Positions 1 through 64,000 of a stretch of DNA of 64,000 bases are shown one piece after another. Source of the stretch: an uncultured Bacteroidota bacterium (lineage in GTDB: Bacteria; Bacteroidota; Ignavibacteria; UBA10030; UBA6906); contig CAVOYH010000006.1 in NCBI GenBank assembly GCA_963700635.1, forward strand, positions 1-64,000, written 5' to 3'. The translations under genes and the position numbers were made by a program. The first letter of the stretch is position 1. Each line of letters begins with the position of its first letter. The notes below the pieces were generated by a model. That model was not told the origin of the DNA and did no database searches. It saw only the letters and a program-made list of their open reading frames with translations.

Positions 1-391
1 ATCGCGTCACGTAGTATGTCCGGTTTCCGTTCAGCACCATTCCGTACCGCTCTATCATAAAAAGGTGATTCAGGATATGATGCCGGACGATGTCCCGCCT
101 TCCGTGCAGAAGTAAGGCACGATTGATAAAGTGAATGTCCCAGCAGTACATTTCCGGAAACGCAGACTCACTTCCCCCGGCCGAGATATAGGGAAAGGGA
201 AGATACAGCAGCGTGTGCGCTTCCGCTGCGCGACCGGCCTGTTCCTGTGCGCGGTGTTCCTCATCCAGAAACCACGCGCCGCCCAGTTCAGAATTACAGA
301 TCTCTTCTTCCCTGGCACACCGCGTGTCGGCATCCCACCAACTCCGGATCAGCCGGTCTACCGCCTCCCATCGTTCTTTACTGTCCTTCAT
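1..391 (-). CDS. Trehalase-like glycoside hydrolase (GH37-related), N-terminal part; runs off the left edge
   Basis: Absent from the ORF track. Manual translation from the ATG at 391 gives MKDSKERWEA...LLYLPFPYISAGGSESAFPEMYCWDIHFINRALL...NHLFMIERYGMVLNGNRTYYVTR. This matches the GH37 motifs F.E.Y.WD.YF and G.(I/V).N.NR.YY..RS. Confidence 0.8.
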   Translation of the reverse strand, partial: MKDSKERWEAVDRLIRSWWDADTRCAREEEICNSELGGAWFLDEEHRAQEQAGRAAEAHTLLYLPFPYISAGGSESAFPEMYCWDIHFINRALLLHGRRDIVRHHILNHLFMIERYGMVLNGNRTYYVTR

Positions 392-1385
392 TGGCCTTCC
401 GGACCGTCATCCCCCACACCTGCGCGTCCTCCTGACTGTTGAATGTCCATTGTTCACCGGCGTCTCTGCTTTCAAACAGACCGCCATTCAGAGTACCGGC
501 GAAAACGGTCGTCGGTCTTGAAGGCAAAACCGCCAGCGAATGCACATCAAGCACAGAAAGCCCCGCACTCTTCTGATGCCAGCTGTTCCCGCCATCACCG
601 GAACGGTAAACTCCGCCGCCGTGAGTGCCGAGATAGATCGCACCATGATCGCCGGGAGCAAACGCGATGGCGTACACCGTCAGGTGACCGAGTCCGCCAT
701 TGGTCATATTCCAGGTCCTGCCACGATCGGTGGATTTCCAGACACCGTCGTCCTCGGTACCGGCCAGAAATACGGACGGCTTTGACGGATGCTGGACCAG
801 AACACGGATATCCTTCCCCCGGAGTGTTGTGGGGGCCCAGAGGGAGTCTTTCAGGCCGCGCCGGAACACGCCCGTGCCGGTCGCAACCAGAAGGGTCCCG
901 TCCGTGCGGTCTATGCAAATATCACTTGCGTACTTCCCGGCAAGGCCTGCCGTCAGGAACGTCCAATGATTGCCACCGTCCGTCGTCAGGATCGGACCGT
1001 ACGCCGTTGCCGCTGCAACGCGGGCCGGATGTTGAGCGTCGACGCTCAGTTTTAGCACCTCAGTCTCTTGCCAGCCTGTCGTGACCCGCCAGGTCTTTCC
1101 ATGGTCTGACGATCGGAGCACTCCGTTTCCGCAGGCCGACCAGAGTACCCCGTCAGGTCCGGCCTCGGTATAGAACATCCGGATGTATTCCCTCCATCCT
1201 TCATGCTGCCAGCTTTTTCCGGCATCCGTGCTGACAAACAGCCCGATTCTCGGATTGTCGCTTTTCCCCCATGCATGGCGTCGCGAACTGAGCACGGACA
1301 TGTACAGTGTCTCCTGGGTATGGGCTAGCTCCCGGTACCCGGTGCCCACCAGAACAAGAATCACAATAACTCTACAGATCCACAT
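378..1385 (-). CDS. Secreted BNR/Asp-box beta-propeller protein (YCF48/sortilin-like)
   Basis: Repeated Asp-box motifs (STDAGKSW, SSDHGKTW, TTDGGNHW, STDRGRTW, SGDGGNSW, SRDAGEQW). Start reassigned to ATG 1385 (MWICRVIVILVLVG, signal-like), which overlaps the end of the upstream gene. Confidence 0.8.
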   Translation of the reverse strand: MWICRVIVILVLVGTGYRELAHTQETLYMSVLSSRRHAWGKSDNPRIGLFVSTDAGKSWQHEGWREYIRMFYTEAGPDGVLWSACGNGVLRSSDHGKTWRVTTGWQETEVLKLSVDAQHPARVAAATAYGPILTTDGGNHWTFLTAGLAGKYASDICIDRTDGTLLVATGTGVFRRGLKDSLWAPTTLRGKDIRVLVQHPSKPSVFLAGTEDDGVWKSTDRGRTWNMTNGGLGHLTVYAIAFAPGDHGAIYLGTHGGGVYRSGDGGNSWHQKSAGLSVLDVHSLAVLPSRPTTVFAGTLNGGLFESRDAGEQWTFNSQEDAQVWGMTVRKANEGQ

Positions 1386-3753
1386 GAATACCTCGCTGCA
1401 ACGTGGTGGCATTAAACCGACCCAACGATGTTCCGTTGACGACGATGGCCATTGTGTCCGACCGGACATTCCCGAACACCAGGCGGATGGTGCGGGGAGA
1501 AGAGACCACGTCATGGATCGATATATCGATGGTATCAGCTTTTGTCCGCACCTGTGTAATCCGGCATCCATCAATCCCTGCACCCCAGTTTCCGGTGGCA
1601 TCCACGTATGCGTCGCCATACAACGCGGCGATCAGGTGGATCGAGACGACAGAGCTTCCGGTCCCCCAGTGTAAGCCGGTCACACCGGCGAGTTTGTCGT
1701 AGGATGCATGCGCATAATTTTCAGCGGTTCTGGGTGACTCCGGAGATTCAAACAACGAGAACATGGCGCGGAGCGCGGCCACTCCCCGCTCGAAGTATTC
1801 CCGTTTGCCGGTTGCGTGAAAGTACCTCATGTATGTGACGGCGAAATACCCCTGACGCGAATCACTCCACTCTCCATCTGTATTCTGCACTCCGAACCCG
1901 CCAAAAAGTTCGCAGGAAAGCCAGCGGGGGCTCCACACCTGCTGGTACAGGCCGAGGTAGTCCAGAATTGCCTCACCCCGATTCAGATAAAGGGTATCGT
2001 TTGTGAGTTCATAGAGTGAGAGGCAGGCTTCCGCGGCCTGGTGCATGGACAATGTATTCTGCGGATGCTGCCCGGTGTACGTGTCGTAGAATCCCGGTGT
2101 TTTGCGCGAACACGAAAAGAACGTCTCAAAATCGAACCACTTATGATCCGGTTCGATCTCTCTGAAGATGTACGCCATGGCCCGTTCCGCGGCATGGAGC
2201 GCAGTCGTGTCACCCGTCCTTCTCGAATACTCTGCGAGGAAGAGCGCCGCGCCGGCAGTTTCGGCATTTTCGGAGCGGAATTCCGGCGCAGGATCAAGAG
2301 TCACGGGCTCATACCAGGATGGAATCACGCCGGTGGCGTCTTGATGTTTTATAAGAAACTTCGAGAATCGTTCGGTATAGTTGAGGATCTCGGGTTTCCG
2401 TTCGGGGAACAGATCAGCCCAGGCAAGCAGCCATGTCCCGGTCCACGCATTGTGAAACATCGGAAGGTACCGACCCTTCCCTATTCCTCCCCATGCGTGG
2501 TCGGCAACCCAATGCCCGCCGGAACTGTCCATATAAAAGATGGAGGGTGCAATCCCCCCCTCCTGCGGTGCATGCAGTGCAAGATTGAGCACTCCCTGCG
2601 CCTGGCGAACAAGCTCCTGATTTCCGGAGGATTGTCCGTACAACGCCATTCCATATGCTGTCCGGAGTGCATTAAACCAGACGTTGAACCAGCAGTCATC
2701 ATCCGCACCCTTGTGCAGCGTATTACTCCAGGCCAGCCGTCCCTGGCGCAGCAGCGTGACCGGCGTCCCCTCCCATGACGCTTCCAGAGCCACCATCGGA
2801 ACATAGACGTTCCATGCCTTATGGATATACGCCGAAAACGGTTCCGACTGAGGTCCGCGGGGTGAGGAAAAATTCTTCTGACCAAACCGATCCCACAGGA
2901 ACCGCACGATCTCTCTGTACCCTTCGCGCGCCGGGGCGCGGGCATTCAGATACAGATAGTACCCACAGGCAAGCGACGTGTCGTTCACCCTGACGGCGAG
3001 GCTGTCATCGTGGTGGTAGTAGACATGTGCTCGTTTCTCCCAGGGCAGAAATCCGTACGCCATCAGCGGGGTTGCGCCCCCGTCCATCTGCACATCGGCA
3101 CCCGTCCGCACCATTCGGCGGGGTGTATCCATCAGGGCAGGATCGGGCATCATCGCCACGAAGCGTGAATCCCGCTGCATCATCAGAGCGGGAGAGCGGA
3201 AAACATGATCACCGATAACATCCTGTGCCTCGGGACGCAGCTGCGGCGTATAGACAAAGTCCGGCTGCCGGTCCTGATGGGTGATCGTGTCCCCGGGAAA
3301 GGCCGTGTACGGGGCCAGAAGGTACGACAGATCCAGGCTCCCCACAACTGTGGCCGTGAGGGTCACGTGCACAAAGGGATCGCCGGTGCGTATCACGATC
3401 CGTTTTGTGATGGCAGCGGCCCCATCCCGGGCCGTGAGTTGTACTTCCTGCACCCCGTCGGCGGCCGGTATCACCCGGGCCACGCTGTAGCCGTGCTCGT
3501 ACGATTGCCCCCCGCGTCGCCATGCAGGATCGGGTCGGAGCCGGTGGCCCGACTGGAGGAGCAGCTGCCATCCCCCCGCGTGCTGTGCAAAGTATGTTTC
3601 TGTCCAGCGGTCATCGTCGCGGGAAAGGACAAGACGAACATGCTCATTACCGAGCTCGATACGGTTGTTCGGTTCATTCGCCATGCTTTCGCCTCTGCCG
3701 CAGGGTAAACAGAAGAACAGGAGCACGATCCCTATGCTGAGTCTCTTGCCCAT
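1372..3753 (-). CDS. Secreted hypothetical protein, probable (alpha/alpha)6-barrel carbohydrate-active enzyme
   Basis: 793-aa ORF with an N-terminal signal peptide, a beta-rich N-half and a helical-hairpin C-half (e.g. LYELTNDTLYLNRGE, YFHATGKREYFERG) typical of six-hairpin glycosidase folds. Confidence 0.6.
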   Translation of the reverse strand: MGKRLSIGIVLLFFCLPCGRGESMANEPNNRIELGNEHVRLVLSRDDDRWTETYFAQHAGGWQLLLQSGHRLRPDPAWRRGGQSYEHGYSVARVIPAADGVQEVQLTARDGAAAITKRIVIRTGDPFVHVTLTATVVGSLDLSYLLAPYTAFPGDTITHQDRQPDFVYTPQLRPEAQDVIGDHVFRSPALMMQRDSRFVAMMPDPALMDTPRRMVRTGADVQMDGGATPLMAYGFLPWEKRAHVYYHHDDSLAVRVNDTSLACGYYLYLNARAPAREGYREIVRFLWDRFGQKNFSSPRGPQSEPFSAYIHKAWNVYVPMVALEASWEGTPVTLLRQGRLAWSNTLHKGADDDCWFNVWFNALRTAYGMALYGQSSGNQELVRQAQGVLNLALHAPQEGGIAPSIFYMDSSGGHWVADHAWGGIGKGRYLPMFHNAWTGTWLLAWADLFPERKPEILNYTERFSKFLIKHQDATGVIPSWYEPVTLDPAPEFRSENAETAGAALFLAEYSRRTGDTTALHAAERAMAYIFREIEPDHKWFDFETFFSCSRKTPGFYDTYTGQHPQNTLSMHQAAEACLSLYELTNDTLYLNRGEAILDYLGLYQQVWSPRWLSCELFGGFGVQNTDGEWSDSRQGYFAVTYMRYFHATGKREYFERGVAALRAMFSLFESPESPRTAENYAHASYDKLAGVTGLHWGTGSSVVSIHLIAALYGDAYVDATGNWGAGIDGCRITQVRTKADTIDISIHDVVSSPRTIRLVFGNVRSDTMAIVVNGTSLGRFNATTLQRGIHVDL

Positions 3754-5385
3754 CTACCACCGCACCCGCTTTGTTATCTTTTGCATGTTCAGCCCGAACA
3801 TCAACCGTTTTTCCGCAGGCGTGCAGTGTGAATACGCCATCCATCCGAACTGCGGCAGCGGATCGCGCATCGGCTGGTCGGTGCCGAACAGCACCCGTTC
3901 CGCACCCACATGCTTCACCATAAACTCAATAACGCGGTAGGTCGCAGCGGTCAGTGTGATCTCCAGATACACGTTCGGGAACTTCAGCGCAAACTCTATT
4001 CCGCGCCGTGCCTCCTTGAATGATCCGCCCTGGTGAGCCAGGATGAACGATGTATCCGGATATTTGGGAAGAAGATCGGTCAGCTCAGCCGCAAAATTGA
4101 CGGAGGGATGGAGCAAGGTGTAGCAGCGGTGCCTGTTCCCGTATTCAAACCATGTCGACCAGGCCGGATCATTGTAGGGGATATCGGTTCGGGGATAATA
4201 GGGTTTGAGACCTCCCATCCGGTACCGACCGTGCACCTTTGCAATTTCCCTCTTCCAGTCCTTCACGTATTGTGGTTGCAGAGAAGCATATCCACGGTAA
4301 AACCGGGGGAACCGTTTCATCGCATCGTACACAATCTCATTACCATCTTCATAATCGGCCCAGATAGCCAGCCATGCGCTCATATGTATCTGGCTCATGC
4401 CCATCAACTTCGCCCGTTCGAACATGCTCGGCGCATCAGAGAATGGTTGATACATAAAGCCGACACCGACGGCATCTTCGTGCGAGATGTGCGCATGGGC
4501 GTCGATGACCAGCGTATCGCGCAGCGGTTTTCCCTCCCGGGCCGCTGCAAGAATGGGGTCGGCAATACGCTTCTTGCGATATGGCGCCGGTTGCCGTTCC
4601 AGTTTCAGCAGGCGTGAAAGATTTCCCCCCGCGATAAGGGCTTTTTCTTCATCGGAAAGCGTACAGTAGTCAACAAACGCTTTTGCAGCGCCCGGAGACT
4701 TGTCAAGGGCTCCGGTGCCAAAAAGCAGACGGTCGGCCCCGAACCAGCCGGCGTATACCTCCAGTCCACGATTCGACTGATGATTCGAGAATTCGAGAAA
4801 GAGGCGGGGATGTTTGGACATGAGCGTGTGCAGGTACCGGGTCGCGTCCCAGCGTGAATTCTGAAGCAGAACATTCAGGTTCGGGTGCCGACCCAGGACA
4901 CTATCCAGTTCGGTCAGAAGAACCTGGTTTGCGGCGTCGAGGATATCGGGGGCGTACATGCCGCCCCCCTCAAGGATGAGCAACATTTCCTCCTCTTCCA
5001 GCGCTGCAAGCAGTTCCCCGCAACTGTCTTCCGTAAAAAAGTAGTGATGTGACCGCGGGTACATCTTCGCGGCGCGGATGCCGTTGTCGTGCATTTCCTG
5101 GAGCAGATCGCGGGGAGGTGGCATCTCTCCGGTGTGGTGCGGCATAACCGCCCAGACACCGTGGAGCCGCGGGCTCTTTTTTAACTCGCGCACCAGCTTC
5201 CGGTTGCCAAAGGTCGGATCGTATTCCTTCCCGAGCCAGTGCGCAATCAGCGCTCCCTGAATGCCGCACCACTCCATTTCTTCAAGGAGCACCTCGGTCT
5301 CGTAGAGCGTTTCTACGTCCTTCGGGCCCCGTCTACCGATCATAGCATTGGCATCAATATAGATACGGTCGTTCATGTTCACCAC
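3754..5385 (-). CDS. Tandem two-domain amidohydrolase (amidohydro_2 family)
   Basis: Two TIM-barrel repeats. The C-domain has IDAHAH, LLH, LAHQG and VLFGTD.P; the N-domain has degenerate equivalents IDANAM and LLFGTG. Confidence 0.85.
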   Translation of the reverse strand: MVNMNDRIYIDANAMIGRRGPKDVETLYETEVLLEEMEWCGIQGALIAHWLGKEYDPTFGNRKLVRELKKSPRLHGVWAVMPHHTGEMPPPRDLLQEMHDNGIRAAKMYPRSHHYFFTEDSCGELLAALEEEEMLLILEGGGMYAPDILDAANQVLLTELDSVLGRHPNLNVLLQNSRWDATRYLHTLMSKHPRLFLEFSNHQSNRGLEVYAGWFGADRLLFGTGALDKSPGAAKAFVDYCTLSDEEKALIAGGNLSRLLKLERQPAPYRKKRIADPILAAAREGKPLRDTLVIDAHAHISHEDAVGVGFMYQPFSDAPSMFERAKLMGMSQIHMSAWLAIWADYEDGNEIVYDAMKRFPRFYRGYASLQPQYVKDWKREIAKVHGRYRMGGLKPYYPRTDIPYNDPAWSTWFEYGNRHRCYTLLHPSVNFAAELTDLLPKYPDTSFILAHQGGSFKEARRGIEFALKFPNVYLEITLTAATYRVIEFMVKHVGAERVLFGTDQPMRDPLPQFGWMAYSHCTPAEKRLMFGLNMQKITKRVRW

Positions 5386-6626
5386 CAGAATGGTTTGATA
5401 GTTCCCCGTTCACGGACTTCGGCATCACGTGCGCGTTGCAGCGCACTGCGGGCCTTCTCCAGCGTCTCATCGATATCCGCTTCCTTGTGCGAGTACGAAA
5501 TGAACCAGCGGGGACTCATAAAGATCCCCTCCCGGTACAACTCACGATGCCAGACGAATTCCAGCCGGTCATGGAAACCCGGATCGGAATGATCAAACTT
5601 CAAGAAGGAAGCAGGGGGTAAACCCGCCGCGTGTGCCGCGATACCCAGGTCTTTTGCGATCGTCTCGAGTCCCGACATCAAACGTTTCCCCATCGCATAA
5701 AGATGTTCGTGCACCGGCTCACGCTTCATTATGTTCAGGGTCGCAATGGCTGCAGCAATGGACAACGTTTCACCGGCGTAGGTTGTTGTCATCTTGAACC
5801 GGTAGAGCGTTTCCATATACTCGCTGCGGCCGACGTATGTCGAGAGCGGAAAGCCATTGGCCATGGCCTTGGCGTATCCGGCAAGGTCCGCATCCACACC
5901 AAAAAACTCCTGTGCGCCGCCCCTGGCCAGACGAAATCCCGTCAGCACCTCGTCAAGGACCAGGAGAATGCCATACTCCCGTGTTTTCGCGCGGAGGAAC
6001 CTGATGTAATCGCCGCTGGTGTCCTCATTGAAGTCATACGGGATCGAAATGACGCAGGCAATCCGCTCGCCGTACAGCGTGATCAACCGCTCCGCTTCCT
6101 CACAGTTTCCCCAGGGAATAATCTTCACATAGTCCTTCATAAACTCCGGCACACCGTTGTTCGGACTGTCCTCCGTCGCAAACCAGTCCGGATATCCATG
6201 GTACCCGCTCATGAGAATCATATCACGCCGGGTGTAGGCGCGGGCGATGCGGATATTTGAGAGGTTGGCGTCTTCCCCGGTCTTCATGAAGCGCACTCTC
6301 TCGGCGTTGGGAACCATGTCGTGAATAAGCCGGGCAAGATCGAGTTCTATCGGACTGGCCATGCTGAACAGGACACCATGTGCCAGCTGCGCTCGCACCG
6401 CATCGTCCACCTCATCATAACAGTAGCCCAGCGTTACGGGACCGAGCGCGAGCCGGTAATCGATGTACTCTTTCCCTTCCATGTCCCACACGCGGCACCC
6501 TTTTCCCCGGACGATGAACTTTGGCATCACACCATCAAATGCGGGATATGGCCGTTTTGCGTTGGTTTGGGTTCCCCAGGGAATCAGCTTTAATGCTTCT
6601 TCGAAATGTCTATCAGATGGTTTCAT
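5379..6626 (-). CDS. Class III PLP aminotransferase (glutamate-1-semialdehyde aminomutase-like)
   Basis: GKGCRVWDMEGKEYIDY, GYHG, LVLDEVLTGFR and the PLP lysine in YAKAMANGFP. Confidence 0.9.
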   Translation of the reverse strand: MKPSDRHFEEALKLIPWGTQTNAKRPYPAFDGVMPKFIVRGKGCRVWDMEGKEYIDYRLALGPVTLGYCYDEVDDAVRAQLAHGVLFSMASPIELDLARLIHDMVPNAERVRFMKTGEDANLSNIRIARAYTRRDMILMSGYHGYPDWFATEDSPNNGVPEFMKDYVKIIPWGNCEEAERLITLYGERIACVISIPYDFNEDTSGDYIRFLRAKTREYGILLVLDEVLTGFRLARGGAQEFFGVDADLAGYAKAMANGFPLSTYVGRSEYMETLYRFKMTTTYAGETLSIAAAIATLNIMKREPVHEHLYAMGKRLMSGLETIAKDLGIAAHAAGLPPASFLKFDHSDPGFHDRLEFVWHRELYREGIFMSPRWFISYSHKEADIDETLEKARSALQRARDAEVRERGTIKPFWW

Positions 6627-8647
6627 ATGACAATCTCAGGTTCATCATGTTCAACGGATATGCGGGCACGGATAAGCCGCGCATTGTGCTGTCCGGAAAT
6701 TTCGAAGACCGGTCCGGTCTGACGTACGGCGAGAGTCCCATGAGTCTTGCCGGCCTTCTGTGCCGTGCACACAGTCAGAAGTGTGTGCTCGAGCACCTCG
6801 GGAGACTGCACTTCTACAAAAGGATGGACGCCCTTGTCGGCCGGGAGCGGGAGTGTGCCGGTCCGCGCTGTAATCCCCGCATGACCATAGACCCTGGCTT
6901 CAAGATGGGCGTTGGGGCGGCTGATCCTGAACCCCGCGCCCGAGGCGGAGACCGAGGCCTTCCCATCGAAATTGTCGGCTTGAAATCTCAGCTGTACAGA
7001 AAAGGGCGTGTCGTGTAACCGGATCCGGTCCACAAGCAGCAGGATGTCCGGTTTCAGGAATACGACCGACCGGCGGACCAAACGGACACCCGGGAGCACG
7101 AGGCGATAGGCCTCCGTGGCATCGCTGGTGACAAGCAGGTCCCCATGACGATCTTCGTAGGCAACAACGTGCGCTTCCGCCCATGACGCATTTGTTCCTT
7201 CATGACCGTCATGATACTGATGCCCTTTCCCATCGATCAACACGGCCGTGTGAGCCGGGGTGAGACGGAGGAGCCAGTGAGGTTCGGTGTAGGAGTAGGC
7301 CGCTTTGTAGGGGTCATGGAATAATCGTTCCCCGTAGGCGGAAAAGATTACGCTGTTCCGGTCGGCATGTTCGTGGTTGGCCGGACCTCCGCTCCTCAGG
7401 GCCACGACACTGCTCTGCTCGTGCCATCCGGTCCGCGCCACGACCAGGTCGTTTGACAGGCGCACATTGTGCAGCGCCGCAGGAGGGGCGGTGCTCTTCA
7501 CGCGCGGATCGTACCAGAGGACTGCAAAATGACTCTGGACTTCGCCTATGCTGGTGGCAACATATTGCGCAAGGCCATCACGGTGAATGCCGGCCGTCCA
7601 TGCCGCAACGGAAATATCTCCCATCGTCCACGCATCACCAACATTAACGCAGTCATTCGGACGTCCGATTGTTGGCATCGCCATGGTGAGTGCGTATCTG
7701 ACGGTGCCGGGAAAATCGATAAGAGCACGGTGATCCGCCCCCGTGCGGCGATAGAGTACTTCCAGTGCAAGCGCAAGATGGAGACTGGTATATCCCCAGT
7801 ACCCGATTCCTTCATCATAGCTGCCATCCGGACCATACATCGTGGCAAATGCCCTTGCGCTTTGCAGGGCCATATCGATCCACCGTTCGGCCTGAGGGTG
7901 TCGTCCGTGGAGACGGCATCCCGCCATCATGAGACCGGCGATGGGAATCACCTTCAGGTTTGTGGAGTTCAGGATAAGCGGCCACCGGCGGAGATCAAAA
8001 CGATAGGGATACTGATCTTCCGGATCAAAGCCCCAGCCCCGTACACGGTCCGGAAACTTCATCCCGTACAGCGTTCGGTAACACGCCGGGGCACCCTTGT
8101 CCGCAATCTGTTGTTCAATCTCCTTCTGCAGATCCAGAGGTACTGCCGACCCGAGGAATTCAAGCGCGCATACCATGGCTATGGTTGCCTCGGGTGCACG
8201 CTGCAACCCGATCGTGTGCTCCCCGCCTTCAAGAAAATAGTCCCACCGCGTATACTGCAATAACCTGTCGATGGCAAGGCGGGCGAGTTCGAGCTGTCTG
8301 GCATCCTCGGTCAACGCGTACACAAATGACGTCCGTTCAAGAATCAAGCGGGCACGGAGCATGTGATAGGCGTGGTTATTCAGGCTGAGTTCGTCGCGGA
8401 GGAACACCGTGTCCGCAGACACGTCTTCGTCCTTCAGCTTCTTCCAGAACGGTGCAAATCGTGGCAGCGTGATCGTTTCCCTCATACGCGCGAGATCAGG
8501 CTGGTCGAAGAGCAATCCGCGCTGCTGCGGCGACTCTCCTGTCCGTCCCGGCACGTCCGGAAATGTCACGTGCGGGAAAAGCGAGAGACCTGCGGCGGCA
8601 GCAACACCGTTCCTCAGAAATGATCTGCGTGATGGTGACAGGGACAT
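6623..8647 (-). CDS. Tat-exported heparinase II/III-like protein (polysaccharide lyase-like fold)
   Basis: Tat signal SRRSFLR after ATG 8647. Motifs DGSYDEGIGYWGY, ARTGW, NHEHADRNS, AHTAVLIDGKGH and VRRSVVFLKPD. Confidence 0.8.
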   Translation of the reverse strand: MSLSPSRRSFLRNGVAAAAGLSLFPHVTFPDVPGRTGESPQQRGLLFDQPDLARMRETITLPRFAPFWKKLKDEDVSADTVFLRDELSLNNHAYHMLRARLILERTSFVYALTEDARQLELARLAIDRLLQYTRWDYFLEGGEHTIGLQRAPEATIAMVCALEFLGSAVPLDLQKEIEQQIADKGAPACYRTLYGMKFPDRVRGWGFDPEDQYPYRFDLRRWPLILNSTNLKVIPIAGLMMAGCRLHGRHPQAERWIDMALQSARAFATMYGPDGSYDEGIGYWGYTSLHLALALEVLYRRTGADHRALIDFPGTVRYALTMAMPTIGRPNDCVNVGDAWTMGDISVAAWTAGIHRDGLAQYVATSIGEVQSHFAVLWYDPRVKSTAPPAALHNVRLSNDLVVARTGWHEQSSVVALRSGGPANHEHADRNSVIFSAYGERLFHDPYKAAYSYTEPHWLLRLTPAHTAVLIDGKGHQYHDGHEGTNASWAEAHVVAYEDRHGDLLVTSDATEAYRLVLPGVRLVRRSVVFLKPDILLLVDRIRLHDTPFSVQLRFQADNFDGKASVSASGAGFRISRPNAHLEARVYGHAGITARTGTLPLPADKGVHPFVEVQSPEVLEHTLLTVCTAQKAGKTHGTLAVRQTGPVFEISGQHNARLIRARISVEHDEPEIVI

Positions 8648-8692
8648 GGCAATCTCCGGTACGAAGCTTTCCGTGCACTCCACGGTGACACG

Positions 8693-9511
8693 TCAGTGGG
8701 CGGCGGCGTGCATCATTCGTTGCAGCGTTTCAACATTGAGCCTGGAGTGTTCAATCAGGGGATTACTGTGGGTCTCTATCGTAATGTGTTCGACCGGACG
8801 ATCCTGCATCAATGCGCGCAGTTGCCCCGTCCAGTCAATGGCTCCCTGACCGATGGGGACACATTTGATGAGGGACCCGACGGCGGTATCTTTTGCATGG
8901 ACATTGATGATACTCGATTTGAGCGCTTCGTACCCCTGCGGATAAGGGACTTCATCGGTACCATACGCATTACAGGGATCCCAGTTCGCTCCGAGTGCGG
9001 GTGAACCGACATCCTGGATAAAGGCGTGGGTGTTGACGCCCGTGTCGCACCAGAAGCCGGGTTCATTTTCGATGGCGAGGCGGACTCCCGCCCGGGCGGC
9101 GAGTTCTGCCGCACGGCGCATCACATCCACCGCCCGATGATACCGGTCAGGGGGTTCCCCTGCTTCCCGTTGAAAACCAAACACGAGGATGAGGGGACAG
9201 GAAAGTGTTGCTGCAAGATCGAGTGTTGCGGGTAACACGGAACGCAGTTCTTCTTCGAGTTCCGCCGTGCGTGAGAGATGTGCTTTGAACATCCCGGGTG
9301 AAAGCGCCGTGATGCTGACGCCATGCTCGCGGACAAGCCCCGCGACGGCGCGGAGTTCCTGTGCCTCCACCCGGGGAATCCGGCCGGTGGTCAGGCAGCG
9401 GATTTCATAGCGGTGGATTCCCCACGACAAGCCGTGTCGCAGCGCTTCACCGAAGTCATTGACAATTTCATCGCTGACAATGCCGAGCGCGAGAGGAGTT
9501 GATGTTTTCAT
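8693..9511 (-). CDS. Sugar phosphate isomerase/epimerase family (xylose-isomerase-like TIM barrel)
   Basis: LAIENE, NWDPCN, VHAKD, G.GAIDW and TIETH metal-binding pattern. Confidence 0.85.
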   Translation of the reverse strand: MKTSTPLALGIVSDEIVNDFGEALRHGLSWGIHRYEIRCLTTGRIPRVEAQELRAVAGLVREHGVSITALSPGMFKAHLSRTAELEEELRSVLPATLDLAATLSCPLILVFGFQREAGEPPDRYHRAVDVMRRAAELAARAGVRLAIENEPGFWCDTGVNTHAFIQDVGSPALGANWDPCNAYGTDEVPYPQGYEALKSSIINVHAKDTAVGSLIKCVPIGQGAIDWTGQLRALMQDRPVEHITIETHSNPLIEHSRLNVETLQRMMHAAAH

Positions 9512-10290
9512 GAGTGTTGTCCCTGGTATCCTAGTTCACGTGAGATTACTTCACCCTCTTTCTTCAGGAGTTCCACGATCTCACCGGCGAGGGTACGGTT
9601 CCGGCGTAGCCGTTCCGATTGTAGGGCGGTCATAAGGGCCGCAACCACTTTCCCGTGATGATCACGAATCGGCACTGCGATCGCACAGAGGTCGGGTTTA
9701 TATTCGGCGTCCGCAACCACATACCCGGTACGCCGCACTTCTTTGAGCCGCTCCTTCAGACGGGACACGCTCGTGAGCGTCCGGGGGGTGAATCGTTTAA
9801 ACGCCGAGCGCCCCACAATCAGGTCCAACGCCTCTTCCCCCACCTCGGCAACAAGTACCTGGCCCGAGGCAGTCGCGTGGACAGGTGAACGCTGTCCGAG
9901 TCGTGCGACCATACGCCAGATTTCCGGCGTGTCAGCGCGATCAATGATGATCACCTCATTCTCGTCAAGAACGGCCACGTAGTAACTCTCTCTGGTCTCG
10001 TGAGCCATCCGCACCACATGCGGATGGGTGATCGACTTGAGATCGATCTTCTCGAGCGCCCGATTACCCCAGTCGATCAATTTCATCCCGAGGTTGTATA
10101 CGTTCCGCGTGCGATCCAGCTGCACGATGGATACTTTCTCCAGCGTGAGGAGGATGCGGAACAAGGAACTTTTGGGAATGCCTGTTTGGCGGGAAAGATC
10201 AGCGAGTGAATGACCGGTGTGCGACCCTGCGAGAATCTCCAGCACCTGAACCGCCCGATGCACCGCTGGAACGGTATATTCGTTTGCCAT
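9508..10290 (-). CDS. IclR-family transcriptional regulator
   Basis: N-terminal HTH (AVHRAVQVLE...LSRQTGIPKSSLFRILLTL). Effector domain with PVHATASG and CAIAVPIRDHHG. Confidence 0.93.
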   Translation of the reverse strand: MANEYTVPAVHRAVQVLEILAGSHTGHSLADLSRQTGIPKSSLFRILLTLEKVSIVQLDRTRNVYNLGMKLIDWGNRALEKIDLKSITHPHVVRMAHETRESYYVAVLDENEVIIIDRADTPEIWRMVARLGQRSPVHATASGQVLVAEVGEEALDLIVGRSAFKRFTPRTLTSVSRLKERLKEVRRTGYVVADAEYKPDLCAIAVPIRDHHGKVVAALMTALQSERLRRNRTLAGEIVELLKKEGEVISRELGYQGQHS

Positions 10291-10310
10291 TGCCAGTGCT
10301 GTTTAATGGA

Positions 10311-10360
10311 GTAAACGACGTTTTATTAGTAAAGATACGACGAAGATCACGTAACCGCAA
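10311..10360 (-). promoter_or_regulatory. Predicted sigma70 promoter plus operator-like palindrome upstream of the IclR gene
   Basis: Minus strand TTGCGG (10360-10355), 17-nt spacer, TATCTT (10337-10332), followed by TAAAACGTCGTTTAC (10325-10311). Confidence 0.5.
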
Positions 10361-10374
10361 GCGTAATCGGGATA

Positions 10375-11647
10375 CTACCCGGGGAGACCAACGAGGGTGT
10401 AAGGACCTTTCGGGATGACGGCAATACGCGCATCAGGCCCGTGCCGCCGCATCCCCTCCCGTACGGCTTCCGTTGGCGTTGACGCACTGCGCACAAACAA
10501 CCGGCGTCGCTGTTCGTCAGGAATTCCTGACGAGACGAGGACAATGTCATGGTGTATCGCAACTTTCGCGCACTCTTCAAGCTGCCACTGATCGATCCGG
10601 ACCTTTTTTCCCTTTAATCCATCCAGAAAATTCTTTGCCGTCACCGGTGCGGTGGCCATATCGGCAAACTCCGGACTGCCCAGTCCTTCCGCACACTCTG
10701 CAGCAATGATCAACGTCCCGCCCGGTTTCAGAATCGGAGATGCAGCCGTGATTCCTTTTACTGCCTGGTACAGCGTGAGATCCAGGGGATACCCGGCGCC
10801 GGAGGTGACCACCATGTCCACCGGAGATTCGACGCTCGCCGTCACCGCGTTGCGCACGTGGGCAACGCCCACGGCATGGGCTTCCTCAGGATCACCCGCA
10901 AACACGCCCGTAATCCGGCGCTCGGCATCCAGCGCCACATTCACCATACAATCATGCCCTGCCATCCGGGCGATGGCAAGGAGTTCCTCATGGAGCGGAT
11001 TACCCTCAAGGCTGCCCTCCCGGCACAACGGGTGTTCGATAAACTGCGGACTGTGCAAAGACTTGATTGTTTCTTCTCCGGCGCAACCGGGCGCGATCAG
11101 CTTACGTCCCCCGGAAAAACCGGCCATGAGGTGCGGCTCGATAAAACCCGTCGTGATCTTCAGGTCGGCGGAACAATATGTCTCGTCAATGAAGACCGGC
11201 GTTCCACGGGCTGTCGTGCCGAGGACCCGCTGCTCCTCCCCGGCACGGGCATGATGGTTCACCACACGCACGCCACCGGCGATTGTTTCTCCGAGCATTG
11301 TCACCAGCTCATCGGGCGTGCTCGGCCGGTGAAGGCCGGTTGCGACCAGAATCGTGATCCGATCACGGGGGATTCCGCCCCGTTCGAGCGCCGTCAGAAT
11401 CGGGGGGAGGATCACCGTGTTGGGAACCGGCCGCGTTATATCACACACAACGATACAGGCAGACCCTGCATCACGCGCCTGCTGCGCCAGCGGCAAGCCG
11501 CCTATCGGATTGTCCAGCATGTGAGTCACAACACGCCCGGGATCGGCAATCGCGGGTAACTCACGCATCGACAGGACTGCCTGCAGGTTGCGGTCGGGAA
11601 CCTCAACATCAATTCCCGTTTTGCCGTAGGCGAGATCGGAGAATCAT
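10375..11647 (-). CDS. larA: LarA-family nickel-pincer-nucleotide racemase/epimerase; apparent +1 frameshift just after the start
   Basis: DITRP, ATGLHR, NHH, PHLMAGFSGGRK and DLTLYQAVKG motifs. The conserved N-terminus DLAYGKTG is in frame upstream of 11568, but the coupled ATG at 11647 is out of frame by one extra base at ~11638. Confidence 0.85.
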
Positions 11648-13575
11648 TGTTCCGTTCCTGAATCTGGTCTGCTCTGTGTGTATTGTGCGGCGCTCCGGAT
11701 CTCAGATTTCTTGCCGAAGTACCACATCAGGAGTCCAAACGTGATCATAATGGCGATGATGATGCCGAGGATCATCCTCTCCTGATAGGAGATATCGGTG
11801 AACAGGAGGATCCCCATCAGCAATCCCATGATAATGGTGGTGCCGCCCACAAGCGGGAACGTTGAAACCTGTTTTTTTCCGGCGCCGAATACCTCGCGGG
11901 CGACGTCGATGGGTGTGTCGAGTTTTTTGAAGAACTCCAGCACAATCGCACGTTGTTCCGGCGTCTCGTTTGCAAAAAGCGCGCTGAAGGCGTACAGACT
12001 TACACCCAGAGCCGTCGCGCTGAGCGTTGCGACCCAGAATTGCCAGGCCGAGGCCCCTTCCGGGAGTGAGAGAAGGAAGATGGTGGCAAACACCCCAATG
12101 ACAGCCGCGGACAGCACACCCAGAAGTGGTTTGTTCCTCGTAAACACACCTCCCGTCCACCAGGAAGTTGCGAAAATCCCGAAGGAACTGACGAATGCCA
12201 GATATACCTGCGGTCCGATATCCCACATGAGCACATAACGCACCGTCACGCCGACAACAAGCCCCCAGGCAATCGCGCCGACAGCGGACCATTTTGGCAC
12301 ACGCCGGAAGATAAGACCAAACGCCACCGGGACGACAACGGGAATGTTCAGGAGGGTGAAGAATGCCTGCATCAGATTAAAGATGCCGAACTGACTGGTG
12401 ACAAAGATCACGGCGAGCACCACCACGATAAGCCCGATCACCACCGAGAAGATACGTCCGACGGTCAGCAACTGCTCATCCGAGGTATTCGGCCTGATCC
12501 ATCCCTGATAGATATCCCGTGATAATATGGACGACACCATGTTGTACACAGAACTGAGCGTGCTCATGGTCGCCGCCAGCATCGCTGCCAGGAAGACGCC
12601 GATCAGGCCGTTGGGCAGGAATTTCAGACACAGGGCGATAAAGACGAGGTCCTGCGGGTTGCTGTTGATGTACGGCTTGAAGAAATCGACCTGCGAAAGA
12701 TCCGGCCAGATGACTTTGGCGACAAGCGGCGGTATGCCGAAAACAAAAGGGACGGTCAGGAAGAGCACGCCGGCCAGTTTCCCCACCCGCTTGGCATCAC
12801 GCTCGTCCTTCACGCTGTAGAATCGTTGCGCCGCGCCGGCGGCGGTTCCGAGGCACATAATGATCAAGATGGACACGAGCCAGTGCTCGGTGTAGTGCAC
12901 GCCGTTGTAGACCTGGTCGAAGCTGAGAGGCGGAAGGGACTTTATGAGCATGGCCGAACCCCCCACCAGATTCAGCGCCAGGGGCATCACGACAAACGTG
13001 ATACTGAGGAGAATAACGCCCTGCACCACGTCGGTGATAGAAACGGCCCAGATTCCACCCATGAATGTGTAGAGCAGGATCACCGATCCGGTGACGAGCG
13101 TGACCATGACGATGTCCAGTCCCATCACCGGCGCAAGCAGTTTGCAGGTCGCCGCCAGCTGGACTCCGGCGGAGAGAACAAAATTCAGCGAGATGACGAT
13201 ACTCAGAAGTTGCTGGGTCGTGATGTTAAATCGGGTATACGTGTATTCGACGGGTGAAATGGACCGTGTACGGCGCCAGCGGGCGGCAGTAATGTGGGAT
13301 CCCACATAGTAGGACACCGACCAGATGCCGAAGTAGAGAATGGCAAACCATCCGGTCGCATAGGCAAAACCGGCGGCACCGGTAAAGGTCCAGGCGCTGA
13401 AGTTCGCCATGTACAGCGTCATACCGGAGACCCACCAGGGAATCATACTCCCACCGGCAAAGTACTCCTTTCCGCCTTTGTTGATCTTCATGAAGTAGAG
13501 GCCGATTCCCAGCATAAAAACGAAATATGCACCGATGACCATATAATCATAGATGTTGACAGCTTTCATCATCAC
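11644..13575 (-). CDS. Sodium:solute symporter (SSS family), copy 2
   Basis: EYFAGGSMIPWW, FSAWTFTG, GGIWAVSITDVVQG, QRF and LAATMSTLSS motifs; many transmembrane segments. Confidence 0.92.
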   Translation of the reverse strand: MMMKAVNIYDYMVIGAYFVFMLGIGLYFMKINKGGKEYFAGGSMIPWWVSGMTLYMANFSAWTFTGAAGFAYATGWFAILYFGIWSVSYYVGSHITAARWRRTRSISPVEYTYTRFNITTQQLLSIVISLNFVLSAGVQLAATCKLLAPVMGLDIVMVTLVTGSVILLYTFMGGIWAVSITDVVQGVILLSITFVVMPLALNLVGGSAMLIKSLPPLSFDQVYNGVHYTEHWLVSILIIMCLGTAAGAAQRFYSVKDERDAKRVGKLAGVLFLTVPFVFGIPPLVAKVIWPDLSQVDFFKPYINSNPQDLVFIALCLKFLPNGLIGVFLAAMLAATMSTLSSVYNMVSSILSRDIYQGWIRPNTSDEQLLTVGRIFSVVIGLIVVVLAVIFVTSQFGIFNLMQAFFTLLNIPVVVPVAFGLIFRRVPKWSAVGAIAWGLVVGVTVRYVLMWDIGPQVYLAFVSSFGIFATSWWTGGVFTRNKPLLGVLSAAVIGVFATIFLLSLPEGASAWQFWVATLSATALGVSLYAFSALFANETPEQRAIVLEFFKKLDTPIDVAREVFGAGKKQVSTFPLVGGTTIIMGLLMGILLFTDISYQERMILGIIIAIMITFGLLMWYFGKKSEIRSAAQYTQSRPDSGTEQ

Positions 13576-13598
13576 TCCTTAGGCTGACTGCACAACAT

Positions 13599-15479
13599 TT
13601 ATCCGCGGATTTCTGCTTTTTTCCCGAAGTACCACATCCCCGCCCCGAACACCGTAAGAATGCCAATAATGATTCCCAGAATCTGACCCTCACCCGGAGC
13701 GAGCGGTGTCAGGAATACCAGGCTGAGCAGGGCTCCCATAATGATGGTCGTCCCACCCACAAGCGGGAAGACGGAAACCTGCGTACGCCCTGCCCCGAAC
13801 ACCTCCCGCTCGACATCAATCGGTGTGTCAAGCTTCTTGAAGAACTCTGCGACGACGCGCCGGGTTTCATCCGTTTCAAGCGTAAAAAGTCGCGCGAACA
13901 TGGGCAGACTGGCACCGTACGCCAGCGCAACAACCCAGATCAACAGCCGGATACCCGTGGTCATGGGCACGGCGATGGTCGACTCGAACACCAGCCCAAC
14001 CACCCCGATGACCGCCACACTCAGGACGCCCACGAGGACCTTTCTGGTCTTATACAGTTCCCCAACCCATACGGACGTTCCAAATATCGAGAACGTCATG
14101 ATCATCGACAGGTACACCTGCGGACCGATCGTCCACCCCAGCAAATACCGTCCGGCCACACCCGCAAGCAAACCCCAGGCGATCCCCGCCACCGCCGACC
14201 ATTTGGGCACACGCCGGAAGATCAGCCCAAAAGCCAGTGGGACTGCAACCGGGATATTAAAGAGTGTGAAGAACGCCTGCATAAGATTAAAAATCCCGAA
14301 CTGACTCGTGACAAACACGACAGCCAGCCCCGTCACGATGACCCCGATTACGATGGAGGCCAGCCTGCCAATGCGCAGGAGGTCTTCATCGCGTGTGGAG
14401 CGCTTGAACAACCCCTGATACATGTCCCGTGCAAAGATCGCCGAAACCATATTGTAGACGGAACTCAGCGTGCTCATCGTGGCCGCGAGCATTGCCGCCA
14501 CAAAAACCCCGATAAGCCCATTGGGCAGGAACTGCATTGTCAGACCCACGTACACAAGATCCTGCGGATTACTGCCGATGTACGGTTTGAAAAATTCCAC
14601 GACGGAAAGGTCCGGCCACAAAACGCGTGCGACGAGCGGGGGGATCCCGAGCATAAACGGCCCGAGAAGTGCGAGCCCACCGGCCAGCAGCCCCACCTTC
14701 ACGGCTGACTTTTCATCCTTTACCGAGTAGAACCGTTGTCCGGCACCACCGGCGAAGCCGATGGTGCTGATAAAGAACATGGCGATAAGCCAGTGCTCGT
14801 TGTACACAACCCCGTTGTAGACATGATCAAACGAGAGAGGCGGAATCGACTCGAACAACGTTTCGAATCCGCCCACTTCGTGCAGACTCATCGGAACGAT
14901 GATGGCTGCGGTGCTGAGGAGGATGACTCCCTGCACAACATCGGTTACCGAAACCGCCCAGATTCCGCCCAGAAACGTGTAGAGCAGAATCACGGTCCCG
15001 GTCACCAGCGTGATGATGACAATTTCAATGCCGATGATCGGAGCCAGCAGCTTACATGTTGCAGCAAGCTGAACTCCCGCTGAGAGGACAAAATTGATGG
15101 AGATGACCCAGCTCAGAAACTGCTGGGTAGGCACATTAAATCTTGTGTAGGTGTACTCCACGGGGGAAATGGCACGTGTTCGCCGCCAGAGTTTGCCCGT
15201 CAGCAGTGTGCCTGCCACGTACGCAAACCCCCCGGTCGCGAACCAGATAAGCGGGAACCATCCTGTTTCGTACACAAACCCCGCAATACCGGTGAACGAC
15301 CAGGCACTAAAATTGGCCATATAAAGGGTCATGCCGGAAACCCACCAGGGGATCATGCTTCCGCCGGCGAAGTATTCTTTTGCACCCTTATTAATCCGCA
15401 TGAAGTACACGCCGATGGCGAGCATGAAGACGAAATACCCCCCGATGACGAGGTAGTCGTAAATGTTGACAGGTTTCAT
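13599..15479 (-). CDS. Sodium:solute symporter (SSS family), copy 1
   Basis: Same SSS motifs; colinear close paralog of the adjacent gene. Confidence 0.92.
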   Translation of the reverse strand: MKPVNIYDYLVIGGYFVFMLAIGVYFMRINKGAKEYFAGGSMIPWWVSGMTLYMANFSAWSFTGIAGFVYETGWFPLIWFATGGFAYVAGTLLTGKLWRRTRAISPVEYTYTRFNVPTQQFLSWVISINFVLSAGVQLAATCKLLAPIIGIEIVIITLVTGTVILLYTFLGGIWAVSVTDVVQGVILLSTAAIIVPMSLHEVGGFETLFESIPPLSFDHVYNGVVYNEHWLIAMFFISTIGFAGGAGQRFYSVKDEKSAVKVGLLAGGLALLGPFMLGIPPLVARVLWPDLSVVEFFKPYIGSNPQDLVYVGLTMQFLPNGLIGVFVAAMLAATMSTLSSVYNMVSAIFARDMYQGLFKRSTRDEDLLRIGRLASIVIGVIVTGLAVVFVTSQFGIFNLMQAFFTLFNIPVAVPLAFGLIFRRVPKWSAVAGIAWGLLAGVAGRYLLGWTIGPQVYLSMIMTFSIFGTSVWVGELYKTRKVLVGVLSVAVIGVVGLVFESTIAVPMTTGIRLLIWVVALAYGASLPMFARLFTLETDETRRVVAEFFKKLDTPIDVEREVFGAGRTQVSVFPLVGGTTIIMGALLSLVFLTPLAPGEGQILGIIIGILTVFGAGMWYFGKKAEIRG

Positions 15480-15526
15480 AGGCCGATGGGTTTCAAGAGT
15501 AAGAAATATGAACTCGTGAATTCAGG

Positions 15527-16807
15527 TCAGGGTCTGGCAGAACGCACCCCGTCAAGCAGACGCTGCACTTCGTCAAAAGAATTGTAGATGTGCGTGGAGA
15601 TCCGGAGCGCAGCCATCCCCCCTTCCGTCACACTCCGCGTCCGGAGGTGAAATGTCGAAAGATGCTCCTGCAATGTCAGGTGTGGGATACGATGGTGAAG
15701 AAACGTGGTCATCGCGCTCCGCAACGACGGCTGTTCGGGCGAAAGCACCTGGATATCCGGCAACTCACGCAGCCCGGCGGCGAGCCGGTCGGCCAGTGCG
15801 CGGTCACGTGCCCAGATATTCTCCATGCCGATCCGCAGGACAAACTGCAGCGCTGCGCCAAGCCCGACACGCAACGGCGTACTCACCGTCCCGTATTCAT
15901 AACGCTGCGCCGTCGGATGAAATGCCATCGGGCCTTTGGGGAAATCAAAACCCCCGTCCGAATGCGCCCCGATGAACCGGGGGGTAATCGTCTGCAGCAT
16001 ATCTTCGCGCACGTACAGGAGACCGGTTTCTTTCGGTCCCATGAGCCACTTGTGCCCACTGGTAGCGTACGCATCGCAGCCGATCTCATGAAGGTTGAAC
16101 GGAAGCATCCCGACAGTCTGGGCGCCGTCCAGGAAAGACCATATCCCCCGCGATTTCGCGAATGCTGCAATCTCCCGCACCGGGAGATGCAGACCCGTCG
16201 TGGTGACGACGTGGGATACATTGATAAGCCGGGTGCGCCGTCCGGTCAGCTTCTTTATCCTGTCGAGGTTTTCTTCGGCGGAGGTGGTTGACGGCTCGAA
16301 CGTCCGGAGTACGATGCCGTGGCTCTTTACGAGAGCCAGCCATGTGAGCGCATTCCCGACATGTTCATGTGTGGAGAGTATCACTTCGTCACCCGCCTTC
16401 CACGGCAGTCCGTGGGCGACAATATTGATCCCTTCCGTAGTATTACGTACGAATGCAATCTCTCCCGCCGAACAACCAAGGACACGCGCTGCATCCTCCT
16501 TAATGCCGGCCCATAATTCATCGGTACGTCCTACCTCGCAAATCTGCTCCAACTCATCCATTTTCCCCTTTACGGCCTCCAGGACGACGTACGGAGACGC
16601 ACCCAGTCCGCCGGTATTAAAGTATGCGCGGTCCTTCGTAAGCGGGAATTGATCGCGCACGAAAGCCCAGAACTCTTCATTCCGGGGTTCCACCTGCGGC
16701 CAAGCCGCAGAAGGAGGTGGGCGGGAGGCAGCATGTGCCAGTCCCGGCAAGAATGCGCCGCCAGCAACACCGGCGAGACATGTGTGAAGAAATTGTGATC
16801 GTTTCAT
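15527..16807 (-). CDS. Class V PLP enzyme (cysteine desulfurase/isopenicillin-N epimerase-like) with Tat-like signal
   Basis: MKRSQFL...AHA signal; YFNTGGLG, RNTTEG, EH, LDGAQ, SGHKWLMGP (PLP lysine) and RISTHIYN. Confidence 0.88.
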   Translation of the reverse strand: MKRSQFLHTCLAGVAGGAFLPGLAHAASRPPPSAAWPQVEPRNEEFWAFVRDQFPLTKDRAYFNTGGLGASPYVVLEAVKGKMDELEQICEVGRTDELWAGIKEDAARVLGCSAGEIAFVRNTTEGINIVAHGLPWKAGDEVILSTHEHVGNALTWLALVKSHGIVLRTFEPSTTSAEENLDRIKKLTGRRTRLINVSHVVTTTGLHLPVREIAAFAKSRGIWSFLDGAQTVGMLPFNLHEIGCDAYATSGHKWLMGPKETGLLYVREDMLQTITPRFIGAHSDGGFDFPKGPMAFHPTAQRYEYGTVSTPLRVGLGAALQFVLRIGMENIWARDRALADRLAAGLRELPDIQVLSPEQPSLRSAMTTFLHHRIPHLTLQEHLSTFHLRTRSVTEGGMAALRISTHIYNSFDEVQRLLDGVRSARP

Positions 16808-16859
16808 AAACGTATGATCGTACTCCCGATGGTCTTGGAATGTAATACACTGTTCGCGG

Positions 16860-19107
16860 TCAGGAAGAAACCGTCATCCGGACTTTTATCGTCTTTCCTT
16901 TTGCGGGATACGGGATCTTTACCGCACCGTCGTCCATGCCGAGCAATCTCCCGTCCAGCCGGGCCTCTGCAACACTGCCCCGGACAACGGTAACATCAAC
17001 CCGGGATCCGCGCACGGTAAACCGGAGGTTCATCGTATCCAGTCCACGAAGAAGTTGCGGGCGGAGGACGATCCCGTCCAGATCCGGCTTAAATCCCATC
17101 ATATGATGCCCCATCAACACAACAAGCTCAGCCCAGGACCAGCCCACGATCGGAGACTGGCGGAGCGGGCGGCGTAATACTGGGGCCATACCGTTCAAAC
17201 CATGCCCCGGCTCGGCCGCCATGGATGCCGGCCACCCATTGGAGCGCTTTCCAGACGCGGTCATGATCGCCGGCCTCGAGAGCCGCACGCGCGACCAGCA
17301 GAGTGGCAATTGGCCACGGACCGGGCGGATCGGGTTCACTGTCGGTATTGTACCGTGCGTACCCGCCAAAATCCCAGCGCTGATTCCAGAGATTTTCCAT
17401 ATAGGCAAGCGTTTTTTTCGCTGTCTCACTATGGGGGTCGAGGAATCCATAGATAATCGGATAGAGCGTGCCTGAATCAGGATCACACTGGGGGTACTCG
17501 ATAGTTGCAATGGGTGATCCGGGTGGCATACCTGCACGATTGGCAGGCACAAAGTGGCGCTGCCATTGGCCATCCCGCGTACGTCGCTTGATAAGGTGGC
17601 CGTCTTCGACAAAACGGTATGTGGGGTGGTTGAGCGCAACATCTTTCAGGTTTGCCGACGCTTTCTCCCACCGTGATGCTGTCTTGTTATCGCCCAGCAA
17701 TCGGGCCACAGCTGCGCCCTTCTCAAGGCCAAAAGCCACCCAGAATTGATACACAAGCTCAAACCCATCTTCCACGCCGAACCTGTCGTCGCGTTCCCAG
17801 AACTCCCGCTTGTTCCGGAGGAGCGTGCTCTTCGGATCTTTAAAGACATCCAGGAGCGGGAAATCCCCGGCAAGCACAATCTTGTCCCAGTACTTTCTGA
17901 TCAGTGCGGTATCACCCGTCCAGCAAAGATAGACCCATGCGGCAAAAAGGATCTGCCCGTTCTGATCAAGTTCTGTGTAGTCGTACCCGGACCAGCGGCT
18001 GGATTCGATCGTACACCCGTCCGGGCCGATCGACTTCGAAAGCATTTTGTGAAGGATAACACGCGCTTCCTCATGAAAGCCCGCCATCGCCAGACCCTGC
18101 ATCATCATCACATCGTCCCGCACCCATTCCATATTGTACATCCAGTAGCCGCTGTCCCGCCGCCCGCTGCGTGCAAGGTGCGCCTTCAGACCCGACCGGG
18201 CAACCTGGTACAGATGAGCAAGAGTATCGTTGCTGGATTCAAGTGTCGGTTTTGTTTTCCAGTAGGCCACAGTCTCGCGCCATACCTTTTGCATGTCACG
18301 CGACTTCAGCGGAACAGTCCCCGGCCGTATGGTATAGACAAACCGAACGAGGGTCTCTTTTCCCGGGGCTGGAGGCTGCACAGCCACGCGGAGTTCATAT
18401 CGCCCGGATGTTTGTGTTTTGCCGTCCAGACAGCGGAGAGTGACTTCCGTATATCCCCGCCCGGAGACGGTGCCGATCTTTGGATCGGGGCCGATCTCAT
18501 CGAAGATTGCGAAGTTCGGGACGAGGGCCAGGGCAAGGGTCAGGTCGGCCACCTCTCCGCCAACATTCTTCACATGAACCTGCCGGATCAGATATCCCCC
18601 CCGGTCGGGCACATAGAGCTCCTCCACAATCCGCATAGCCCCGGCTTTCCAGGTGACCTCGACAACGGGAACTCCTTCTTTGACCACCCACTGGACGGAT
18701 TCGAGTGTCGACGGGGACGCAGCATGTCTTTTCCCCTCGCTGAACACACCGAGGGCGGTGTGTTCGAATCCCCGCTCGGGATGGAACAGATAGGTGCTCC
18801 ATTTCCGGGAGAACCGTTCTGCATCAACCAGGGTCACCCCCAGAAATGATGGTGGAAGCGCACCGGAACGGTCAGGTGCGAACTGGAGGATGGCGTGAAT
18901 GTCGCCGTTTCCGAGAAAGAAGTACTCGATACCGTTCTGGTATGTGATAAAATCCTGATGGAGGCGTTGGGTGAATTTCCCGGGTGCCGGCGCTTCCTGG
19001 GGGGTCGACCGTGGTTCAGCGTACAACTGATCGAATGCGCCAAGGCCGCCAGCCGCCGGCAGCAGGAGCGTTACTGCGGGAGTTTTGAGAAAGTTACGCC
19101 GTTTCAT
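16860..19107 (-). CDS. Tat-exported GH15-like (alpha/alpha)6 glycoside hydrolase; apparent +1 frameshift at ~17152
   Basis: Start at ATG 19107 (MKRRNFLK, SD GAAAGGA). WVRD, ELDQNG and EFWER resemble the GH15 WxRD/QxD/WEE motifs. The C-terminus IVGWSWAEL...RMTVSS continues in another frame to 16860. Confidence 0.7.
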
Positions 19108-19120
19108 GGCCGATCCTTTC

Positions 19121-20723
19121 TTACTTGTACTGAATGATAATTGCCGACCGGCCATGTACCCGGCAGACGGCATCCGCATACGGACTATGGTCAACCACCG
19201 ACGTCGTGGCGCGAACGAGCACGGCCGTTACACGTCACGCGGTGCGCACGCATTCCGGCCGGGAGCAGAACGTGGAGGTCCAGTGATGCGCGTCCCTCAA
19301 CCTCAAGGGTGATTGTTCTGGTGGCGGCTGTGTGATCATACGTATAGGAAATTGAAGCACCTGATGCGCCATACCCACACAGGACATGGGCTTCCTTTTG
19401 GCCGGCGGCAATCCAGCGGGGTGCCAGTCGGACGCGCCCGAACAACCGCTGTTGGTCCACCACGCCCGCCAGACCTTCCATCAGGGCGTAGAGCATGGCC
19501 GAGGCACCCCATCCGTCAGTCGGATAGGCTTCCGGACTGGTACTTGTTTCTTTGGTTGCGTGTTGACCGTTGGGGAAATACCACAGATAGGTTTCGTTGT
19601 TTCTGGTGAGCTCTTCATACCGCAGGAGCTGGTCAATCCCGAATGACTCCTGGCCATGTTCCAGTGCTGCACGCGCCAGTTCTCCGCCCACAAGAGGCAT
19701 GATCCCGCCGTTGCAGTACGCGCCCTGCACAAGTTTTTCATCACCGTAGATGCCATCGGGGAATGGAGGATCGATGCTGAACCATGGGGCGAAGGCCCCG
19801 GTGGATGTTCCCCGCAACCGGTATTCCTCCAGGATGGACGCAGCCATCGCGTGTGTGGCCAACCCCCGGTTGATGTTCATCGGGTTGCTCAGGCTCAGCT
19901 GCGCGGCGACATCCACGCCCTCAATATGCACGGGGACAATCGGCACATGGTGGGTGTAGAACCGTCCGTTGAAGCTGACCGCATTGGCCCGCTTCCGGAA
20001 CCCCGCGGCAAACCGGCGCCAGTAGGCAGCGCGTTTGTGCTGCCGGAGATGCTCGTACATCACTCCCATCTGAATAAACGCCTGGTAATAGCCGGAACTG
20101 TCCCCGTGCATGATCCCCCAGAATGTGTCTTCCGTTATCTGGAAGTTCAGCCATTCATGTTTGCCGGCCGTATAGTCGAAGTCCCACGTGTCGATCGTGT
20201 ATGCCCGTTTTACCAGACCGCGCTTTTTGTCCCATCTCCATGGATCGGAGAGAATGTACGCCAGCGCTTTTTCGCAGTTGGGCAACAACCGTTTCATCCA
20301 GGCATCATTGCCCGTGGCCTGCCAGGCAAGAAACACGCCGTTAATAAACCGGTACTCCACATCGGCTTCAACGGGGACGCGGACATGTTTGGCCCAGTTC
20401 TCCCGTTCACAGGGAAGCTTGTCGGGCACGAGGGTCACATAGTCGAACAACCACCCCTTGAGCGTCTGGGTTTCGGCAAAATACTCCACCATACTGGTCA
20501 TGTCCTCTTCCCAGTACCGGGCGCCCCGCATCATGTCCGTATGATCGCGGATCCAGAGACTCGGCGTATCAGGGGAATGGTACCCGCGTACTCTGGAGCC
20601 CATCACATTTATTTCCGAGACATCCTGATCCATGAACGCGCGAATGCGGGGGAGAAGCGCATTAATACGCTGGTCACCGCAATCAATGTGCGTTTCCATC
20701 ACGGTTCTTCTTTTCTGTTTCAT
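19121..20723 (-). CDS. Hypothetical six-hairpin glycosidase-like protein; apparent +1 frameshift at ~19217
   Basis: WIRDH, EADVEY, WQATGND, DTWDF and GWGASAML...LAG motifs. A shifted frame continues VRATTSVVDHSPYADAVCRVHGRSAIIIQYK* and ends at 19121, directly before the next gene's SD. Confidence 0.6.
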
Positions 20724-21547
20724 TCAGCCTTCTCTTTGCTGACAACCGGGAATAACGGTCCGTGAAACTCTTCCCCCTCCTGCAGATTTCCGCGGTCGCC
20801 GATAATGTGCTCCAGAGGTGTATAATGTGTGCCTGCGGGCATAAAGATCGTGACCATCGCCCGTCTGGGCAGATCTGTCGTATTCGGGCCGGCGTAATGG
20901 AACGTTAATCCGCTGTGAAATGTGCAGCTTCCCGCCTTCATCTCCGCGACAAACGGGCGGGTTGACTCCCGATCACCCATCGGCAACAATCGCAGCAGGT
21001 CGTCATCTCCGGCGTTCCCGAGATCCACCGGGTTAAGGGGCCCCAGTTTGTGCGAGCCCGGAATAAACCACATACATCCGTTCTCCACCGTGACATCGTC
21101 CAGAGCCATCCAGCAGGAAAGGGCACCGTTTTCCTTCATGGGCCAGTAGACCTTGTCCTGATGCCATGCTGTGGCTTTGCTGTCTTTGGGATACTTGATC
21201 AGCGCATGGTCGTGCCAGAGACGTACCTCCGGCGAACGCGTGAGCTGCCGTGCGATACTCCCGATGCGCGGGCTCAGGACATAGCGTTCAATCAGCGGGT
21301 ACCGTTCCCACACGTTGACCATCTGGAGGAAGACCTTCGTGTACCCTTCGTCAGCCCTCGGCCCCCAGTTCTCCTTGAGGCGGTCCCTGTCCGCGATGGC
21401 CACTCCCAGCGCTTTCCGTACCGCGGCGACCTCCTCCGGGGTGAGCACATTATGCAGTTGCACGAAACCGTTTTCTTCATAGAACCGCACCTGCTCCTCC
21501 GTCACATCAAACCGTCCTCCGTACATAACACCCTCCGTCGTGTTCAT
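20720..21547 (-). CDS. Phytanoyl-CoA dioxygenase (PhyH)-family Fe(II)/2-oxoglutarate dioxygenase
   Basis: WHQD, WMALDDVTVENGCM..IPGSH and FHSGLTFHYAGPN..D..RR. Start at 21547 from the ATGA overlap. Confidence 0.9.
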   Translation of the reverse strand: MNTTEGVMYGGRFDVTEEQVRFYEENGFVQLHNVLTPEEVAAVRKALGVAIADRDRLKENWGPRADEGYTKVFLQMVNVWERYPLIERYVLSPRIGSIARQLTRSPEVRLWHDHALIKYPKDSKATAWHQDKVYWPMKENGALSCWMALDDVTVENGCMWFIPGSHKLGPLNPVDLGNAGDDDLLRLLPMGDRESTRPFVAEMKAGSCTFHSGLTFHYAGPNTTDLPRRAMVTIFMPAGTHYTPLEHIIGDRGNLQEGEEFHGPLFPVVSKEKAE

Positions 21548-23775
21548 CCTGGGTCTTCCACTCTTGCCTGCTGATCCTGCCGTCTCACTCTCCACATATA
21601 CGCCTCATCCACCCGCGGTTCGTCATCCCGGTGTTGTTCCATCAGGATGATCTTCCTTTCCAGCAGGTCGCCAAAATTCTCGCCGTAAATGTGGAGTGTT
21701 TCACAGAGCTCCGAGATGGAGAGAACATCACGCTGCGTCCGCTTCCAGAGTGACAGGAGTTCCCTGCTGTTCCGCACTTCATTGTCCACCATTTCCTTGC
21801 TCAACGCGCGATAGACATCCTTCTGCTGCTGTGTTTCCGCTTTGCGATATCCATGCACGGCCTCGCTCCAGGCCATCGTATTGCGCATCGTTGTCAGATA
21901 GGCGCGCGCCGCGAGCAGCCTGTCCCGCAGATCATCAAAGACGGGCAGAGCGGGATGGTCGACACGCAGGGTGCTCAACACTTCCACCGTCGCCCGCAGT
22001 GCTCCGTCGAGCGGAGGTAGTACCTGACGGTCAATCCGGTCTTTCCGGTCCGCCGCCTCGGACACGGACAGATACTGCCAGAGCATGTTCGCATTCAGGT
22101 CGATCCGTGCGGGATTGTTGAATGTTGCCAGGAGAAAACGTTCGTAGTACGCACGGTCGGCTGTTGGGAGTGCGTCAATATCCGGGACAAAAGGGCGAAC
22201 CCAGAGTCGGAACCAGGGGAAGGCGAAGGTGCTCATCGGGATGTCGGCAGGGTACGCACGCACGGCCTCGTCTGAAAACATCCAGACCGCGACAAGTGCG
22301 GCTGCATCCTGTTCCCCGACCCATCGCCGCGCAGTATCATGAAGGATGTCGGCAAGAGGGATTGTTGAGTCCATCTGCAAGACACGGAGGACTTCGCCGT
22401 TGGGATCATAGGGCGCGAGTGAGTGTGGTGTTCCACCGCAGAGAACCGCGCGGGTCCCCTGGCGCGCGGCCGTTGTCAGGCGTTCATAGACGAGTCCCGG
22501 ATACGGCAGCCCGTTGATGATGGTGCTGTTGACATCAACTTTCGCGTGCACCTGCGCTCCCGCTGCCGCAAGGGCTTCGATCTCTCCGGGGTTTCCGTGT
22601 TTCTCGAAAGAGCCAAATTCCCCGGCATCCAGGCCGTTTCCCAGTCCGGGAATAATGTACGGTCGTTCAACAAAGAACGGTGCCAGGTCACACACGACCC
22701 TGAATGATGGGTTCACGCGACGCGCTTCGTCGCGCAGGAGATGATAGTAGGACAGAACATTCCGGGCGGCTGTACGAGCGATTTCGTCGTGTGTCTTCCA
22801 TTCTCGCAGGAGATAAGGGCCGCCGTTTCTGCCGGCATACAGGGAGGACACAAATTCAAATCCGGCACCGCTGTCGTTGGTCCAGACGTGTATGAACCCC
22901 AGATCGGGGACTTCGCGGAGGATGGCACGCACAAGAGTCCGATAGTGTTCCTGCACGATGGGATGGGCCATCGCAAGCGTGTAACGGGGCCGGAATGTCT
23001 CGCGGGGATGATCCACCCGGGCACCCCGGAGGTAGCCGTTGGTGTGCCAGAACTCTTCCGGCATCGACCGGGGGGAGTTGATGTGCAGACCCGGCACAAG
23101 GCCATACCGGCGTGCAGACGCGGCATTTCGTTTCAGGGCCTGGAGGTTTGCGCTGAGATAGTCGGGAGGATAGTATCCACGGATCAGATCGGAATCCACA
23201 AACTGATCCAGATCCGGACTGTAGTCGTAGAACCAGAAGTACATGTCGCCCGGGGGGCCGGATTCATACGGACGCGCCCCCCCCAATCCGTTAATCGTCA
23301 CATGCGTGTAACCCTGCGTGGCGAGCTGTCGGATATACTCTTCGGCCGAGAAGTGCCGCGCGAGGCGGAGACTGCCGACCAGATGATCGCTGAGGTTCCG
23401 CAGCCATGGAAATGCCGGGCTCCAGGTGAGACCGTGTGTACACTGTTCCATGGTCAGGTGCGGGAGCCGCCCGAGGAGTGTGGAGACAAGCAGGTAGAGC
23501 CAGCGTGGCTGGGATGTCCGGATCGTACCGGAACCATCGTCGTCCAGCCGGAACGACAGGATCGGTTCGGCATCCCCCTCTGTTCCCCCATCGATCACCA
23601 GCGTGCCGGGAGCAGCTGCCGCCGGGGATGTACTGTCAACAATCGGGATTTCAAGACCGAGCTCCGACTTCCAGAGCTCGGCGGCTGTCTGCTCTACCGC
23701 CGCCCCCCGGGGATGAATGGCGATGATCCGGGTCTTTCGAGCGGCCTGATCTGCAAGTCGGGAGGTAAGGGTCAC
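21544..23775 (-). CDS. Hypothetical protein (743 aa), possible TIM-barrel glycoside hydrolase-like
   Basis: Long ORF translationally coupled on both sides. Short alpha/beta N-domain, a central region with GYTHVTIN, FIHVWTNDSGAG, and a helical C-terminus. No family recognised. Confidence 0.55.
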   Translation of the reverse strand: MTLTSRLADQAARKTRIIAIHPRGAAVEQTAAELWKSELGLEIPIVDSTSPAAAAPGTLVIDGGTEGDAEPILSFRLDDDGSGTIRTSQPRWLYLLVSTLLGRLPHLTMEQCTHGLTWSPAFPWLRNLSDHLVGSLRLARHFSAEEYIRQLATQGYTHVTINGLGGARPYESGPPGDMYFWFYDYSPDLDQFVDSDLIRGYYPPDYLSANLQALKRNAASARRYGLVPGLHINSPRSMPEEFWHTNGYLRGARVDHPRETFRPRYTLAMAHPIVQEHYRTLVRAILREVPDLGFIHVWTNDSGAGFEFVSSLYAGRNGGPYLLREWKTHDEIARTAARNVLSYYHLLRDEARRVNPSFRVVCDLAPFFVERPYIIPGLGNGLDAGEFGSFEKHGNPGEIEALAAAGAQVHAKVDVNSTIINGLPYPGLVYERLTTAARQGTRAVLCGGTPHSLAPYDPNGEVLRVLQMDSTIPLADILHDTARRWVGEQDAAALVAVWMFSDEAVRAYPADIPMSTFAFPWFRLWVRPFVPDIDALPTADRAYYERFLLATFNNPARIDLNANMLWQYLSVSEAADRKDRIDRQVLPPLDGALRATVEVLSTLRVDHPALPVFDDLRDRLLAARAYLTTMRNTMAWSEAVHGYRKAETQQQKDVYRALSKEMVDNEVRNSRELLSLWKRTQRDVLSISELCETLHIYGENFGDLLERKIILMEQHRDDEPRVDEAYMWRVRRQDQQARVEDPG

Positions 23776-24617
23776 AAGGATTTCTCCGGCGCTCCAATCC
23801 CCAGCACGCTGCGGCAGAATTCTATGCTCTCCCGGATTGCACTCTCCTCCCGTTCGAGGGAGGATCGTTCTCCACGGACAGGGTCAGTGGGGATCTCCAG
23901 GATCAGGCGATCTGCGACACCTTGTTCCTCCACGATGCGGAACAACTCCTCAAGCGGAAGAACACCCATACCGAGGGGAACGCCGGTGAATTTGCATCCG
24001 GTTGCCGTGTCCGTCACCGTATAGTCCTTGAACTGCACTGCCACCGCAAAGGGGATCATACGCTCAGCGGCATCGAGCACATCTTCCAGCACGCGGAGGC
24101 TGTTCCCGACATCGAGGCAGATGCCTACATGCGTGCTGCCAAGCGTTTCCACAAGGGCAACCAATTCGTCACTCCGGACGTCCCCGCGATTCTCCAGCGC
24201 CAGGCGGACATCCGTATCTTCCAGCATGCGCACACAGGAGCGGATGGAACGTTCTGCATGTTCCAGCTCCCGGGCGAGATCGGTAGTTTCGGCAAAGCGG
24301 GAAAAACCAAATGATGTTCGCAGAATCGGGCTTCCCAGCCGGCGGCAAATCTGGACCCCTTTTTTGATTGATACAGCGTCTACGCCGTTGATCCCGTACT
24401 CTACAAAGAGCCCGCGTTCCGATGATTCTTCACGGAGTACATCCAGATGCTCGTCATCCGCCTGCCGCAGATGAGCGGGATCGATATGGAATCCCTGCAG
24501 TCCGTATTCCGAAACGCGATCCAGGAAGGCAAAGAGGTCCATCGGGCGTGATGGCCGGAGGTCGCCATGGCGTCCGAACGCAAGATGATGGCTGTATGTA
24601 TTAAGTCCGATTAACAT
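23772..24617 (-). CDS. Sugar phosphate isomerase/epimerase family TIM-barrel protein
   Basis: LALENRGD, ICLDVGN, VQFKD, PLGMG and ILE pattern. Confidence 0.85.
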   Translation of the reverse strand: MLIGLNTYSHHLAFGRHGDLRPSRPMDLFAFLDRVSEYGLQGFHIDPAHLRQADDEHLDVLREESSERGLFVEYGINGVDAVSIKKGVQICRRLGSPILRTSFGFSRFAETTDLARELEHAERSIRSCVRMLEDTDVRLALENRGDVRSDELVALVETLGSTHVGICLDVGNSLRVLEDVLDAAERMIPFAVAVQFKDYTVTDTATGCKFTGVPLGMGVLPLEELFRIVEEQGVADRLILEIPTDPVRGERSSLEREESAIRESIEFCRSVLGIGAPEKSL

Positions 24618-24670
24618 GTCCCGGAAACTGCGGGTTCACGATCCGCCTGTTATGGTGATCCCCTGTGGTC

Positions 24671-25699
24671 TTACCCGTTGTGGGTGAGTTCTTTACGTAC
24701 GATTTTTGCGCCTTCGACCATTGCGCACAATTTTGCAAAAGCCCGGTCCCGGGGCATAAACTTCATACCACAATCGGGGCTGATATACATCTGTTCTGCA
24801 GGGATGTACTTCAGGGCCTCCCGGATCCGTCCGGCAACAACATCGGCTGTTTCCACGCGTTCATCTTTCACGTCGATCACTCCAACCACAACTTCTTTTT
24901 TTGTAGGATACTGTTGAAAGAGTTCGAGGCCGACACCGTCGGAAACAGCAAATTCCATGCTGATCTGGTGTGCATGGGTGTCCAGGATAGCAGGGAACAA
25001 CTCGCCATACTGCCCCGTAAAGAGCTTTTTTAACTGATAGTTGCCATAACACACATGGAGGGCGATCTTCGCCTTCACACCGTCAACCAGTCTATTAAAC
25101 GACTCCACAAGCCAGGGCATGTCCTGGGGATAACCGACCCATATCGGTTCGTCGATCTGGATGAACGTACACCCTGCCGCAACCAGTGCTTTGAGTTCCG
25201 TACGCAAAATGTCCGTCAGGTCAAAGACCAGTTCTTTGTCGGAAGGATAAAATTCATTGGTTGCCCGTTTGGCAAGCATGTGCGGTCCGGTGACACACAC
25301 CTTTGTTGCATGACGGGCATAGGTCTTCAGGAATGTGAAGTGTTCGTCCATTCCCAGGCTTCCCTTATGGCGCACTTTTTCACGCACCACGGGGTCAAGC
25401 ATCTGGACGGAAGGATCGAGGTTACCGATCGCCTTCATCTTACCCGCCATGTCAAAACCCTGGATACGCATGGAAAAGAAATTGACCATCGATTCCCTGC
25501 GGAGTTCCCCATCCGCGATGATATCCACACCGGCAGCTTCCTGATCGAGGATGGCGGAACGGACGGCATAGTCGTGCGCATCGGCCACGTCGGAGGCCTT
25601 GATGCTCCCCTGTTTCCCGAGCGACCGCACCTGGACGAGCCACGGTGGAAGCGAATAGCTGCCGATGACGGTTGTGGGAAGGAGAGGGAGAGAGGTCAT
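24671..25699 (-). CDS. Cobalamin-independent methionine synthase II family (stand-alone MetE C-terminal domain)
   Basis: TTVIGSY, DGELRRE, IQIDEP, Zn ligands in LHVCYGN, MEF and SPDCG. Confidence 0.88.
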   Translation of the reverse strand: MTSLPLLPTTVIGSYSLPPWLVQVRSLGKQGSIKASDVADAHDYAVRSAILDQEAAGVDIIADGELRRESMVNFFSMRIQGFDMAGKMKAIGNLDPSVQMLDPVVREKVRHKGSLGMDEHFTFLKTYARHATKVCVTGPHMLAKRATNEFYPSDKELVFDLTDILRTELKALVAAGCTFIQIDEPIWVGYPQDMPWLVESFNRLVDGVKAKIALHVCYGNYQLKKLFTGQYGELFPAILDTHAHQISMEFAVSDGVGLELFQQYPTKKEVVVGVIDVKDERVETADVVAGRIREALKYIPAEQMYISPDCGMKFMPRDRAFAKLCAMVEGAKIVRKELTHNG

Positions 25700-25724
25700 G
25701 GGGGAGACTCCGAGATGGTAAGGG

Positions 25725-25766
25725 AAAAAAGAAATAGTCAGGGTGCGTAGGCACCCTGACTATTTC
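25725..25766 (-). terminator. Intrinsic terminator after the PorV-family gene
   Basis: Perfect 16-bp stem GAAATAGTCAGGGTGC-(4 nt)-GCACCCTGACTATTTC at 25731-25766, followed on the minus strand by TTTTTT. Confidence 0.88.
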
Positions 25767-25787
25767 CGACCGTCTTACATATGCAGA

Positions 25788-26831
25788 CTATTTCATTGAG
25801 AGTTGAATGGTGAACCGGTGCACCGCATCCAGAGATGTAAATACGGTGTACGCATAATCAAACCCAATGGCGTAGTCTTCGAACGGGACACGGATACCGC
25901 CACCGAAGCTACCTTTTTCAAGGCTGGTCTGGATCGGCGCACGTTGTGTCGTACCGCCGTCGATGCCGTCCCCGATCAGACCGAAGTAGCTGTAGTTGAA
26001 CTTCCACCCGGCACGCAGGAAGAACGTCTTGTCAACATTCAGTTCCATACCGGAAAAGTAGTACTGCTGACCATCCTGCGGTTTTACCAGGTCGACGGCC
26101 ATCATAATGGAAGAGCTCTCCCCGAAGGTGATCGGGGTCATGGAGGTTCCGATGCTGAACGTCAACGGAATGGGTGCTGCGTAGTCGTAGAACTTCATAT
26201 CGGCGCCCAGATTACTCAGACGTGCACCGATACTCCAGCCCATGACTCCGACATGGTACACGGAACCCAGGTCGAACGCAATCGCTGACGCATTCTGGTC
26301 ATCGATTTTCTCGTTGAGGTACTTCACGGAAACACCAAGGGAAAGGTTGTCCGTGATGTAACGGGAGAGCGTCGCCTGCACAAGGAGATCCTGATAGTCA
26401 TAGGTCTCGGCTGCGACCTGATCGATCTCCAGTGCGCCGAGTTGCGGGTCCGTGAATCCGTAATCGCGGTCGGCCGGGATACCGGAGACACCGAACGTCA
26501 TAAAGCCGACGCCGATGGTGCCGATATCTTCCAGGTTATAGCTGACCGCGGCCACTTCCTGCGCCAATCCCGCAATCCAGTTGTTGTGTGTGAATGTCGC
26601 CTGCATCGTTTCATTTTGCAGGGCAACGCCGGCGGGGTTCCAGAACATATTGCTCACGTCGCCGGTGAGTGATGTCGCCGCAGAGCCCAATGCAACCTGA
26701 CGGGCACCTACGCCGATCTTGAGAAACGCAGCGCTGTTAACGCCGCTCTTGCGTGTCTGGGCATCGGCCGTTTGCACAGCCATCCCGAGGACAAGCAACA
26801 CGATTACAACTGCAAGACACTTCGATTTCAT
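25788..26831 (-). CDS. PorV/PorQ-family outer-membrane beta-barrel (FadL-like, T9SS-associated)
   Basis: Signal peptide; AAFLKIGVGARQVALG, FWNPAG, AFDLG, SNLG and DYAY...HRF motifs typical of this family. Confidence 0.85.
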   Translation of the reverse strand: MKSKCLAVVIVLLVLGMAVQTADAQTRKSGVNSAAFLKIGVGARQVALGSAATSLTGDVSNMFWNPAGVALQNETMQATFTHNNWIAGLAQEVAAVSYNLEDIGTIGVGFMTFGVSGIPADRDYGFTDPQLGALEIDQVAAETYDYQDLLVQATLSRYITDNLSLGVSVKYLNEKIDDQNASAIAFDLGSVYHVGVMGWSIGARLSNLGADMKFYDYAAPIPLTFSIGTSMTPITFGESSSIMMAVDLVKPQDGQQYYFSGMELNVDKTFFLRAGWKFNYSYFGLIGDGIDGGTTQRAPIQTSLEKGSFGGGIRVPFEDYAIGFDYAYTVFTSLDAVHRFTIQLSMK

Positions 26832-26858
26832 AATTTTATCCTCGTGGTAGCTGATGGG

Positions 26859-29405
26859 TTATCGTAAGATCGAAAAATACCCGACCTTGCTGCCGCTCGG
26901 GGATTCGACGACATACACGTACAGGCCGCTTGCCACTTCGATGCCGTCTTTTGAGAACATATCCCAGAATATACTTCCCAAACTCGGGTCGCTGGAAGCA
27001 AACTGGATGACGTCAATAATCTGTCCGGACACATCCAGAATGGTGATCTTCGCCTGCGGCGGGAGGTTGTAGAAGAGCAGCTTATGGTCGTACACGAGAG
27101 TCCGGTTGTCATGCAGGGCAGCCCGTTTGTACGGGTTCGGCCGGACACCAACAGCACTCACATTACCTTTGGGAGCAAGCGCAGAATACACGATCTGCCT
27201 TCCACCGATGTTCTTCAGTCCGGTGGCATCCTTCGGATAGTTTGTGTTGTTGTAGCCGAACGGGTAGGTCAGATTCCAGAGACCCGATGCACCGTTGCGG
27301 TTCGTGTAGTGTGTTTCGATCCTATTTGTGGTTTCCCCACCAGGACCGGTATAGGTTCCTTCTTTGTATGCTGAAACGTAGTAGAAGTAGGTGAACCCAA
27401 GGATGACGTCTGAGTCTTCATACTTGTACGTGTAGCCCGCACTGTTCGCAGGGGTGTAGTTCCCCTTTTCTGCCTTGGGGATAACTTTGATAAGATCCCA
27501 TGTTCCCCACGTGTCGGGCTGATAGGTGCCTTTCAGCGTGGTGCTCTGCGTCTTGGCAAATGCGTCGAACTTGGGATTGACTGGTTTGTAGAGAGCCGTC
27601 GGACGCGGACCAACGGTCATCTGTTCGTGGAACAGGTCGACCACCCGCATACCTTCATCCAGCCAGTTGAGTTTCTTGAACTGAGCCGAACGCCAGACTT
27701 TGTAGCCGGCAAATTCAGCATCGGTTTCTGCCTTGGCATCCCACTCGATGCGCGAGGACTTGGTCAACGTATTGGAAACCTTGATGTCCGGCAATGAGGG
27801 AAGCACCGGAATCACGTAGTTCTGCGCATAGGCCCAGCGTGCCGCACGGACGGCTTTCTGAATGCCTTCCACACGGTAGCCGGCAACTGTCGCAAACACC
27901 AGCGTCATGGTTTCGTCTTTGGCCAGCGAGAACGGACCGATACCGCTGTACGCATCGCCGTCAAAGTTCTCTGTATGGCTTGCGCCAGCAGTCCACTTAC
28001 CGTAGCCGGTCGGGTAGTTCACGGATGCACTCGCACGGCCGTCTTCAGTCGACACCTGATCAAAGAATCCGGTCGCCTGCATCGAACCGTCCGGACGCGG
28101 GAAGGGAGCTGGTTTGGCGACAAACGTGGTCACGTCGCCTGCCGTACCGGCGCTGAACATGTTGGCATTCGGACCAAAATTAAGGAGATTAAAGTCCGAT
28201 GTGCTGTGCGATTTTCCGGCATCAATGTAGTATGCAGCAGTTGTTGCGTAGAACATCGCCTTCGGGTTGCCGGTGGTATGGCCCCAGCGGGTGGACTGGC
28301 CGGAAACGTAGTGGCCGCGTTGTGGACCCACACCGATCGGGTGGTTGCCAAAGATGGTAGTCTTTGTGGGAAGACCTGAAGTCGACAACGCACGGTTGGC
28401 CGGAAGGCCGCCCTGCTTCGCATCAAGCATGACCCATCCGGTGTAGATATCAGTGTAGTTCTTTGACGCTCCACCGTTAAAACCGTGATCCCAGTTTCCT
28501 GCAGTCGGATTTGCAGTTGTCGGGGCGGTACGGTAGAACGTAAATGCCCATGGGTCGCCATTCTCATCCACATCGTCGATCCAGCATGACTGCCGCGCGA
28601 TGATGGTTGGCACGATGTCGTTCGCGTTTCGCCCGCCACCTGCATAGCTGCCAATGGACATGTATGCTTCGCCACTCACCTGGAACGCAAGAGCTTTGAT
28701 GGCATTATCCACTTTTTCTGCAACGCCATTCATGTCCATGTCAAGGACGCCCGTATTCTTCAGTTCCACCTCAACGATGACATAGTCGTTCAGGTTGTTC
28801 CAGTTCGGACCCTGGAACGAGTGGGCGCGCAGCTTCACATCCAGACCGACGTTCGTCGGCCACGCCGCTTCGTACACGGAATGTTGCCTTCTGGTCCCGT
28901 CAACCCAGTATGGTTCCACATAGTACTTCCGGGTTGCGTCCGTTGCACCCACAACAGTACCCTTGTAGGTGAGCTGGGCGAATTCGGAGTACGCGTTGGT
29001 GGTATTCCGCGAGCCCGCGAAGTAACTCGGGTTGGTGGCGCCACCGATTTTTTCAGGGTTAAACGTCGGGCTGTTGTCATAGACGAACACCATGGCATTT
29101 TTGAACCAGTAGGGTGTCATCCAATAAGCTGCCGGCCAGTGGGTACCTGGCGTCGTCCAACCACGGTCAAAGTTACCCATCCGGAGGAATGTGCGAGTGC
29201 CAAGCGTCGCCGCCGTGCCTGCATCACTGTAGCTTGGTGTCTCGCCCTGCGGGAGGAATGACTCCCACACGTCGCCGGCCTGCAATACGCCGCCGCCCGG
29301 ATAATTGAATACCGACGCGGTCTGGCTTGTTGCCATGAAAGGCAACAGGACAAGCGCACAGACTACGAAGGTCATCAGCAGTATTCGTTGATTTGTGATA
29401 CTCAT
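26859..29405 (-). CDS. Large secreted protein with Fn3-like segment and C-terminal T9SS-sorting-like domain
   Basis: Signal peptide with no lipobox. IEWD...FAGYKVWRS...YFYYVSAY is Fn3-like. The C-terminus VRPNPY...FYNLP..AKITILDVSGQII...WDM.SKDG.EVASGLYVYVV...F.ILR resembles a T9SS CTD. Confidence 0.75.
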   Translation of the reverse strand: MSITNQRILLMTFVVCALVLLPFMATSQTASVFNYPGGGVLQAGDVWESFLPQGETPSYSDAGTAATLGTRTFLRMGNFDRGWTTPGTHWPAAYWMTPYWFKNAMVFVYDNSPTFNPEKIGGATNPSYFAGSRNTTNAYSEFAQLTYKGTVVGATDATRKYYVEPYWVDGTRRQHSVYEAAWPTNVGLDVKLRAHSFQGPNWNNLNDYVIVEVELKNTGVLDMDMNGVAEKVDNAIKALAFQVSGEAYMSIGSYAGGGRNANDIVPTIIARQSCWIDDVDENGDPWAFTFYRTAPTTANPTAGNWDHGFNGGASKNYTDIYTGWVMLDAKQGGLPANRALSTSGLPTKTTIFGNHPIGVGPQRGHYVSGQSTRWGHTTGNPKAMFYATTAAYYIDAGKSHSTSDFNLLNFGPNANMFSAGTAGDVTTFVAKPAPFPRPDGSMQATGFFDQVSTEDGRASASVNYPTGYGKWTAGASHTENFDGDAYSGIGPFSLAKDETMTLVFATVAGYRVEGIQKAVRAARWAYAQNYVIPVLPSLPDIKVSNTLTKSSRIEWDAKAETDAEFAGYKVWRSAQFKKLNWLDEGMRVVDLFHEQMTVGPRPTALYKPVNPKFDAFAKTQSTTLKGTYQPDTWGTWDLIKVIPKAEKGNYTPANSAGYTYKYEDSDVILGFTYFYYVSAYKEGTYTGPGGETTNRIETHYTNRNGASGLWNLTYPFGYNNTNYPKDATGLKNIGGRQIVYSALAPKGNVSAVGVRPNPYKRAALHDNRTLVYDHKLLFYNLPPQAKITILDVSGQIIDVIQFASSDPSLGSIFWDMFSKDGIEVASGLYVYVVESPSGSKVGYFSILR

Positions 29406-29441
29406 GATCCTCTCCTATGTATGGAGTTGTTCCATTCGTGC

Positions 29442-32400
29442 TTAAAATTCAAACCGCACGCCAAAGTAATATTCGCGCGGAATGTCGTAGAAGAGACTGT
29501 TGTCAAGGCTGACCGGACGTTTGTAGCTTCCCGTCGGATCGGCGTTCCCTTCGTCATTGCTGGTTTCCCAAATCTGTGCACCGCTGAGGGTATTGTCATA
29601 ACCGATGATGTTGGTCCAGTTGAAGGCATTCTTCACATCGGCAAAGACCGCGATGCGGATATTGTCAAACCGGAAGCCCTTTTCCAGACGGAAATCAACC
29701 ATCTGGTTCCATGGCGACTGGCCGAGCTGACGGTTCGCAACGCGCGGGTCCACAGTGTAGAGGAGCGGATAGTAGAAGCCGCTCTGGAACGTACCCACTG
29801 ACGAGAGCTGGAAGTCTTCCGGGAAACCAAGGACCAGTGTGTAACTGATCCGGTGTTCACGGTCATATCCGCCCGTCAGCGTGCTGTTGCCGCCTACAAC
29901 GTTGTTCTGGACTTTGTTGTAATAGATAAAGTCGTTGAACGGCAGCTTGTTGTTGTACTGCAGCGAGTCAAGAGTCGAGAAGGTCGTGCGCTGGGTTCCA
30001 TCATTACCGGTCCAGCCCGAGGCCTTCACATAGGTGTAGGCATAGCTTGCGCGGCCAGACACCCACAGGAAATCAAGATACTGTCTGCGGATTGCCTGTA
30101 ACGTTACCTCGATACCACGCGCATCCGCATACTGCCCGTTCATCGGGAGATGGAGGATGTTCGAGCCGTTGGTCAGCTGCAGGGTGAACGAAGGCGTCGA
30201 GTAGTTCTCGACGTCTCTCATGTACGCGGTGAAGTTCAAACCGAACTGCGCCGGCATAAACTCCCACTGCACGCCGATTTCATAGTTCGAAGACTTGATC
30301 AGGTCCTGATGTAAGGACACAAAATTCGGGAAACTTCCCGGCGCGCCGAACAGCAGGCTGTAGCTTGAGTAGAGCCGTGAGAACGGGGGAGGCGTGGCCT
30401 GACGCGAATACGAGAAGAACAATGCGGCCTGATCGCCCACCGGGTGTGACACACCGATACGCGGGGAGAAGAACCAGATTGCAGGTTCTTTTTCCGTTGC
30501 ACGGATCGGGATGTTGGAACGGAGCCCGACACCGTCAACATCGATGGTATCGGCCTTGAAGTAGTTGTAGTAGTTTGCAATGTCCGCTGCATTCGGATCC
30601 CACCTGTCAAGACGGGCGCCGATGTTCAGCACCAGACCGCCGAACTCCATCCGATCCGACGCATACACGCCGAATTCACTCGGATAGAAATTCCACTTCT
30701 CGACAAACAGGCGTGCCCGGAGGTCCGTGGCATCCGCACCAAGTGTGGAGTTCCGGCCAACGCGGGACACATCGTGCAGCTTCAACTGGAAGCCGGCTTT
30801 GAGCTGGTGATTAAAAGTCGCCTGGCTCGTAATGTCGGCACGAAGAGTATTGACGATATTCTTCAGCTGGTCATACACGAATTGCGGGCGTGTAAAACCG
30901 GTCTGGATGTTGCCGATGGAGCCGGGAGGGCCGAGGAAACTGGCGGCCGCTTCGTCACCAATACGGAAGAACTTACCCAGATCGGTGGAGGCCTTGGAGA
31001 CATACTTGGCGATGGCTTCGGGAGTCTCCAGCGTCAGGAAATCGCCGCCCTCGTCCAGACCAGCATACCCGTCACCGTTTTCGTCGGTGTAGCCATAGGT
31101 CTCTTGTTTGTAGGTCCGGCTCAGCTGCACTTCATAGAACGTTGAGGGAGAGAGCATATGAGTCAGCTTCAAACTTCCGACATAGCTCAATCCGTCATTC
31201 TTCGGCACACCTTCGAGGAAATAGCGGAACCGATCGTTGTAGTCGGTATTCTTCCATCCGAAGAGTTGTCCCTTGTCATTGATAATACCAAACGCATCAA
31301 GTTTGATGTCGTTGGAAATGTTATAGCCGGTCTTTAATGTAATATCAGCCTGGCGGCTCCGCTGGTTGGGAAGGCGGCCGTGGGTATCAAAGAACCGGCC
31401 CGAAGCGTAGAAACGCCAGTCATCGGTGATGTTTCCGCCGAGGAAAGCTTCAACATCAATCGACGGTTTGTTCTGATTGTCGTACCGGCCTGTATCATAT
31501 TTGAATTTGCTGTACCGTGTGCTGTCATTGGTGATCCCGGTCTGCACTGCGGCGGTCCGAACCGGAATGGCATACAGCGAATCGAGTCTGCGTTTTGTGG
31601 AGTACCTGTCAGAGAAGAATTTGTAATCGTCCCAGTAAACGGACGGGCCGTTGTAGCTCAGACCATTAAACTGGCTGACACGGGCGTTAAAGCCACCCTT
31701 CAGCGCTCCGCGACCTTCTTTTAATGCGTAGGTGATGGTACCGGCAGTTGCACCCGGATTCTCAGCACCGAGGGCGCCGGTGTTCAACGCCATCTGTTCC
31801 ACCGCACCGAAGTTCACGTTGGTGTTCGTGCTCAACTGGCTCTGCTGGTTGCGGGTCAAACTCGCGGCCACCAGAATACCCTGATTTGCCTGTTCGGCGG
31901 CGATGGCATAGTACTGGTCTGTCACATCAACGCCGTCAATGATGGTCTTTGTTTCGTTGATCTTGCCGCCACGGACGAATCCTTTGTAGGCGCCGGGCGT
32001 AGTGTTCAGAACTTCAATCGCGCTCACCATCGGAAGATTTGTGATTTCTTCGCTGGTGACCGTGCTCTTGGTGGAGGTACGGTTCTTGTCCACCACACGC
32101 CGTTCCGCAGAAATGAGCACCTCGCTCACTTCGACGGCTTCGGAGGGGAGAGTGAAGTTCAATTCCACGGTCTGATCGAGGTTCACGCGAACATTCTCAA
32201 CCAGGACGCGGCGGTAACCCACCGAAGATGCCTGCAAGCGGTATTCTCCGGGGGGAACGTTCAAGATTGTGTAATTGCCGTTGACGTCTGCCGTCGCGCC
32301 TAACGTTGTCCCTACAACTACAACGTTTGCACCCGGCAACGCCTGTTTTGTTGCATCGTCCCGTACTGTACCCCGCAGCTTTCCATTGGCGCCAAATGCC

Positions 32401-32462
32401 AGCGCGGCCGGAATAATCAGGAGGCATCCGAGAAAGAGAACTCGAACCCAAGCATATCTCAT
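29442..32462 (-). CDS. TonB-dependent receptor with N-terminal carboxypeptidase-regulatory-like domain
   Basis: Start at ATG 32462 (SD AAGGAG). GKLRGTVRD...LPGANV...G.YTILNVPPGEY domain; plug VRGG..E...IDG; FSPRIGVSHP; C-terminal PREYYFGVRFEF. Confidence 0.92.
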   Translation of the reverse strand: MRYAWVRVLFLGCLLIIPAALAFGANGKLRGTVRDDATKQALPGANVVVVGTTLGATADVNGNYTILNVPPGEYRLQASSVGYRRVLVENVRVNLDQTVELNFTLPSEAVEVSEVLISAERRVVDKNRTSTKSTVTSEEITNLPMVSAIEVLNTTPGAYKGFVRGGKINETKTIIDGVDVTDQYYAIAAEQANQGILVAASLTRNQQSQLSTNTNVNFGAVEQMALNTGALGAENPGATAGTITYALKEGRGALKGGFNARVSQFNGLSYNGPSVYWDDYKFFSDRYSTKRRLDSLYAIPVRTAAVQTGITNDSTRYSKFKYDTGRYDNQNKPSIDVEAFLGGNITDDWRFYASGRFFDTHGRLPNQRSRQADITLKTGYNISNDIKLDAFGIINDKGQLFGWKNTDYNDRFRYFLEGVPKNDGLSYVGSLKLTHMLSPSTFYEVQLSRTYKQETYGYTDENGDGYAGLDEGGDFLTLETPEAIAKYVSKASTDLGKFFRIGDEAAASFLGPPGSIGNIQTGFTRPQFVYDQLKNIVNTLRADITSQATFNHQLKAGFQLKLHDVSRVGRNSTLGADATDLRARLFVEKWNFYPSEFGVYASDRMEFGGLVLNIGARLDRWDPNAADIANYYNYFKADTIDVDGVGLRSNIPIRATEKEPAIWFFSPRIGVSHPVGDQAALFFSYSRQATPPPFSRLYSSYSLLFGAPGSFPNFVSLHQDLIKSSNYEIGVQWEFMPAQFGLNFTAYMRDVENYSTPSFTLQLTNGSNILHLPMNGQYADARGIEVTLQAIRRQYLDFLWVSGRASYAYTYVKASGWTGNDGTQRTTFSTLDSLQYNNKLPFNDFIYYNKVQNNVVGGNSTLTGGYDREHRISYTLVLGFPEDFQLSSVGTFQSGFYYPLLYTVDPRVANRQLGQSPWNQMVDFRLEKGFRFDNIRIAVFADVKNAFNWTNIIGYDNTLSGAQIWETSNDEGNADPTGSYKRPVSLDNSLFYDIPREYYFGVRFEF

Positions 32463-32690
32463 GGTGTTGCTCCTTGAGTGATTACAGAATGGTAACTGGT
32501 AAGCAGGTAGTATCGTCCTTGAAATCGTACCTCCTTTCGGGGCAAACATCACCCACTGAAGTAGATGTTGGGGAAGGAATAAGAACTAAGGGAAAAAAAA
32601 CAGAAACCGGGAAACGCTACAAATGAACCGCGGAGGTGTATACACGATCGGATCGTGCGGTAAACTCTTAGCTGAGGAGCGGCTCACCTG

Positions 32691-32705
32691 TGAAATGGCG
32701 TTTCA
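32691..32705. promoter_or_regulatory. 15-bp operator-like palindrome TGAAATGGCGTTTCA (KdgR/IclR type)
   Basis: TGAAA-N5-TTTCA inverted repeat 8 nt downstream of the predicted -10 of the receptor promoter. It resembles the KdgR box TGAAACnnnGTTTCA. Confidence 0.65.
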
Positions 32706-32713
32706 TCATAGAT

Positions 32714-32742
32714 ATATTACAAAGAGTGCACTGTATTGTCAA
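32714..32742 (-). promoter_or_regulatory. Predicted sigma70 promoter of the TonB-receptor operon
   Basis: Minus strand TTGACA (32742-32737), 17-nt spacer, TAATAT (32719-32714). Confidence 0.7.
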
Positions 32743-32794
32743 GGAGAATCCAAAAAAAGTTGAATCCTGACCAGCAAAAAGCAGGCCACACATC

Positions 32795-32823
32795 TTGACA
32801 TTGTCATCCCTTTCTGCCATACT
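32795..32823 (+). promoter_or_regulatory. Predicted sigma70 promoter of the GH78 operon
   Basis: TTGACA (32795-32800), 17-nt spacer, CATACT (32818-32823), with an extended -10 TG at 32815-32816. Confidence 0.7.
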
Positions 32824-32852
32824 CAACCTTTTAAGGATTCCATACCCACACC

Positions 32853-35492
32853 ATGACGACCAGACGAAACTTTCTCAGACAAACAGCGGGGACAGGCACA
32901 CTGCTCGGACTGATTCCGGCTCAGCTGTCGGTCGCTCAAACACCGGAAAGTCCCAATTTGCCCGAAACGACTCACATCCACCTCCCTCCGGAGAAGAACA
33001 GGCTCGACCTCTCCCCTGCCCGATGGATCTGGTATCCATCGGAACGGACACTGCCCAATACCGTGGTGCTCTTCCGGCGCTCACTGCACATCGTTTCCAA
33101 AGTCCGAAGTGCAACAGGCTGGATCGCCGCAGACAGCCGCTACCTCCTCACCATCGACGGTACACGCGTCCAGTGGGGTCCCGCACCCGCTGACCCACGG
33201 AGAATGGAAGTTGATCCCCTTGACCTGACAGACCTTCTGAACCAGGGGAACCATACCATTGGCATCACCGCTCTCTTCTACGGCCACGGCGACGGAACAC
33301 ACCCCATCGGCAAACCGGGTGTGATCTTTACCCTGACCGTTACGTTTGTGGACGGCTCTATCCTGACGGTCTGCAGTGATGGTTCCTGGTCCTGCTACCT
33401 CTGTAAGAGCTGGCGGCCGGGTCAGTATAAACGCTGGTATCTCCGCTCGTTCCAGGAGGAGTTTGATTCGCGCCTCTATCCGTATGGATGGGACCTGCCG
33501 GAATTTCCGCCTGCGACAGACTGGCTGCCAGCGCAGCTGCTTGTGTGCCCCGCAACGGTGCCACCCAGCTGCTCAACGTATCCGGACTACATGCTGGATA
33601 CGCGGGCTGATCGGTCCGTTTCATGCCTGATGCCGCGGAGTATCCCGATGCTTACAGAGCACCCCGTCGCTGTCGAACGGCTCGTGGAAGCATACGCCGT
33701 ACGCTGGCACAGGCCGGCTGAAGAGTACTTTGATGTCCTTACACCAAATGCGTTCACTGCCTCGCCCCTCCAGATCCCTTCTACTTCACCGGGGGAATGG
33801 ACGACGGAGCTTGACGGGATATCCGCAGCGGCCCTCACATTTGAATTCCGCGATGAGTGTGTCGGGTTTCCGTTTTTTACCATTGACGCACCCCGGGACA
33901 CCATCGTTGAGCTGATGGTCCAGGAGGGACATACTCCCGGCGGGCCGCCCCTGCTGAATACACATTTCCATGCATGGTCCAGATTCATCTGTTCGGGAGG
34001 AAGGCAGACATTCCAGACGTTTGATTACGAAGCGTCAAAGTGGCTCCAGCTTCATGTCCGCGGCGCCAAAGGCCGCGTCACCATCCGCGCCGTCGGTATG
34101 CTGAGGCGGGTCTTCCCCTGGCCGCATACACCTGTAGTACGTGTCGGTGAACCAGCTCTGCAACGGCTGATGGACGCATCCATCAACACGCTCCATAATT
34201 CCGCCCAGGAAACCACAGTGGACGGCATGGGACGGGAACGCCAGCAATACAGCGGAGACGGGGCGCACCAGCTGCATGCAGTCTACCTGACGTTCGGTGA
34301 ACATCAACTCCCCGCACGGTTTTTATCCACCTTCAGCCAGGGTCTTATGCTCGAAGGATATTTCTTTGACTGCTGGCCTGCGTTTGACCGCCTGGCCCGC
34401 GTCATGGAGCGACAGGTGAACATGACCATGTGGGGCCCGTTGCTGGATCATAGTGTCGGATTCGGATTCGATTGTTATCATCACTACCTTTATACCGGCG
34501 ACCTGGAGCCCGTCCGGGAGCCGTACACCCGCTATCAGCGGTTTGTCAGGTACCTGTACGGCATCCGTGGCCGGGATGGCCTCATCCCTGTAACCGGTCT
34601 GGGAACGCCGGCAGTGTGGATCGATCACGATGCATACAGGGGCGGGCGGCAGGAACACAAACAATGCGCCTTCAACCTCTATGCGGCTGCAATGTTGTGT
34701 CATGCATTCGCACCCCTCGCCCGGGCGGCAGGGGACAGCAGCTGGGCTGAGTTCGCCGCTGTTTTCGGCTCTGAACTTCACCGTGCCGCCATTGATACGT
34801 TCTGGAGCAAAACCGATGGCCTGTATATCAACAACCTTCCCTGGCTCAAGGAGGAGGGCACGCCACGCATGTGCGATCGATCTCTTGCCACAGCCGTGCT
34901 CTACGACCAGTGCCCGGATGACATGACCGCCCCCGCGCTGCAGGCGTTGGCCGCCCCTCCCGCTCATCTGGGAATCTCCTATCCGGCGAACGCGTGCTGG
35001 CGATACTGGGCTCTCGCCAGAGGTGGCCGGACGGATGTTGTCCTCCGCGAGTTGCGGGAACGATGGGCCCCGATGGACACCGTGGTGCTGAACAACACAA
35101 TCGGTGAGAATTGGAACGCGGCGCCTGATAGTGGTGATCTGTGGAGCCACTGTGCCGTTGTGCCGCTCTACCTGTTGACCATGGGAATTGCCGGGATTCA
35201 ACCTACCGCACCCGGCTTCGCGCGCTGCCGCCTCAGGCCTCAACCGGCTGACCTCCATCACTTCTCGGTTGTCGTCCCCACGGTCCGCGGATCGTTATCC
35301 ATGGAAGCCACCGGGCAGATGGGCGACCGCACCGTGCACGTTCAGGTGCCCGAGACGTGTGATGCCGAGATTGTCTTGGATGGACGTGAGAAGGTTCCTC
35401 TGAAACTGCTCCGTCAATCCGGTGACGGGCGGACCGCAGTGTTCAAACTCCCGTCGACAACAGACCATCATCTTCACCTGAAACACACCTGA
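32853..35492 (+). CDS. Tat-exported alpha-L-rhamnosidase-like protein (GH78 family)
   Basis: TRRNFLR Tat signal; ARWIWYP...FRR...ADSRY.L.IDG N-domain; VDGMGRERQQYSGD catalytic region; TIGENW, SHC and GIQPTAPGF. Confidence 0.85.
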   Translation: MTTRRNFLRQTAGTGTLLGLIPAQLSVAQTPESPNLPETTHIHLPPEKNRLDLSPARWIWYPSERTLPNTVVLFRRSLHIVSKVRSATGWIAADSRYLLTIDGTRVQWGPAPADPRRMEVDPLDLTDLLNQGNHTIGITALFYGHGDGTHPIGKPGVIFTLTVTFVDGSILTVCSDGSWSCYLCKSWRPGQYKRWYLRSFQEEFDSRLYPYGWDLPEFPPATDWLPAQLLVCPATVPPSCSTYPDYMLDTRADRSVSCLMPRSIPMLTEHPVAVERLVEAYAVRWHRPAEEYFDVLTPNAFTASPLQIPSTSPGEWTTELDGISAAALTFEFRDECVGFPFFTIDAPRDTIVELMVQEGHTPGGPPLLNTHFHAWSRFICSGGRQTFQTFDYEASKWLQLHVRGAKGRVTIRAVGMLRRVFPWPHTPVVRVGEPALQRLMDASINTLHNSAQETTVDGMGRERQQYSGDGAHQLHAVYLTFGEHQLPARFLSTFSQGLMLEGYFFDCWPAFDRLARVMERQVNMTMWGPLLDHSVGFGFDCYHHYLYTGDLEPVREPYTRYQRFVRYLYGIRGRDGLIPVTGLGTPAVWIDHDAYRGGRQEHKQCAFNLYAAAMLCHAFAPLARAAGDSSWAEFAAVFGSELHRAAIDTFWSKTDGLYINNLPWLKEEGTPRMCDRSLATAVLYDQCPDDMTAPALQALAAPPAHLGISYPANACWRYWALARGGRTDVVLRELRERWAPMDTVVLNNTIGENWNAAPDSGDLWSHCAVVPLYLLTMGIAGIQPTAPGFARCRLRPQPADLHHFSVVVPTVRGSLSMEATGQMGDRTVHVQVPETCDAEIVLDGREKVPLKLLRQSGDGRTAVFKLPSTTDHHLHLKHT

Positions 35493-35567
35493 GCTCATGC
35501 TGACTGCTGAGCCTCACGATTGCCGCCCGGAAAACCACCGTGACGCACACGCCGCGAAGGACATTGT

Positions 35568-36398
35568 ATGAATATCCTGCTCATCCGTTCCAAATGGGAT
35601 CTGGATGATCTCCCGCTCGAAGAATTTCTCCGTTATTCCCGCACACAGGGTTTTGACGGGACCGAGATTCATCTCCCGTCACTCCACGCGTCACCGGAAG
35701 AATCAATCGGACTGCACGAAAGCCATGCCCTGAGATTTGTTGCCATGATCACCACCGAGGGAAGCTCTCCGGAGGAGCACATCACGACGCTGGAACAGCG
35801 TTTTCGGTCCGCAGTCCGGTACAAGCCCCTGCTTGTAAATTGCCACACCGGGCGGGACATCTTCACATTGGAAGAGAATCTTCGTATCTTCCGACGGGGA
35901 GAGGAACTGAGCAGTGAGGCAGGTATCCCGCTCTGTCACGAAACACACCGGGGCCGGGCCATGTTCAGCGCTCCGTCCACGTCTGCGATCCTCTCCGCAC
36001 TTCCCGCACTCCGGCTCACTGCGGATTTTTCTCACTGGTGTTGTGTGCATGAATCGCTCTTGCTGGACCAGGAAGAGGCCGTACACCGTGCGATACGGCA
36101 TACAGAGTACATTCATGCCCGCGTCGGCCATATGGAGGGGCCCCAGGTGAGCGACCCCCGGGCCCCGGAGTGGGCCGCGGAGGTGGAGAGACATCTCTCC
36201 TGGTGGGAACAAATTGCGGCCGGGCGGGCGCGGGCGGGAGCGCCCGTCCTGGCAATCTGTCCTGAATTCGGACCGCCGCCCTACATGCCGACTCTGCCCT
36301 ACACCAAACAGCCGGTGTCGGATATCCGTGACGTTATTGTTCATCAACAACAGCAACTCCGCAAGCGATTGGAACAGTATTGCTTGCCTGTGGCGTAG
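35568..36398 (+). CDS. Sugar phosphate isomerase/epimerase family TIM-barrel protein
   Basis: NCHTGRD, HETHRGR, TADFSHW..V.ES, HARVG..EGPQV.DPRAPEW and PEFGP.PY. Confidence 0.85.
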   Translation: MNILLIRSKWDLDDLPLEEFLRYSRTQGFDGTEIHLPSLHASPEESIGLHESHALRFVAMITTEGSSPEEHITTLEQRFRSAVRYKPLLVNCHTGRDIFTLEENLRIFRRGEELSSEAGIPLCHETHRGRAMFSAPSTSAILSALPALRLTADFSHWCCVHESLLLDQEEAVHRAIRHTEYIHARVGHMEGPQVSDPRAPEWAAEVERHLSWWEQIAAGRARAGAPVLAICPEFGPPPYMPTLPYTKQPVSDIRDVIVHQQQQLRKRLEQYCLPVA

Positions 36399-36430
36399 AT
36401 CAACGCGAGAGTATCCTGGAGAATCGTGAA

Positions 36431-36880
36431 ATGGAAATTGCAGACCTGGGTGTCATCGAAGGGCGCCTGTACCCTGCCCGGCGCAGAACGCAAAACCTGG
36501 TGGGCGGTGTATCCCCCATCCAAGCACGCAATTTTGCCATGGGACATGTGATCCTCGAACCCCGTGGAGGCCAGGTCCCGTGGCATAACCAGGAACAGGA
36601 AGAGGTATACTATATTATTGATGGCACGGCTGAGATGTGCCTCGGGCAGGAACTTCAGGTCCTGAAGAGCGGTCAGGCTGTTTATATACCCCCGGGGGTC
36701 TTTCATCAGATTACCAATGTCGGTGACACGTCAATGCACATGCTTTATTGTTATGCCCCGGCAGGAGATGTGGCACACTGGAGGCAGGAACTGAGCGGAA
36801 CACTGCCCCGCGCCGGCGCGGAGGCTCCCCCTCTCCCGGCTGGCGCTCAACCTCAATGTACCGAACAACCTGAACACTGA
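36431..36880 (+). CDS. Cupin domain protein
   Basis: PWHNQEQEEVYYI..G and GQAVYIPPGVFHQITN cupin motifs. Start at ATG 36431. Confidence 0.85.
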   Translation: MEIADLGVIEGRLYPARRRTQNLVGGVSPIQARNFAMGHVILEPRGGQVPWHNQEQEEVYYIIDGTAEMCLGQELQVLKSGQAVYIPPGVFHQITNVGDTSMHMLYCYAPAGDVAHWRQELSGTLPRAGAEAPPLPAGAQPQCTEQPEH

Positions 36881-36902
36881 ATACGGGTCTTTTACGGAGA
36901 GT

Positions 36903-38078
36903 ATGTGTATGGCTACTACAACCCATCATATCGGCATCATCATGAACGGCGTCACCGGCCGCATGGGATCAAATCAGCATCTTCTGCGGTCAATCATGGC
37001 CATCATCCGCCAGGGCGGCGTACGTGTGAACGACAGGGAGGTTATACTCCCCGATCCCATTCTTGTCGGACGTAATGCGGGTCGTCTCGAACGCCTTGCC
37101 AATACCGCCGGCATCACGCGGTGGACGACGGATCTGGGGAAAGCTCTCGCCGATTCCCAGAACCAGATCTACTTCGATGCGCAAATGACCAATCTGCGCG
37201 TATCGAGTATCCGGGATGCCATCAAGGCAGGCAAACATGTCTATTGCGAGAAACCCACGGCCCTGACCACCGATGAGGCATATGAACTCTATCTGCTCGC
37301 CGAAGAAAAATCAATCAAACATGGTGTCGTGCAGGACAAACTCTGGCTTCCGGGACTCCTGAAGCTCCGCCTCCTCAAGGAAACCGGTTTTTTCGGGCGC
37401 ATCCTCTCGGTTCGTGGTGATTTCGGATACTGGGTCTTTGAAGGTGACTCCATCCCCGCGCAGCGGCCATCCTGGAACTACCGCACGGAAGACGGAGGGG
37501 GAATCATCTTTGATATGCTGTGTCACTGGAGGTACGTCCTGGATAATCTCTTTGGGGCCGTACAATCCGTATCCTGCCTCGGGGCCACGCATATCCCCAC
37601 CCGATGGGATGAAGCGGGAAAACCGTACGTTTGTACTGCCGACGACGCCGCGTACGCCACATTTCAATTGAGCGACGGGATCGTGGCCCAGTTTAATTCA
37701 TCCTGGACGACGCGCGTGCGCCGCGATGACCTCCTGACCATTCAGGTCGACGGTACACACGGTTCCGCGGTCGCCGGGCTGCGCGAATGCTGGATCCAAC
37801 CGGCACATGCAACTCCCCGGCCGACCTGGAATCCCGATATCGAAAATCCGTTTGATTTCCTGGATCAATGGATTGAGGTTCCCGCCCAGCAGGAATTCGA
37901 TAATGCCTTTAAGGCACAGTGGGAACTTTTTCTCCGTCATGTCGTGAAGGACGAACCATTTCCATGGTCGCTGCTGGAGGGCGCAAAGGGCGTCCAGCTT
38001 GCAGAGAAAGGGATTGAATCCTGGCGATCACGGGCATGGGTGGATTTGCCGGAACTCAAGATGGTGCACCATGACTAA
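36903..38078 (+). CDS. Gfo/Idh/MocA-family NAD(P)-dependent oxidoreductase
   Basis: [22 protein letters not shown] and [11 protein letters not shown]. Confidence 0.92.
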
Positions 38079-39264
38079 GAATCTGCTTCACAACCAAGAG
38101 GAGCTCCGGCAGCAGTATACCAATGCGTTGCTCCTGGATGTCCTCCCCTTCTGGGAGTCTCACTCCATCGACCCCCAGGGGGGGTATTTTACCTGCCTGG
38201 ATCGTGGAGGAATCGTCTATGACACCGACAAATTTGTATGGCTGCAGGCGCGCCAGGTGTGGACATTTTCCATGCTGTACAATCGCCTTGAGAAACGCGC
38301 GGCATGGCTCGACGTTGCACGGCACGGTGCCGAATTTCTGCGCGCACATGGACGGGACGGGGATGGAAACTGGTATTTCGCCCTGAACCGCGATGGCGAT
38401 CCCCTCGTCCAGCCGTACAACATCTTCTCCGACTGTTTTGCTGCGATGGCATTCAGCCAGTATGCACTTGCATCGGGAGATGACGAGGCAAAGGAGATTG
38501 CCCTCGCCAGCTTCCGCAACGTGCTGCGCAGACAAAGCAACCCCGCAGGGACATACAGCAAGATCGTCCCCTGGACCCGTCCGATGCGATCGTTCGCGCT
38601 TCCCATGATTCTCCTCAACGTCGCCCGGGAGTTGGAGGGTCTGCTCCCGGCCGATGAACTGAAGGCCATGACGGACGGATGGATCGAGGAGATCACCGGG
38701 TTGTTTATCGACCGTGAAACCGGCCTGGTGTTCGAACATGTGGCTCCGGACGGCACCCATCCCGATACATTCGCCGGACGATTGTTAAATCCCGGACACG
38801 GCCTGGAAGGGATGTGGTTTCTGATGGAACTTGCCCTGCGGCAGAACAACACGGCCCTCGCCAACGTCGCGACGACAACCATCCTTCGCATCCTCGAGCA
38901 TTCCTGGGATCAGGAATACGCGGGCATCTATGCCTTTCTTGACGCCAGAGGCAAACCGCCGTTGCAGCTTGAATGGGACCAGAAACTCTGGTGGGTTCAC
39001 CTTGAAACTCTTGTTGCTCTTCTTATGGGATACACGCGCTTACACCGCAAAGAGTGCTGGACGTGGTTCGAGCGTGTCCACCAGTACACATGGGCTCATT
39101 TCCCCGATCCGGAACATGGGGAATGGTTTGGTTACCTGAACCGGCGTGGGGAGGTGTTGCTCCCTATAAAAGGAGGAAAATGGAAAGGATGTTTCCATGT
39201 GCCCCGCTGCCTCTTTCGCTGCGCTCAGATGCTCGGTTCGGGGGCACCAGCCGCCATCGGATGA
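38071..39264 (+). CDS. N-acylglucosamine 2-epimerase (AGE family)
   Basis: [44 protein letters not shown] and [11 protein letters not shown]. Start at ATG 38071. Confidence 0.93.
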
Positions 39265-39273
39265 TTATGGCGA

Positions 39274-39331
39274 CGTAACGCTGTTTCCATCCTGAAACGA
39301 CATTGCATTATTAAAATAAAACCCGTATCTC
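39274..39331 (+). promoter_or_regulatory. Operator-like sites and predicted internal promoter upstream of PhyH/MFS/GH51
   Basis: TGAAACGACATTGCA (39293-39307) matches the 32691 site (minus strand) at 13/15; a weaker copy lies at 39274-39288. TTGCAT, 17-nt spacer, TATCTC at 39303-39331. Confidence 0.55.
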
Positions 39332-39399
39332 CCCTCTGTGCACAATCCCGTGCGCGCCCGCCAGTGTTTCCCCGGATCACAAACGAGGAAGGAAGACCC

Positions 39400-40170
39400 G
39401 TGCAGCAGAACCTGAAAGCGGTCTATGACCGCGACGGATACGTCATTGTTCGCCAGGCCATTGATCACAACCTCGTGGCCGAAGCACAACACCATGTGCG
39501 CTGGCTGCTGGAACGTAACCCCGATGTCCGTCCGGAACAACTCCACGCACACCTTGCCTTGGATGACCCGTTCTGGATCCGGCTGATCGGCGATGACCGC
39601 CTCCTGGATATCGCGCAACAGTTTGTAGGGCCCGACATCGCACTGTTCGCCACCCACTATATATGCAAGCCGCCCCGCACGGGCCAGGCGGTTCTCTGGC
39701 ATCAGGACGGAAGTTACTGGCCTCTGGATCCGATGGACGTTGTCACACTCTGGCTTGCGGTCTCGGATTCTACTCCGGCAAACGGATGCATGCGCGTTAT
39801 CCCGGGAACCCATCACCTCACGCTTGAGACCACGCAGGAACGTACGGATGTGGAGAACGTGCTCGGGTCTTCGATGAGCAGTGACCGTGTGGACCCGTCG
39901 AGTGCCATTAATGTGGCTCTCACCGCGGGGGATCTCTCGATCCATCACCCGAACCTGATCCACGGGTCCGAAGCAAACCTGTCTGATCAGTGGCGGATGG
40001 GACTCACGATCCGGTATGTGCCAACCACGACACGAATTCTGAAGCCCGAGATGGCCGCACCCTTCCTGCTCCGCGGCAAAGCGGTCCCGGGGATCAATTC
40101 CTATCGTCCACGCCCCCGCTACCAACCCGGCCTTCACATGGCCTTTGCCGGTTGTGAAGGGTGGAGATAA
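39400..40170 (+). CDS. PhyH-family Fe(II)/2-oxoglutarate dioxygenase
   Basis: WHQDGSYW, WLA..DST..NGCMRVIPGTH and HH..LIHGS.AN.S..WR. GTG start at 39400 after GAGGAAGGA. Confidence 0.9.
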   Translation: MQQNLKAVYDRDGYVIVRQAIDHNLVAEAQHHVRWLLERNPDVRPEQLHAHLALDDPFWIRLIGDDRLLDIAQQFVGPDIALFATHYICKPPRTGQAVLWHQDGSYWPLDPMDVVTLWLAVSDSTPANGCMRVIPGTHHLTLETTQERTDVENVLGSSMSSDRVDPSSAINVALTAGDLSIHHPNLIHGSEANLSDQWRMGLTIRYVPTTTRILKPEMAAPFLLRGKAVPGINSYRPRPRYQPGLHMAFAGCEGWR

Positions 40171-40180
40171 CAGAACCAGT

Positions 40181-41540
40181 ATGAAACCTACCTCGTATGC
40201 AACACTTCTGAGTATTGTCGCAGCGCTCGGCGGTCTCCTCTTCGGGTATGACACAGCCGTCGTGGCCGGAGCGATTGGTTTCCTGCGCAATCATTTTGAC
40301 CTGAACGCGGCAGAAACAGGATTTGCCGCATCCAGCGCGCTGATCGGTTGTATCCTGGGCGCCGCGACAGCCGGAACATTGAGTGATCGGTTTGGCAGGA
40401 AGCGGGCGCTGATCCTCTCTGCGATGCTCTTCATCGTATCCGCCGTCTGGTCCGCGATTCCTTCAACCCTCACAGAATTCGCGATCGCGCGGATCATCGG
40501 CGGTATCGGCGTCGGGATGGCATCGATGCTTTCTCCCTTGTATATCGCAGAGATTGCACCTGCGGAGATCCGGGGAAGGCTGGTGGCCTTTAATCAGTTC
40601 GCGATTGTCTCAGGCATCCTCCTGGTCTACTTTGTGAACTACACAATCGCAGGAATCGGAGACGAGGCGTGGGACACTGCCATCGGGTGGCGCTGGATGT
40701 TCGGTTCGGAGACACTCCCCGCCCTTCTGTTCATGATCGCTCTCCTGGCGATCCCGGAGAGTCCGCGCTGGCTTGTGAAACAGGGTGAAACAGCACGGGC
40801 AAAGTCCATTCTCCAGCGTCTGTCAGGGCCCGAACAGGCCACGCGCGACCTTGAAGCCATCACGGAAGCCATCCGGCACGAGGGGTCTTCCCTCCGGGAT
40901 CTGCTCAAACCTGGCTTGCGGCGCGCACTGCTTGTGGGGATGGCCCTTGCAATCCTCCAGCAAATCACCGGCATCAATGTGTTCATGTATTATGCTCCGG
41001 AGATCTTCAAATCTCTCGGCTCCGGAACTGATGTGGCTCTCCTGCAAACCGTGATCATTGGGGCTTGTAATGTCGTGTTCACGATTGTGGCAATCCGGAC
41101 CGTCGATCGATGGGGCAGAAAACCGCTGTTGATTCTCGGCTCAGGAGGAATGGCTCTGTCCCTGGTCGGCCTTGGATGGGCAGCGTACAGCGGGACCACG
41201 GCAGCCTGGGTGCTGGTGTTTATCCTCGGGTATATCGCATGCTTCGCCATGTCCATGGGACCGGTCGTCTGGGTTGTGCTTTCGGAAATATTTCCCACAC
41301 GCCTCCGAGGCCGGGCCATGGGCGATTGCTACACTGCTTCTCTGGGCCTCAAACTACCTCGTTTCCCAGACCTTTCCCATGATCAACGAAGATCCATGGT
41401 TGGTAAGCATATTCCATCACGCGTTTCCGTTCTGGCTGTATGCTGTATTCTGTCTGCTCTCCATCGTCGTCGTCGCCGTCTTCGTCCCGGAAACCAAAGG
41501 ACGAACCCTTGAAGAGATCGAACAATCCTGGACCCGTTAG
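40181..41540 (+). CDS. Sugar porter MFS transporter (XylE/AraE-like); apparent +1 frameshift at ~41321
   Basis: GGLLFGYDT, DRFGRK, PESPRWL, QQITGIN and WV.LSEIFP. The last two helices and PETKGRTLEEIE lie in a shifted frame ending at 41540. Confidence 0.9.
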
Positions 41541-41551
41541 ACTGACCGCCC

Positions 41552-43027
41552 ATGCAACGTACTCTTGTTGTCCACGCCAATGCCGCCATCGGAACGATCA
41601 AGCCGGAACTGCACGGCCATTTCCTCGAACACCTGGGCACAGCGACGTACGGCGGACTCTGGGTCGGAACGGACTCTCCGATACCGCACATCGATGGTCT
41701 CCGGCGGGACGCCATCGTCGCACTGAAAGAACTTGGTGTCCCCGTGCTCAGATGGCCGGGTGGCTGTTTCGCGGACAATTACCACTGGCGCAACGGAATA
41801 GGCCCGGCAGCACATCGCCCGCGCACGGTGAATCACTCCTGGGGTGGCGTCATCGAAGATAACGGGTTCGGGACACATGAGTTCATGCATCTCTGTTCTC
41901 TCATCGGGGCGCAACCGTACCTGGCGGGAAACATGGGGAGCGGCTCACCGGCCGAGCTGCGTGACTGGACCGAGTACTGCAACTTCCCTTCCGGGAGCTC
42001 ACTGGCCGATGAACGTGCCGCCAACGGCGCGCCGGAATCATTTGGCGTCCGCTACTGGGGCGTCGGGAACGAAAGCTGGGGATGCGGGGGGCACATGTCA
42101 GCTGAGGAATATGCGGCTCTCTACGCCCGGTACGCAACCTACGTTCCCGCGTGCGCTGACACAAAACCGTATCTCATTGCGGTTGGTCCGAACAGCAATG
42201 ACACCGACTGGACCAGGCGGTTCTTCACCACGCTCGCCCGTGACCGTGCATATGCCCCCCCCATGCATGGCTTCGCGATGCACTTCTACAGCTGGGGGAA
42301 GAGCACAGCAACCCGTTACACGCCTGACACCGTACGCCAGCAACTTTCGACATTTGACGATCTGGAGAGGGCCATCAAGGAACAACGTGCGTATCTGGAT
42401 GCCCTCACTCCAGCATTAGGCCGTGGTCATATTGATCTCCTCATTGACGAGTGGGGAACCTGGGACGTGAGTGATCTTGCCGATGAGCGCGAACATGGAC
42501 GATTCTGGCAGCAGAACAGCATCAAAGATGCCGTCGCCGCAGCACTCGGTCTGAACACCTTTCATCGGCAGGCCGACAAACTCAGCATGTGCAATATCGC
42601 GCAAATTGCGAATGTCCTGCAGGCTCCGCTGCTCACTGCTGGTGACCGTTGCGTGCGGACGCCTACGTTTTATGCCTTTGCTCTTATGAAGGACCACCAG
42701 TCCAAGACGGCCATCCATGTTGAATCCGGCTGCAAACCTGCCACGGAGCTCTCTGCCTCGGCTTCCAGGGACGAGCGGACACTGTTCCTCACTCTCGCGA
42801 ATCCGAATCCCGAAGACGATTCGTCGGTGATTGTTACCTTCGAGGGAGCCACTGCCTCCGCGGCCACAGGGTGGTTGATCACGCATGCAGATATCAACGC
42901 CTGTAACACATTTGAAAGGCCGGAGACTGTCGTACCCGCTCCGCTGCATCCTGGAATGCAGAAGGGCACGGTCTCACTCCGGTTGCCGGCCCTCTCGGTG
43001 GCACACCTTCGTGTCACAGTCAGCTAA
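41552..43027 (+). CDS. Alpha-L-arabinofuranosidase (GH51)
   Basis: GHFLEHLG...YGG, LRWPGGCFADNYHW..GIGP, GVGNESWGCGG (acid/base) and DEWGTW (nucleophile). Confidence 0.93.
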   Translation: MQRTLVVHANAAIGTIKPELHGHFLEHLGTATYGGLWVGTDSPIPHIDGLRRDAIVALKELGVPVLRWPGGCFADNYHWRNGIGPAAHRPRTVNHSWGGVIEDNGFGTHEFMHLCSLIGAQPYLAGNMGSGSPAELRDWTEYCNFPSGSSLADERAANGAPESFGVRYWGVGNESWGCGGHMSAEEYAALYARYATYVPACADTKPYLIAVGPNSNDTDWTRRFFTTLARDRAYAPPMHGFAMHFYSWGKSTATRYTPDTVRQQLSTFDDLERAIKEQRAYLDALTPALGRGHIDLLIDEWGTWDVSDLADEREHGRFWQQNSIKDAVAAALGLNTFHRQADKLSMCNIAQIANVLQAPLLTAGDRCVRTPTFYAFALMKDHQSKTAIHVESGCKPATELSASASRDERTLFLTLANPNPEDDSSVIVTFEGATASAATGWLITHADINACNTFERPETVVPAPLHPGMQKGTVSLRLPALSVAHLRVTVS

Positions 43028-43173
43028 CCGGATGCTGACTCACCCGGAATGTATCAACACGACGTTGCGACGATACCGTGATACCCCCGTACCCGGAAAA
43101 GATAACAGTTTCTCTACGGGATTTCTTTGCGTATATTCTTCATGACACATCACAACGACCCCGGGACCCGATT

Positions 43174-44538
43174 ATGCGCCTGACCACCGTTATTCTCACA
43201 GTTCTTCTTTTGTGCACACTTGGACGGACCAACCTGACCGCCCAGCAGTCATTTTCTCCGGAAGAGAAGGCCAGACTGGCGGCCGAGGTAAAGAGTGAAT
43301 TCCTCCACTGCTGGAATGCCTACAAGACCTACGCCTGGGGTCATGACGGGCTGAGACCCCTCAGCAAAACTCACTATGACTGGTACAGTGAGACGTTGCT
43401 GATGACGCCGCTGGATGCCATGGACACCATGATTCTTATGGGGCTTACCGAAGAAGCTGACAGCACCAGAGAGTACATTCTGAGAACACTTTCCTTCGAC
43501 AAAGACATTTATGTCTCGACATTCGAGATCACGATCCGGTCTCTGGGCGGACTCCTGTCAAACTATCAACTTACAGGAGACGAGCGACTCCTCCACATGG
43601 CAACCGACCTTGGCAACCGCTTGCTGCCGGCGTTTAATTCGCCGACCGGCTTTCCGTATGTGGAGGTGAACCTGAAAACCGGGGCCGGCAGGGGCACCAG
43701 GACAAACCCCGGCATGATCGGCACGCTCCTTGTCGAGTTCGGCACCCTGAGCATGCTCACCGGTGATTCCCGCTACTACAATTATGCGAAGAACGCACTC
43801 TTGAATGTTTACGAACGCCGTTCAGAAATAGGACTGGTGGGCGAGCAGATCGACTGTGAAACCGGCGAGTGGACAAAAACCGACAGCCATGTTACAGCGT
43901 GTATCGATTCATACTACGAATACCTCGTAAAATGCGCGCTCCTGTTTGACGACGAGGACTGCGCCATCATGTGGCGGGAGTCCTATATTGCGTTGCAGAA
44001 CTATATTGCGGACAGCGTGGCATCCGGGTTGTGGTACGGCCACGCTGACATGACAACCGGCCAGCGGGGAAAAACCTGGTTCGGAGCCCTGGACGCGTTT
44101 TTGCCGGCTGTGCTCGTCCTTGCTGGCGATGAACAGGGCGCCGCGGCGCTCCAGGAGTCATGTCTTAAAATGTGGCAACGGCACGGGATCGAACCGGAGA
44201 CCTTCGACTATGTGAAGATGGAGGCCGTCTCACCCAGATTCTTCCTTAATCCCGAGATCGTGGAATCGGCATATTACCTGTACCAGCGGACCAAGAACCC
44301 GCGGTATCTTGAGATGGGAAAGATCTTTCTGGACAGTCTGAAGACGTATTGCCGCACGGACGCCGGCTACGCAGAGTTAAAAAGTGTTATCACAAAAGAG
44401 AAATCGGACCGGATGGAGAGTTATTTTCTCGCGGAGACAATGAAGTACTTCTATCTGCTCTTTGCGCCCGATGAGACACTTGACTTCTCCAACGTGATCT
44501 TCAACACGGAAGCACACCCGATTCGGAGGACCTGGTAG
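43174..44538 (+). CDS. Secreted class I alpha-1,2-mannosidase (GH47)
   Basis: Signal peptide from ATG 43174; YAWGHD.LRP, FE.TIR.LGGLLS, DSYYEY, PE.VES, MESYFLAET.KY.YLLF and FNTEAHP. Confidence 0.92.
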   Translation: MRLTTVILTVLLLCTLGRTNLTAQQSFSPEEKARLAAEVKSEFLHCWNAYKTYAWGHDGLRPLSKTHYDWYSETLLMTPLDAMDTMILMGLTEEADSTREYILRTLSFDKDIYVSTFEITIRSLGGLLSNYQLTGDERLLHMATDLGNRLLPAFNSPTGFPYVEVNLKTGAGRGTRTNPGMIGTLLVEFGTLSMLTGDSRYYNYAKNALLNVYERRSEIGLVGEQIDCETGEWTKTDSHVTACIDSYYEYLVKCALLFDDEDCAIMWRESYIALQNYIADSVASGLWYGHADMTTGQRGKTWFGALDAFLPAVLVLAGDEQGAAALQESCLKMWQRHGIEPETFDYVKMEAVSPRFFLNPEIVESAYYLYQRTKNPRYLEMGKIFLDSLKTYCRTDAGYAELKSVITKEKSDRMESYFLAETMKYFYLLFAPDETLDFSNVIFNTEAHPIRRTW

Positions 44539-44540
44539 CC

Positions 44541-44993
44541 GTGCGACGACCACTCGGTGCTGAAGACGAAGCGCGGCAATTGATGACCCTCTTCGGGGGT
44601 GATGCACATCTTGCGGCCAGCCTGGACTTCCTGCGCCATCATTTTGATGTTATTCAGGCGCGATCTCAGCTCCTGCTGACGCTCGCGACGCTGGCCCTGA
44701 CGATCACCGGTTTTTCCGGACCGAAGATCGCCCAGACAAATCTGTTCGCACGGTACAGTATGGCACTCGGCATTGTGTTTGTACTTTCCGCGGTTGTTAT
44801 TCTGCTGATCGGCGGACTGCGTGTCCGCTGGACATCTCAACTCCTCGGCGGAACGGGAGAAGAATCGCTGATCCGGATTATCCGCTACCGCAACCACAAG
44901 ACCCGGCTATACTTCCTTGAACTTGGACTTCTGGTGATCGGCCTCACCGCCTATGTAGCGAGTGTCGTCACGTACCTGCTCTATGGACTGTAG
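44541..44993 (+). CDS. Small hypothetical membrane protein (3 predicted TM helices)
   Basis: 150-aa ORF that fills the gap between GH47 and the ABC binding protein; three hydrophobic stretches. Confidence 0.7.
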   Translation: MRRPLGAEDEARQLMTLFGGDAHLAASLDFLRHHFDVIQARSQLLLTLATLALTITGFSGPKIAQTNLFARYSMALGIVFVLSAVVILLIGGLRVRWTSQLLGGTGEESLIRIIRYRNHKTRLYFLELGLLVIGLTAYVASVVTYLLYGL

Positions 44994-45049
44994 CCCCTCT
45001 GCATGCTGAACTACGATTATCGGTTCATTCCTCAAGAAAGGGTGTGTTC

Positions 45050-46045
45050 ATGAGACTTCGCGCGCTTCCGCTGCTCATGCTCGTCTGTATTCTCTTCATT
45101 GCCGGTTGCGGCAAACGGGAGGGAGACACGCAACGACCTACCACGATCGCCGTGATCCCCAAAGGAACCACGCACGAATTCTGGAAATCCATCCATGCCG
45201 GCGCGGTGAAGGCCTCCCGTGAACTTCAGGTGGACATTATCTGGAAGGGCCCGCTCCGCGAAGATGACCGTGAGGCCCAGATCTCCGTTATGGAAGACTT
45301 TTTAAGCCGCGGCGTGTCAGGCATCGTCCTTGCCCCGCTTGACGACATTGCCTTGCGCGGATCGGTCGCCAACGCCGTCCGTTCGGGTATTCCGGTCGTG
45401 ATTATCGATTCCGACCTGAAAAGCGACGACTATACCAGTTTTGCCGCAACGGACAATTACCTCGGGGGGAAAATTGGCGGACAGGAACTTGCACGTCTCC
45501 TCAACGGCAAAGGACGTGTCATCATGCTGCGCTGCCTTGAGGGCTCGGCAAGCACCGTACACCGGGAACAGGGTTTTCTGGACGCCATGGCGGCAGCGCC
45601 GGGCATCACCATCGTCAGCTCCAATCAATACGGTGGGGCGACCGTGGAAACCGCCTACCGGGCAAGCGAAAACCTCCTTGCTCCGCTCAAGAACGCGCGC
45701 GGCGAACTGACCATCGACGGCATTTTCACGCCCAATGAATCTACCACGTTCGGCATGCTGCGCGCGTTGCAGGATGGCGGTCATGCCGGACGTGTACGCT
45801 TCGTCGGGTTCGACAGCTCGACCAAACTGGTTGAAGCCCTTCGTAATAAACAGCTGGATGCCCTTGTCCTCCAGAATCCCTTTGCCATGGGATACCTCGG
45901 CGTCAAAACCATGGTTGCCCATCTCCGCGGCGAAAAGGTGGAAAAGCGGATTGACACCGGCGTGAGTCTGGTAACCTCTTCTATCATGGATCAACCGGAA
46001 ATCAAAGAATTGCTCCAACCCGATCTGGCGAAATGGCTGGAATGA
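45050..46045 (+). CDS. Sugar ABC transporter substrate-binding lipoprotein (RbsB-like)
   Basis: Lipobox IAGC; IPKGTTHEFWKSIHAGA, ATDNY.GG, RE.GF, VGFD and QNPF.MGY. Confidence 0.92.
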   Translation: MRLRALPLLMLVCILFIAGCGKREGDTQRPTTIAVIPKGTTHEFWKSIHAGAVKASRELQVDIIWKGPLREDDREAQISVMEDFLSRGVSGIVLAPLDDIALRGSVANAVRSGIPVVIIDSDLKSDDYTSFAATDNYLGGKIGGQELARLLNGKGRVIMLRCLEGSASTVHREQGFLDAMAAAPGITIVSSNQYGGATVETAYRASENLLAPLKNARGELTIDGIFTPNESTTFGMLRALQDGGHAGRVRFVGFDSSTKLVEALRNKQLDALVLQNPFAMGYLGVKTMVAHLRGEKVEKRIDTGVSLVTSSIMDQPEIKELLQPDLAKWLE

Positions 46046-47571
46046 GTGTCGCGCCTTCCCCCCCACGTTTTGGGATGCAGGGGATCACGAGGAGTTTCGG
46101 GGCGACAAAGGCGCTTGATGGAGTCGACTTCGCCGTTCGCGCGGGAGAGATTCATGCCCTGGTCGGCGAGAACGGGGCGGGCAAGAGCACACTGATGAAG
46201 ATTCTCTCGGGTGCTCTCCGCCCTGATGCGGGGACCATGACCCTTGACGGGATCCCCTTCGCACCGCAGTCTACACACGAAGCGCGGCATGCCGGTGTCG
46301 CGATGATCTACCAGGAACTCTCGCTCGCGCCTCACCTCCCCGTCGAAGACAATGTGATGCTGGGCATGGAACCCCGCGTGTACGGCCTGCGTGACCGCGC
46401 GGCTATCCGCTCACGGGCTCACGAAGCCCTGGAGATGCTCGGGTACGGATCGCTTGACACCCGCGTCCGGGTCAGCGCTCTTCCGATTGCAACCCGGCAG
46501 ATTGTCGAAATCGCCCGCGCACTCGCCGTCGGTTGCCGGATCCTGGTCCTTGACGAGCCAACAAGCAGTCTGACGCTCGCTGACATCGAGCGGCTCTTTA
46601 CGGTCCTCAGAGAACTGCGCGCCAAGGGGCACGCGATCGTGTATATTTCTCACTTTCTCGAAGAAGTCAAACGTGTCGCAGACCGGTTCACCGTCCTGCG
46701 CGACGGAAAAACTGTCGGATCCGGCGTCGCCGCCGAATGCTCTGTGCATGATCTTGTCGGAATGATGATCGGCAGACGGTTGGAGCAGCTCTATCCCCGT
46801 TCGCCCCGCACACCGGGGGAGGTAGTCTTCTCTGCTGATCATCTCGCCGCCTCGCCGAAACCGCTCGACGCGACGTTCACTCTCTGCCGGGGGGAAATCC
46901 TCGGTCTGGCCGGTCTCGTAGGAGCAGGGCGAACAGAGCTTCTGCGTACGCTCTTCGGACTCTCCCCCGTTGTCCGGGGAGAAATCCAGCTTCACGTACA
47001 CCGGGGCTGGGCCGACCCGACGACCCGCTGGCAACAGGGTGCGGGTATGGTGAGCGAAGACAGGGGGAGTGAAGGACTCGCCGTGGCTTTGAGTGTCGCG
47101 GACAACATCACCATGAATCTCTCCCGTGACGCGGGACCTCTGGGAATAGTCCGGCCCGGCCGCATCCAGGCCACAGCACAACGGTGGATTGACATGTTTG
47201 GCATCCGGGCGCGCAGTCCGGCGCAGGAAATCCGGACGCTCTCCGGAGGAAACCAGCAGAAAGTCGCCCTGGCACGCCTTCTGCACCAGGATGTGGATGT
47301 CCTGCTTCTGGACGAACCCACACGGGGCATTGACGTGGCCAGCAAATCCCAGGTTTACGAACTGATCGACCGCCTCGCCACAGGGGACGTTGCGACATCA
47401 ACGCCTCCCAAAGCCATCCTGCTGGTCAGCAGCTATCTCCCCGAACTGCTCGGCGTGTGCGACCGGATAGCCGTCATGCACCGCGGGCGACTCGGACCGG
47501 CTCGGCCGGTCGGTGAATGGAGTGAACATACTCTTCTGCTTGCAGCGACAGGTCAGGATACCTCATCATGA
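46042..47571 (+). CDS. Sugar ABC transporter ATP-binding protein (RbsA-like, double domain)
   Basis: GENGAGKST, LDEPTSSL, YISH, LSGGNQQK and LLDEPTRGIDV. Confidence 0.93.
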   Translation: MSVAPSPPRFGMQGITRSFGATKALDGVDFAVRAGEIHALVGENGAGKSTLMKILSGALRPDAGTMTLDGIPFAPQSTHEARHAGVAMIYQELSLAPHLPVEDNVMLGMEPRVYGLRDRAAIRSRAHEALEMLGYGSLDTRVRVSALPIATRQIVEIARALAVGCRILVLDEPTSSLTLADIERLFTVLRELRAKGHAIVYISHFLEEVKRVADRFTVLRDGKTVGSGVAAECSVHDLVGMMIGRRLEQLYPRSPRTPGEVVFSADHLAASPKPLDATFTLCRGEILGLAGLVGAGRTELLRTLFGLSPVVRGEIQLHVHRGWADPTTRWQQGAGMVSEDRGSEGLAVALSVADNITMNLSRDAGPLGIVRPGRIQATAQRWIDMFGIRARSPAQEIRTLSGGNQQKVALARLLHQDVDVLLLDEPTRGIDVASKSQVYELIDRLATGDVATSTPPKAILLVSSYLPELLGVCDRIAVMHRGRLGPARPVGEWSEHTLLLAATGQDTSS

Positions 47572-48536
47572 AACGTTTTTCATCGCTCGCACAGGCTCTC
47601 GGACCGCTCGCCGGCCTCCTGCTTATCTTCGCCCTTTTTGCTGTCATCGGTCCGGAGAGTTTCTCCTCGGCGAACAACCTGGAGACGATTGCCCGGCAAA
47701 CAGCCATTGTCGGCACGGCCGCGCTGGGTATGACGCTGATCATTATCAGCGGCGGCATTGATCTTTCGGTGGGATCCATCATTGCTTTCGTCACCGTAGT
47801 GATCGCCGCGTTGCTCCAGGCCGGTGTTGATCCGTTTCTTGCGGCGGCGGGCGGAGCGGCCGCTGGTGTTCTCTGCGGCTATGTCAACGGTTTCCTTATC
47901 ACGCGGTTCAGGGTCGTCCCGTTTATCGTGACTCTCGGCACGCTCCTTGTCGTGCGGGGCGCCGCCAAAGGATTCGCACGCGAACAGAAAATCGATGCAC
48001 CGCTGACCTGGCTCATGGATCTTCTCGCCGCTCTCCCACCCGGAGAGGGGTGGCAGATTGTCCCGTGGGGAGTCTGGCTGACCATCGCTCTCGCCTTTCT
48101 CGTCGCCGGGATACTGATCTACACACGTCTGGGCCGGCACATTATCGCCATCGGATCCAATGAACAGACCGCACGCTTGTGCGGCGTCCCTGTGGATCGT
48201 GTGAAGGTTATTGTCTATGCTCTGGGTGGTCTCTTCGCGGGCGTGGCCGGGGTCTTGCAGTTTTCACGGTTAACAGTCGGTGACCCCACCGTTGCCATGG
48301 GCGTCGAACTTGACGTTATTGCGGCAGTTGTTATAGGAGGCGGAAGTCTCTCCGGAGGTGAAGGATCCATCGCAGGGACAATTGTCGGCGCACTCATCAT
48401 GACAGTTATCCGATCCGGCTGCGCGCAAATGGGTCTCCCAAACTGGGTTCAGGAAATGGTCACGGGCGGCATCATCGTCGTCGCGGTCGCCCTTGACCGG
48501 TGGCGTCAACGCCGCAAAGCTTCCGCGGCGGCATAA
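47568..48536 (+). CDS. Sugar ABC transporter permease (RbsC-like)
   Basis: GGIDLSVGS, PFIVTLG, GR.I.AIGSNE..ARL.G and ELD.IAAVVIGG.SL.GG.G. Confidence 0.93.
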   Translation: MKRFSSLAQALGPLAGLLLIFALFAVIGPESFSSANNLETIARQTAIVGTAALGMTLIIISGGIDLSVGSIIAFVTVVIAALLQAGVDPFLAAAGGAAAGVLCGYVNGFLITRFRVVPFIVTLGTLLVVRGAAKGFAREQKIDAPLTWLMDLLAALPPGEGWQIVPWGVWLTIALAFLVAGILIYTRLGRHIIAIGSNEQTARLCGVPVDRVKVIVYALGGLFAGVAGVLQFSRLTVGDPTVAMGVELDVIAAVVIGGGSLSGGEGSIAGTIVGALIMTVIRSGCAQMGLPNWVQEMVTGGIIVVAVALDRWRQRRKASAAA

Positions 48537-48545
48537 AGGTATACC

Positions 48546-49697
48546 ATGCACAATCAACCGCATCGGCAACAGAAAACCGCTCCCATAAAATTTTCCGGCA
48601 TTCTTGAGGTGGACACCCGGGGCGGCGGATTCGTCCGGAGCCGTTCTCTGACACTCGAACCGCGCCGCGAAGATGTCCACGTAACTCCCCGCCAGTTGCG
48701 GGACAATAGTCTTCGACCCGGTGTGGTGTTGGAGGGTGAGGCACGGCAGGGACGAAACCCACACCCGGTGATGGAAGAACTTCATACCATCAACGACCGG
48801 ACACCGCGGGCCTGGGCCTCCGTTCCGGAATTCGGATCACATGAGGTCATCTCTCCCCATGAATGGATCCAGCTGGAAGGCAAGGATACAACCGTCACGG
48901 GTCGCCTCGGCGAACGACCCATGCGGATTGTCGATCTTTTTTGCCCCATCGGCAAAGGGCAGCGTGCGTTGATCGTCTCCCCGCCAAAAGCCGGCAAGAC
49001 CATGCTGATGCAACAGCTTGCCCATGCCATCAGCCGCAACTACCCGGCCATCGAACTGGCCGTCCTCCTCATTGACGAACGCCCGGAAGAGGTAACGGAC
49101 ATGCGGCGCACCATCAAAGGGGAAGTGTTTGCCAGCTCCAGTGACAGCGAACGCGGACTGCACGTGCGCCTTGCCCAGCTGGTCCTTGAGTACGCGAAAC
49201 GCAAAGTTGAAACAGGCAAGGATGTGGTGGTGCTGCTGGATTCCCTCACGCGGCTCGGCCGCGCATTTAATATCCATCAACGTAGCAGCGGCCGGACAAT
49301 GTCGGGAGGGGTCGACGCCAGAGCGCTGGAGATCCCAAAACGGATATTCGGTGCCGCGAGGAAGATCGAGGGAGGGGGGTCGCTTACCATGATTGCCACC
49401 GCGCTGATCCAGACGGAATCGCGCATGGACGAGCTTATCTTCCAGGAGTTTAAAGGGACGGGAAACATGGAGCTCGTTCTTGACCGCGAACTGGCAGACG
49501 AACGTATTTTCCCCGCCATCAATATCGGGCTTTCAGGAACCCGCCGCGAGGAACTGCTGTTCGCCGATGCGGTGTACCGCCACCAGGATCTCCGGCGTGC
49601 GATCAGCAGAATGCGTCCGCGCGAAGCAATGCGGGCGATCCATAAGTTGCTGGAACAGTATCCCACGAACGCGGACGTCCTGGCCAAGTTCGAGTAA
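48546..49697 (+). CDS. rho: Short, divergent transcription termination factor Rho
   Basis: PIGKGQR.LIVSPPKAGKT, LLIDERPEEVTDM, DS.TRL.RA.N, SG.T.SGG.D, EFKGTGNMEL.L.R and SGTRREELL. Confidence 0.92.
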   Translation: MHNQPHRQQKTAPIKFSGILEVDTRGGGFVRSRSLTLEPRREDVHVTPRQLRDNSLRPGVVLEGEARQGRNPHPVMEELHTINDRTPRAWASVPEFGSHEVISPHEWIQLEGKDTTVTGRLGERPMRIVDLFCPIGKGQRALIVSPPKAGKTMLMQQLAHAISRNYPAIELAVLLIDERPEEVTDMRRTIKGEVFASSSDSERGLHVRLAQLVLEYAKRKVETGKDVVVLLDSLTRLGRAFNIHQRSSGRTMSGGVDARALEIPKRIFGAARKIEGGGSLTMIATALIQTESRMDELIFQEFKGTGNMELVLDRELADERIFPAINIGLSGTRREELLFADAVYRHQDLRRAISRMRPREAMRAIHKLLEQYPTNADVLAKFE

Positions 49698-49734
49698 CCG
49701 TTTCCGTACACACGACAACATCTGGAATACTCTC

Positions 49735-52497
49735 ATGCGCCGTCATCCTCTCGCCGTTTTGCTCTGTCTGATTCTGACTTCAACTACTGTTCTCTCTGCC
49801 GTCGGCAAGAAGCCTCTGAGCCACGATGTGTACGACGGCTGGAAGAAGATCACCGGAGAAACGATCTCCCATAATGGCAACTGGGTGCTGTATGTCATCG
49901 AGCCCCAGGAGGGTGACGCGGCTCTCGTGCTCCACAATCTCCGCACTCATGTACGCGATACCGTGCAACGCGGAACCAGCCCCCGAATCTCATTCGATTC
50001 CCGGTTCGCCGCATTCTTGATCAAGCCGACTTTCGCTGAAGTCAAGGAGGCAAAAAAGGCCAAGAAAAAACCCGACGAGATGCCGAAGGATACCCTTGCG
50101 CTTCTTGAACTCGGCGCCGATTCCCTGATCCGTATTCCCCGCGTGAAGTCCTTTACGTTCCCCGAAAAGGGAGCTGACTGGATCGCCTACCAATTGGAAA
50201 AAGACCGGGCCAAAGCTGACTCGGCAAAAAAGGAGACAATCCTGGTTGTCCGCCGGCTCACCGACGGCCGGGAGCACAGGTTCCCCGCTGTCACGGAATT
50301 TTCTTTCAGCAAGCCCGGCAATGGAGTCGTGTTCTCCTCGGCAGGAGACAGTGTCTCCGTACCGGGAGTCTTTCTGTTTTCGACACCGTCGTCTACGGTT
50401 GATACCCTCACTCTTGGGAAAGGCACGTATACACAGCTCACCTTCGACGATAACGGCGGACAAATCGCTTTCCTTGCCGACCGCGACACCGCCAAGGGGA
50501 AACAGCGCTATTTTTCACTCCACTACTGGCGCCCCGGGAGCGACTCTGCGACGGTTGTGGCGGATACGTCAACGCCGGGTCTGCCGGAACGGTGGCTTGT
50601 CAGCGAACACAAAACTCCACATTTTTCCAAAAGGGGCACACGACTTTTTTTTGGAACCGCGCCGGTTCCCATGCCCGAGGATACAACACTCACTGACGAG
50701 GAAACCGCCAAACTCGACGTCTGGAATTGGCAGGATGAGTTTATTCAAACGCATCAACTGAAGAGTCTCGAGCAGGAACAGAAACGGTCCTATCTCGCAG
50801 TCCTCGACGTCTCCACCCGGCAATTTATCCAACTCGGAACGCCGGACGTTCCGTCAGTCACCGCAGGCAACGAAGGCGACGCCGACTTCGCCCTCGGGCT
50901 TTCCAATGTTCCCTACCGGAAACTTGTCTCGTGGGAAGACACGCCGTTTTACGATGTGTACCTCATTGACCTTCGTGATGGTGCGCAGTCCGGGGCGCTC
51001 CAGAAGGTGAAAGGGACACCTGCCCTCTCACCTGATGCCCGGTACATCATCTGGTATGAGATGGAGAGGAAACAATGGTCCACGATTTCCACATCATCCC
51101 GGACAAAAGCGGTCATCACTCGGAATATCAAAGTCCCCCTCTTTAATGAGCTCTCGGACGTTCCCGACGATCCCGGGTCGTACGGTATCGCTTCCTGGAC
51201 AGCCAATGATTCCACGGTGCTGCTCTACGACCGGTTCGATATCTGGTCTGCCGACCCCGCGGGAAAGAATCCGGCAGTGTGCCTTACCGCCGGACGGGGG
51301 CGGGCGACCACAACGAGTTATCGGTATCTGCGTTTGGATCCCGACGAGCGATTCCTCACACCCGGCGCCCTTCTGCTCCTGAAGATGTTTAACAGTACCA
51401 CAAAGGACGCGGGATATGCGCGTATGGCGCTCGCGGGTGTTCAGCATCCGGTGGAACTTCTCGGCGGCGCTTTTGATCTGACCACACCCAGAAAGGCAAA
51501 ACACGACAGCACTTTTGTCTTTCAGAAGGGCTCGTACGCTCATTCACCTGACCTCTATGCGGCCGGTGCAGACTTCCGCGCTCCGGTACGGCTGAGCGAT
51601 GCTAATCCCCAGCAGCAGGACTATCTCTGGGGAACGGTCGAACTGGTCCACTGGAAAACGGCCGACGGGACGTCACTTGCCGGACTGCTGTACAAACCGG
51701 CCGAGTTTGATCCGAAGAAGAGATACCCGATGATTGTGTACTATTATGAACGGATGTCAGATTTGTTGCATCGGTATTTTGCTCCGCAACCCAGCGCATC
51801 CACCATCAACCCCACATATTGTGCGAGCAACGGTTATCTGGTCTTTATGCCCGACATACGCTACAAGGTCGGGTATCCCGGGCAGAGCGCCTTGGACTGT
51901 ATCGTCCCGGGGGTAAAAAAACTGATAGCGGCCGGGTTTGTGGATCCCGCGCGGATCGGGTTGCAGGGGCAGAGCTGGGGAGGGTATCAAACAGCCTTTC
52001 TCATAACGCGGACAGGGATGTTCCGCGCCGCGATGGCAGGTGCGCCCGTTTCGAATATGACCTCGGCGTACGGCGGGATCCGATGGGAAAGCGGTCTGAG
52101 CCGGATGTTCCAGTACGAACGAAATCAGAGCCGGATCGGCGGCACGCTCTGGGAAAAGCGCGATCTCTATATTGAGAATTCTCCTTTGTTCGCCGCTGAC
52201 CGTGTAACCACACCGTTGCTTATCATGCACAATGACGCCGATGGAGCGGTCCCCTGGTATCAGGGAATCGAGCTGTTCACCGCGCTCCGCCGCCTCAACA
52301 AACCAGTCTGGATGCTGACCTATACAAACGAGGCCCACAATCTGGTCCAGCGAAAGAACCGCAAGGATCTATCCATCCGCCTGATGCAGTTCTTTGATCA
52401 CTACCTGAAAGACGCCCCGGCCCCGGTCTGGATGAGCAAAGGTATCCCCGCGCTCCACAAGGGGAAAACGCTGGGCCTTGAACTGGATACACCATAG
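49735..52497 (+). CDS. Secreted S9 (prolyl oligopeptidase-family) peptidase
   Basis: Signal peptide from ATG 49735; propeller region; catalytic triad in GQSWGGY (Ser), DGAVP (Asp) and EAHN (His). Confidence 0.92.
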   Translation: MRRHPLAVLLCLILTSTTVLSAVGKKPLSHDVYDGWKKITGETISHNGNWVLYVIEPQEGDAALVLHNLRTHVRDTVQRGTSPRISFDSRFAAFLIKPTFAEVKEAKKAKKKPDEMPKDTLALLELGADSLIRIPRVKSFTFPEKGADWIAYQLEKDRAKADSAKKETILVVRRLTDGREHRFPAVTEFSFSKPGNGVVFSSAGDSVSVPGVFLFSTPSSTVDTLTLGKGTYTQLTFDDNGGQIAFLADRDTAKGKQRYFSLHYWRPGSDSATVVADTSTPGLPERWLVSEHKTPHFSKRGTRLFFGTAPVPMPEDTTLTDEETAKLDVWNWQDEFIQTHQLKSLEQEQKRSYLAVLDVSTRQFIQLGTPDVPSVTAGNEGDADFALGLSNVPYRKLVSWEDTPFYDVYLIDLRDGAQSGALQKVKGTPALSPDARYIIWYEMERKQWSTISTSSRTKAVITRNIKVPLFNELSDVPDDPGSYGIASWTANDSTVLLYDRFDIWSADPAGKNPAVCLTAGRGRATTTSYRYLRLDPDERFLTPGALLLLKMFNSTTKDAGYARMALAGVQHPVELLGGAFDLTTPRKAKHDSTFVFQKGSYAHSPDLYAAGADFRAPVRLSDANPQQQDYLWGTVELVHWKTADGTSLAGLLYKPAEFDPKKRYPMIVYYYERMSDLLHRYFAPQPSASTINPTYCASNGYLVFMPDIRYKVGYPGQSALDCIVPGVKKLIAAGFVDPARIGLQGQSWGGYQTAFLITRTGMFRAAMAGAPVSNMTSAYGGIRWESGLSRMFQYERNQSRIGGTLWEKRDLYIENSPLFAADRVTTPLLIMHNDADGAVPWYQGIELFTALRRLNKPVWMLTYTNEAHNLVQRKNRKDLSIRLMQFFDHYLKDAPAPVWMSKGIPALHKGKTLGLELDTP

Positions 52498-52512
52498 ACT
52501 GAGAACGATGAG

Positions 52513-54972
52513 ATGAGGAAGATCACAATGCTGCGTTTTGCCCACACGGTGTGCTTGCTGCTCCTGTTCGGGAGTCTGTACGTGCTTGTATCAACACCCG
52601 GTTCCGCGCAGACCTACCCCACGGCGCGATGGTATTATGAGCCGCAGTTCGAGCCACCGGAACACCAGGTGGATATGCTGCACATGCGTCTGGAAGTTCA
52701 GTTTGAGCCGCATGAGGGACTTGTCCGCGGAACCGTGACACACCGGTTTACAGCACTCCGGAAAGAGGTGGACTCGCTCTTCCTCAACGGACCCCGGATT
52801 CGGGTCCGTGCCGCGTCCTACAACGGAAAGCCAGCCCGTTTTTCGACGACACCGGAGGGTATCATCGTGCACCTCTCTCCTCCGGCCCGATGGGACAATA
52901 CGGACAGTGTGACGCTGCAGTACGAAGCCAACCCGCGGCGCGGTCTCTACTTCGTCGGCTGGCATGACACTTCCGGCGAAAGCCGTAAACAGATCTGGTC
53001 TCAGGGACAGGGCATTGACAACAGGCACTGGATCCCCTGCCAGGATGACCAGAACGACAAGCTCACAACGGAGACCATCATCACATTCGATTCCCGGTTC
53101 CGGGTTCTTTCCAATGGGAGTCTGTTGAGCGAAACGCCACATCCCGACGGGACCACAACCTGGCATTACGGTCTCTCCCACCCGCATTCCGTCTATCTGG
53201 TGATGCTGGGAATCGGACACTATGCGGTAGAGGAACGCCGGAGCAAGAGCGGTGTCCCCCTCCATCTCTGGTACTATCCGGAGTATCCTGATCGCGTGGA
53301 ACCGACGTATCGATATTCCGCGGAGGCAATCGATTTTATGGAACAGGAAACCGGAGTGGCCTATCCATGGGAATCATACGCACAAATTCCGGTTCAGGAT
53401 TTTCTTTACGGCGGGATGGAGAATACCACCGCGACTGTCTTTGGCGACTTTTTTCTGATTGACCGGCGGGCTTTTCTGGACCGCAACTACATCAGTGTCA
53501 ATGTGCACGAATTGGCCCATCAGTGGTTCGGCAATTCTCTGACGGGGCGCGCCGGCAGGAACTCATGGCTGCACGAAAGTTTTGCTTCATTCTACCCCAA
53601 GCTCTTCTTCCGTCACATCAACGGGGAGGATGCCTACGAATGGGTGCGTAAGAAGGAACATGAGGAGGCACTTGCTGCTTCAGGACGCAACCGTCTCCCT
53701 ATCCTGCATTCCCAATCCGGTAGAGAACGGGTCTATGCAAAGGGTTCGGCCGTGCTGGATATGATGCGCTTCACCTATGGAGAAGAAGCCGTCCGGAGGG
53801 TTTTCACCCACTACCTGAAAAAACACGCGTACGGACTCGTGGAAAGTAATGACCTGTACCAGGCCTTTCAGGACGTACTCGGCATTTCCCCCTGGTCGTT
53901 CTTTGAACAATGGATCTATCGCGGCGGTGAACCGCACTATGTGGTGTCCTATGAAAATATTTCGCGGGGCGGAGCCCGGTTCACGGACATCACCGTCCGC
54001 CAGGAACACCCTCGTGATGAAATGGTGGGCCTGTTCCGGATGCCCATCGTGTTCGCCGTCTATTACGCCGATGGGGACATGGAGAGCACAAGAGTGTTGA
54101 TTGAACGCGAGACCCAGACCGTTACCATTCCCAATCCCGGGAACAGGCAGATTTCGTTTGTGCTGTTTGACCCCGGTAACTGGATTCTCAAGACCGTTTC
54201 GTTCCCCAGGAGTCTTGCAGAGCTGGAGGCCCAGGCGTTCCGGGCCCCGCATATGATAGACAGGTATGATGCGGTGGTTGCAATGCGGGATCTCGCCCCG
54301 GGCAGAAAACGGACGATGCTCACCCGGCTGTATCAACAGGAACCATTCTACGCGGTGCGCGCAGAGGTTGTCTCACAGCTCGCAAAAGATATCCACCAGG
54401 AGAGCCGTTCACTTGTGCAGATGGCACTCCACGACCGGGCCGCAGAAGTCCGGCTTGCCCTCCTCAACTCCGTCACAACGATTCCACCCGCAGAGCGTGG
54501 TCTCTTTGAACGGTTGCTCACGGATTCTTCCTATGAGGTGGTGGCCGGCGCGCTCCGGAAGCTTGTTGAGCAATTCCCCGGGGAATCCGAACGGTACTTC
54601 ACGCTGACAGCCGGGGTCCGCGGCGTGGGGAACCAGATTCGCATCCTCTGGCACGAACTCCGGGCCGGACTGGGAAACAACTCCTCCCGTGATTCACTTG
54701 AGTACCTGGCCACACCTGCATTCGAATTCCGGACCCGGGCATCTACATTCGAATCTCTCCGCAGGTTGAACCATCTGAACACGAATGTTGTCTTTTCACT
54801 CTGCGACGCGATGACCCACCCAAACGGAAGGTTACGTGGTCCCGCAACGGATGTGGCCCGGTCGTTCATGGCTCAATCGGCCTGCCGCAGTCTTTTTCTC
54901 CGGGAACTGGAATCCGGGAACTGGACCGGTTGGCAGCGGGACATACTCCGGGAAGTCATCGGGACTCAATAG
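52513..54972 (+). CDS. Secreted M1-family aminopeptidase with C-terminal HEAT-like repeats
   Basis: GGMEN, HELAHQWFG-x-WLHESFA zinc motif and Y.KG. Confidence 0.92.
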   Translation: MRKITMLRFAHTVCLLLLFGSLYVLVSTPGSAQTYPTARWYYEPQFEPPEHQVDMLHMRLEVQFEPHEGLVRGTVTHRFTALRKEVDSLFLNGPRIRVRAASYNGKPARFSTTPEGIIVHLSPPARWDNTDSVTLQYEANPRRGLYFVGWHDTSGESRKQIWSQGQGIDNRHWIPCQDDQNDKLTTETIITFDSRFRVLSNGSLLSETPHPDGTTTWHYGLSHPHSVYLVMLGIGHYAVEERRSKSGVPLHLWYYPEYPDRVEPTYRYSAEAIDFMEQETGVAYPWESYAQIPVQDFLYGGMENTTATVFGDFFLIDRRAFLDRNYISVNVHELAHQWFGNSLTGRAGRNSWLHESFASFYPKLFFRHINGEDAYEWVRKKEHEEALAASGRNRLPILHSQSGRERVYAKGSAVLDMMRFTYGEEAVRRVFTHYLKKHAYGLVESNDLYQAFQDVLGISPWSFFEQWIYRGGEPHYVVSYENISRGGARFTDITVRQEHPRDEMVGLFRMPIVFAVYYADGDMESTRVLIERETQTVTIPNPGNRQISFVLFDPGNWILKTVSFPRSLAELEAQAFRAPHMIDRYDAVVAMRDLAPGRKRTMLTRLYQQEPFYAVRAEVVSQLAKDIHQESRSLVQMALHDRAAEVRLALLNSVTTIPPAERGLFERLLTDSSYEVVAGALRKLVEQFPGESERYFTLTAGVRGVGNQIRILWHELRAGLGNNSSRDSLEYLATPAFEFRTRASTFESLRRLNHLNTNVVFSLCDAMTHPNGRLRGPATDVARSFMAQSACRSLFLRELESGNWTGWQRDILREVIGTQ

Positions 54973-55062
54973 ATACCATTCCCCACGGGAGTCCATATCA
55001 TGAGTACACCTGTCAAAGGCGGAATCATCCTCGAAATATTGTTCAGCAGGAAGGACTGACCG

Positions 55063-55809
55063 GTGGGTTCCCTGGTGGTCACGGTGTATTTCTGGAGCAC
55101 CATGCTGATTACGTCTCTGTTGCTCCTGCCGGTCGCCCTGATCATCAGGATCGCCAGCGCTCCGTTCGACCGCCGGCTGACGCTGCTGCACCGTTTTACT
55201 TCATTCTGGGGTTCCCTGTATACATGGGTGAACCCTTTCTGGAGTGTGTCGATAGAAGGAACGGAGCATCTGTCTCACGAGAAGCCCCGGGTCATGGTCG
55301 CGAACCATCAGTCCTTTGCAGACATCCTTCTGCTCTTCCGTCTCCGGGCACACTACAAATGGGTTTCCAAGGCCGAGAACTTCAGAGTGCCCCTCATCGG
55401 CTGGAACATGTCGCTGAACCGCTACATCAAGATCGAGCGGGGATCGGTCCGCGGCAACCGGAAAATGATGCGCGATTGTGAGAAGGCACTGCATGAGGGA
55501 AATTCGGTGATGATCTTTCCGGAAGGCACCCGGTCGGAGGATGGCCGGATGCGACCGTTTAAGGAGGGAGCCTTCGAACTGGCAATCCGCACGCAATCAG
55601 CCATCCTTCCCATTCTGATAGCCGGAACGGCGCAGGCGCTCCCCAAGCGGGGTATGCTCCTCCGGGGAAAGTGCGAGATGCGGCTCCACATCCTCCCCGA
55701 GATCCTCCCTGAGACCTATCTGGGAAAAAACGCCCGCCAGCTCAGCCAGGAGGTGAACGCAATGATGGCCATGACGCAAGCGACCGGGGTGATCTCAGCC
55801 CGGGGGTAA
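55063..55809 (+). CDS. plsC: 1-acyl-sn-glycerol-3-phosphate acyltransferase (PlsC family)
   Basis: NHQS..D, FPEGTRS and FK.GAF motifs. Confidence 0.88.
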   Translation: MGSLVVTVYFWSTMLITSLLLLPVALIIRIASAPFDRRLTLLHRFTSFWGSLYTWVNPFWSVSIEGTEHLSHEKPRVMVANHQSFADILLLFRLRAHYKWVSKAENFRVPLIGWNMSLNRYIKIERGSVRGNRKMMRDCEKALHEGNSVMIFPEGTRSEDGRMRPFKEGAFELAIRTQSAILPILIAGTAQALPKRGMLLRGKCEMRLHILPEILPETYLGKNARQLSQEVNAMMAMTQATGVISARG

Positions 55810-55813
55810 GCCA

Positions 55814-58800
55814 TCACTCTCCGTTAAGCGCAACATCCAGCCTCAACACATCCACCGCGTGATACCCCTTCTCCGCGACACTGTCTCCTTTGAATATGGC
55901 CCATGAAGGGAGAGACTGGTACCGTTTTGTCATGTGGTAGAGCTGGAGCGCACTATTGCCGATAAAAATGTAGACCGATCGTTTCGGATTGTACGGGTTC
56001 GGGAAGGCAACAAATAACCCCTCATCCGCTCCGGTGTACGTTTTTCCATCCCACACAAACATATTCTTGCCGCACGAAATCCCCAGCGCAGACATCATCT
56101 GTTCCAACACCCTGTTGTCAGCCGGGCCACCGAGGATGACCAGATCGTGCGAAGTAATCTCCCGGGGCGTCAACTCCGCGTCCTGCCTGAGAGGCAGCAG
56201 GTATTCCACAAACTGATTTGCCAGAACAGTCTGGAAGTTCAGCGCCAGCGTGTGATTTGCCTCGATCTGGCGTGACGACCCGTACACAATCAGTGTCTGG
56301 CTGTAGTCATCAAAAAGATTTGAGAACGTGACGGAGGCCGGCCGGCGTACAGGGATGTCGTTTCCGGCGTTAAAGATTACACGAACCGGCTTGTTCTTGA
56401 CATCGACACTCACCTGTTCGTCATTACGCTGTACTGCTATCTGCTTCCATTCAATGTCGGTCTCTGACTCAACGGCAATGGTTGAACGGAACGGATACGG
56501 GAAACCATCCTGATGTACCGCGAGGGTAAGGCGCCATTGATCTCCCGCAGGGACTGCGCTCGCACTCACGGAGACTGCGGGGAGATCATCACGCTCGAGC
56601 CAGGGCAGAAGGTGTTCCCGGATTGAAGATCCTGCAATCTGCTCGGCAACGGCAATAAACTCTCCTGTCTTCATGGGTTTCTCCCGGAACCGGTCATGAA
56701 CTCCGTTCATGACCTTCAGGAAGATTTCGTTCCCCAGAAGCAACCGCAGCTGATGTAACGCGTACGTTCCGCGGATACGCGGGACAATATAGTGCCCGTA
56801 CCGGTCGTATACCCTTTTCGCGTCTTGCGGCGCCATGGGGCCTTCCCTGTCGACGGTGTACAACAATCGACAGTTCATCTCCGCCAGCTGGTCGCGCAGA
56901 TGCAGGGCCGCGGCGGAAACATCCCGGGGCAGGGCATTCATCATGTGCCAGTAGGCCGCAGTCCCGCTCACGAACCAGTTGTCCGATTCGGATGCCGGAA
57001 ACACGGTATTCATCCAGAGGTCCTTCTTTTCCACGGTGTAGACGGGTTGGACCCCCGCCATCCGCTGCTCGCGCTTCACAGGGGTGGGGGCCGCGGTGCG
57101 CTTCCCTTTGAGCTGCTCGGCAACATAGACGGGGTTGATCACTGCATACCCAAGCGTCAGGTGCGGAATAGCACCGGGCAGATCCGGCATCAGCCGGCTG
57201 TACTTTTCGATCATCTTCTCGCGCAGTGTGACTTTCCCGTAGTGTGCGAGGAACATCATCCGGGACGCCATTTCGGATGTGGTAATCTTCCCGTCGCATG
57301 CGTGCGGCCGGTTGATGGGAGAGGTCGCCATGACATTCACCGCGCTGATCCCGTCGATGGCGCCCTTTTCCCGCTGGTAGTACTGGAAAAACGCAAGGTC
57401 CCGATTCACATTTCCATACACCACATCAAAGGGAGCATTGGAGGGGTCGGAAACATACTCTTTCCGTACCTCTGGATCTTTGGCGTTGTTCACACTCCAG
57501 TAGAAGCCGGTCGTTCCGCCGGGAAAATCGTTCTTTGAACTCCGCCAGAGTTTGTGTTTCGCGGTTCCCAGAAGAAGAATTGCGGTTTCGTTTGTCTTGG
57601 TGTCGCCAATCAGCCAGTCGTTGGTGTACAATCCGTTGTTATCGGTCGTAAGAATACGAACGGCATCGTCGATGCTGGAGGCATATTGCGCGGCCTTGCG
57701 GATCCGGGAGGATTGAGGCTCCCCCTTGATATTAAACGGCGTCTGCATCACGGTTGTTTCCCCTATCATCAAGCCCGAGCTATTGATGTAGAAGTCGGCC
57801 CCCGAGTGAATTCCGCCCGGAAATGTCTGATAGACGAGACGGTGTCCCTGTTCAGGAACGACGTCACAGATAACGTCCCAGTGTACTCCGGTATAGCCGC
57901 TCCACATAAACAGCTGGCCGAACACAATCTTGCCATCGCGTGTCGCCGGACCGTTTGCGAGAAACGACGAGCATTTGTGCAGGCGTTCAGCGGTCTGCGC
58001 CTCCTCTTCTTCTTTTCTGAAACTCCGCCCGCTGAGCGCGTGCGGGGTTTCGGTCAGCGCCCCTCCAAGCTGACCGATATCCACAACGGAGTTGACCGTC
58101 ACGATATCCCTGAAGTCGATCGGACGGCCGTTGAAGGTTGCTCCCGCCTTTGCCGCACCGTCGGCGATTCCCTGCATCTCCTCCAGATATTCCCTGTCGT
58201 ACTGCCTGAGCATTAACACATCGGCCAGTGTGCGGAGATCGTTCCATCCTGCGCGCGGATTATCACCGTTCTGGCGGACCGCGAGTTTGTCCATATACGA
58301 CACGATTTCATCGGCAAGCAGCGAGCCGTACTGGTACCCGCGCTCATACGGCTTCCCCTCGATGTGTACGACAATCCACCCTTTGTCCTCATATCGGAAT
58401 GCGGGTCCGAACCATTTCACCGTTTCCAGAGGAATGTACTCTCCGATATCCTGCACCTCTTCCAGCTGGACATCGTCGAACCACGCGCTTCCTGTTGCGG
58501 TGCCATTCAGACCAAGGTGCAGGCGCACACGGTCTTCACGCTGTGTGGCGAAAAAAAGGACTTCCGTCTTCCGCCATTCCTGTGTACCTCCGGTGGCGGG
58601 CGCATGATTGGTGAAGGGAAACGATCCCATCGTAACAGCCGCCGCCACGGCAGTGGGATATCGTGACGTAGGATCTGCTGCGGCCTCTTCGGTGCGCACC
58701 CGGGCGGACAGGCGGTACAGTTTCCCTACGGTCAGGCGGACGGGCGATGATTCCAGGGTGGAGGAGGAGGCTCTTTCGTGGACCAGCCGGATGCTTGCCC

Positions 58801-59026
58801 TGCCGGAATGACTCACCGCCGGGTCCACGCCTGCGTGCGCGGTTCCCTTCGATTCTGCCCGGATGTGCGACCAGCCTGCAGGCATACCGCCGGGGCTGAC
58901 ATCTTCAAAACCGCTGTTGGGGATGGTTACCGTGAGAATCTGTGCCTGTGCGGTGAAACACGCCATGATCACCAGAATCCCAACACCAATTCTGCATCCC
59001 GTTCCACGTTGGAAGATCATACTCAT
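55814..59026 (-). CDS. Secreted multidomain protein: CBM4/9-like module, C45/phospholipase-B-type Ntn hydrolase, and M1-like helical C-terminal region
   Basis: Signal peptide; NSGFE...WFDDVQLEE carbohydrate-binding-like module; IEG.PYERGYQYG, EEMQGIADG and nucleophile CSSF; then RGTYALHQLR..LG.E.F. Confidence 0.75.
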   Translation of the reverse strand: MSMIFQRGTGCRIGVGILVIMACFTAQAQILTVTIPNSGFEDVSPGGMPAGWSHIRAESKGTAHAGVDPAVSHSGRASIRLVHERASSSTLESSPVRLTVGKLYRLSARVRTEEAAADPTSRYPTAVAAAVTMGSFPFTNHAPATGGTQEWRKTEVLFFATQREDRVRLHLGLNGTATGSAWFDDVQLEEVQDIGEYIPLETVKWFGPAFRYEDKGWIVVHIEGKPYERGYQYGSLLADEIVSYMDKLAVRQNGDNPRAGWNDLRTLADVLMLRQYDREYLEEMQGIADGAAKAGATFNGRPIDFRDIVTVNSVVDIGQLGGALTETPHALSGRSFRKEEEEAQTAERLHKCSSFLANGPATRDGKIVFGQLFMWSGYTGVHWDVICDVVPEQGHRLVYQTFPGGIHSGADFYINSSGLMIGETTVMQTPFNIKGEPQSSRIRKAAQYASSIDDAVRILTTDNNGLYTNDWLIGDTKTNETAILLLGTAKHKLWRSSKNDFPGGTTGFYWSVNNAKDPEVRKEYVSDPSNAPFDVVYGNVNRDLAFFQYYQREKGAIDGISAVNVMATSPINRPHACDGKITTSEMASRMMFLAHYGKVTLREKMIEKYSRLMPDLPGAIPHLTLGYAVINPVYVAEQLKGKRTAAPTPVKREQRMAGVQPVYTVEKKDLWMNTVFPASESDNWFVSGTAAYWHMMNALPRDVSAAALHLRDQLAEMNCRLLYTVDREGPMAPQDAKRVYDRYGHYIVPRIRGTYALHQLRLLLGNEIFLKVMNGVHDRFREKPMKTGEFIAVAEQIAGSSIREHLLPWLERDDLPAVSVSASAVPAGDQWRLTLAVHQDGFPYPFRSTIAVESETDIEWKQIAVQRNDEQVSVDVKNKPVRVIFNAGNDIPVRRPASVTFSNLFDDYSQTLIVYGSSRQIEANHTLALNFQTVLANQFVEYLLPLRQDAELTPREITSHDLVILGGPADNRVLEQMMSALGISCGKNMFVWDGKTYTGADEGLFVAFPNPYNPKRSVYIFIGNSALQLYHMTKRYQSLPSWAIFKGDSVAEKGYHAVDVLRLDVALNGE

Positions 59027-59080
59027 TCCCTTCATTGTAGATTCATACTCGAACACGTTTTCCAACAACCGCTCTCCTGA

Positions 59081-60844
59081 TCACTCCGCGCTCTCTGGAG
59101 TCAGGTCTTTCTGCGAGAGGCTTGTCCAGATGAACGCCCCTGCGGCAAGTCCGATGCCGATAAATGTAAACCCTTCTCCCGTGACACCCAGGATCAGCTT
59201 TCCGATGCCAAAGAGCATTCCGTAGACAAGCACAATACCAGCAAGCCAGTTGAGGAAGAGCCTGGCATATCCTGAATCGCCCTTTACATCGGGAAGCCGG
59301 GCCGCGACCTTCCGCCATCCGATCCCCCCCGGATGGACACGCCGGTAAAAAGCATGTAACGTCTTTTCGGGCACCGGTGCGGTGGCGAACGTAGCCAGGA
59401 GCCACACCACTGTTGTGATTCCCACGATGACGAAAAGGGTATCCGGGAATTGGATCGAGGTAGAGACCGTGAGAATGCCGAGCACCACGATCGGAGTTAA
59501 CATGGCGACAATTTCACTCCATGCATTCACCCGCCACCAGTACCACCGCAAAATAAGGACCAGCCCGAGTCCGGCCCCGGCCTCAATGATAAACGACCAC
59601 GCTCCCGAGATGGTCTGCAGAAACCCCGTGACGACGAGCGAAAGTGCCATGATTGCGAGGGTGGTCAGCCGCGAGGTACGGACCAGATGGCGTTCATCAG
59701 CATCGGGACGGATAAACCGTTTATACAGATCGTTGATGATGTAGGAAGTGCCCCAGTTGAGCTGGGTGGCGATGGTGGACATATAGGCCGCGAAGAATGA
59801 AGCAACAAGAAGCCCTTTCAGGCCCATCGGCAGGTAATCCCTCATGGCATACACAAAACCCATCCTCTTCTCATCGGGGCCGAGATCCGGGTACAGGATA
59901 AGTGACGCGAGTCCGACGATAATCCAGGGCCAGGGGCGGACGCAATAATGGGCTATTGTGAACCAGAGTGTCGCGAAGAGTGAGTGTTTTTCATCTTTGG
60001 CGGACATCATCCGTTGGGCGACATATCCTCCGCCGCCCGGCTCGGCCCCCGGATACCAGGAGGCCCACCATTGTACTGCGACGTACGCCAGGAATGCCAT
60101 CACACTGAGCGCCAGCGTGCTCCCCACTTCCCCCATCGTACTCTGCTCGCCGATCACCGGAACAAACTGCGTTGTCCACGATGGTAGTTTCTCCCGAAGA
60201 CCCGCCATCCCGCCGATTTCGGGAAGATTCAGCACGACGATTGCAAGCACGATACACCCCACCATGGCCAGGACAAACTGAATCACGTCCGTCACGGCAA
60301 CACCCCAGAGTCCTGACATCGCCGAATAGACCGCAGTGAAGAGCAGTGCGAGGCCAACATAGATCATTACCTGCTCCCTGGGGATCCCGAACATCCCTTC
60401 CAGGATCGCTGCCATGGCGAGGTTCACCCAGGCCATGATGATACAGTTCATAAAGATGCCCAGATAGACCGAGCGAAATCCGCGCAGGAACGCTGCGGGT
60501 TTGCCGGCGTATCGCAGTTCAACAAACTCCACATCGGTCAGGATGCCCGCCCGGCGCCAGAGCCGGGCGAAGAAGAAGACGGTGAGCATGCCGCCGAACA
60601 GAAAATTCCACCAGAGCCAGTTCCCTGCAATTCCGTTTTTGGCCACGAGCTCCGTGACCGCGAGCGGCGTGTCGGCGGCAAAGGTCGTCGCCACCATCGA
60701 CGTCCCCGCCAGCCACCACGGAAGATTCCGGCCCGAAAGAAAAAACTCCTGCGTATTTTTCCCGGCACGCCGGGAGTAAAGAATTCCAATGATGCCGCTG
60801 CCGACAAAATACAGGGCGACGATGACCCAGTCCAGGGTGTGCAT
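59081..60844 (-). CDS. Sodium:solute symporter (SSS family)
   Basis: FFLSGRNLPWW, ATTFAADTPL, TDVIQF, QRMMSAKDE and AAYMST. Confidence 0.92.
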   Translation of the reverse strand: MHTLDWVIVALYFVGSGIIGILYSRRAGKNTQEFFLSGRNLPWWLAGTSMVATTFAADTPLAVTELVAKNGIAGNWLWWNFLFGGMLTVFFFARLWRRAGILTDVEFVELRYAGKPAAFLRGFRSVYLGIFMNCIIMAWVNLAMAAILEGMFGIPREQVMIYVGLALLFTAVYSAMSGLWGVAVTDVIQFVLAMVGCIVLAIVVLNLPEIGGMAGLREKLPSWTTQFVPVIGEQSTMGEVGSTLALSVMAFLAYVAVQWWASWYPGAEPGGGGYVAQRMMSAKDEKHSLFATLWFTIAHYCVRPWPWIIVGLASLILYPDLGPDEKRMGFVYAMRDYLPMGLKGLLVASFFAAYMSTIATQLNWGTSYIINDLYKRFIRPDADERHLVRTSRLTTLAIMALSLVVTGFLQTISGAWSFIIEAGAGLGLVLILRWYWWRVNAWSEIVAMLTPIVVLGILTVSTSIQFPDTLFVIVGITTVVWLLATFATAPVPEKTLHAFYRRVHPGGIGWRKVAARLPDVKGDSGYARLFLNWLAGIVLVYGMLFGIGKLILGVTGEGFTFIGIGLAAGAFIWTSLSQKDLTPESAE

Positions 60845-60910
60845 GGTGACCTTTCGCTTCAGCGGGAAGGAGTGTTCCGGAAGAGCCGGACAATGACCGA
60901 ATGTTCTACC

Positions 60911-61004
60911 ATGCTACGAAATGGCTATCACCAAAGCAAGATTCCCCGTTGCTCTTGGTCAACGTTCTTCCTACATTTTTTGAGCTCAGGGAAATGCCAT
61001 TTTC
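60911..61004. promoter_or_regulatory. Predicted divergent sigma70 promoters with operator-like sites
   Basis: Minus: TTGCTT (60939-60934), N17, TAGCAT (60916-60911). Plus: TTGCTC (60949-60954), N17, TACATT (60972-60977). Motif copies GGAAATGCCATTTTC (60990-61004) and CGAAATGGCTATCAC (60917-60931). Confidence 0.5.
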
Positions 61005-61015
61005 CGGAATTTAAC

Positions 61016-62500
61016 GTGATCTCGTTTACCGGTTTGTCCAAGAAATTCGGCGGCACCACGGCTCTCGACCACGTCTCATTCACCCTCGAGAGGGGGAAAG
61101 TTCATGCGCTCATGGGCGAAAATGGCGCGGGAAAGTCAACCCTCGGGAAGATCCTCGCCGGCATCCATCAACCGGACAGTGGCGAGATAACCATCGATGG
61201 CCGGCCTGCGCGTTTTGACTCCCCCCGCGCTGCAAGGCGCGCGGGCGTTGGCATGGTACACCAGGAGCTTGCGCTCTGCCCTGACCTCACCGTAGCCGAA
61301 AACCTCTGCCTCGGGATGTATCCCGCGAAAGGGGGTTTCATGCTTGACAGGCGCGCCATGACGGCCCGCGCACATTCGCTCCTGGAGAATATCGGCGCGA
61401 CTATCCCTCCCGACCGCCTTGTCCGGGATATCTCTGTGGCGCTCCAGCAGGTTGTCCAGATTGCCGGCGCGGTAGGTACGGGAGCCGATATCCTGATCTT
61501 TGATGAACCGACGAGCTCGCTGTCAAACACAGAAACCCGGCAGCTTTTTGATCTTATCGCCCGGCTGCGGGATCGAGGTGTCACCGTGGTGTATGTCTCA
61601 CACCGGATGTCCGAAGTGTTCGAGTTGTGTGACACCATAAGCGTCCTGCGCGACGGCCGGTTCGTCGGAACCCTTCCACGGGCGGACCTGGATGAGGACA
61701 AAGTTGTCCTGATGATGATCGGGCGGCATGTGGACGAGTATTTTCCCGACCATCTTGAACATCCGCCCGGGGATGAGCTTCTGCGCGTCGAGTCGCTTTG
61801 TTCCCCCGGACGGTTTTCCGACATTACGTTCTCCGTACGCGAGGGCGAAATTGTCGGGCTCGCCGGGCTCGTGGGGTCCGGACGCAGCGAGGTGGCCACC
61901 GCAGTGCTCGGACTCGACCCTCACGCCACGGGGAGGATACACCTGCAGGGCAGGGACCTTTCCCGCCTCTCTCCCCGCAAACGGATGCGGGCCGGGCTGG
62001 GGTTTGTGCCGGAAGACAGGAAACGGCAGGGGCTCGCACTCCCCCTCTCGTGCCGGATCAACCACTCACTCACCATCCTGGATACGCTCCGACGATTCGT
62101 GTTCGTGGACCGGCGCCGCGAGTCAGCAATGCTGCACCGCTCGATCCAGCAACTCTCGATCAAGACTCCGGACGTTGAGACGCCGGTCTCACATCTCAGC
62201 GGCGGGAATCAGCAGAAAATCGTTCTCGCAAAGTGGCTTGCCTGTTCTTCCCGAATTCTGTTTCTTGATGAACCAACACGGGGCGTGGATGTTGGCGCAA
62301 AAGCGTCCATTCACTCGTTGATGGAGCGCCTGGCGCATGAAGGACGGGGACTTGTTCTCATCTCCTCGGAATTGCCGGAACTCCTGCACCTGTCCACGCG
62401 TATCCTCGTGATGCGTGAAGGACGCATCGTGGGAGAAGTACCCCGGTCCGGAGCGACGCAGGATCAGCTGCTCCGGATGATGTCCGGCCTGGCTCCATAA
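61016..62500 (+). CDS. Sugar ABC transporter ATP-binding protein (RbsA-like)
   Basis: GENGAGKST, FDEPTSSL, YVSHR, LSGGNQQK and DEPTRGVDV. GTG start at 61016. Confidence 0.92.
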   Translation: MISFTGLSKKFGGTTALDHVSFTLERGKVHALMGENGAGKSTLGKILAGIHQPDSGEITIDGRPARFDSPRAARRAGVGMVHQELALCPDLTVAENLCLGMYPAKGGFMLDRRAMTARAHSLLENIGATIPPDRLVRDISVALQQVVQIAGAVGTGADILIFDEPTSSLSNTETRQLFDLIARLRDRGVTVVYVSHRMSEVFELCDTISVLRDGRFVGTLPRADLDEDKVVLMMIGRHVDEYFPDHLEHPPGDELLRVESLCSPGRFSDITFSVREGEIVGLAGLVGSGRSEVATAVLGLDPHATGRIHLQGRDLSRLSPRKRMRAGLGFVPEDRKRQGLALPLSCRINHSLTILDTLRRFVFVDRRRESAMLHRSIQQLSIKTPDVETPVSHLSGGNQQKIVLAKWLACSSRILFLDEPTRGVDVGAKASIHSLMERLAHEGRGLVLISSELPELLHLSTRILVMREGRIVGEVPRSGATQDQLLRMMSGLAP

Positions 62501-62570
62501 TCCCGGTGCCGCGCCGGGTGATACGCCTGTTCACATACGCCCAGAGTATATACCAATCAGGATCATCGTT

Positions 62571-63116
62571 ATGAAGCAAGTGGATGTCCGCAAATACAGA
62601 AAAAGAGCTCTCGGATTTCTGCGCAAAGCCCGTCTTCCCGTCACTCCGGCTGAAGCGCGATCGATGGAGGTAACGGATTTTGGCCTCGGGGATCCGGACC
62701 ACATAGGCCTGGAACTCGTCGTCTATGAAAACAACGACCGCTATTGTGCCAAAGAACTGGTGCTCCTCCCGGGCCAGATATGCCCGGAACACCGCCACCC
62801 TCCGTTTGATGAAGCGAATCCGGGAAAACGGGAAACATTCCGCTGCCGCTGGGGGAAGGTCTTCCTGTATGTCGACGGCCCACCGACGAGGCGCCCAAAA
62901 GGGCGGGTGCCGGCCGAGCGGAGGCAATTCTTTACAGTCTGGCACGAAATTGTGCTCAACCCCGGCGATCAGTATACCCTCTCCTCCGATACACTTCACT
63001 GGTTCCAGGGCGGGCCGCAGGGTGCCGTCGTGTCGGAGTTTTCTTCCACCAGCGACGACGCCAGCGACATCTTCACCGACCCGAACATCACACGTATTCC
63101 GGTGCACAACACATGA
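62571..63116 (+). CDS. D-lyxose/D-mannose family sugar isomerase (cupin)
   Basis: DFGLG, YCAKEL.L.PGQ.CPEHRHP, K.ETFRC..G and HWFQ.G..GAVVSEFS. Confidence 0.88.
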   Translation: MKQVDVRKYRKRALGFLRKARLPVTPAEARSMEVTDFGLGDPDHIGLELVVYENNDRYCAKELVLLPGQICPEHRHPPFDEANPGKRETFRCRWGKVFLYVDGPPTRRPKGRVPAERRQFFTVWHEIVLNPGDQYTLSSDTLHWFQGGPQGAVVSEFSSTSDDASDIFTDPNITRIPVHNT

Positions 63117-64000
63117 CATCAAAACAACGATTTCTCGCCGCACTTAACCGCCAGGTGCCAGACAGGCTGCCCGTTACGACCCACCATGTTATGCCGTATT
63201 TCCTGGAGAAGTACATGGGCGGGGCCTCCAATGACGTCTTTTTTGACCGGTTTCATCTTGATCCCATCCAGTGGGTTGCCGAGTTCCAGCCCGATTCCGA
63301 AACCGGTGACTATCTCGATCCGGATCACAGACCTGGCTATCTGGAGCCCAGGCGGATTTCCTCCGACACCTGGCGTGTGGTTGCATCACCTGTGCCCGAT
63401 CCGCAATACGCAACCGTACAATATACATTCCACACTCCCAAGAAGAACCTCTCGATGGTGCTCCAGAGCAACGAGTACACATCCTGGGTGACCGACCGGC
63501 TGATCAAGGAACGGAATGACATTGATATCATCGCCGAATTCGCCACGCTGCCGGTGTGCGATGTCGCGTCCGTCAACCGTATCGCCGATACCTACGGTGA
63601 GCGCGGGCTTGTCCGGGGGACCATGCTGTGCTTCGACGTCTACGGCCAGCCCGGCTGCTGGCAGGACGCCGCAGTCCTGATCGGCATAGAAGAACTCATT
63701 TTGGCCACGTACGATGATCCCGAATGGGTTCACGCATTCCTTGATATTCTGATGAAACGAAAACTTCATTTTGTGGACTCGCTCCGGGGCGCGCGGATTG
63801 ACATCCTTGAACTGGGCGGTGGAGATGCCTCATCGACCGTCATCTCTCCAAAGATCTTCGACACGTTTGTCGCTCCGTACGACATACCTATTATCGATCA
63901 TGCACACGCAGCGGGTCAGAAGATTGTCTATCATACCTGCGGCGGGATGATGCCGTTTCTTGAGCGGCTCGCGGAGATGCATCCCGACGCGATGGAAACC
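63113..64000 (+). CDS. Uroporphyrinogen decarboxylase / MtaA-CmuA methyltransferase family protein; runs off the right edge
   Basis: Absent from the ORF track. Manual translation from ATG 63113 (ATGA overlap) is open to the edge: MTSKQRFLAALNRQVPDRLPV...G.EE...YDDPEWVH...DASSTVISP..F..FV.PY...YHTCGG...MET. Confidence 0.85.
   Translation, partial: MTSKQRFLAALNRQVPDRLPVTTHHVMPYFLEKYMGGASNDVFFDRFHLDPIQWVAEFQPDSETGDYLDPDHRPGYLEPRRISSDTWRVVASPVPDPQYATVQYTFHTPKKNLSMVLQSNEYTSWVTDRLIKERNDIDIIAEFATLPVCDVASVNRIADTYGERGLVRGTMLCFDVYGQPGCWQDAAVLIGIEELILATYDDPEWVHAFLDILMKRKLHFVDSLRGARIDILELGGGDASSTVISPKIFDTFVAPYDIPIIDHAHAAGQKIVYHTCGGMMPFLERLAEMHPDAMET

Follow-up and report, generated by a model that had tools for sequence, protein, structure and literature searches.

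What kind of outer-membrane system is encoded where a transporter gene is followed by a gene for something other than a SusD lipoprotein and then by a gene for an outer-membrane barrel? The question was raised by three ORFs at positions 25788 to 32462 of the window, which is the whole 64,000-nucleotide stretch of DNA that was analyzed. As a sequence-only reading had proposed, the three genes are co-oriented; all are on the minus strand, in the order transporter, partner protein X, barrel, with intergenic gaps of 36 bp (genes 1 and 2) and 27 bp (genes 2 and 3). The ORF of gene 1 was called at 29442 to 32552; translation probably begins at the ATG at 32462, a start that results in a clean signal peptide. 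From this ATG, gene 1 (29442 to 32462) encodes a predicted divergent TonB-dependent transporter (TBDT) of 1006 amino acids, assigned by ORF, Pfam, and fold model. Gene 2 (26859 to 29405) encodes X, a secreted protein of 848 amino acids (ORF, profile searches, and model), and gene 3 (25788 to 26831) encodes a 347-amino-acid outer-membrane barrel of the PorV/PorQ family. The flanking promoter and terminator of the earlier reading were also present, as consensus matches only: ahead of the transporter gene, a promoter-like site, TTGACA-17-TAATAT (32714 to 32742, minus strand), that agrees with the consensus at 10 of 12 positions, and, directly after the barrel stop codon and before the next ATG, a strong terminator-like hairpin (25730 to 25767, minus strand; a 17-bp stem with 8 GC pairs, followed by a T-run). 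The scan yielded 3 promoter-like sites where shuffled sequence predicted 5.1, and 7 terminator-like sites where 8.2 were expected.

The product of gene 1 comprised a signal peptide, an N-terminal CarboxypepD_reg domain (Pfam, E = 1e-20), a TonB-box-like motif, a plug, and a barrel. The motif, EVLISAE (family consensus EVVVxAE, from the alignment), follows the N-terminal domain and precedes the plug, and we take it to be a putative TonB box. Neither Plug nor TonB_dep_Rec of Pfam matched at E ≤ 0.1, and full-length membership in the SusC/RagA family was rejected by TIGR04056, which scored 57.4 bits (cut-off, 368) and aligned only at positions 2 to 120 of its 981 (the N terminus). When a 38-sequence profile of the gene 1 family was searched against the PDB, weak plug matches were returned (PirA, E = 9e-4; PqqU and YncD, approximately 2e-3); judged by sequence, the protein is very divergent among TBDTs. 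The fold model (pLDDT 81.7) matched FusA in Foldseek at E = 3e-29, followed by YddB, ButC, and SusC, and all 47 matches listed were TonB-dependent transporters. VIA gave Z scores of approximately 31 to Cir, BtuB, and FhuA over 530 to 650 aligned residues. As modeled, the gene 1 product has the fold of a TonB-dependent transporter, a 22-stranded barrel with an N-terminal plug.

The proposal that the gene after the receptor does not encode a SusD lipoprotein stood. X had no match to SusD_RagB or SusD-like_3, and none above threshold to any other family, in the Pfam scan; its signal peptide, read directly, lacked a lipobox; and its model (pLDDT 88.6, pTM 0.89) was all-beta, not helical TPR, and SusD identity was rejected on these grounds. 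No informative name was found among 113 X homologs, and profile searches placed the 848-amino-acid protein in no characterized enzyme family, in keeping with the earlier reading. In the VIA wide search, the N-terminal domain (residues ~30 to 535; 27801 to 29318, minus strand) resembled a galactose-mutarotase-like beta supersandwich, with matches to 9ju0 (Z = 16.1; 261 aligned residues, rmsd 3.7), 8rf9 (Z = 16.0), 7fe3 (Z = 15.8), and 3wiq (Z = 15.6). These matches are the noncatalytic N-domains of GH15-, GH65-, and GH94-type enzymes, and no (alpha/alpha)6 catalytic domain was present in the X model. The periplasmic domain of YidC also resembled the supersandwich (VIA, Z = 12.1), and the fold by itself is therefore no proof of sugar binding. 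A conserved junction helix, a proline-rich linker, and an FN3-like domain (residues ~511 to 735; 27201 to 27788, minus strand) were recognized by Foldseek, which returned FN3 matches, and by hhalign, which aligned the junction of the X family with those of other X proteins in the genome at probabilities of 97.4% and 99.0%.

The C-terminal domain of X (residues ~745 to 848; 26862 to 27173, minus strand), with its PNPYK...NLP extension, is predicted to be a type IX secretion system (T9SS) CTD. Its modeled fold is closest to the CTDs of PorZ (5m11; VIA Z = 10.9, 87 aligned residues, rmsd 2.9, 28% identity) and PorU (6za2; Z = 10.8, 88 aligned residues, rmsd 2.4), and the PorZ CTD ranked eighth in Foldseek. 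The T9SS-CTD-like end claimed for X thus held at the level of fold and not at that of curated profiles: despite the CTD fold, the domain scored below the cut-off of the type-A CTD model TIGR04183 (15.4 against 23 bits), FlgD_ig was likewise below threshold (16.4 against 27 bits), and PF18962 (T9SS type-A CTD), which is carried by 12 of the 113 X family members in precomputed annotation, gave no Pfam match in the X of the window.

Gene 3 passed the PorV/PorQ subfamily model NF033709 (165.4 bits, cut-off 90, residues 33 to 346) and failed both equivalog models, PorV NF033710 (65.7 against 250) and PorQ NF033711 (82.9 against 220). A Pfam scan at E ≤ 0.1 gave only UPF0164 (23.6 bits) and PorV; PorP_SprF was not among the matches, and PorP/SprF identity was rejected accordingly. 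The sole PorV equivalog of the genome adjoins PorU at C2:143675-144793 (256.5 bits, cut-off 250), and the sole PorQ equivalog lies at C1:348920-350059 (231.3 bits, cut-off 220), while the module barrels of the genome all passed the subfamily model only. The equivalog cut-offs ruled out housekeeping PorV and PorQ as the identity of gene 3, and the view of the barrel as a dedicated PorV-family paralog was borne out.

When the gene 3 barrel was modeled in complex with X residues 740 to 848, the ipSAE was 0.88, against 0.00 for the best of three controls; in calibration, 116 of 157 solved complexes but only 2 of 215 mismatched pairs attained the mark. Contacts agreed between runs to at least 92%, the partner pLDDT was at least 79, and the extension conserved in X CTDs fell inside the interface. 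The CTD-barrel contact on which the earlier proposal depended was therefore predicted, and the model supports binding of the X CTD by the gene 3 barrel, in a test that near relatives of genuine partners likewise pass. A structure in which PorV loops wrap a CTD inside SprA has been solved (PMC10994853), and the high score may stem from solved structures on which the predictor was trained.

The triplet was also conserved across relatives. In a comparison of 78 related loci, many of them cut short, a transporter homolog was directly upstream of X in 62 of the 63 loci with room upstream, a barrel homolog was directly downstream in 74 of the 75 with room downstream, and the full order was kept in 60 of the 61 with room on both sides. 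Record titles assigned the loci to Ignavibacteriota, Latescibacterota, Gemmatimonadota, KSB1, Kryptoniota, and others. The transporter-X-barrel triad is a real and widespread module, and we found no description in the literature of a module composed of a transporter, a CTD partner, and a PorV-like barrel.

The genome of the window contained approximately 13 triads, 10 with single ORFs throughout and 3 or 4 with split frames, whose genes overlap or have short gaps; 18 PorV_fam matches were over the cut-off. The X proteins of these triads differ in body, with none of 12 reaching any Pfam cut-off, and have the junction, the FN3-like domain, and the CTD in common. Among the approximately 140 CTD proteins of the genome, 14 had a PorV-family gene next downstream, and their CTDs clustered on a CTD tree of few columns and poor resolution (4 changes against 13.5 in shuffles; 0 of 500 as low). 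The parts of the modules diverged together (Mantel r = 0.79 to 0.84, p ≤ 4e-4, n = 10 modules; r = 0.81 for barrel and CTD), although near-copies inflate both this co-divergence and the clustering, and linkage plus duplication as a unit, without any binding, would also give both. These data bear on the possibility that gene 3 encodes a FadL-type channel acting on its own, with a small hydrophobic or amphipathic substrate, and linked to its neighbors by operon history only. PorV/PorQ proteins are FadL homologs (PMC12578637), and UPF0164 is an uncharacterized barrel family; against this, the barrel invariably adjoins a CTD-bearing gene, co-diverges with the CTD, and has a predicted interface with it that the controls lacked, and we consider such a channel highly improbable.

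A search for core type IX genes elsewhere in the genome found SprA, PorU, PorV, PorQ, and PorZ and did not detect the usual motor genes GldK, GldL, and GldM. PorU, PorZ, and PorQ amount to a complete attachment set, which would suit an X that is ordinary type IX cargo, either an enzyme or a binder, with its CTD cleaved and the protein released or attached to LPS; the barrel would then be a cargo-specific export adaptor like PorP/SprF, and the transporter would take up what X liberates. Cognate barrel genes beside type-B CTD cargo genes are known (PMC10202324), most of the approximately 140 CTD proteins have no private barrel, and the complex model cannot separate transient from permanent CTD-barrel binding. 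We nevertheless judge this reading unlikely, since the X CTD is nearest in structure to those of PorZ and PorU, which are the two proteins with CTDs known to be retained (a ranking that may only mirror which CTDs have solved structures), since the X CTDs form clusters of their own and have a conserved extension in the predicted interface, and since a pure export adaptor needs no linkage to a transporter, yet that linkage was nearly invariable among the complete loci. In PMC10202324, the PorU CTD is described as staying on PorV and the PorZ CTD on PorQ, and the review hypothesizes that cognate PorV-like barrels shield CTDs from cleavage.

Neither SusD_RagB nor SusD-like_3 was found in the genome of the window, which is 97% complete. 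Across 29 genomes from its class, PorV_fam matches had a median of 15 per genome (the best 16 in each were scored), and SusD_RagB was present in 7 of the 29, with 1 or 2 matches each; 16 genomes of two SusD-rich families had 1 to 5 PorV_fam matches. Families f16 and f26, for example, combine many PorV_fam genes with several SusD genes, indicating that the two systems are not mutually exclusive. Gene order and the reciprocal distribution of the two systems make it plausible that X replaces SusD.

Seven co-oriented genes downstream (15527 to 25699, minus strand) travel with the triad in relatives, as judged by neighbor comparison: a MetE-like gene and genes encoding a xylose-isomerase-type TIM barrel, a 743-amino-acid protein, a PhyH dioxygenase, a 510-amino-acid protein, a 688-amino-acid weakly GH15-like protein, and a class-V aminotransferase. 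Three conserved downstream proteins had no Pfam family; the 743-amino-acid protein was GH20b/GH67N-like by language-model features, as a lead only. Among the 78 loci, the triad was followed by the MetE-like gene in 34, the 743-amino-acid gene in 25, the 510-amino-acid gene in 15, and PhyH in 13. A divergently transcribed GH78-like (alpha-L-rhamnosidase-like) gene (32853 to 35492, plus strand) was present in 6 of the 78, and GH51 and GH47 genes lie near the locus. The label "PUL-like" given to the cluster applies with reservation, as the conserved MetE-like, PhyH, and aminotransferase neighbors are not classic glycan enzymes. These neighbors invite a non-glycan reading, in which X is an enzyme or binder for a modified amino compound, peptide, cofactor, or other nutrient and the supersandwich has a catalytic or a purely structural role. 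Class-III aminotransferase, amidohydrolase, and sodium:solute symporter genes likewise travel with the triad, a class-V aminotransferase gene directly follows it in distant phyla (loci L063, L065, L071, and L075), and the supersandwich fold is common to mutarotase and lyase families. The glycoside hydrolase-like genes in and near the locus, including the GH20b/GH67N lead, and the GH38, GH43-like, BNR, and PIG-L genes that adjoin other triads of the genome stand against it, and we regard a non-glycan unit as quite unlikely.

The triad resembles SusC/SusD (RagA/RagB) in having a large TBDT in which an N-terminal CarboxypepD_reg-type domain precedes the (here putative) TonB box, a secreted-partner gene directly after it, and many paralogous units per genome set among substrate-specific enzymes, and the distribution of the two across genomes is roughly reciprocal. 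It differs in that X is all-beta, without TPR, lipobox, or SusD Pfam match; in that display would depend on a type IX CTD plus a third gene instead of a lipid anchor; and in that its transporter scores well below the SusC/RagA cut-off. The principle of a surface-exposed binding protein with a TBDT is shared with BtuB-BtuG, a pair of TonB-dependent transporter and surface lipoprotein, and that of a barrel-held surface partner is shared with BamG-BamH, although both involve other protein families and have lipoproteins in place of CTD proteins. BamG of the Bacteroidota BAM is a FadL-type barrel that holds its extracellular partner via loops (PMC12578637). The PorZ-PorQ and PorU-PorV pairs are likewise CTD-bearing surface proteins held noncovalently by a barrel of the same NCBIfam subfamily, as is predicted for the triad, and theirs are the CTDs that X most resembles structurally; in contrast, they are single-copy housekeeping secretion parts, separately present in the genome, whereas the triad pair occurs in approximately 13 copies, always with a transporter gene and with a variable ligand-type domain. 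In SprB/SprF of Flavobacterium, too, a cargo gene (type-B CTD) is followed by its own barrel gene (PorP/SprF-like), and the cognate barrel of type-B cargo has been proposed to handle a specific CTD (PMC10202324); the triad differs in its PorV/PorQ-family barrel, type-A-like CTD, lack of a gliding-adhesin link, and inclusion of a transporter gene.

We favor, with somewhat better than even confidence, a reading in which the triad encodes one outer-membrane nutrient-uptake unit with X held by its private barrel beside the transporter. X would leave the cytoplasm via Sec and then cross the outer membrane by the type IX pathway using its own CTD, which the private PorV/PorQ-type barrel of gene 3 would grip; X would be kept on the surface without a lipid anchor, as PorQ holds PorZ and PorV holds PorU. 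Its galactose-mutarotase-like supersandwich would most likely bind carbohydrate, and X, beside the transporter, would feed substrate to the gene 1 TBDT for import. The unit probably fills the nutrient-capture role of SusC/SusD in Bacteroides, and X would take the part of SusD and other surface lipoproteins, such as the surface glycan-binding proteins, of Bacteroidia. We infer that X stays on the surface with its CTD uncleaved, binds carbohydrate, and touches the transporter; a true SusD-like lid role for X is the least certain step and appears doubtful.

More tentatively, and with considerable reservation, the triad could be the general way in which FCB-group phyla outside Bacteroidia equip a TonB-dependent transporter with a substrate-binding partner, possibly the ancestral one. 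If so, each CTD would be read by its own PorV-like barrel, so that one cell would contain at least a dozen orthogonal pairs; SusD lipoproteins would have replaced a triad-type partner later, in Bacteroidia; and lineages with the triad may export CTD proteins without a recognizable GldKLM motor.

Three co-oriented genes made up the unit, or triad: gene 1, encoding a TonB-dependent transporter (29442-32552, minus strand; 1036 aa when counted to the farthest GTG); gene 2, encoding the 848-aa protein X, which bears a type-IX C-terminal domain (CTD) (26859-29405, minus strand); and gene 3, encoding a 347-aa PorV/PorQ-family barrel (25788-26831, minus strand). The gaps between the genes were 36 and 27 bp. 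Since the ATG at 32462 opens a typical signal peptide, it was taken as the start of gene 1, in agreement with the end coordinate of the sequence-only reading. A promoter-like TTGACA-17-TAATAT site was located at 32742-32714 (minus strand), and a long, well-placed terminator-like hairpin, with a 17-bp stem and a T-run, lay after the gene 3 stop and before the ATG of the next gene (25767-25730, minus strand). The layout described from sequence alone for 25788-32462 was present, with flanks that are consensus matches; promoter- and terminator-like sites were no more numerous in the region than in shuffled sequence.

A scan for relatives of X with one genome per species yielded 78 loci, whose neighbours were identified by tblastn. 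A gene 1 homologue lay directly upstream in 62 of the 63 loci with upstream room, a gene 3 homologue was found downstream in 74 of the 75 with downstream room, and both neighbours were present in 60 of the 61 with room on both sides. The gene order of the triad therefore exceeds chance, and the triplet proved to be conserved, as the sequence-only reading expected, in several phyla: the record titles included Ignavibacteriota/Bacteroidota metagenome-assembled genomes, Latescibacterota, Gemmatimonadota, KSB1, Kryptoniota, and Zhuqueibacter-type bacteria, and the lowest identity to X was 34%. The sole exception, L068, was an additional X copy after a complete unit. On this contig of a relative (L068:1-9472), the tail of one X and its barrel were followed by MetE-like, 743-aa-like, and PhyH-like genes and then by the second X, which had no transporter gene ahead of it and no detected barrel gene behind it.

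CarboxypepD_reg (E 1e-20) was the sole Pfam domain of gene 1, with no Plug or TonB_dep_Rec match at E<=0.1. The SusC/RagA model TIGR04056 aligned over its first 120 positions only (57 bits versus a cut-off of 368), a sequence search of the PDB matched the N-terminal domain and nothing more, and a 38-orthologue profile matched plugs in the PDB only weakly. Gene 1 is outside the SusC/RagA family in its NCBI definition. An AlphaFold model built from the 38-orthologue alignment (pLDDT 81.7, pTM 0.81) retrieved FusA in Foldseek (E 3e-29), then YddB, ButC, FpvA, and SusC, and VIA gave a Z of ~31 over >530 residues to Cir, BtuB, FhuA, and others; the predicted fold is that of a plain TonB-dependent transporter. 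Gene 1 thus encodes a transporter that is highly divergent in sequence and has an N-terminal layout like that of SusC. Between its N-terminal domain and plug sits EVLISAE (family consensus EVVVxAE), which we take to be the TonB box.

No Pfam family was assigned to X, whose sub-threshold matches were to FlgD_ig, the type-A CTD model, and the C-termini of the PorZ and PorU models, and no meaningful relative was found by sequence in the PDB (best E 0.44). Among 113 homologues in a large protein collection, all of the named ones were hypothetical proteins; PF18962 occurred in 12 and PF13860 in 2. The model of X from a 48-sequence alignment (pLDDT 88.6, pTM 0.89) contained, in order, a signal helix, a beta supersandwich (residues ~30-535), a helix, proline-rich linker, and FN3-like domain (to residue ~735), and a C-terminal beta-sandwich. 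The predicted supersandwich resembled the non-catalytic N-domains of GH15, GH65, GH94, and GH116-type enzymes as well as aldose epimerases, the best matches being 9ju0 (Z 16.1, 261 aligned), 8rf9 (Z 16.0), 7fe3 (Z 15.8), and 3wiq (Z 15.6); no catalytic (alpha/alpha)6 domain followed it in the model. When the N-domain was queried with a language model, the clusters retrieved, from Zixibacteria, Fidelibacterota, and Gemmatimonadota, were all unnamed. The C-terminal domain resembled the CTD of PorZ (Z 10.9, 28% identity; 8th in Foldseek) and that of PorU (Z 10.8), so that the T9SS-CTD-like ending proposed for X was borne out by fold, with a sequence score below the type-A CTD cut-off. Having no lipobox and no helical or TPR-like part, X is not a SusD lipoprotein, again as first read. 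A junction at X residues ~481-575 (window ~27681-27965) was shared with the X proteins of two further loci, L100 and L101, the N-terminal bodies being unrelated; its consensus in X proteins comprised GPFxL, a helix, a PPPxP linker, and the FN3 start WD...F.GYKIYRS. Such constancy next to a variable body makes the junction a candidate site at which the transporter or the barrel could dock.

Gene 3 passed the PorV/PorQ subfamily model (165 bits versus a cut-off of 90) and failed the PorV and PorQ equivalogs, and the canonical PorV and PorQ were found elsewhere in the genome. The product is thus the PorV-like, non-housekeeping barrel that had been proposed, and that it is instead an independent FadL-type channel is very improbable. 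Complex models of gene 3 with X residues 740-848, both entered as alignments, gave an ipSAE of 0.88 in three runs, with contact agreement of at least 92% and partner pLDDT of at least 79, whereas the best of three controls gave 0.00; the mark applied was reached by 116 of 157 solved complexes and by 2 of 215 mismatched pairs. On the X side, the predicted interface took in a conserved PNPYK stretch before the CTD core, and on the barrel side a conserved N-terminal segment. An interface of this kind had been anticipated. A similar complex is already solved: the pertinent part of PMC10994853 describes PorV loops that wrap a CTD inside SprA. Binding of the X CTD to this private barrel is supported by a model, and the pass speaks for likeness, not for specificity. 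A barrel that binds the CTD could also be a cargo-specific export adaptor, X being cleaved afterwards, an account that we consider rather unlikely.

Matching of CTD and barrel was also addressed within the genome to which the window belongs (4.2 Mb, 6 contigs). Fourteen of its ~140 CTD proteins were encoded ahead of a PorV-family gene, and on a poorly resolved CTD tree these 14 accounted for 4 label changes versus 13.5 when shuffled (0 of 500 shuffles as low). Distances among transporters, X bodies, CTDs, and barrels were correlated over 10 units (Mantel r 0.79-0.84, p<=4e-4). Both results fit a matched pair and do not require one, since duplication as a unit would yield them as well.

The same genome contained 18 PorV_fam matches above the cut-off, and gene maps around them revealed ~13 units, in each of which a CarboxypepD_reg transporter gene precedes genes for a protein of 590-1283 aa and a PorV-family barrel; one further triad lies at C3:152697-160251. 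Genes were single ORFs throughout in ten units and split over frames in three or four, and start/stop overlaps between genes were frequent. None of 12 middle proteins reached any Pfam cut-off; by profile comparison they had the junction/FN3 segment and the CTD in common with X and differed in their N-terminal bodies. A single barrel in the genome was a canonical PorV (C2:143675-144793, beside PorU; 256.5 bits versus 250) and a single one a canonical PorQ (C1:348920-350059; 231 versus 220), and all unit-linked barrels passed the subfamily model only.

Several other arrangements were observed. The window's whole nine-gene operon, together with its divergent neighbour, was duplicated at C3:1795705-1811414, within locus L099 (C3:1792680-1811414), as genes for a transporter, X, a barrel, MetE-like, TIM barrel, 743/748-aa, PhyH, 510/533-aa, and 688/749-aa proteins and a divergent 879/898-aa protein. 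The L099 X was 55% identical to X and was split over two overlapping frames (741 + 123 aa), reflecting either a frameshift or an assembly error. Two-gene versions, in which a CarboxypepD_reg transporter was followed directly by one or more CTD-bearing proteins and no PorV-family barrel gene, occurred at C3:487824-495159 (599 and 796 aa) and C3:1299123-1302557 (391 aa). A variant order was seen in L110 (C3:400753-408579): transporter, PorV-family barrel, 365-aa NHL-repeat protein, and 929-aa patatin-POTRA-Omp85 protein. In L111 (C5:195123-198587), a 518-aa BNR/sortilin-like CTD protein preceded two tandem PorV-family barrels, one scoring only 62.6 bits, with no adjoining transporter gene. A second triad inside the window, suspected from gene sizes at 49480-55809, was dropped because the genes there encode S9 and M1 peptidases and an acyltransferase.

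The sequence-only reading proposed to look elsewhere for the core T9SS genes. SprA, PorU, and PorZ were found above cut-offs in the window's genome, together with PorV and PorQ; the motor part fared differently, the GldK, GldL, and GldM models having no match there. GldM_1st was detected in 14 of 61 genomes of the phylum, all from SusD-rich families, and in 0 of 15 of the window's class, and GldL, GldM, and GldN from two GldM_1st-positive genomes matched none of the ORFs of the window's genome (phmmer, E<=1). Either the motor is too divergent for detection, or CTD export is powered differently in this genome. SusD_RagB and SusD-like_3 were not found in the genome, which is 97% complete. In a sample of 121 genomes of the phylum, the 29 from the window's class had from 3 to at least 16 PorV_fam matches per genome (median, at least 15), and 7 of these 29 had SusD_RagB, with one or two matches each. 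Two families (16 genomes) with SusD matches up to at least 17 had 1-5 PorV_fam matches; families f16 and f26 had many of both, and one 25-genome family had neither. PorV_fam and SusD are thus reciprocal in the main and not exclusive.

No substrate could be named from the neighbouring genes, in which GH78-like, GH15-like, and possibly GH20/67-like genes are mixed with MetE-like, PhyH, and aminotransferase genes. The GH78-like gene is divergent from the triad, the 688-aa gene is weakly GH15-like, and for the 743-aa gene, language-model features suggest a likeness to GH20b/GH67N-bearing clusters, a lead only. A substrate other than a glycan is distinctly unlikely in our estimate. In relatives, many of them represented by incomplete loci, the triad was followed by the MetE-like gene in 34 of 78 loci, the 743-aa gene in 25, the 510-aa gene in 15, and PhyH in 13. 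The class-V aminotransferase at the operon end (window 15527-16807) aligned full-length with PvdN, a periplasmic pyoverdine-tailoring enzyme (E 2e-33, well below the cut-off), and homologues lay directly after the triad in distant phyla (L063, L065, L071, and L075). An AT skew of ~+0.2 at window 12001-16000 coincided with two adjacent sodium:solute symporter genes (11644-15479, minus strand); elsewhere the skew stayed within +/-0.1. In the contigs of one groundwater metatranscriptome, eight 151-nt contigs lay across all three triad genes, with 1-10 of 151 letters differing; they stem from a close relative or strain, in a library that may contain DNA, and so demonstrate neither transcription nor co-transcription, and the stretches that they leave uncovered carry no meaning.

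In the best-supported mechanism, X would be exported by the type-IX route, the private barrel would hold its CTD, as PorQ does that of PorZ and PorV that of PorU, the supersandwich would bind the substrate, and the transporter would import it. With regard to the second step, a review advances the hypothesis that cognate PorV-like barrels shield CTDs against cleavage (PMC10202324). As an alternative capture architecture, the proposal stood with respect to the gene anatomy, folds, conservation, and multiplication of the triad, and CTD-barrel binding is supported by a model. We infer that X is retained on the surface, binds a ligand, and contacts the transporter; it could conceivably also act as a SusD-like lid. 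All parts of the triad are of known kinds (TonB-dependent transporter, type-IX CTD, and PorV/PorQ barrel), and both a barrel-held CTD protein and a transporter with a surface partner are known as principles. The literature covered, in which subscription journals were mostly missing, yielded no description of genes for a transporter, a CTD protein, and a PorV-like barrel in a row; the Melioribacter roseus genome paper, in its pertinent sections, lists one SusCDE operon and Por-tailed enzymes, the triad not being among them. What is new is the combination of the three and its multiplication into a family of paralogous units, and the many paralogous CTD-barrel pairs within one genome would offer a natural system for studying CTD-to-barrel matching.

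In soils, sediments, and groundwater, Ignavibacteriota, Latescibacterota, Gemmatimonadota, KSB1, and related groups are abundant degraders of polymers, and predictors of polysaccharide utilization loci that are keyed on SusC/SusD pairs miss their uptake loci. Should the triad prove to be a working unit, it would serve as a marker for nutrient-utilisation loci in those phyla, would assign a function to many unnamed proteins of 600-1300 aa, and would broaden type-IX secretion beyond export, to the assembly of transport complexes.
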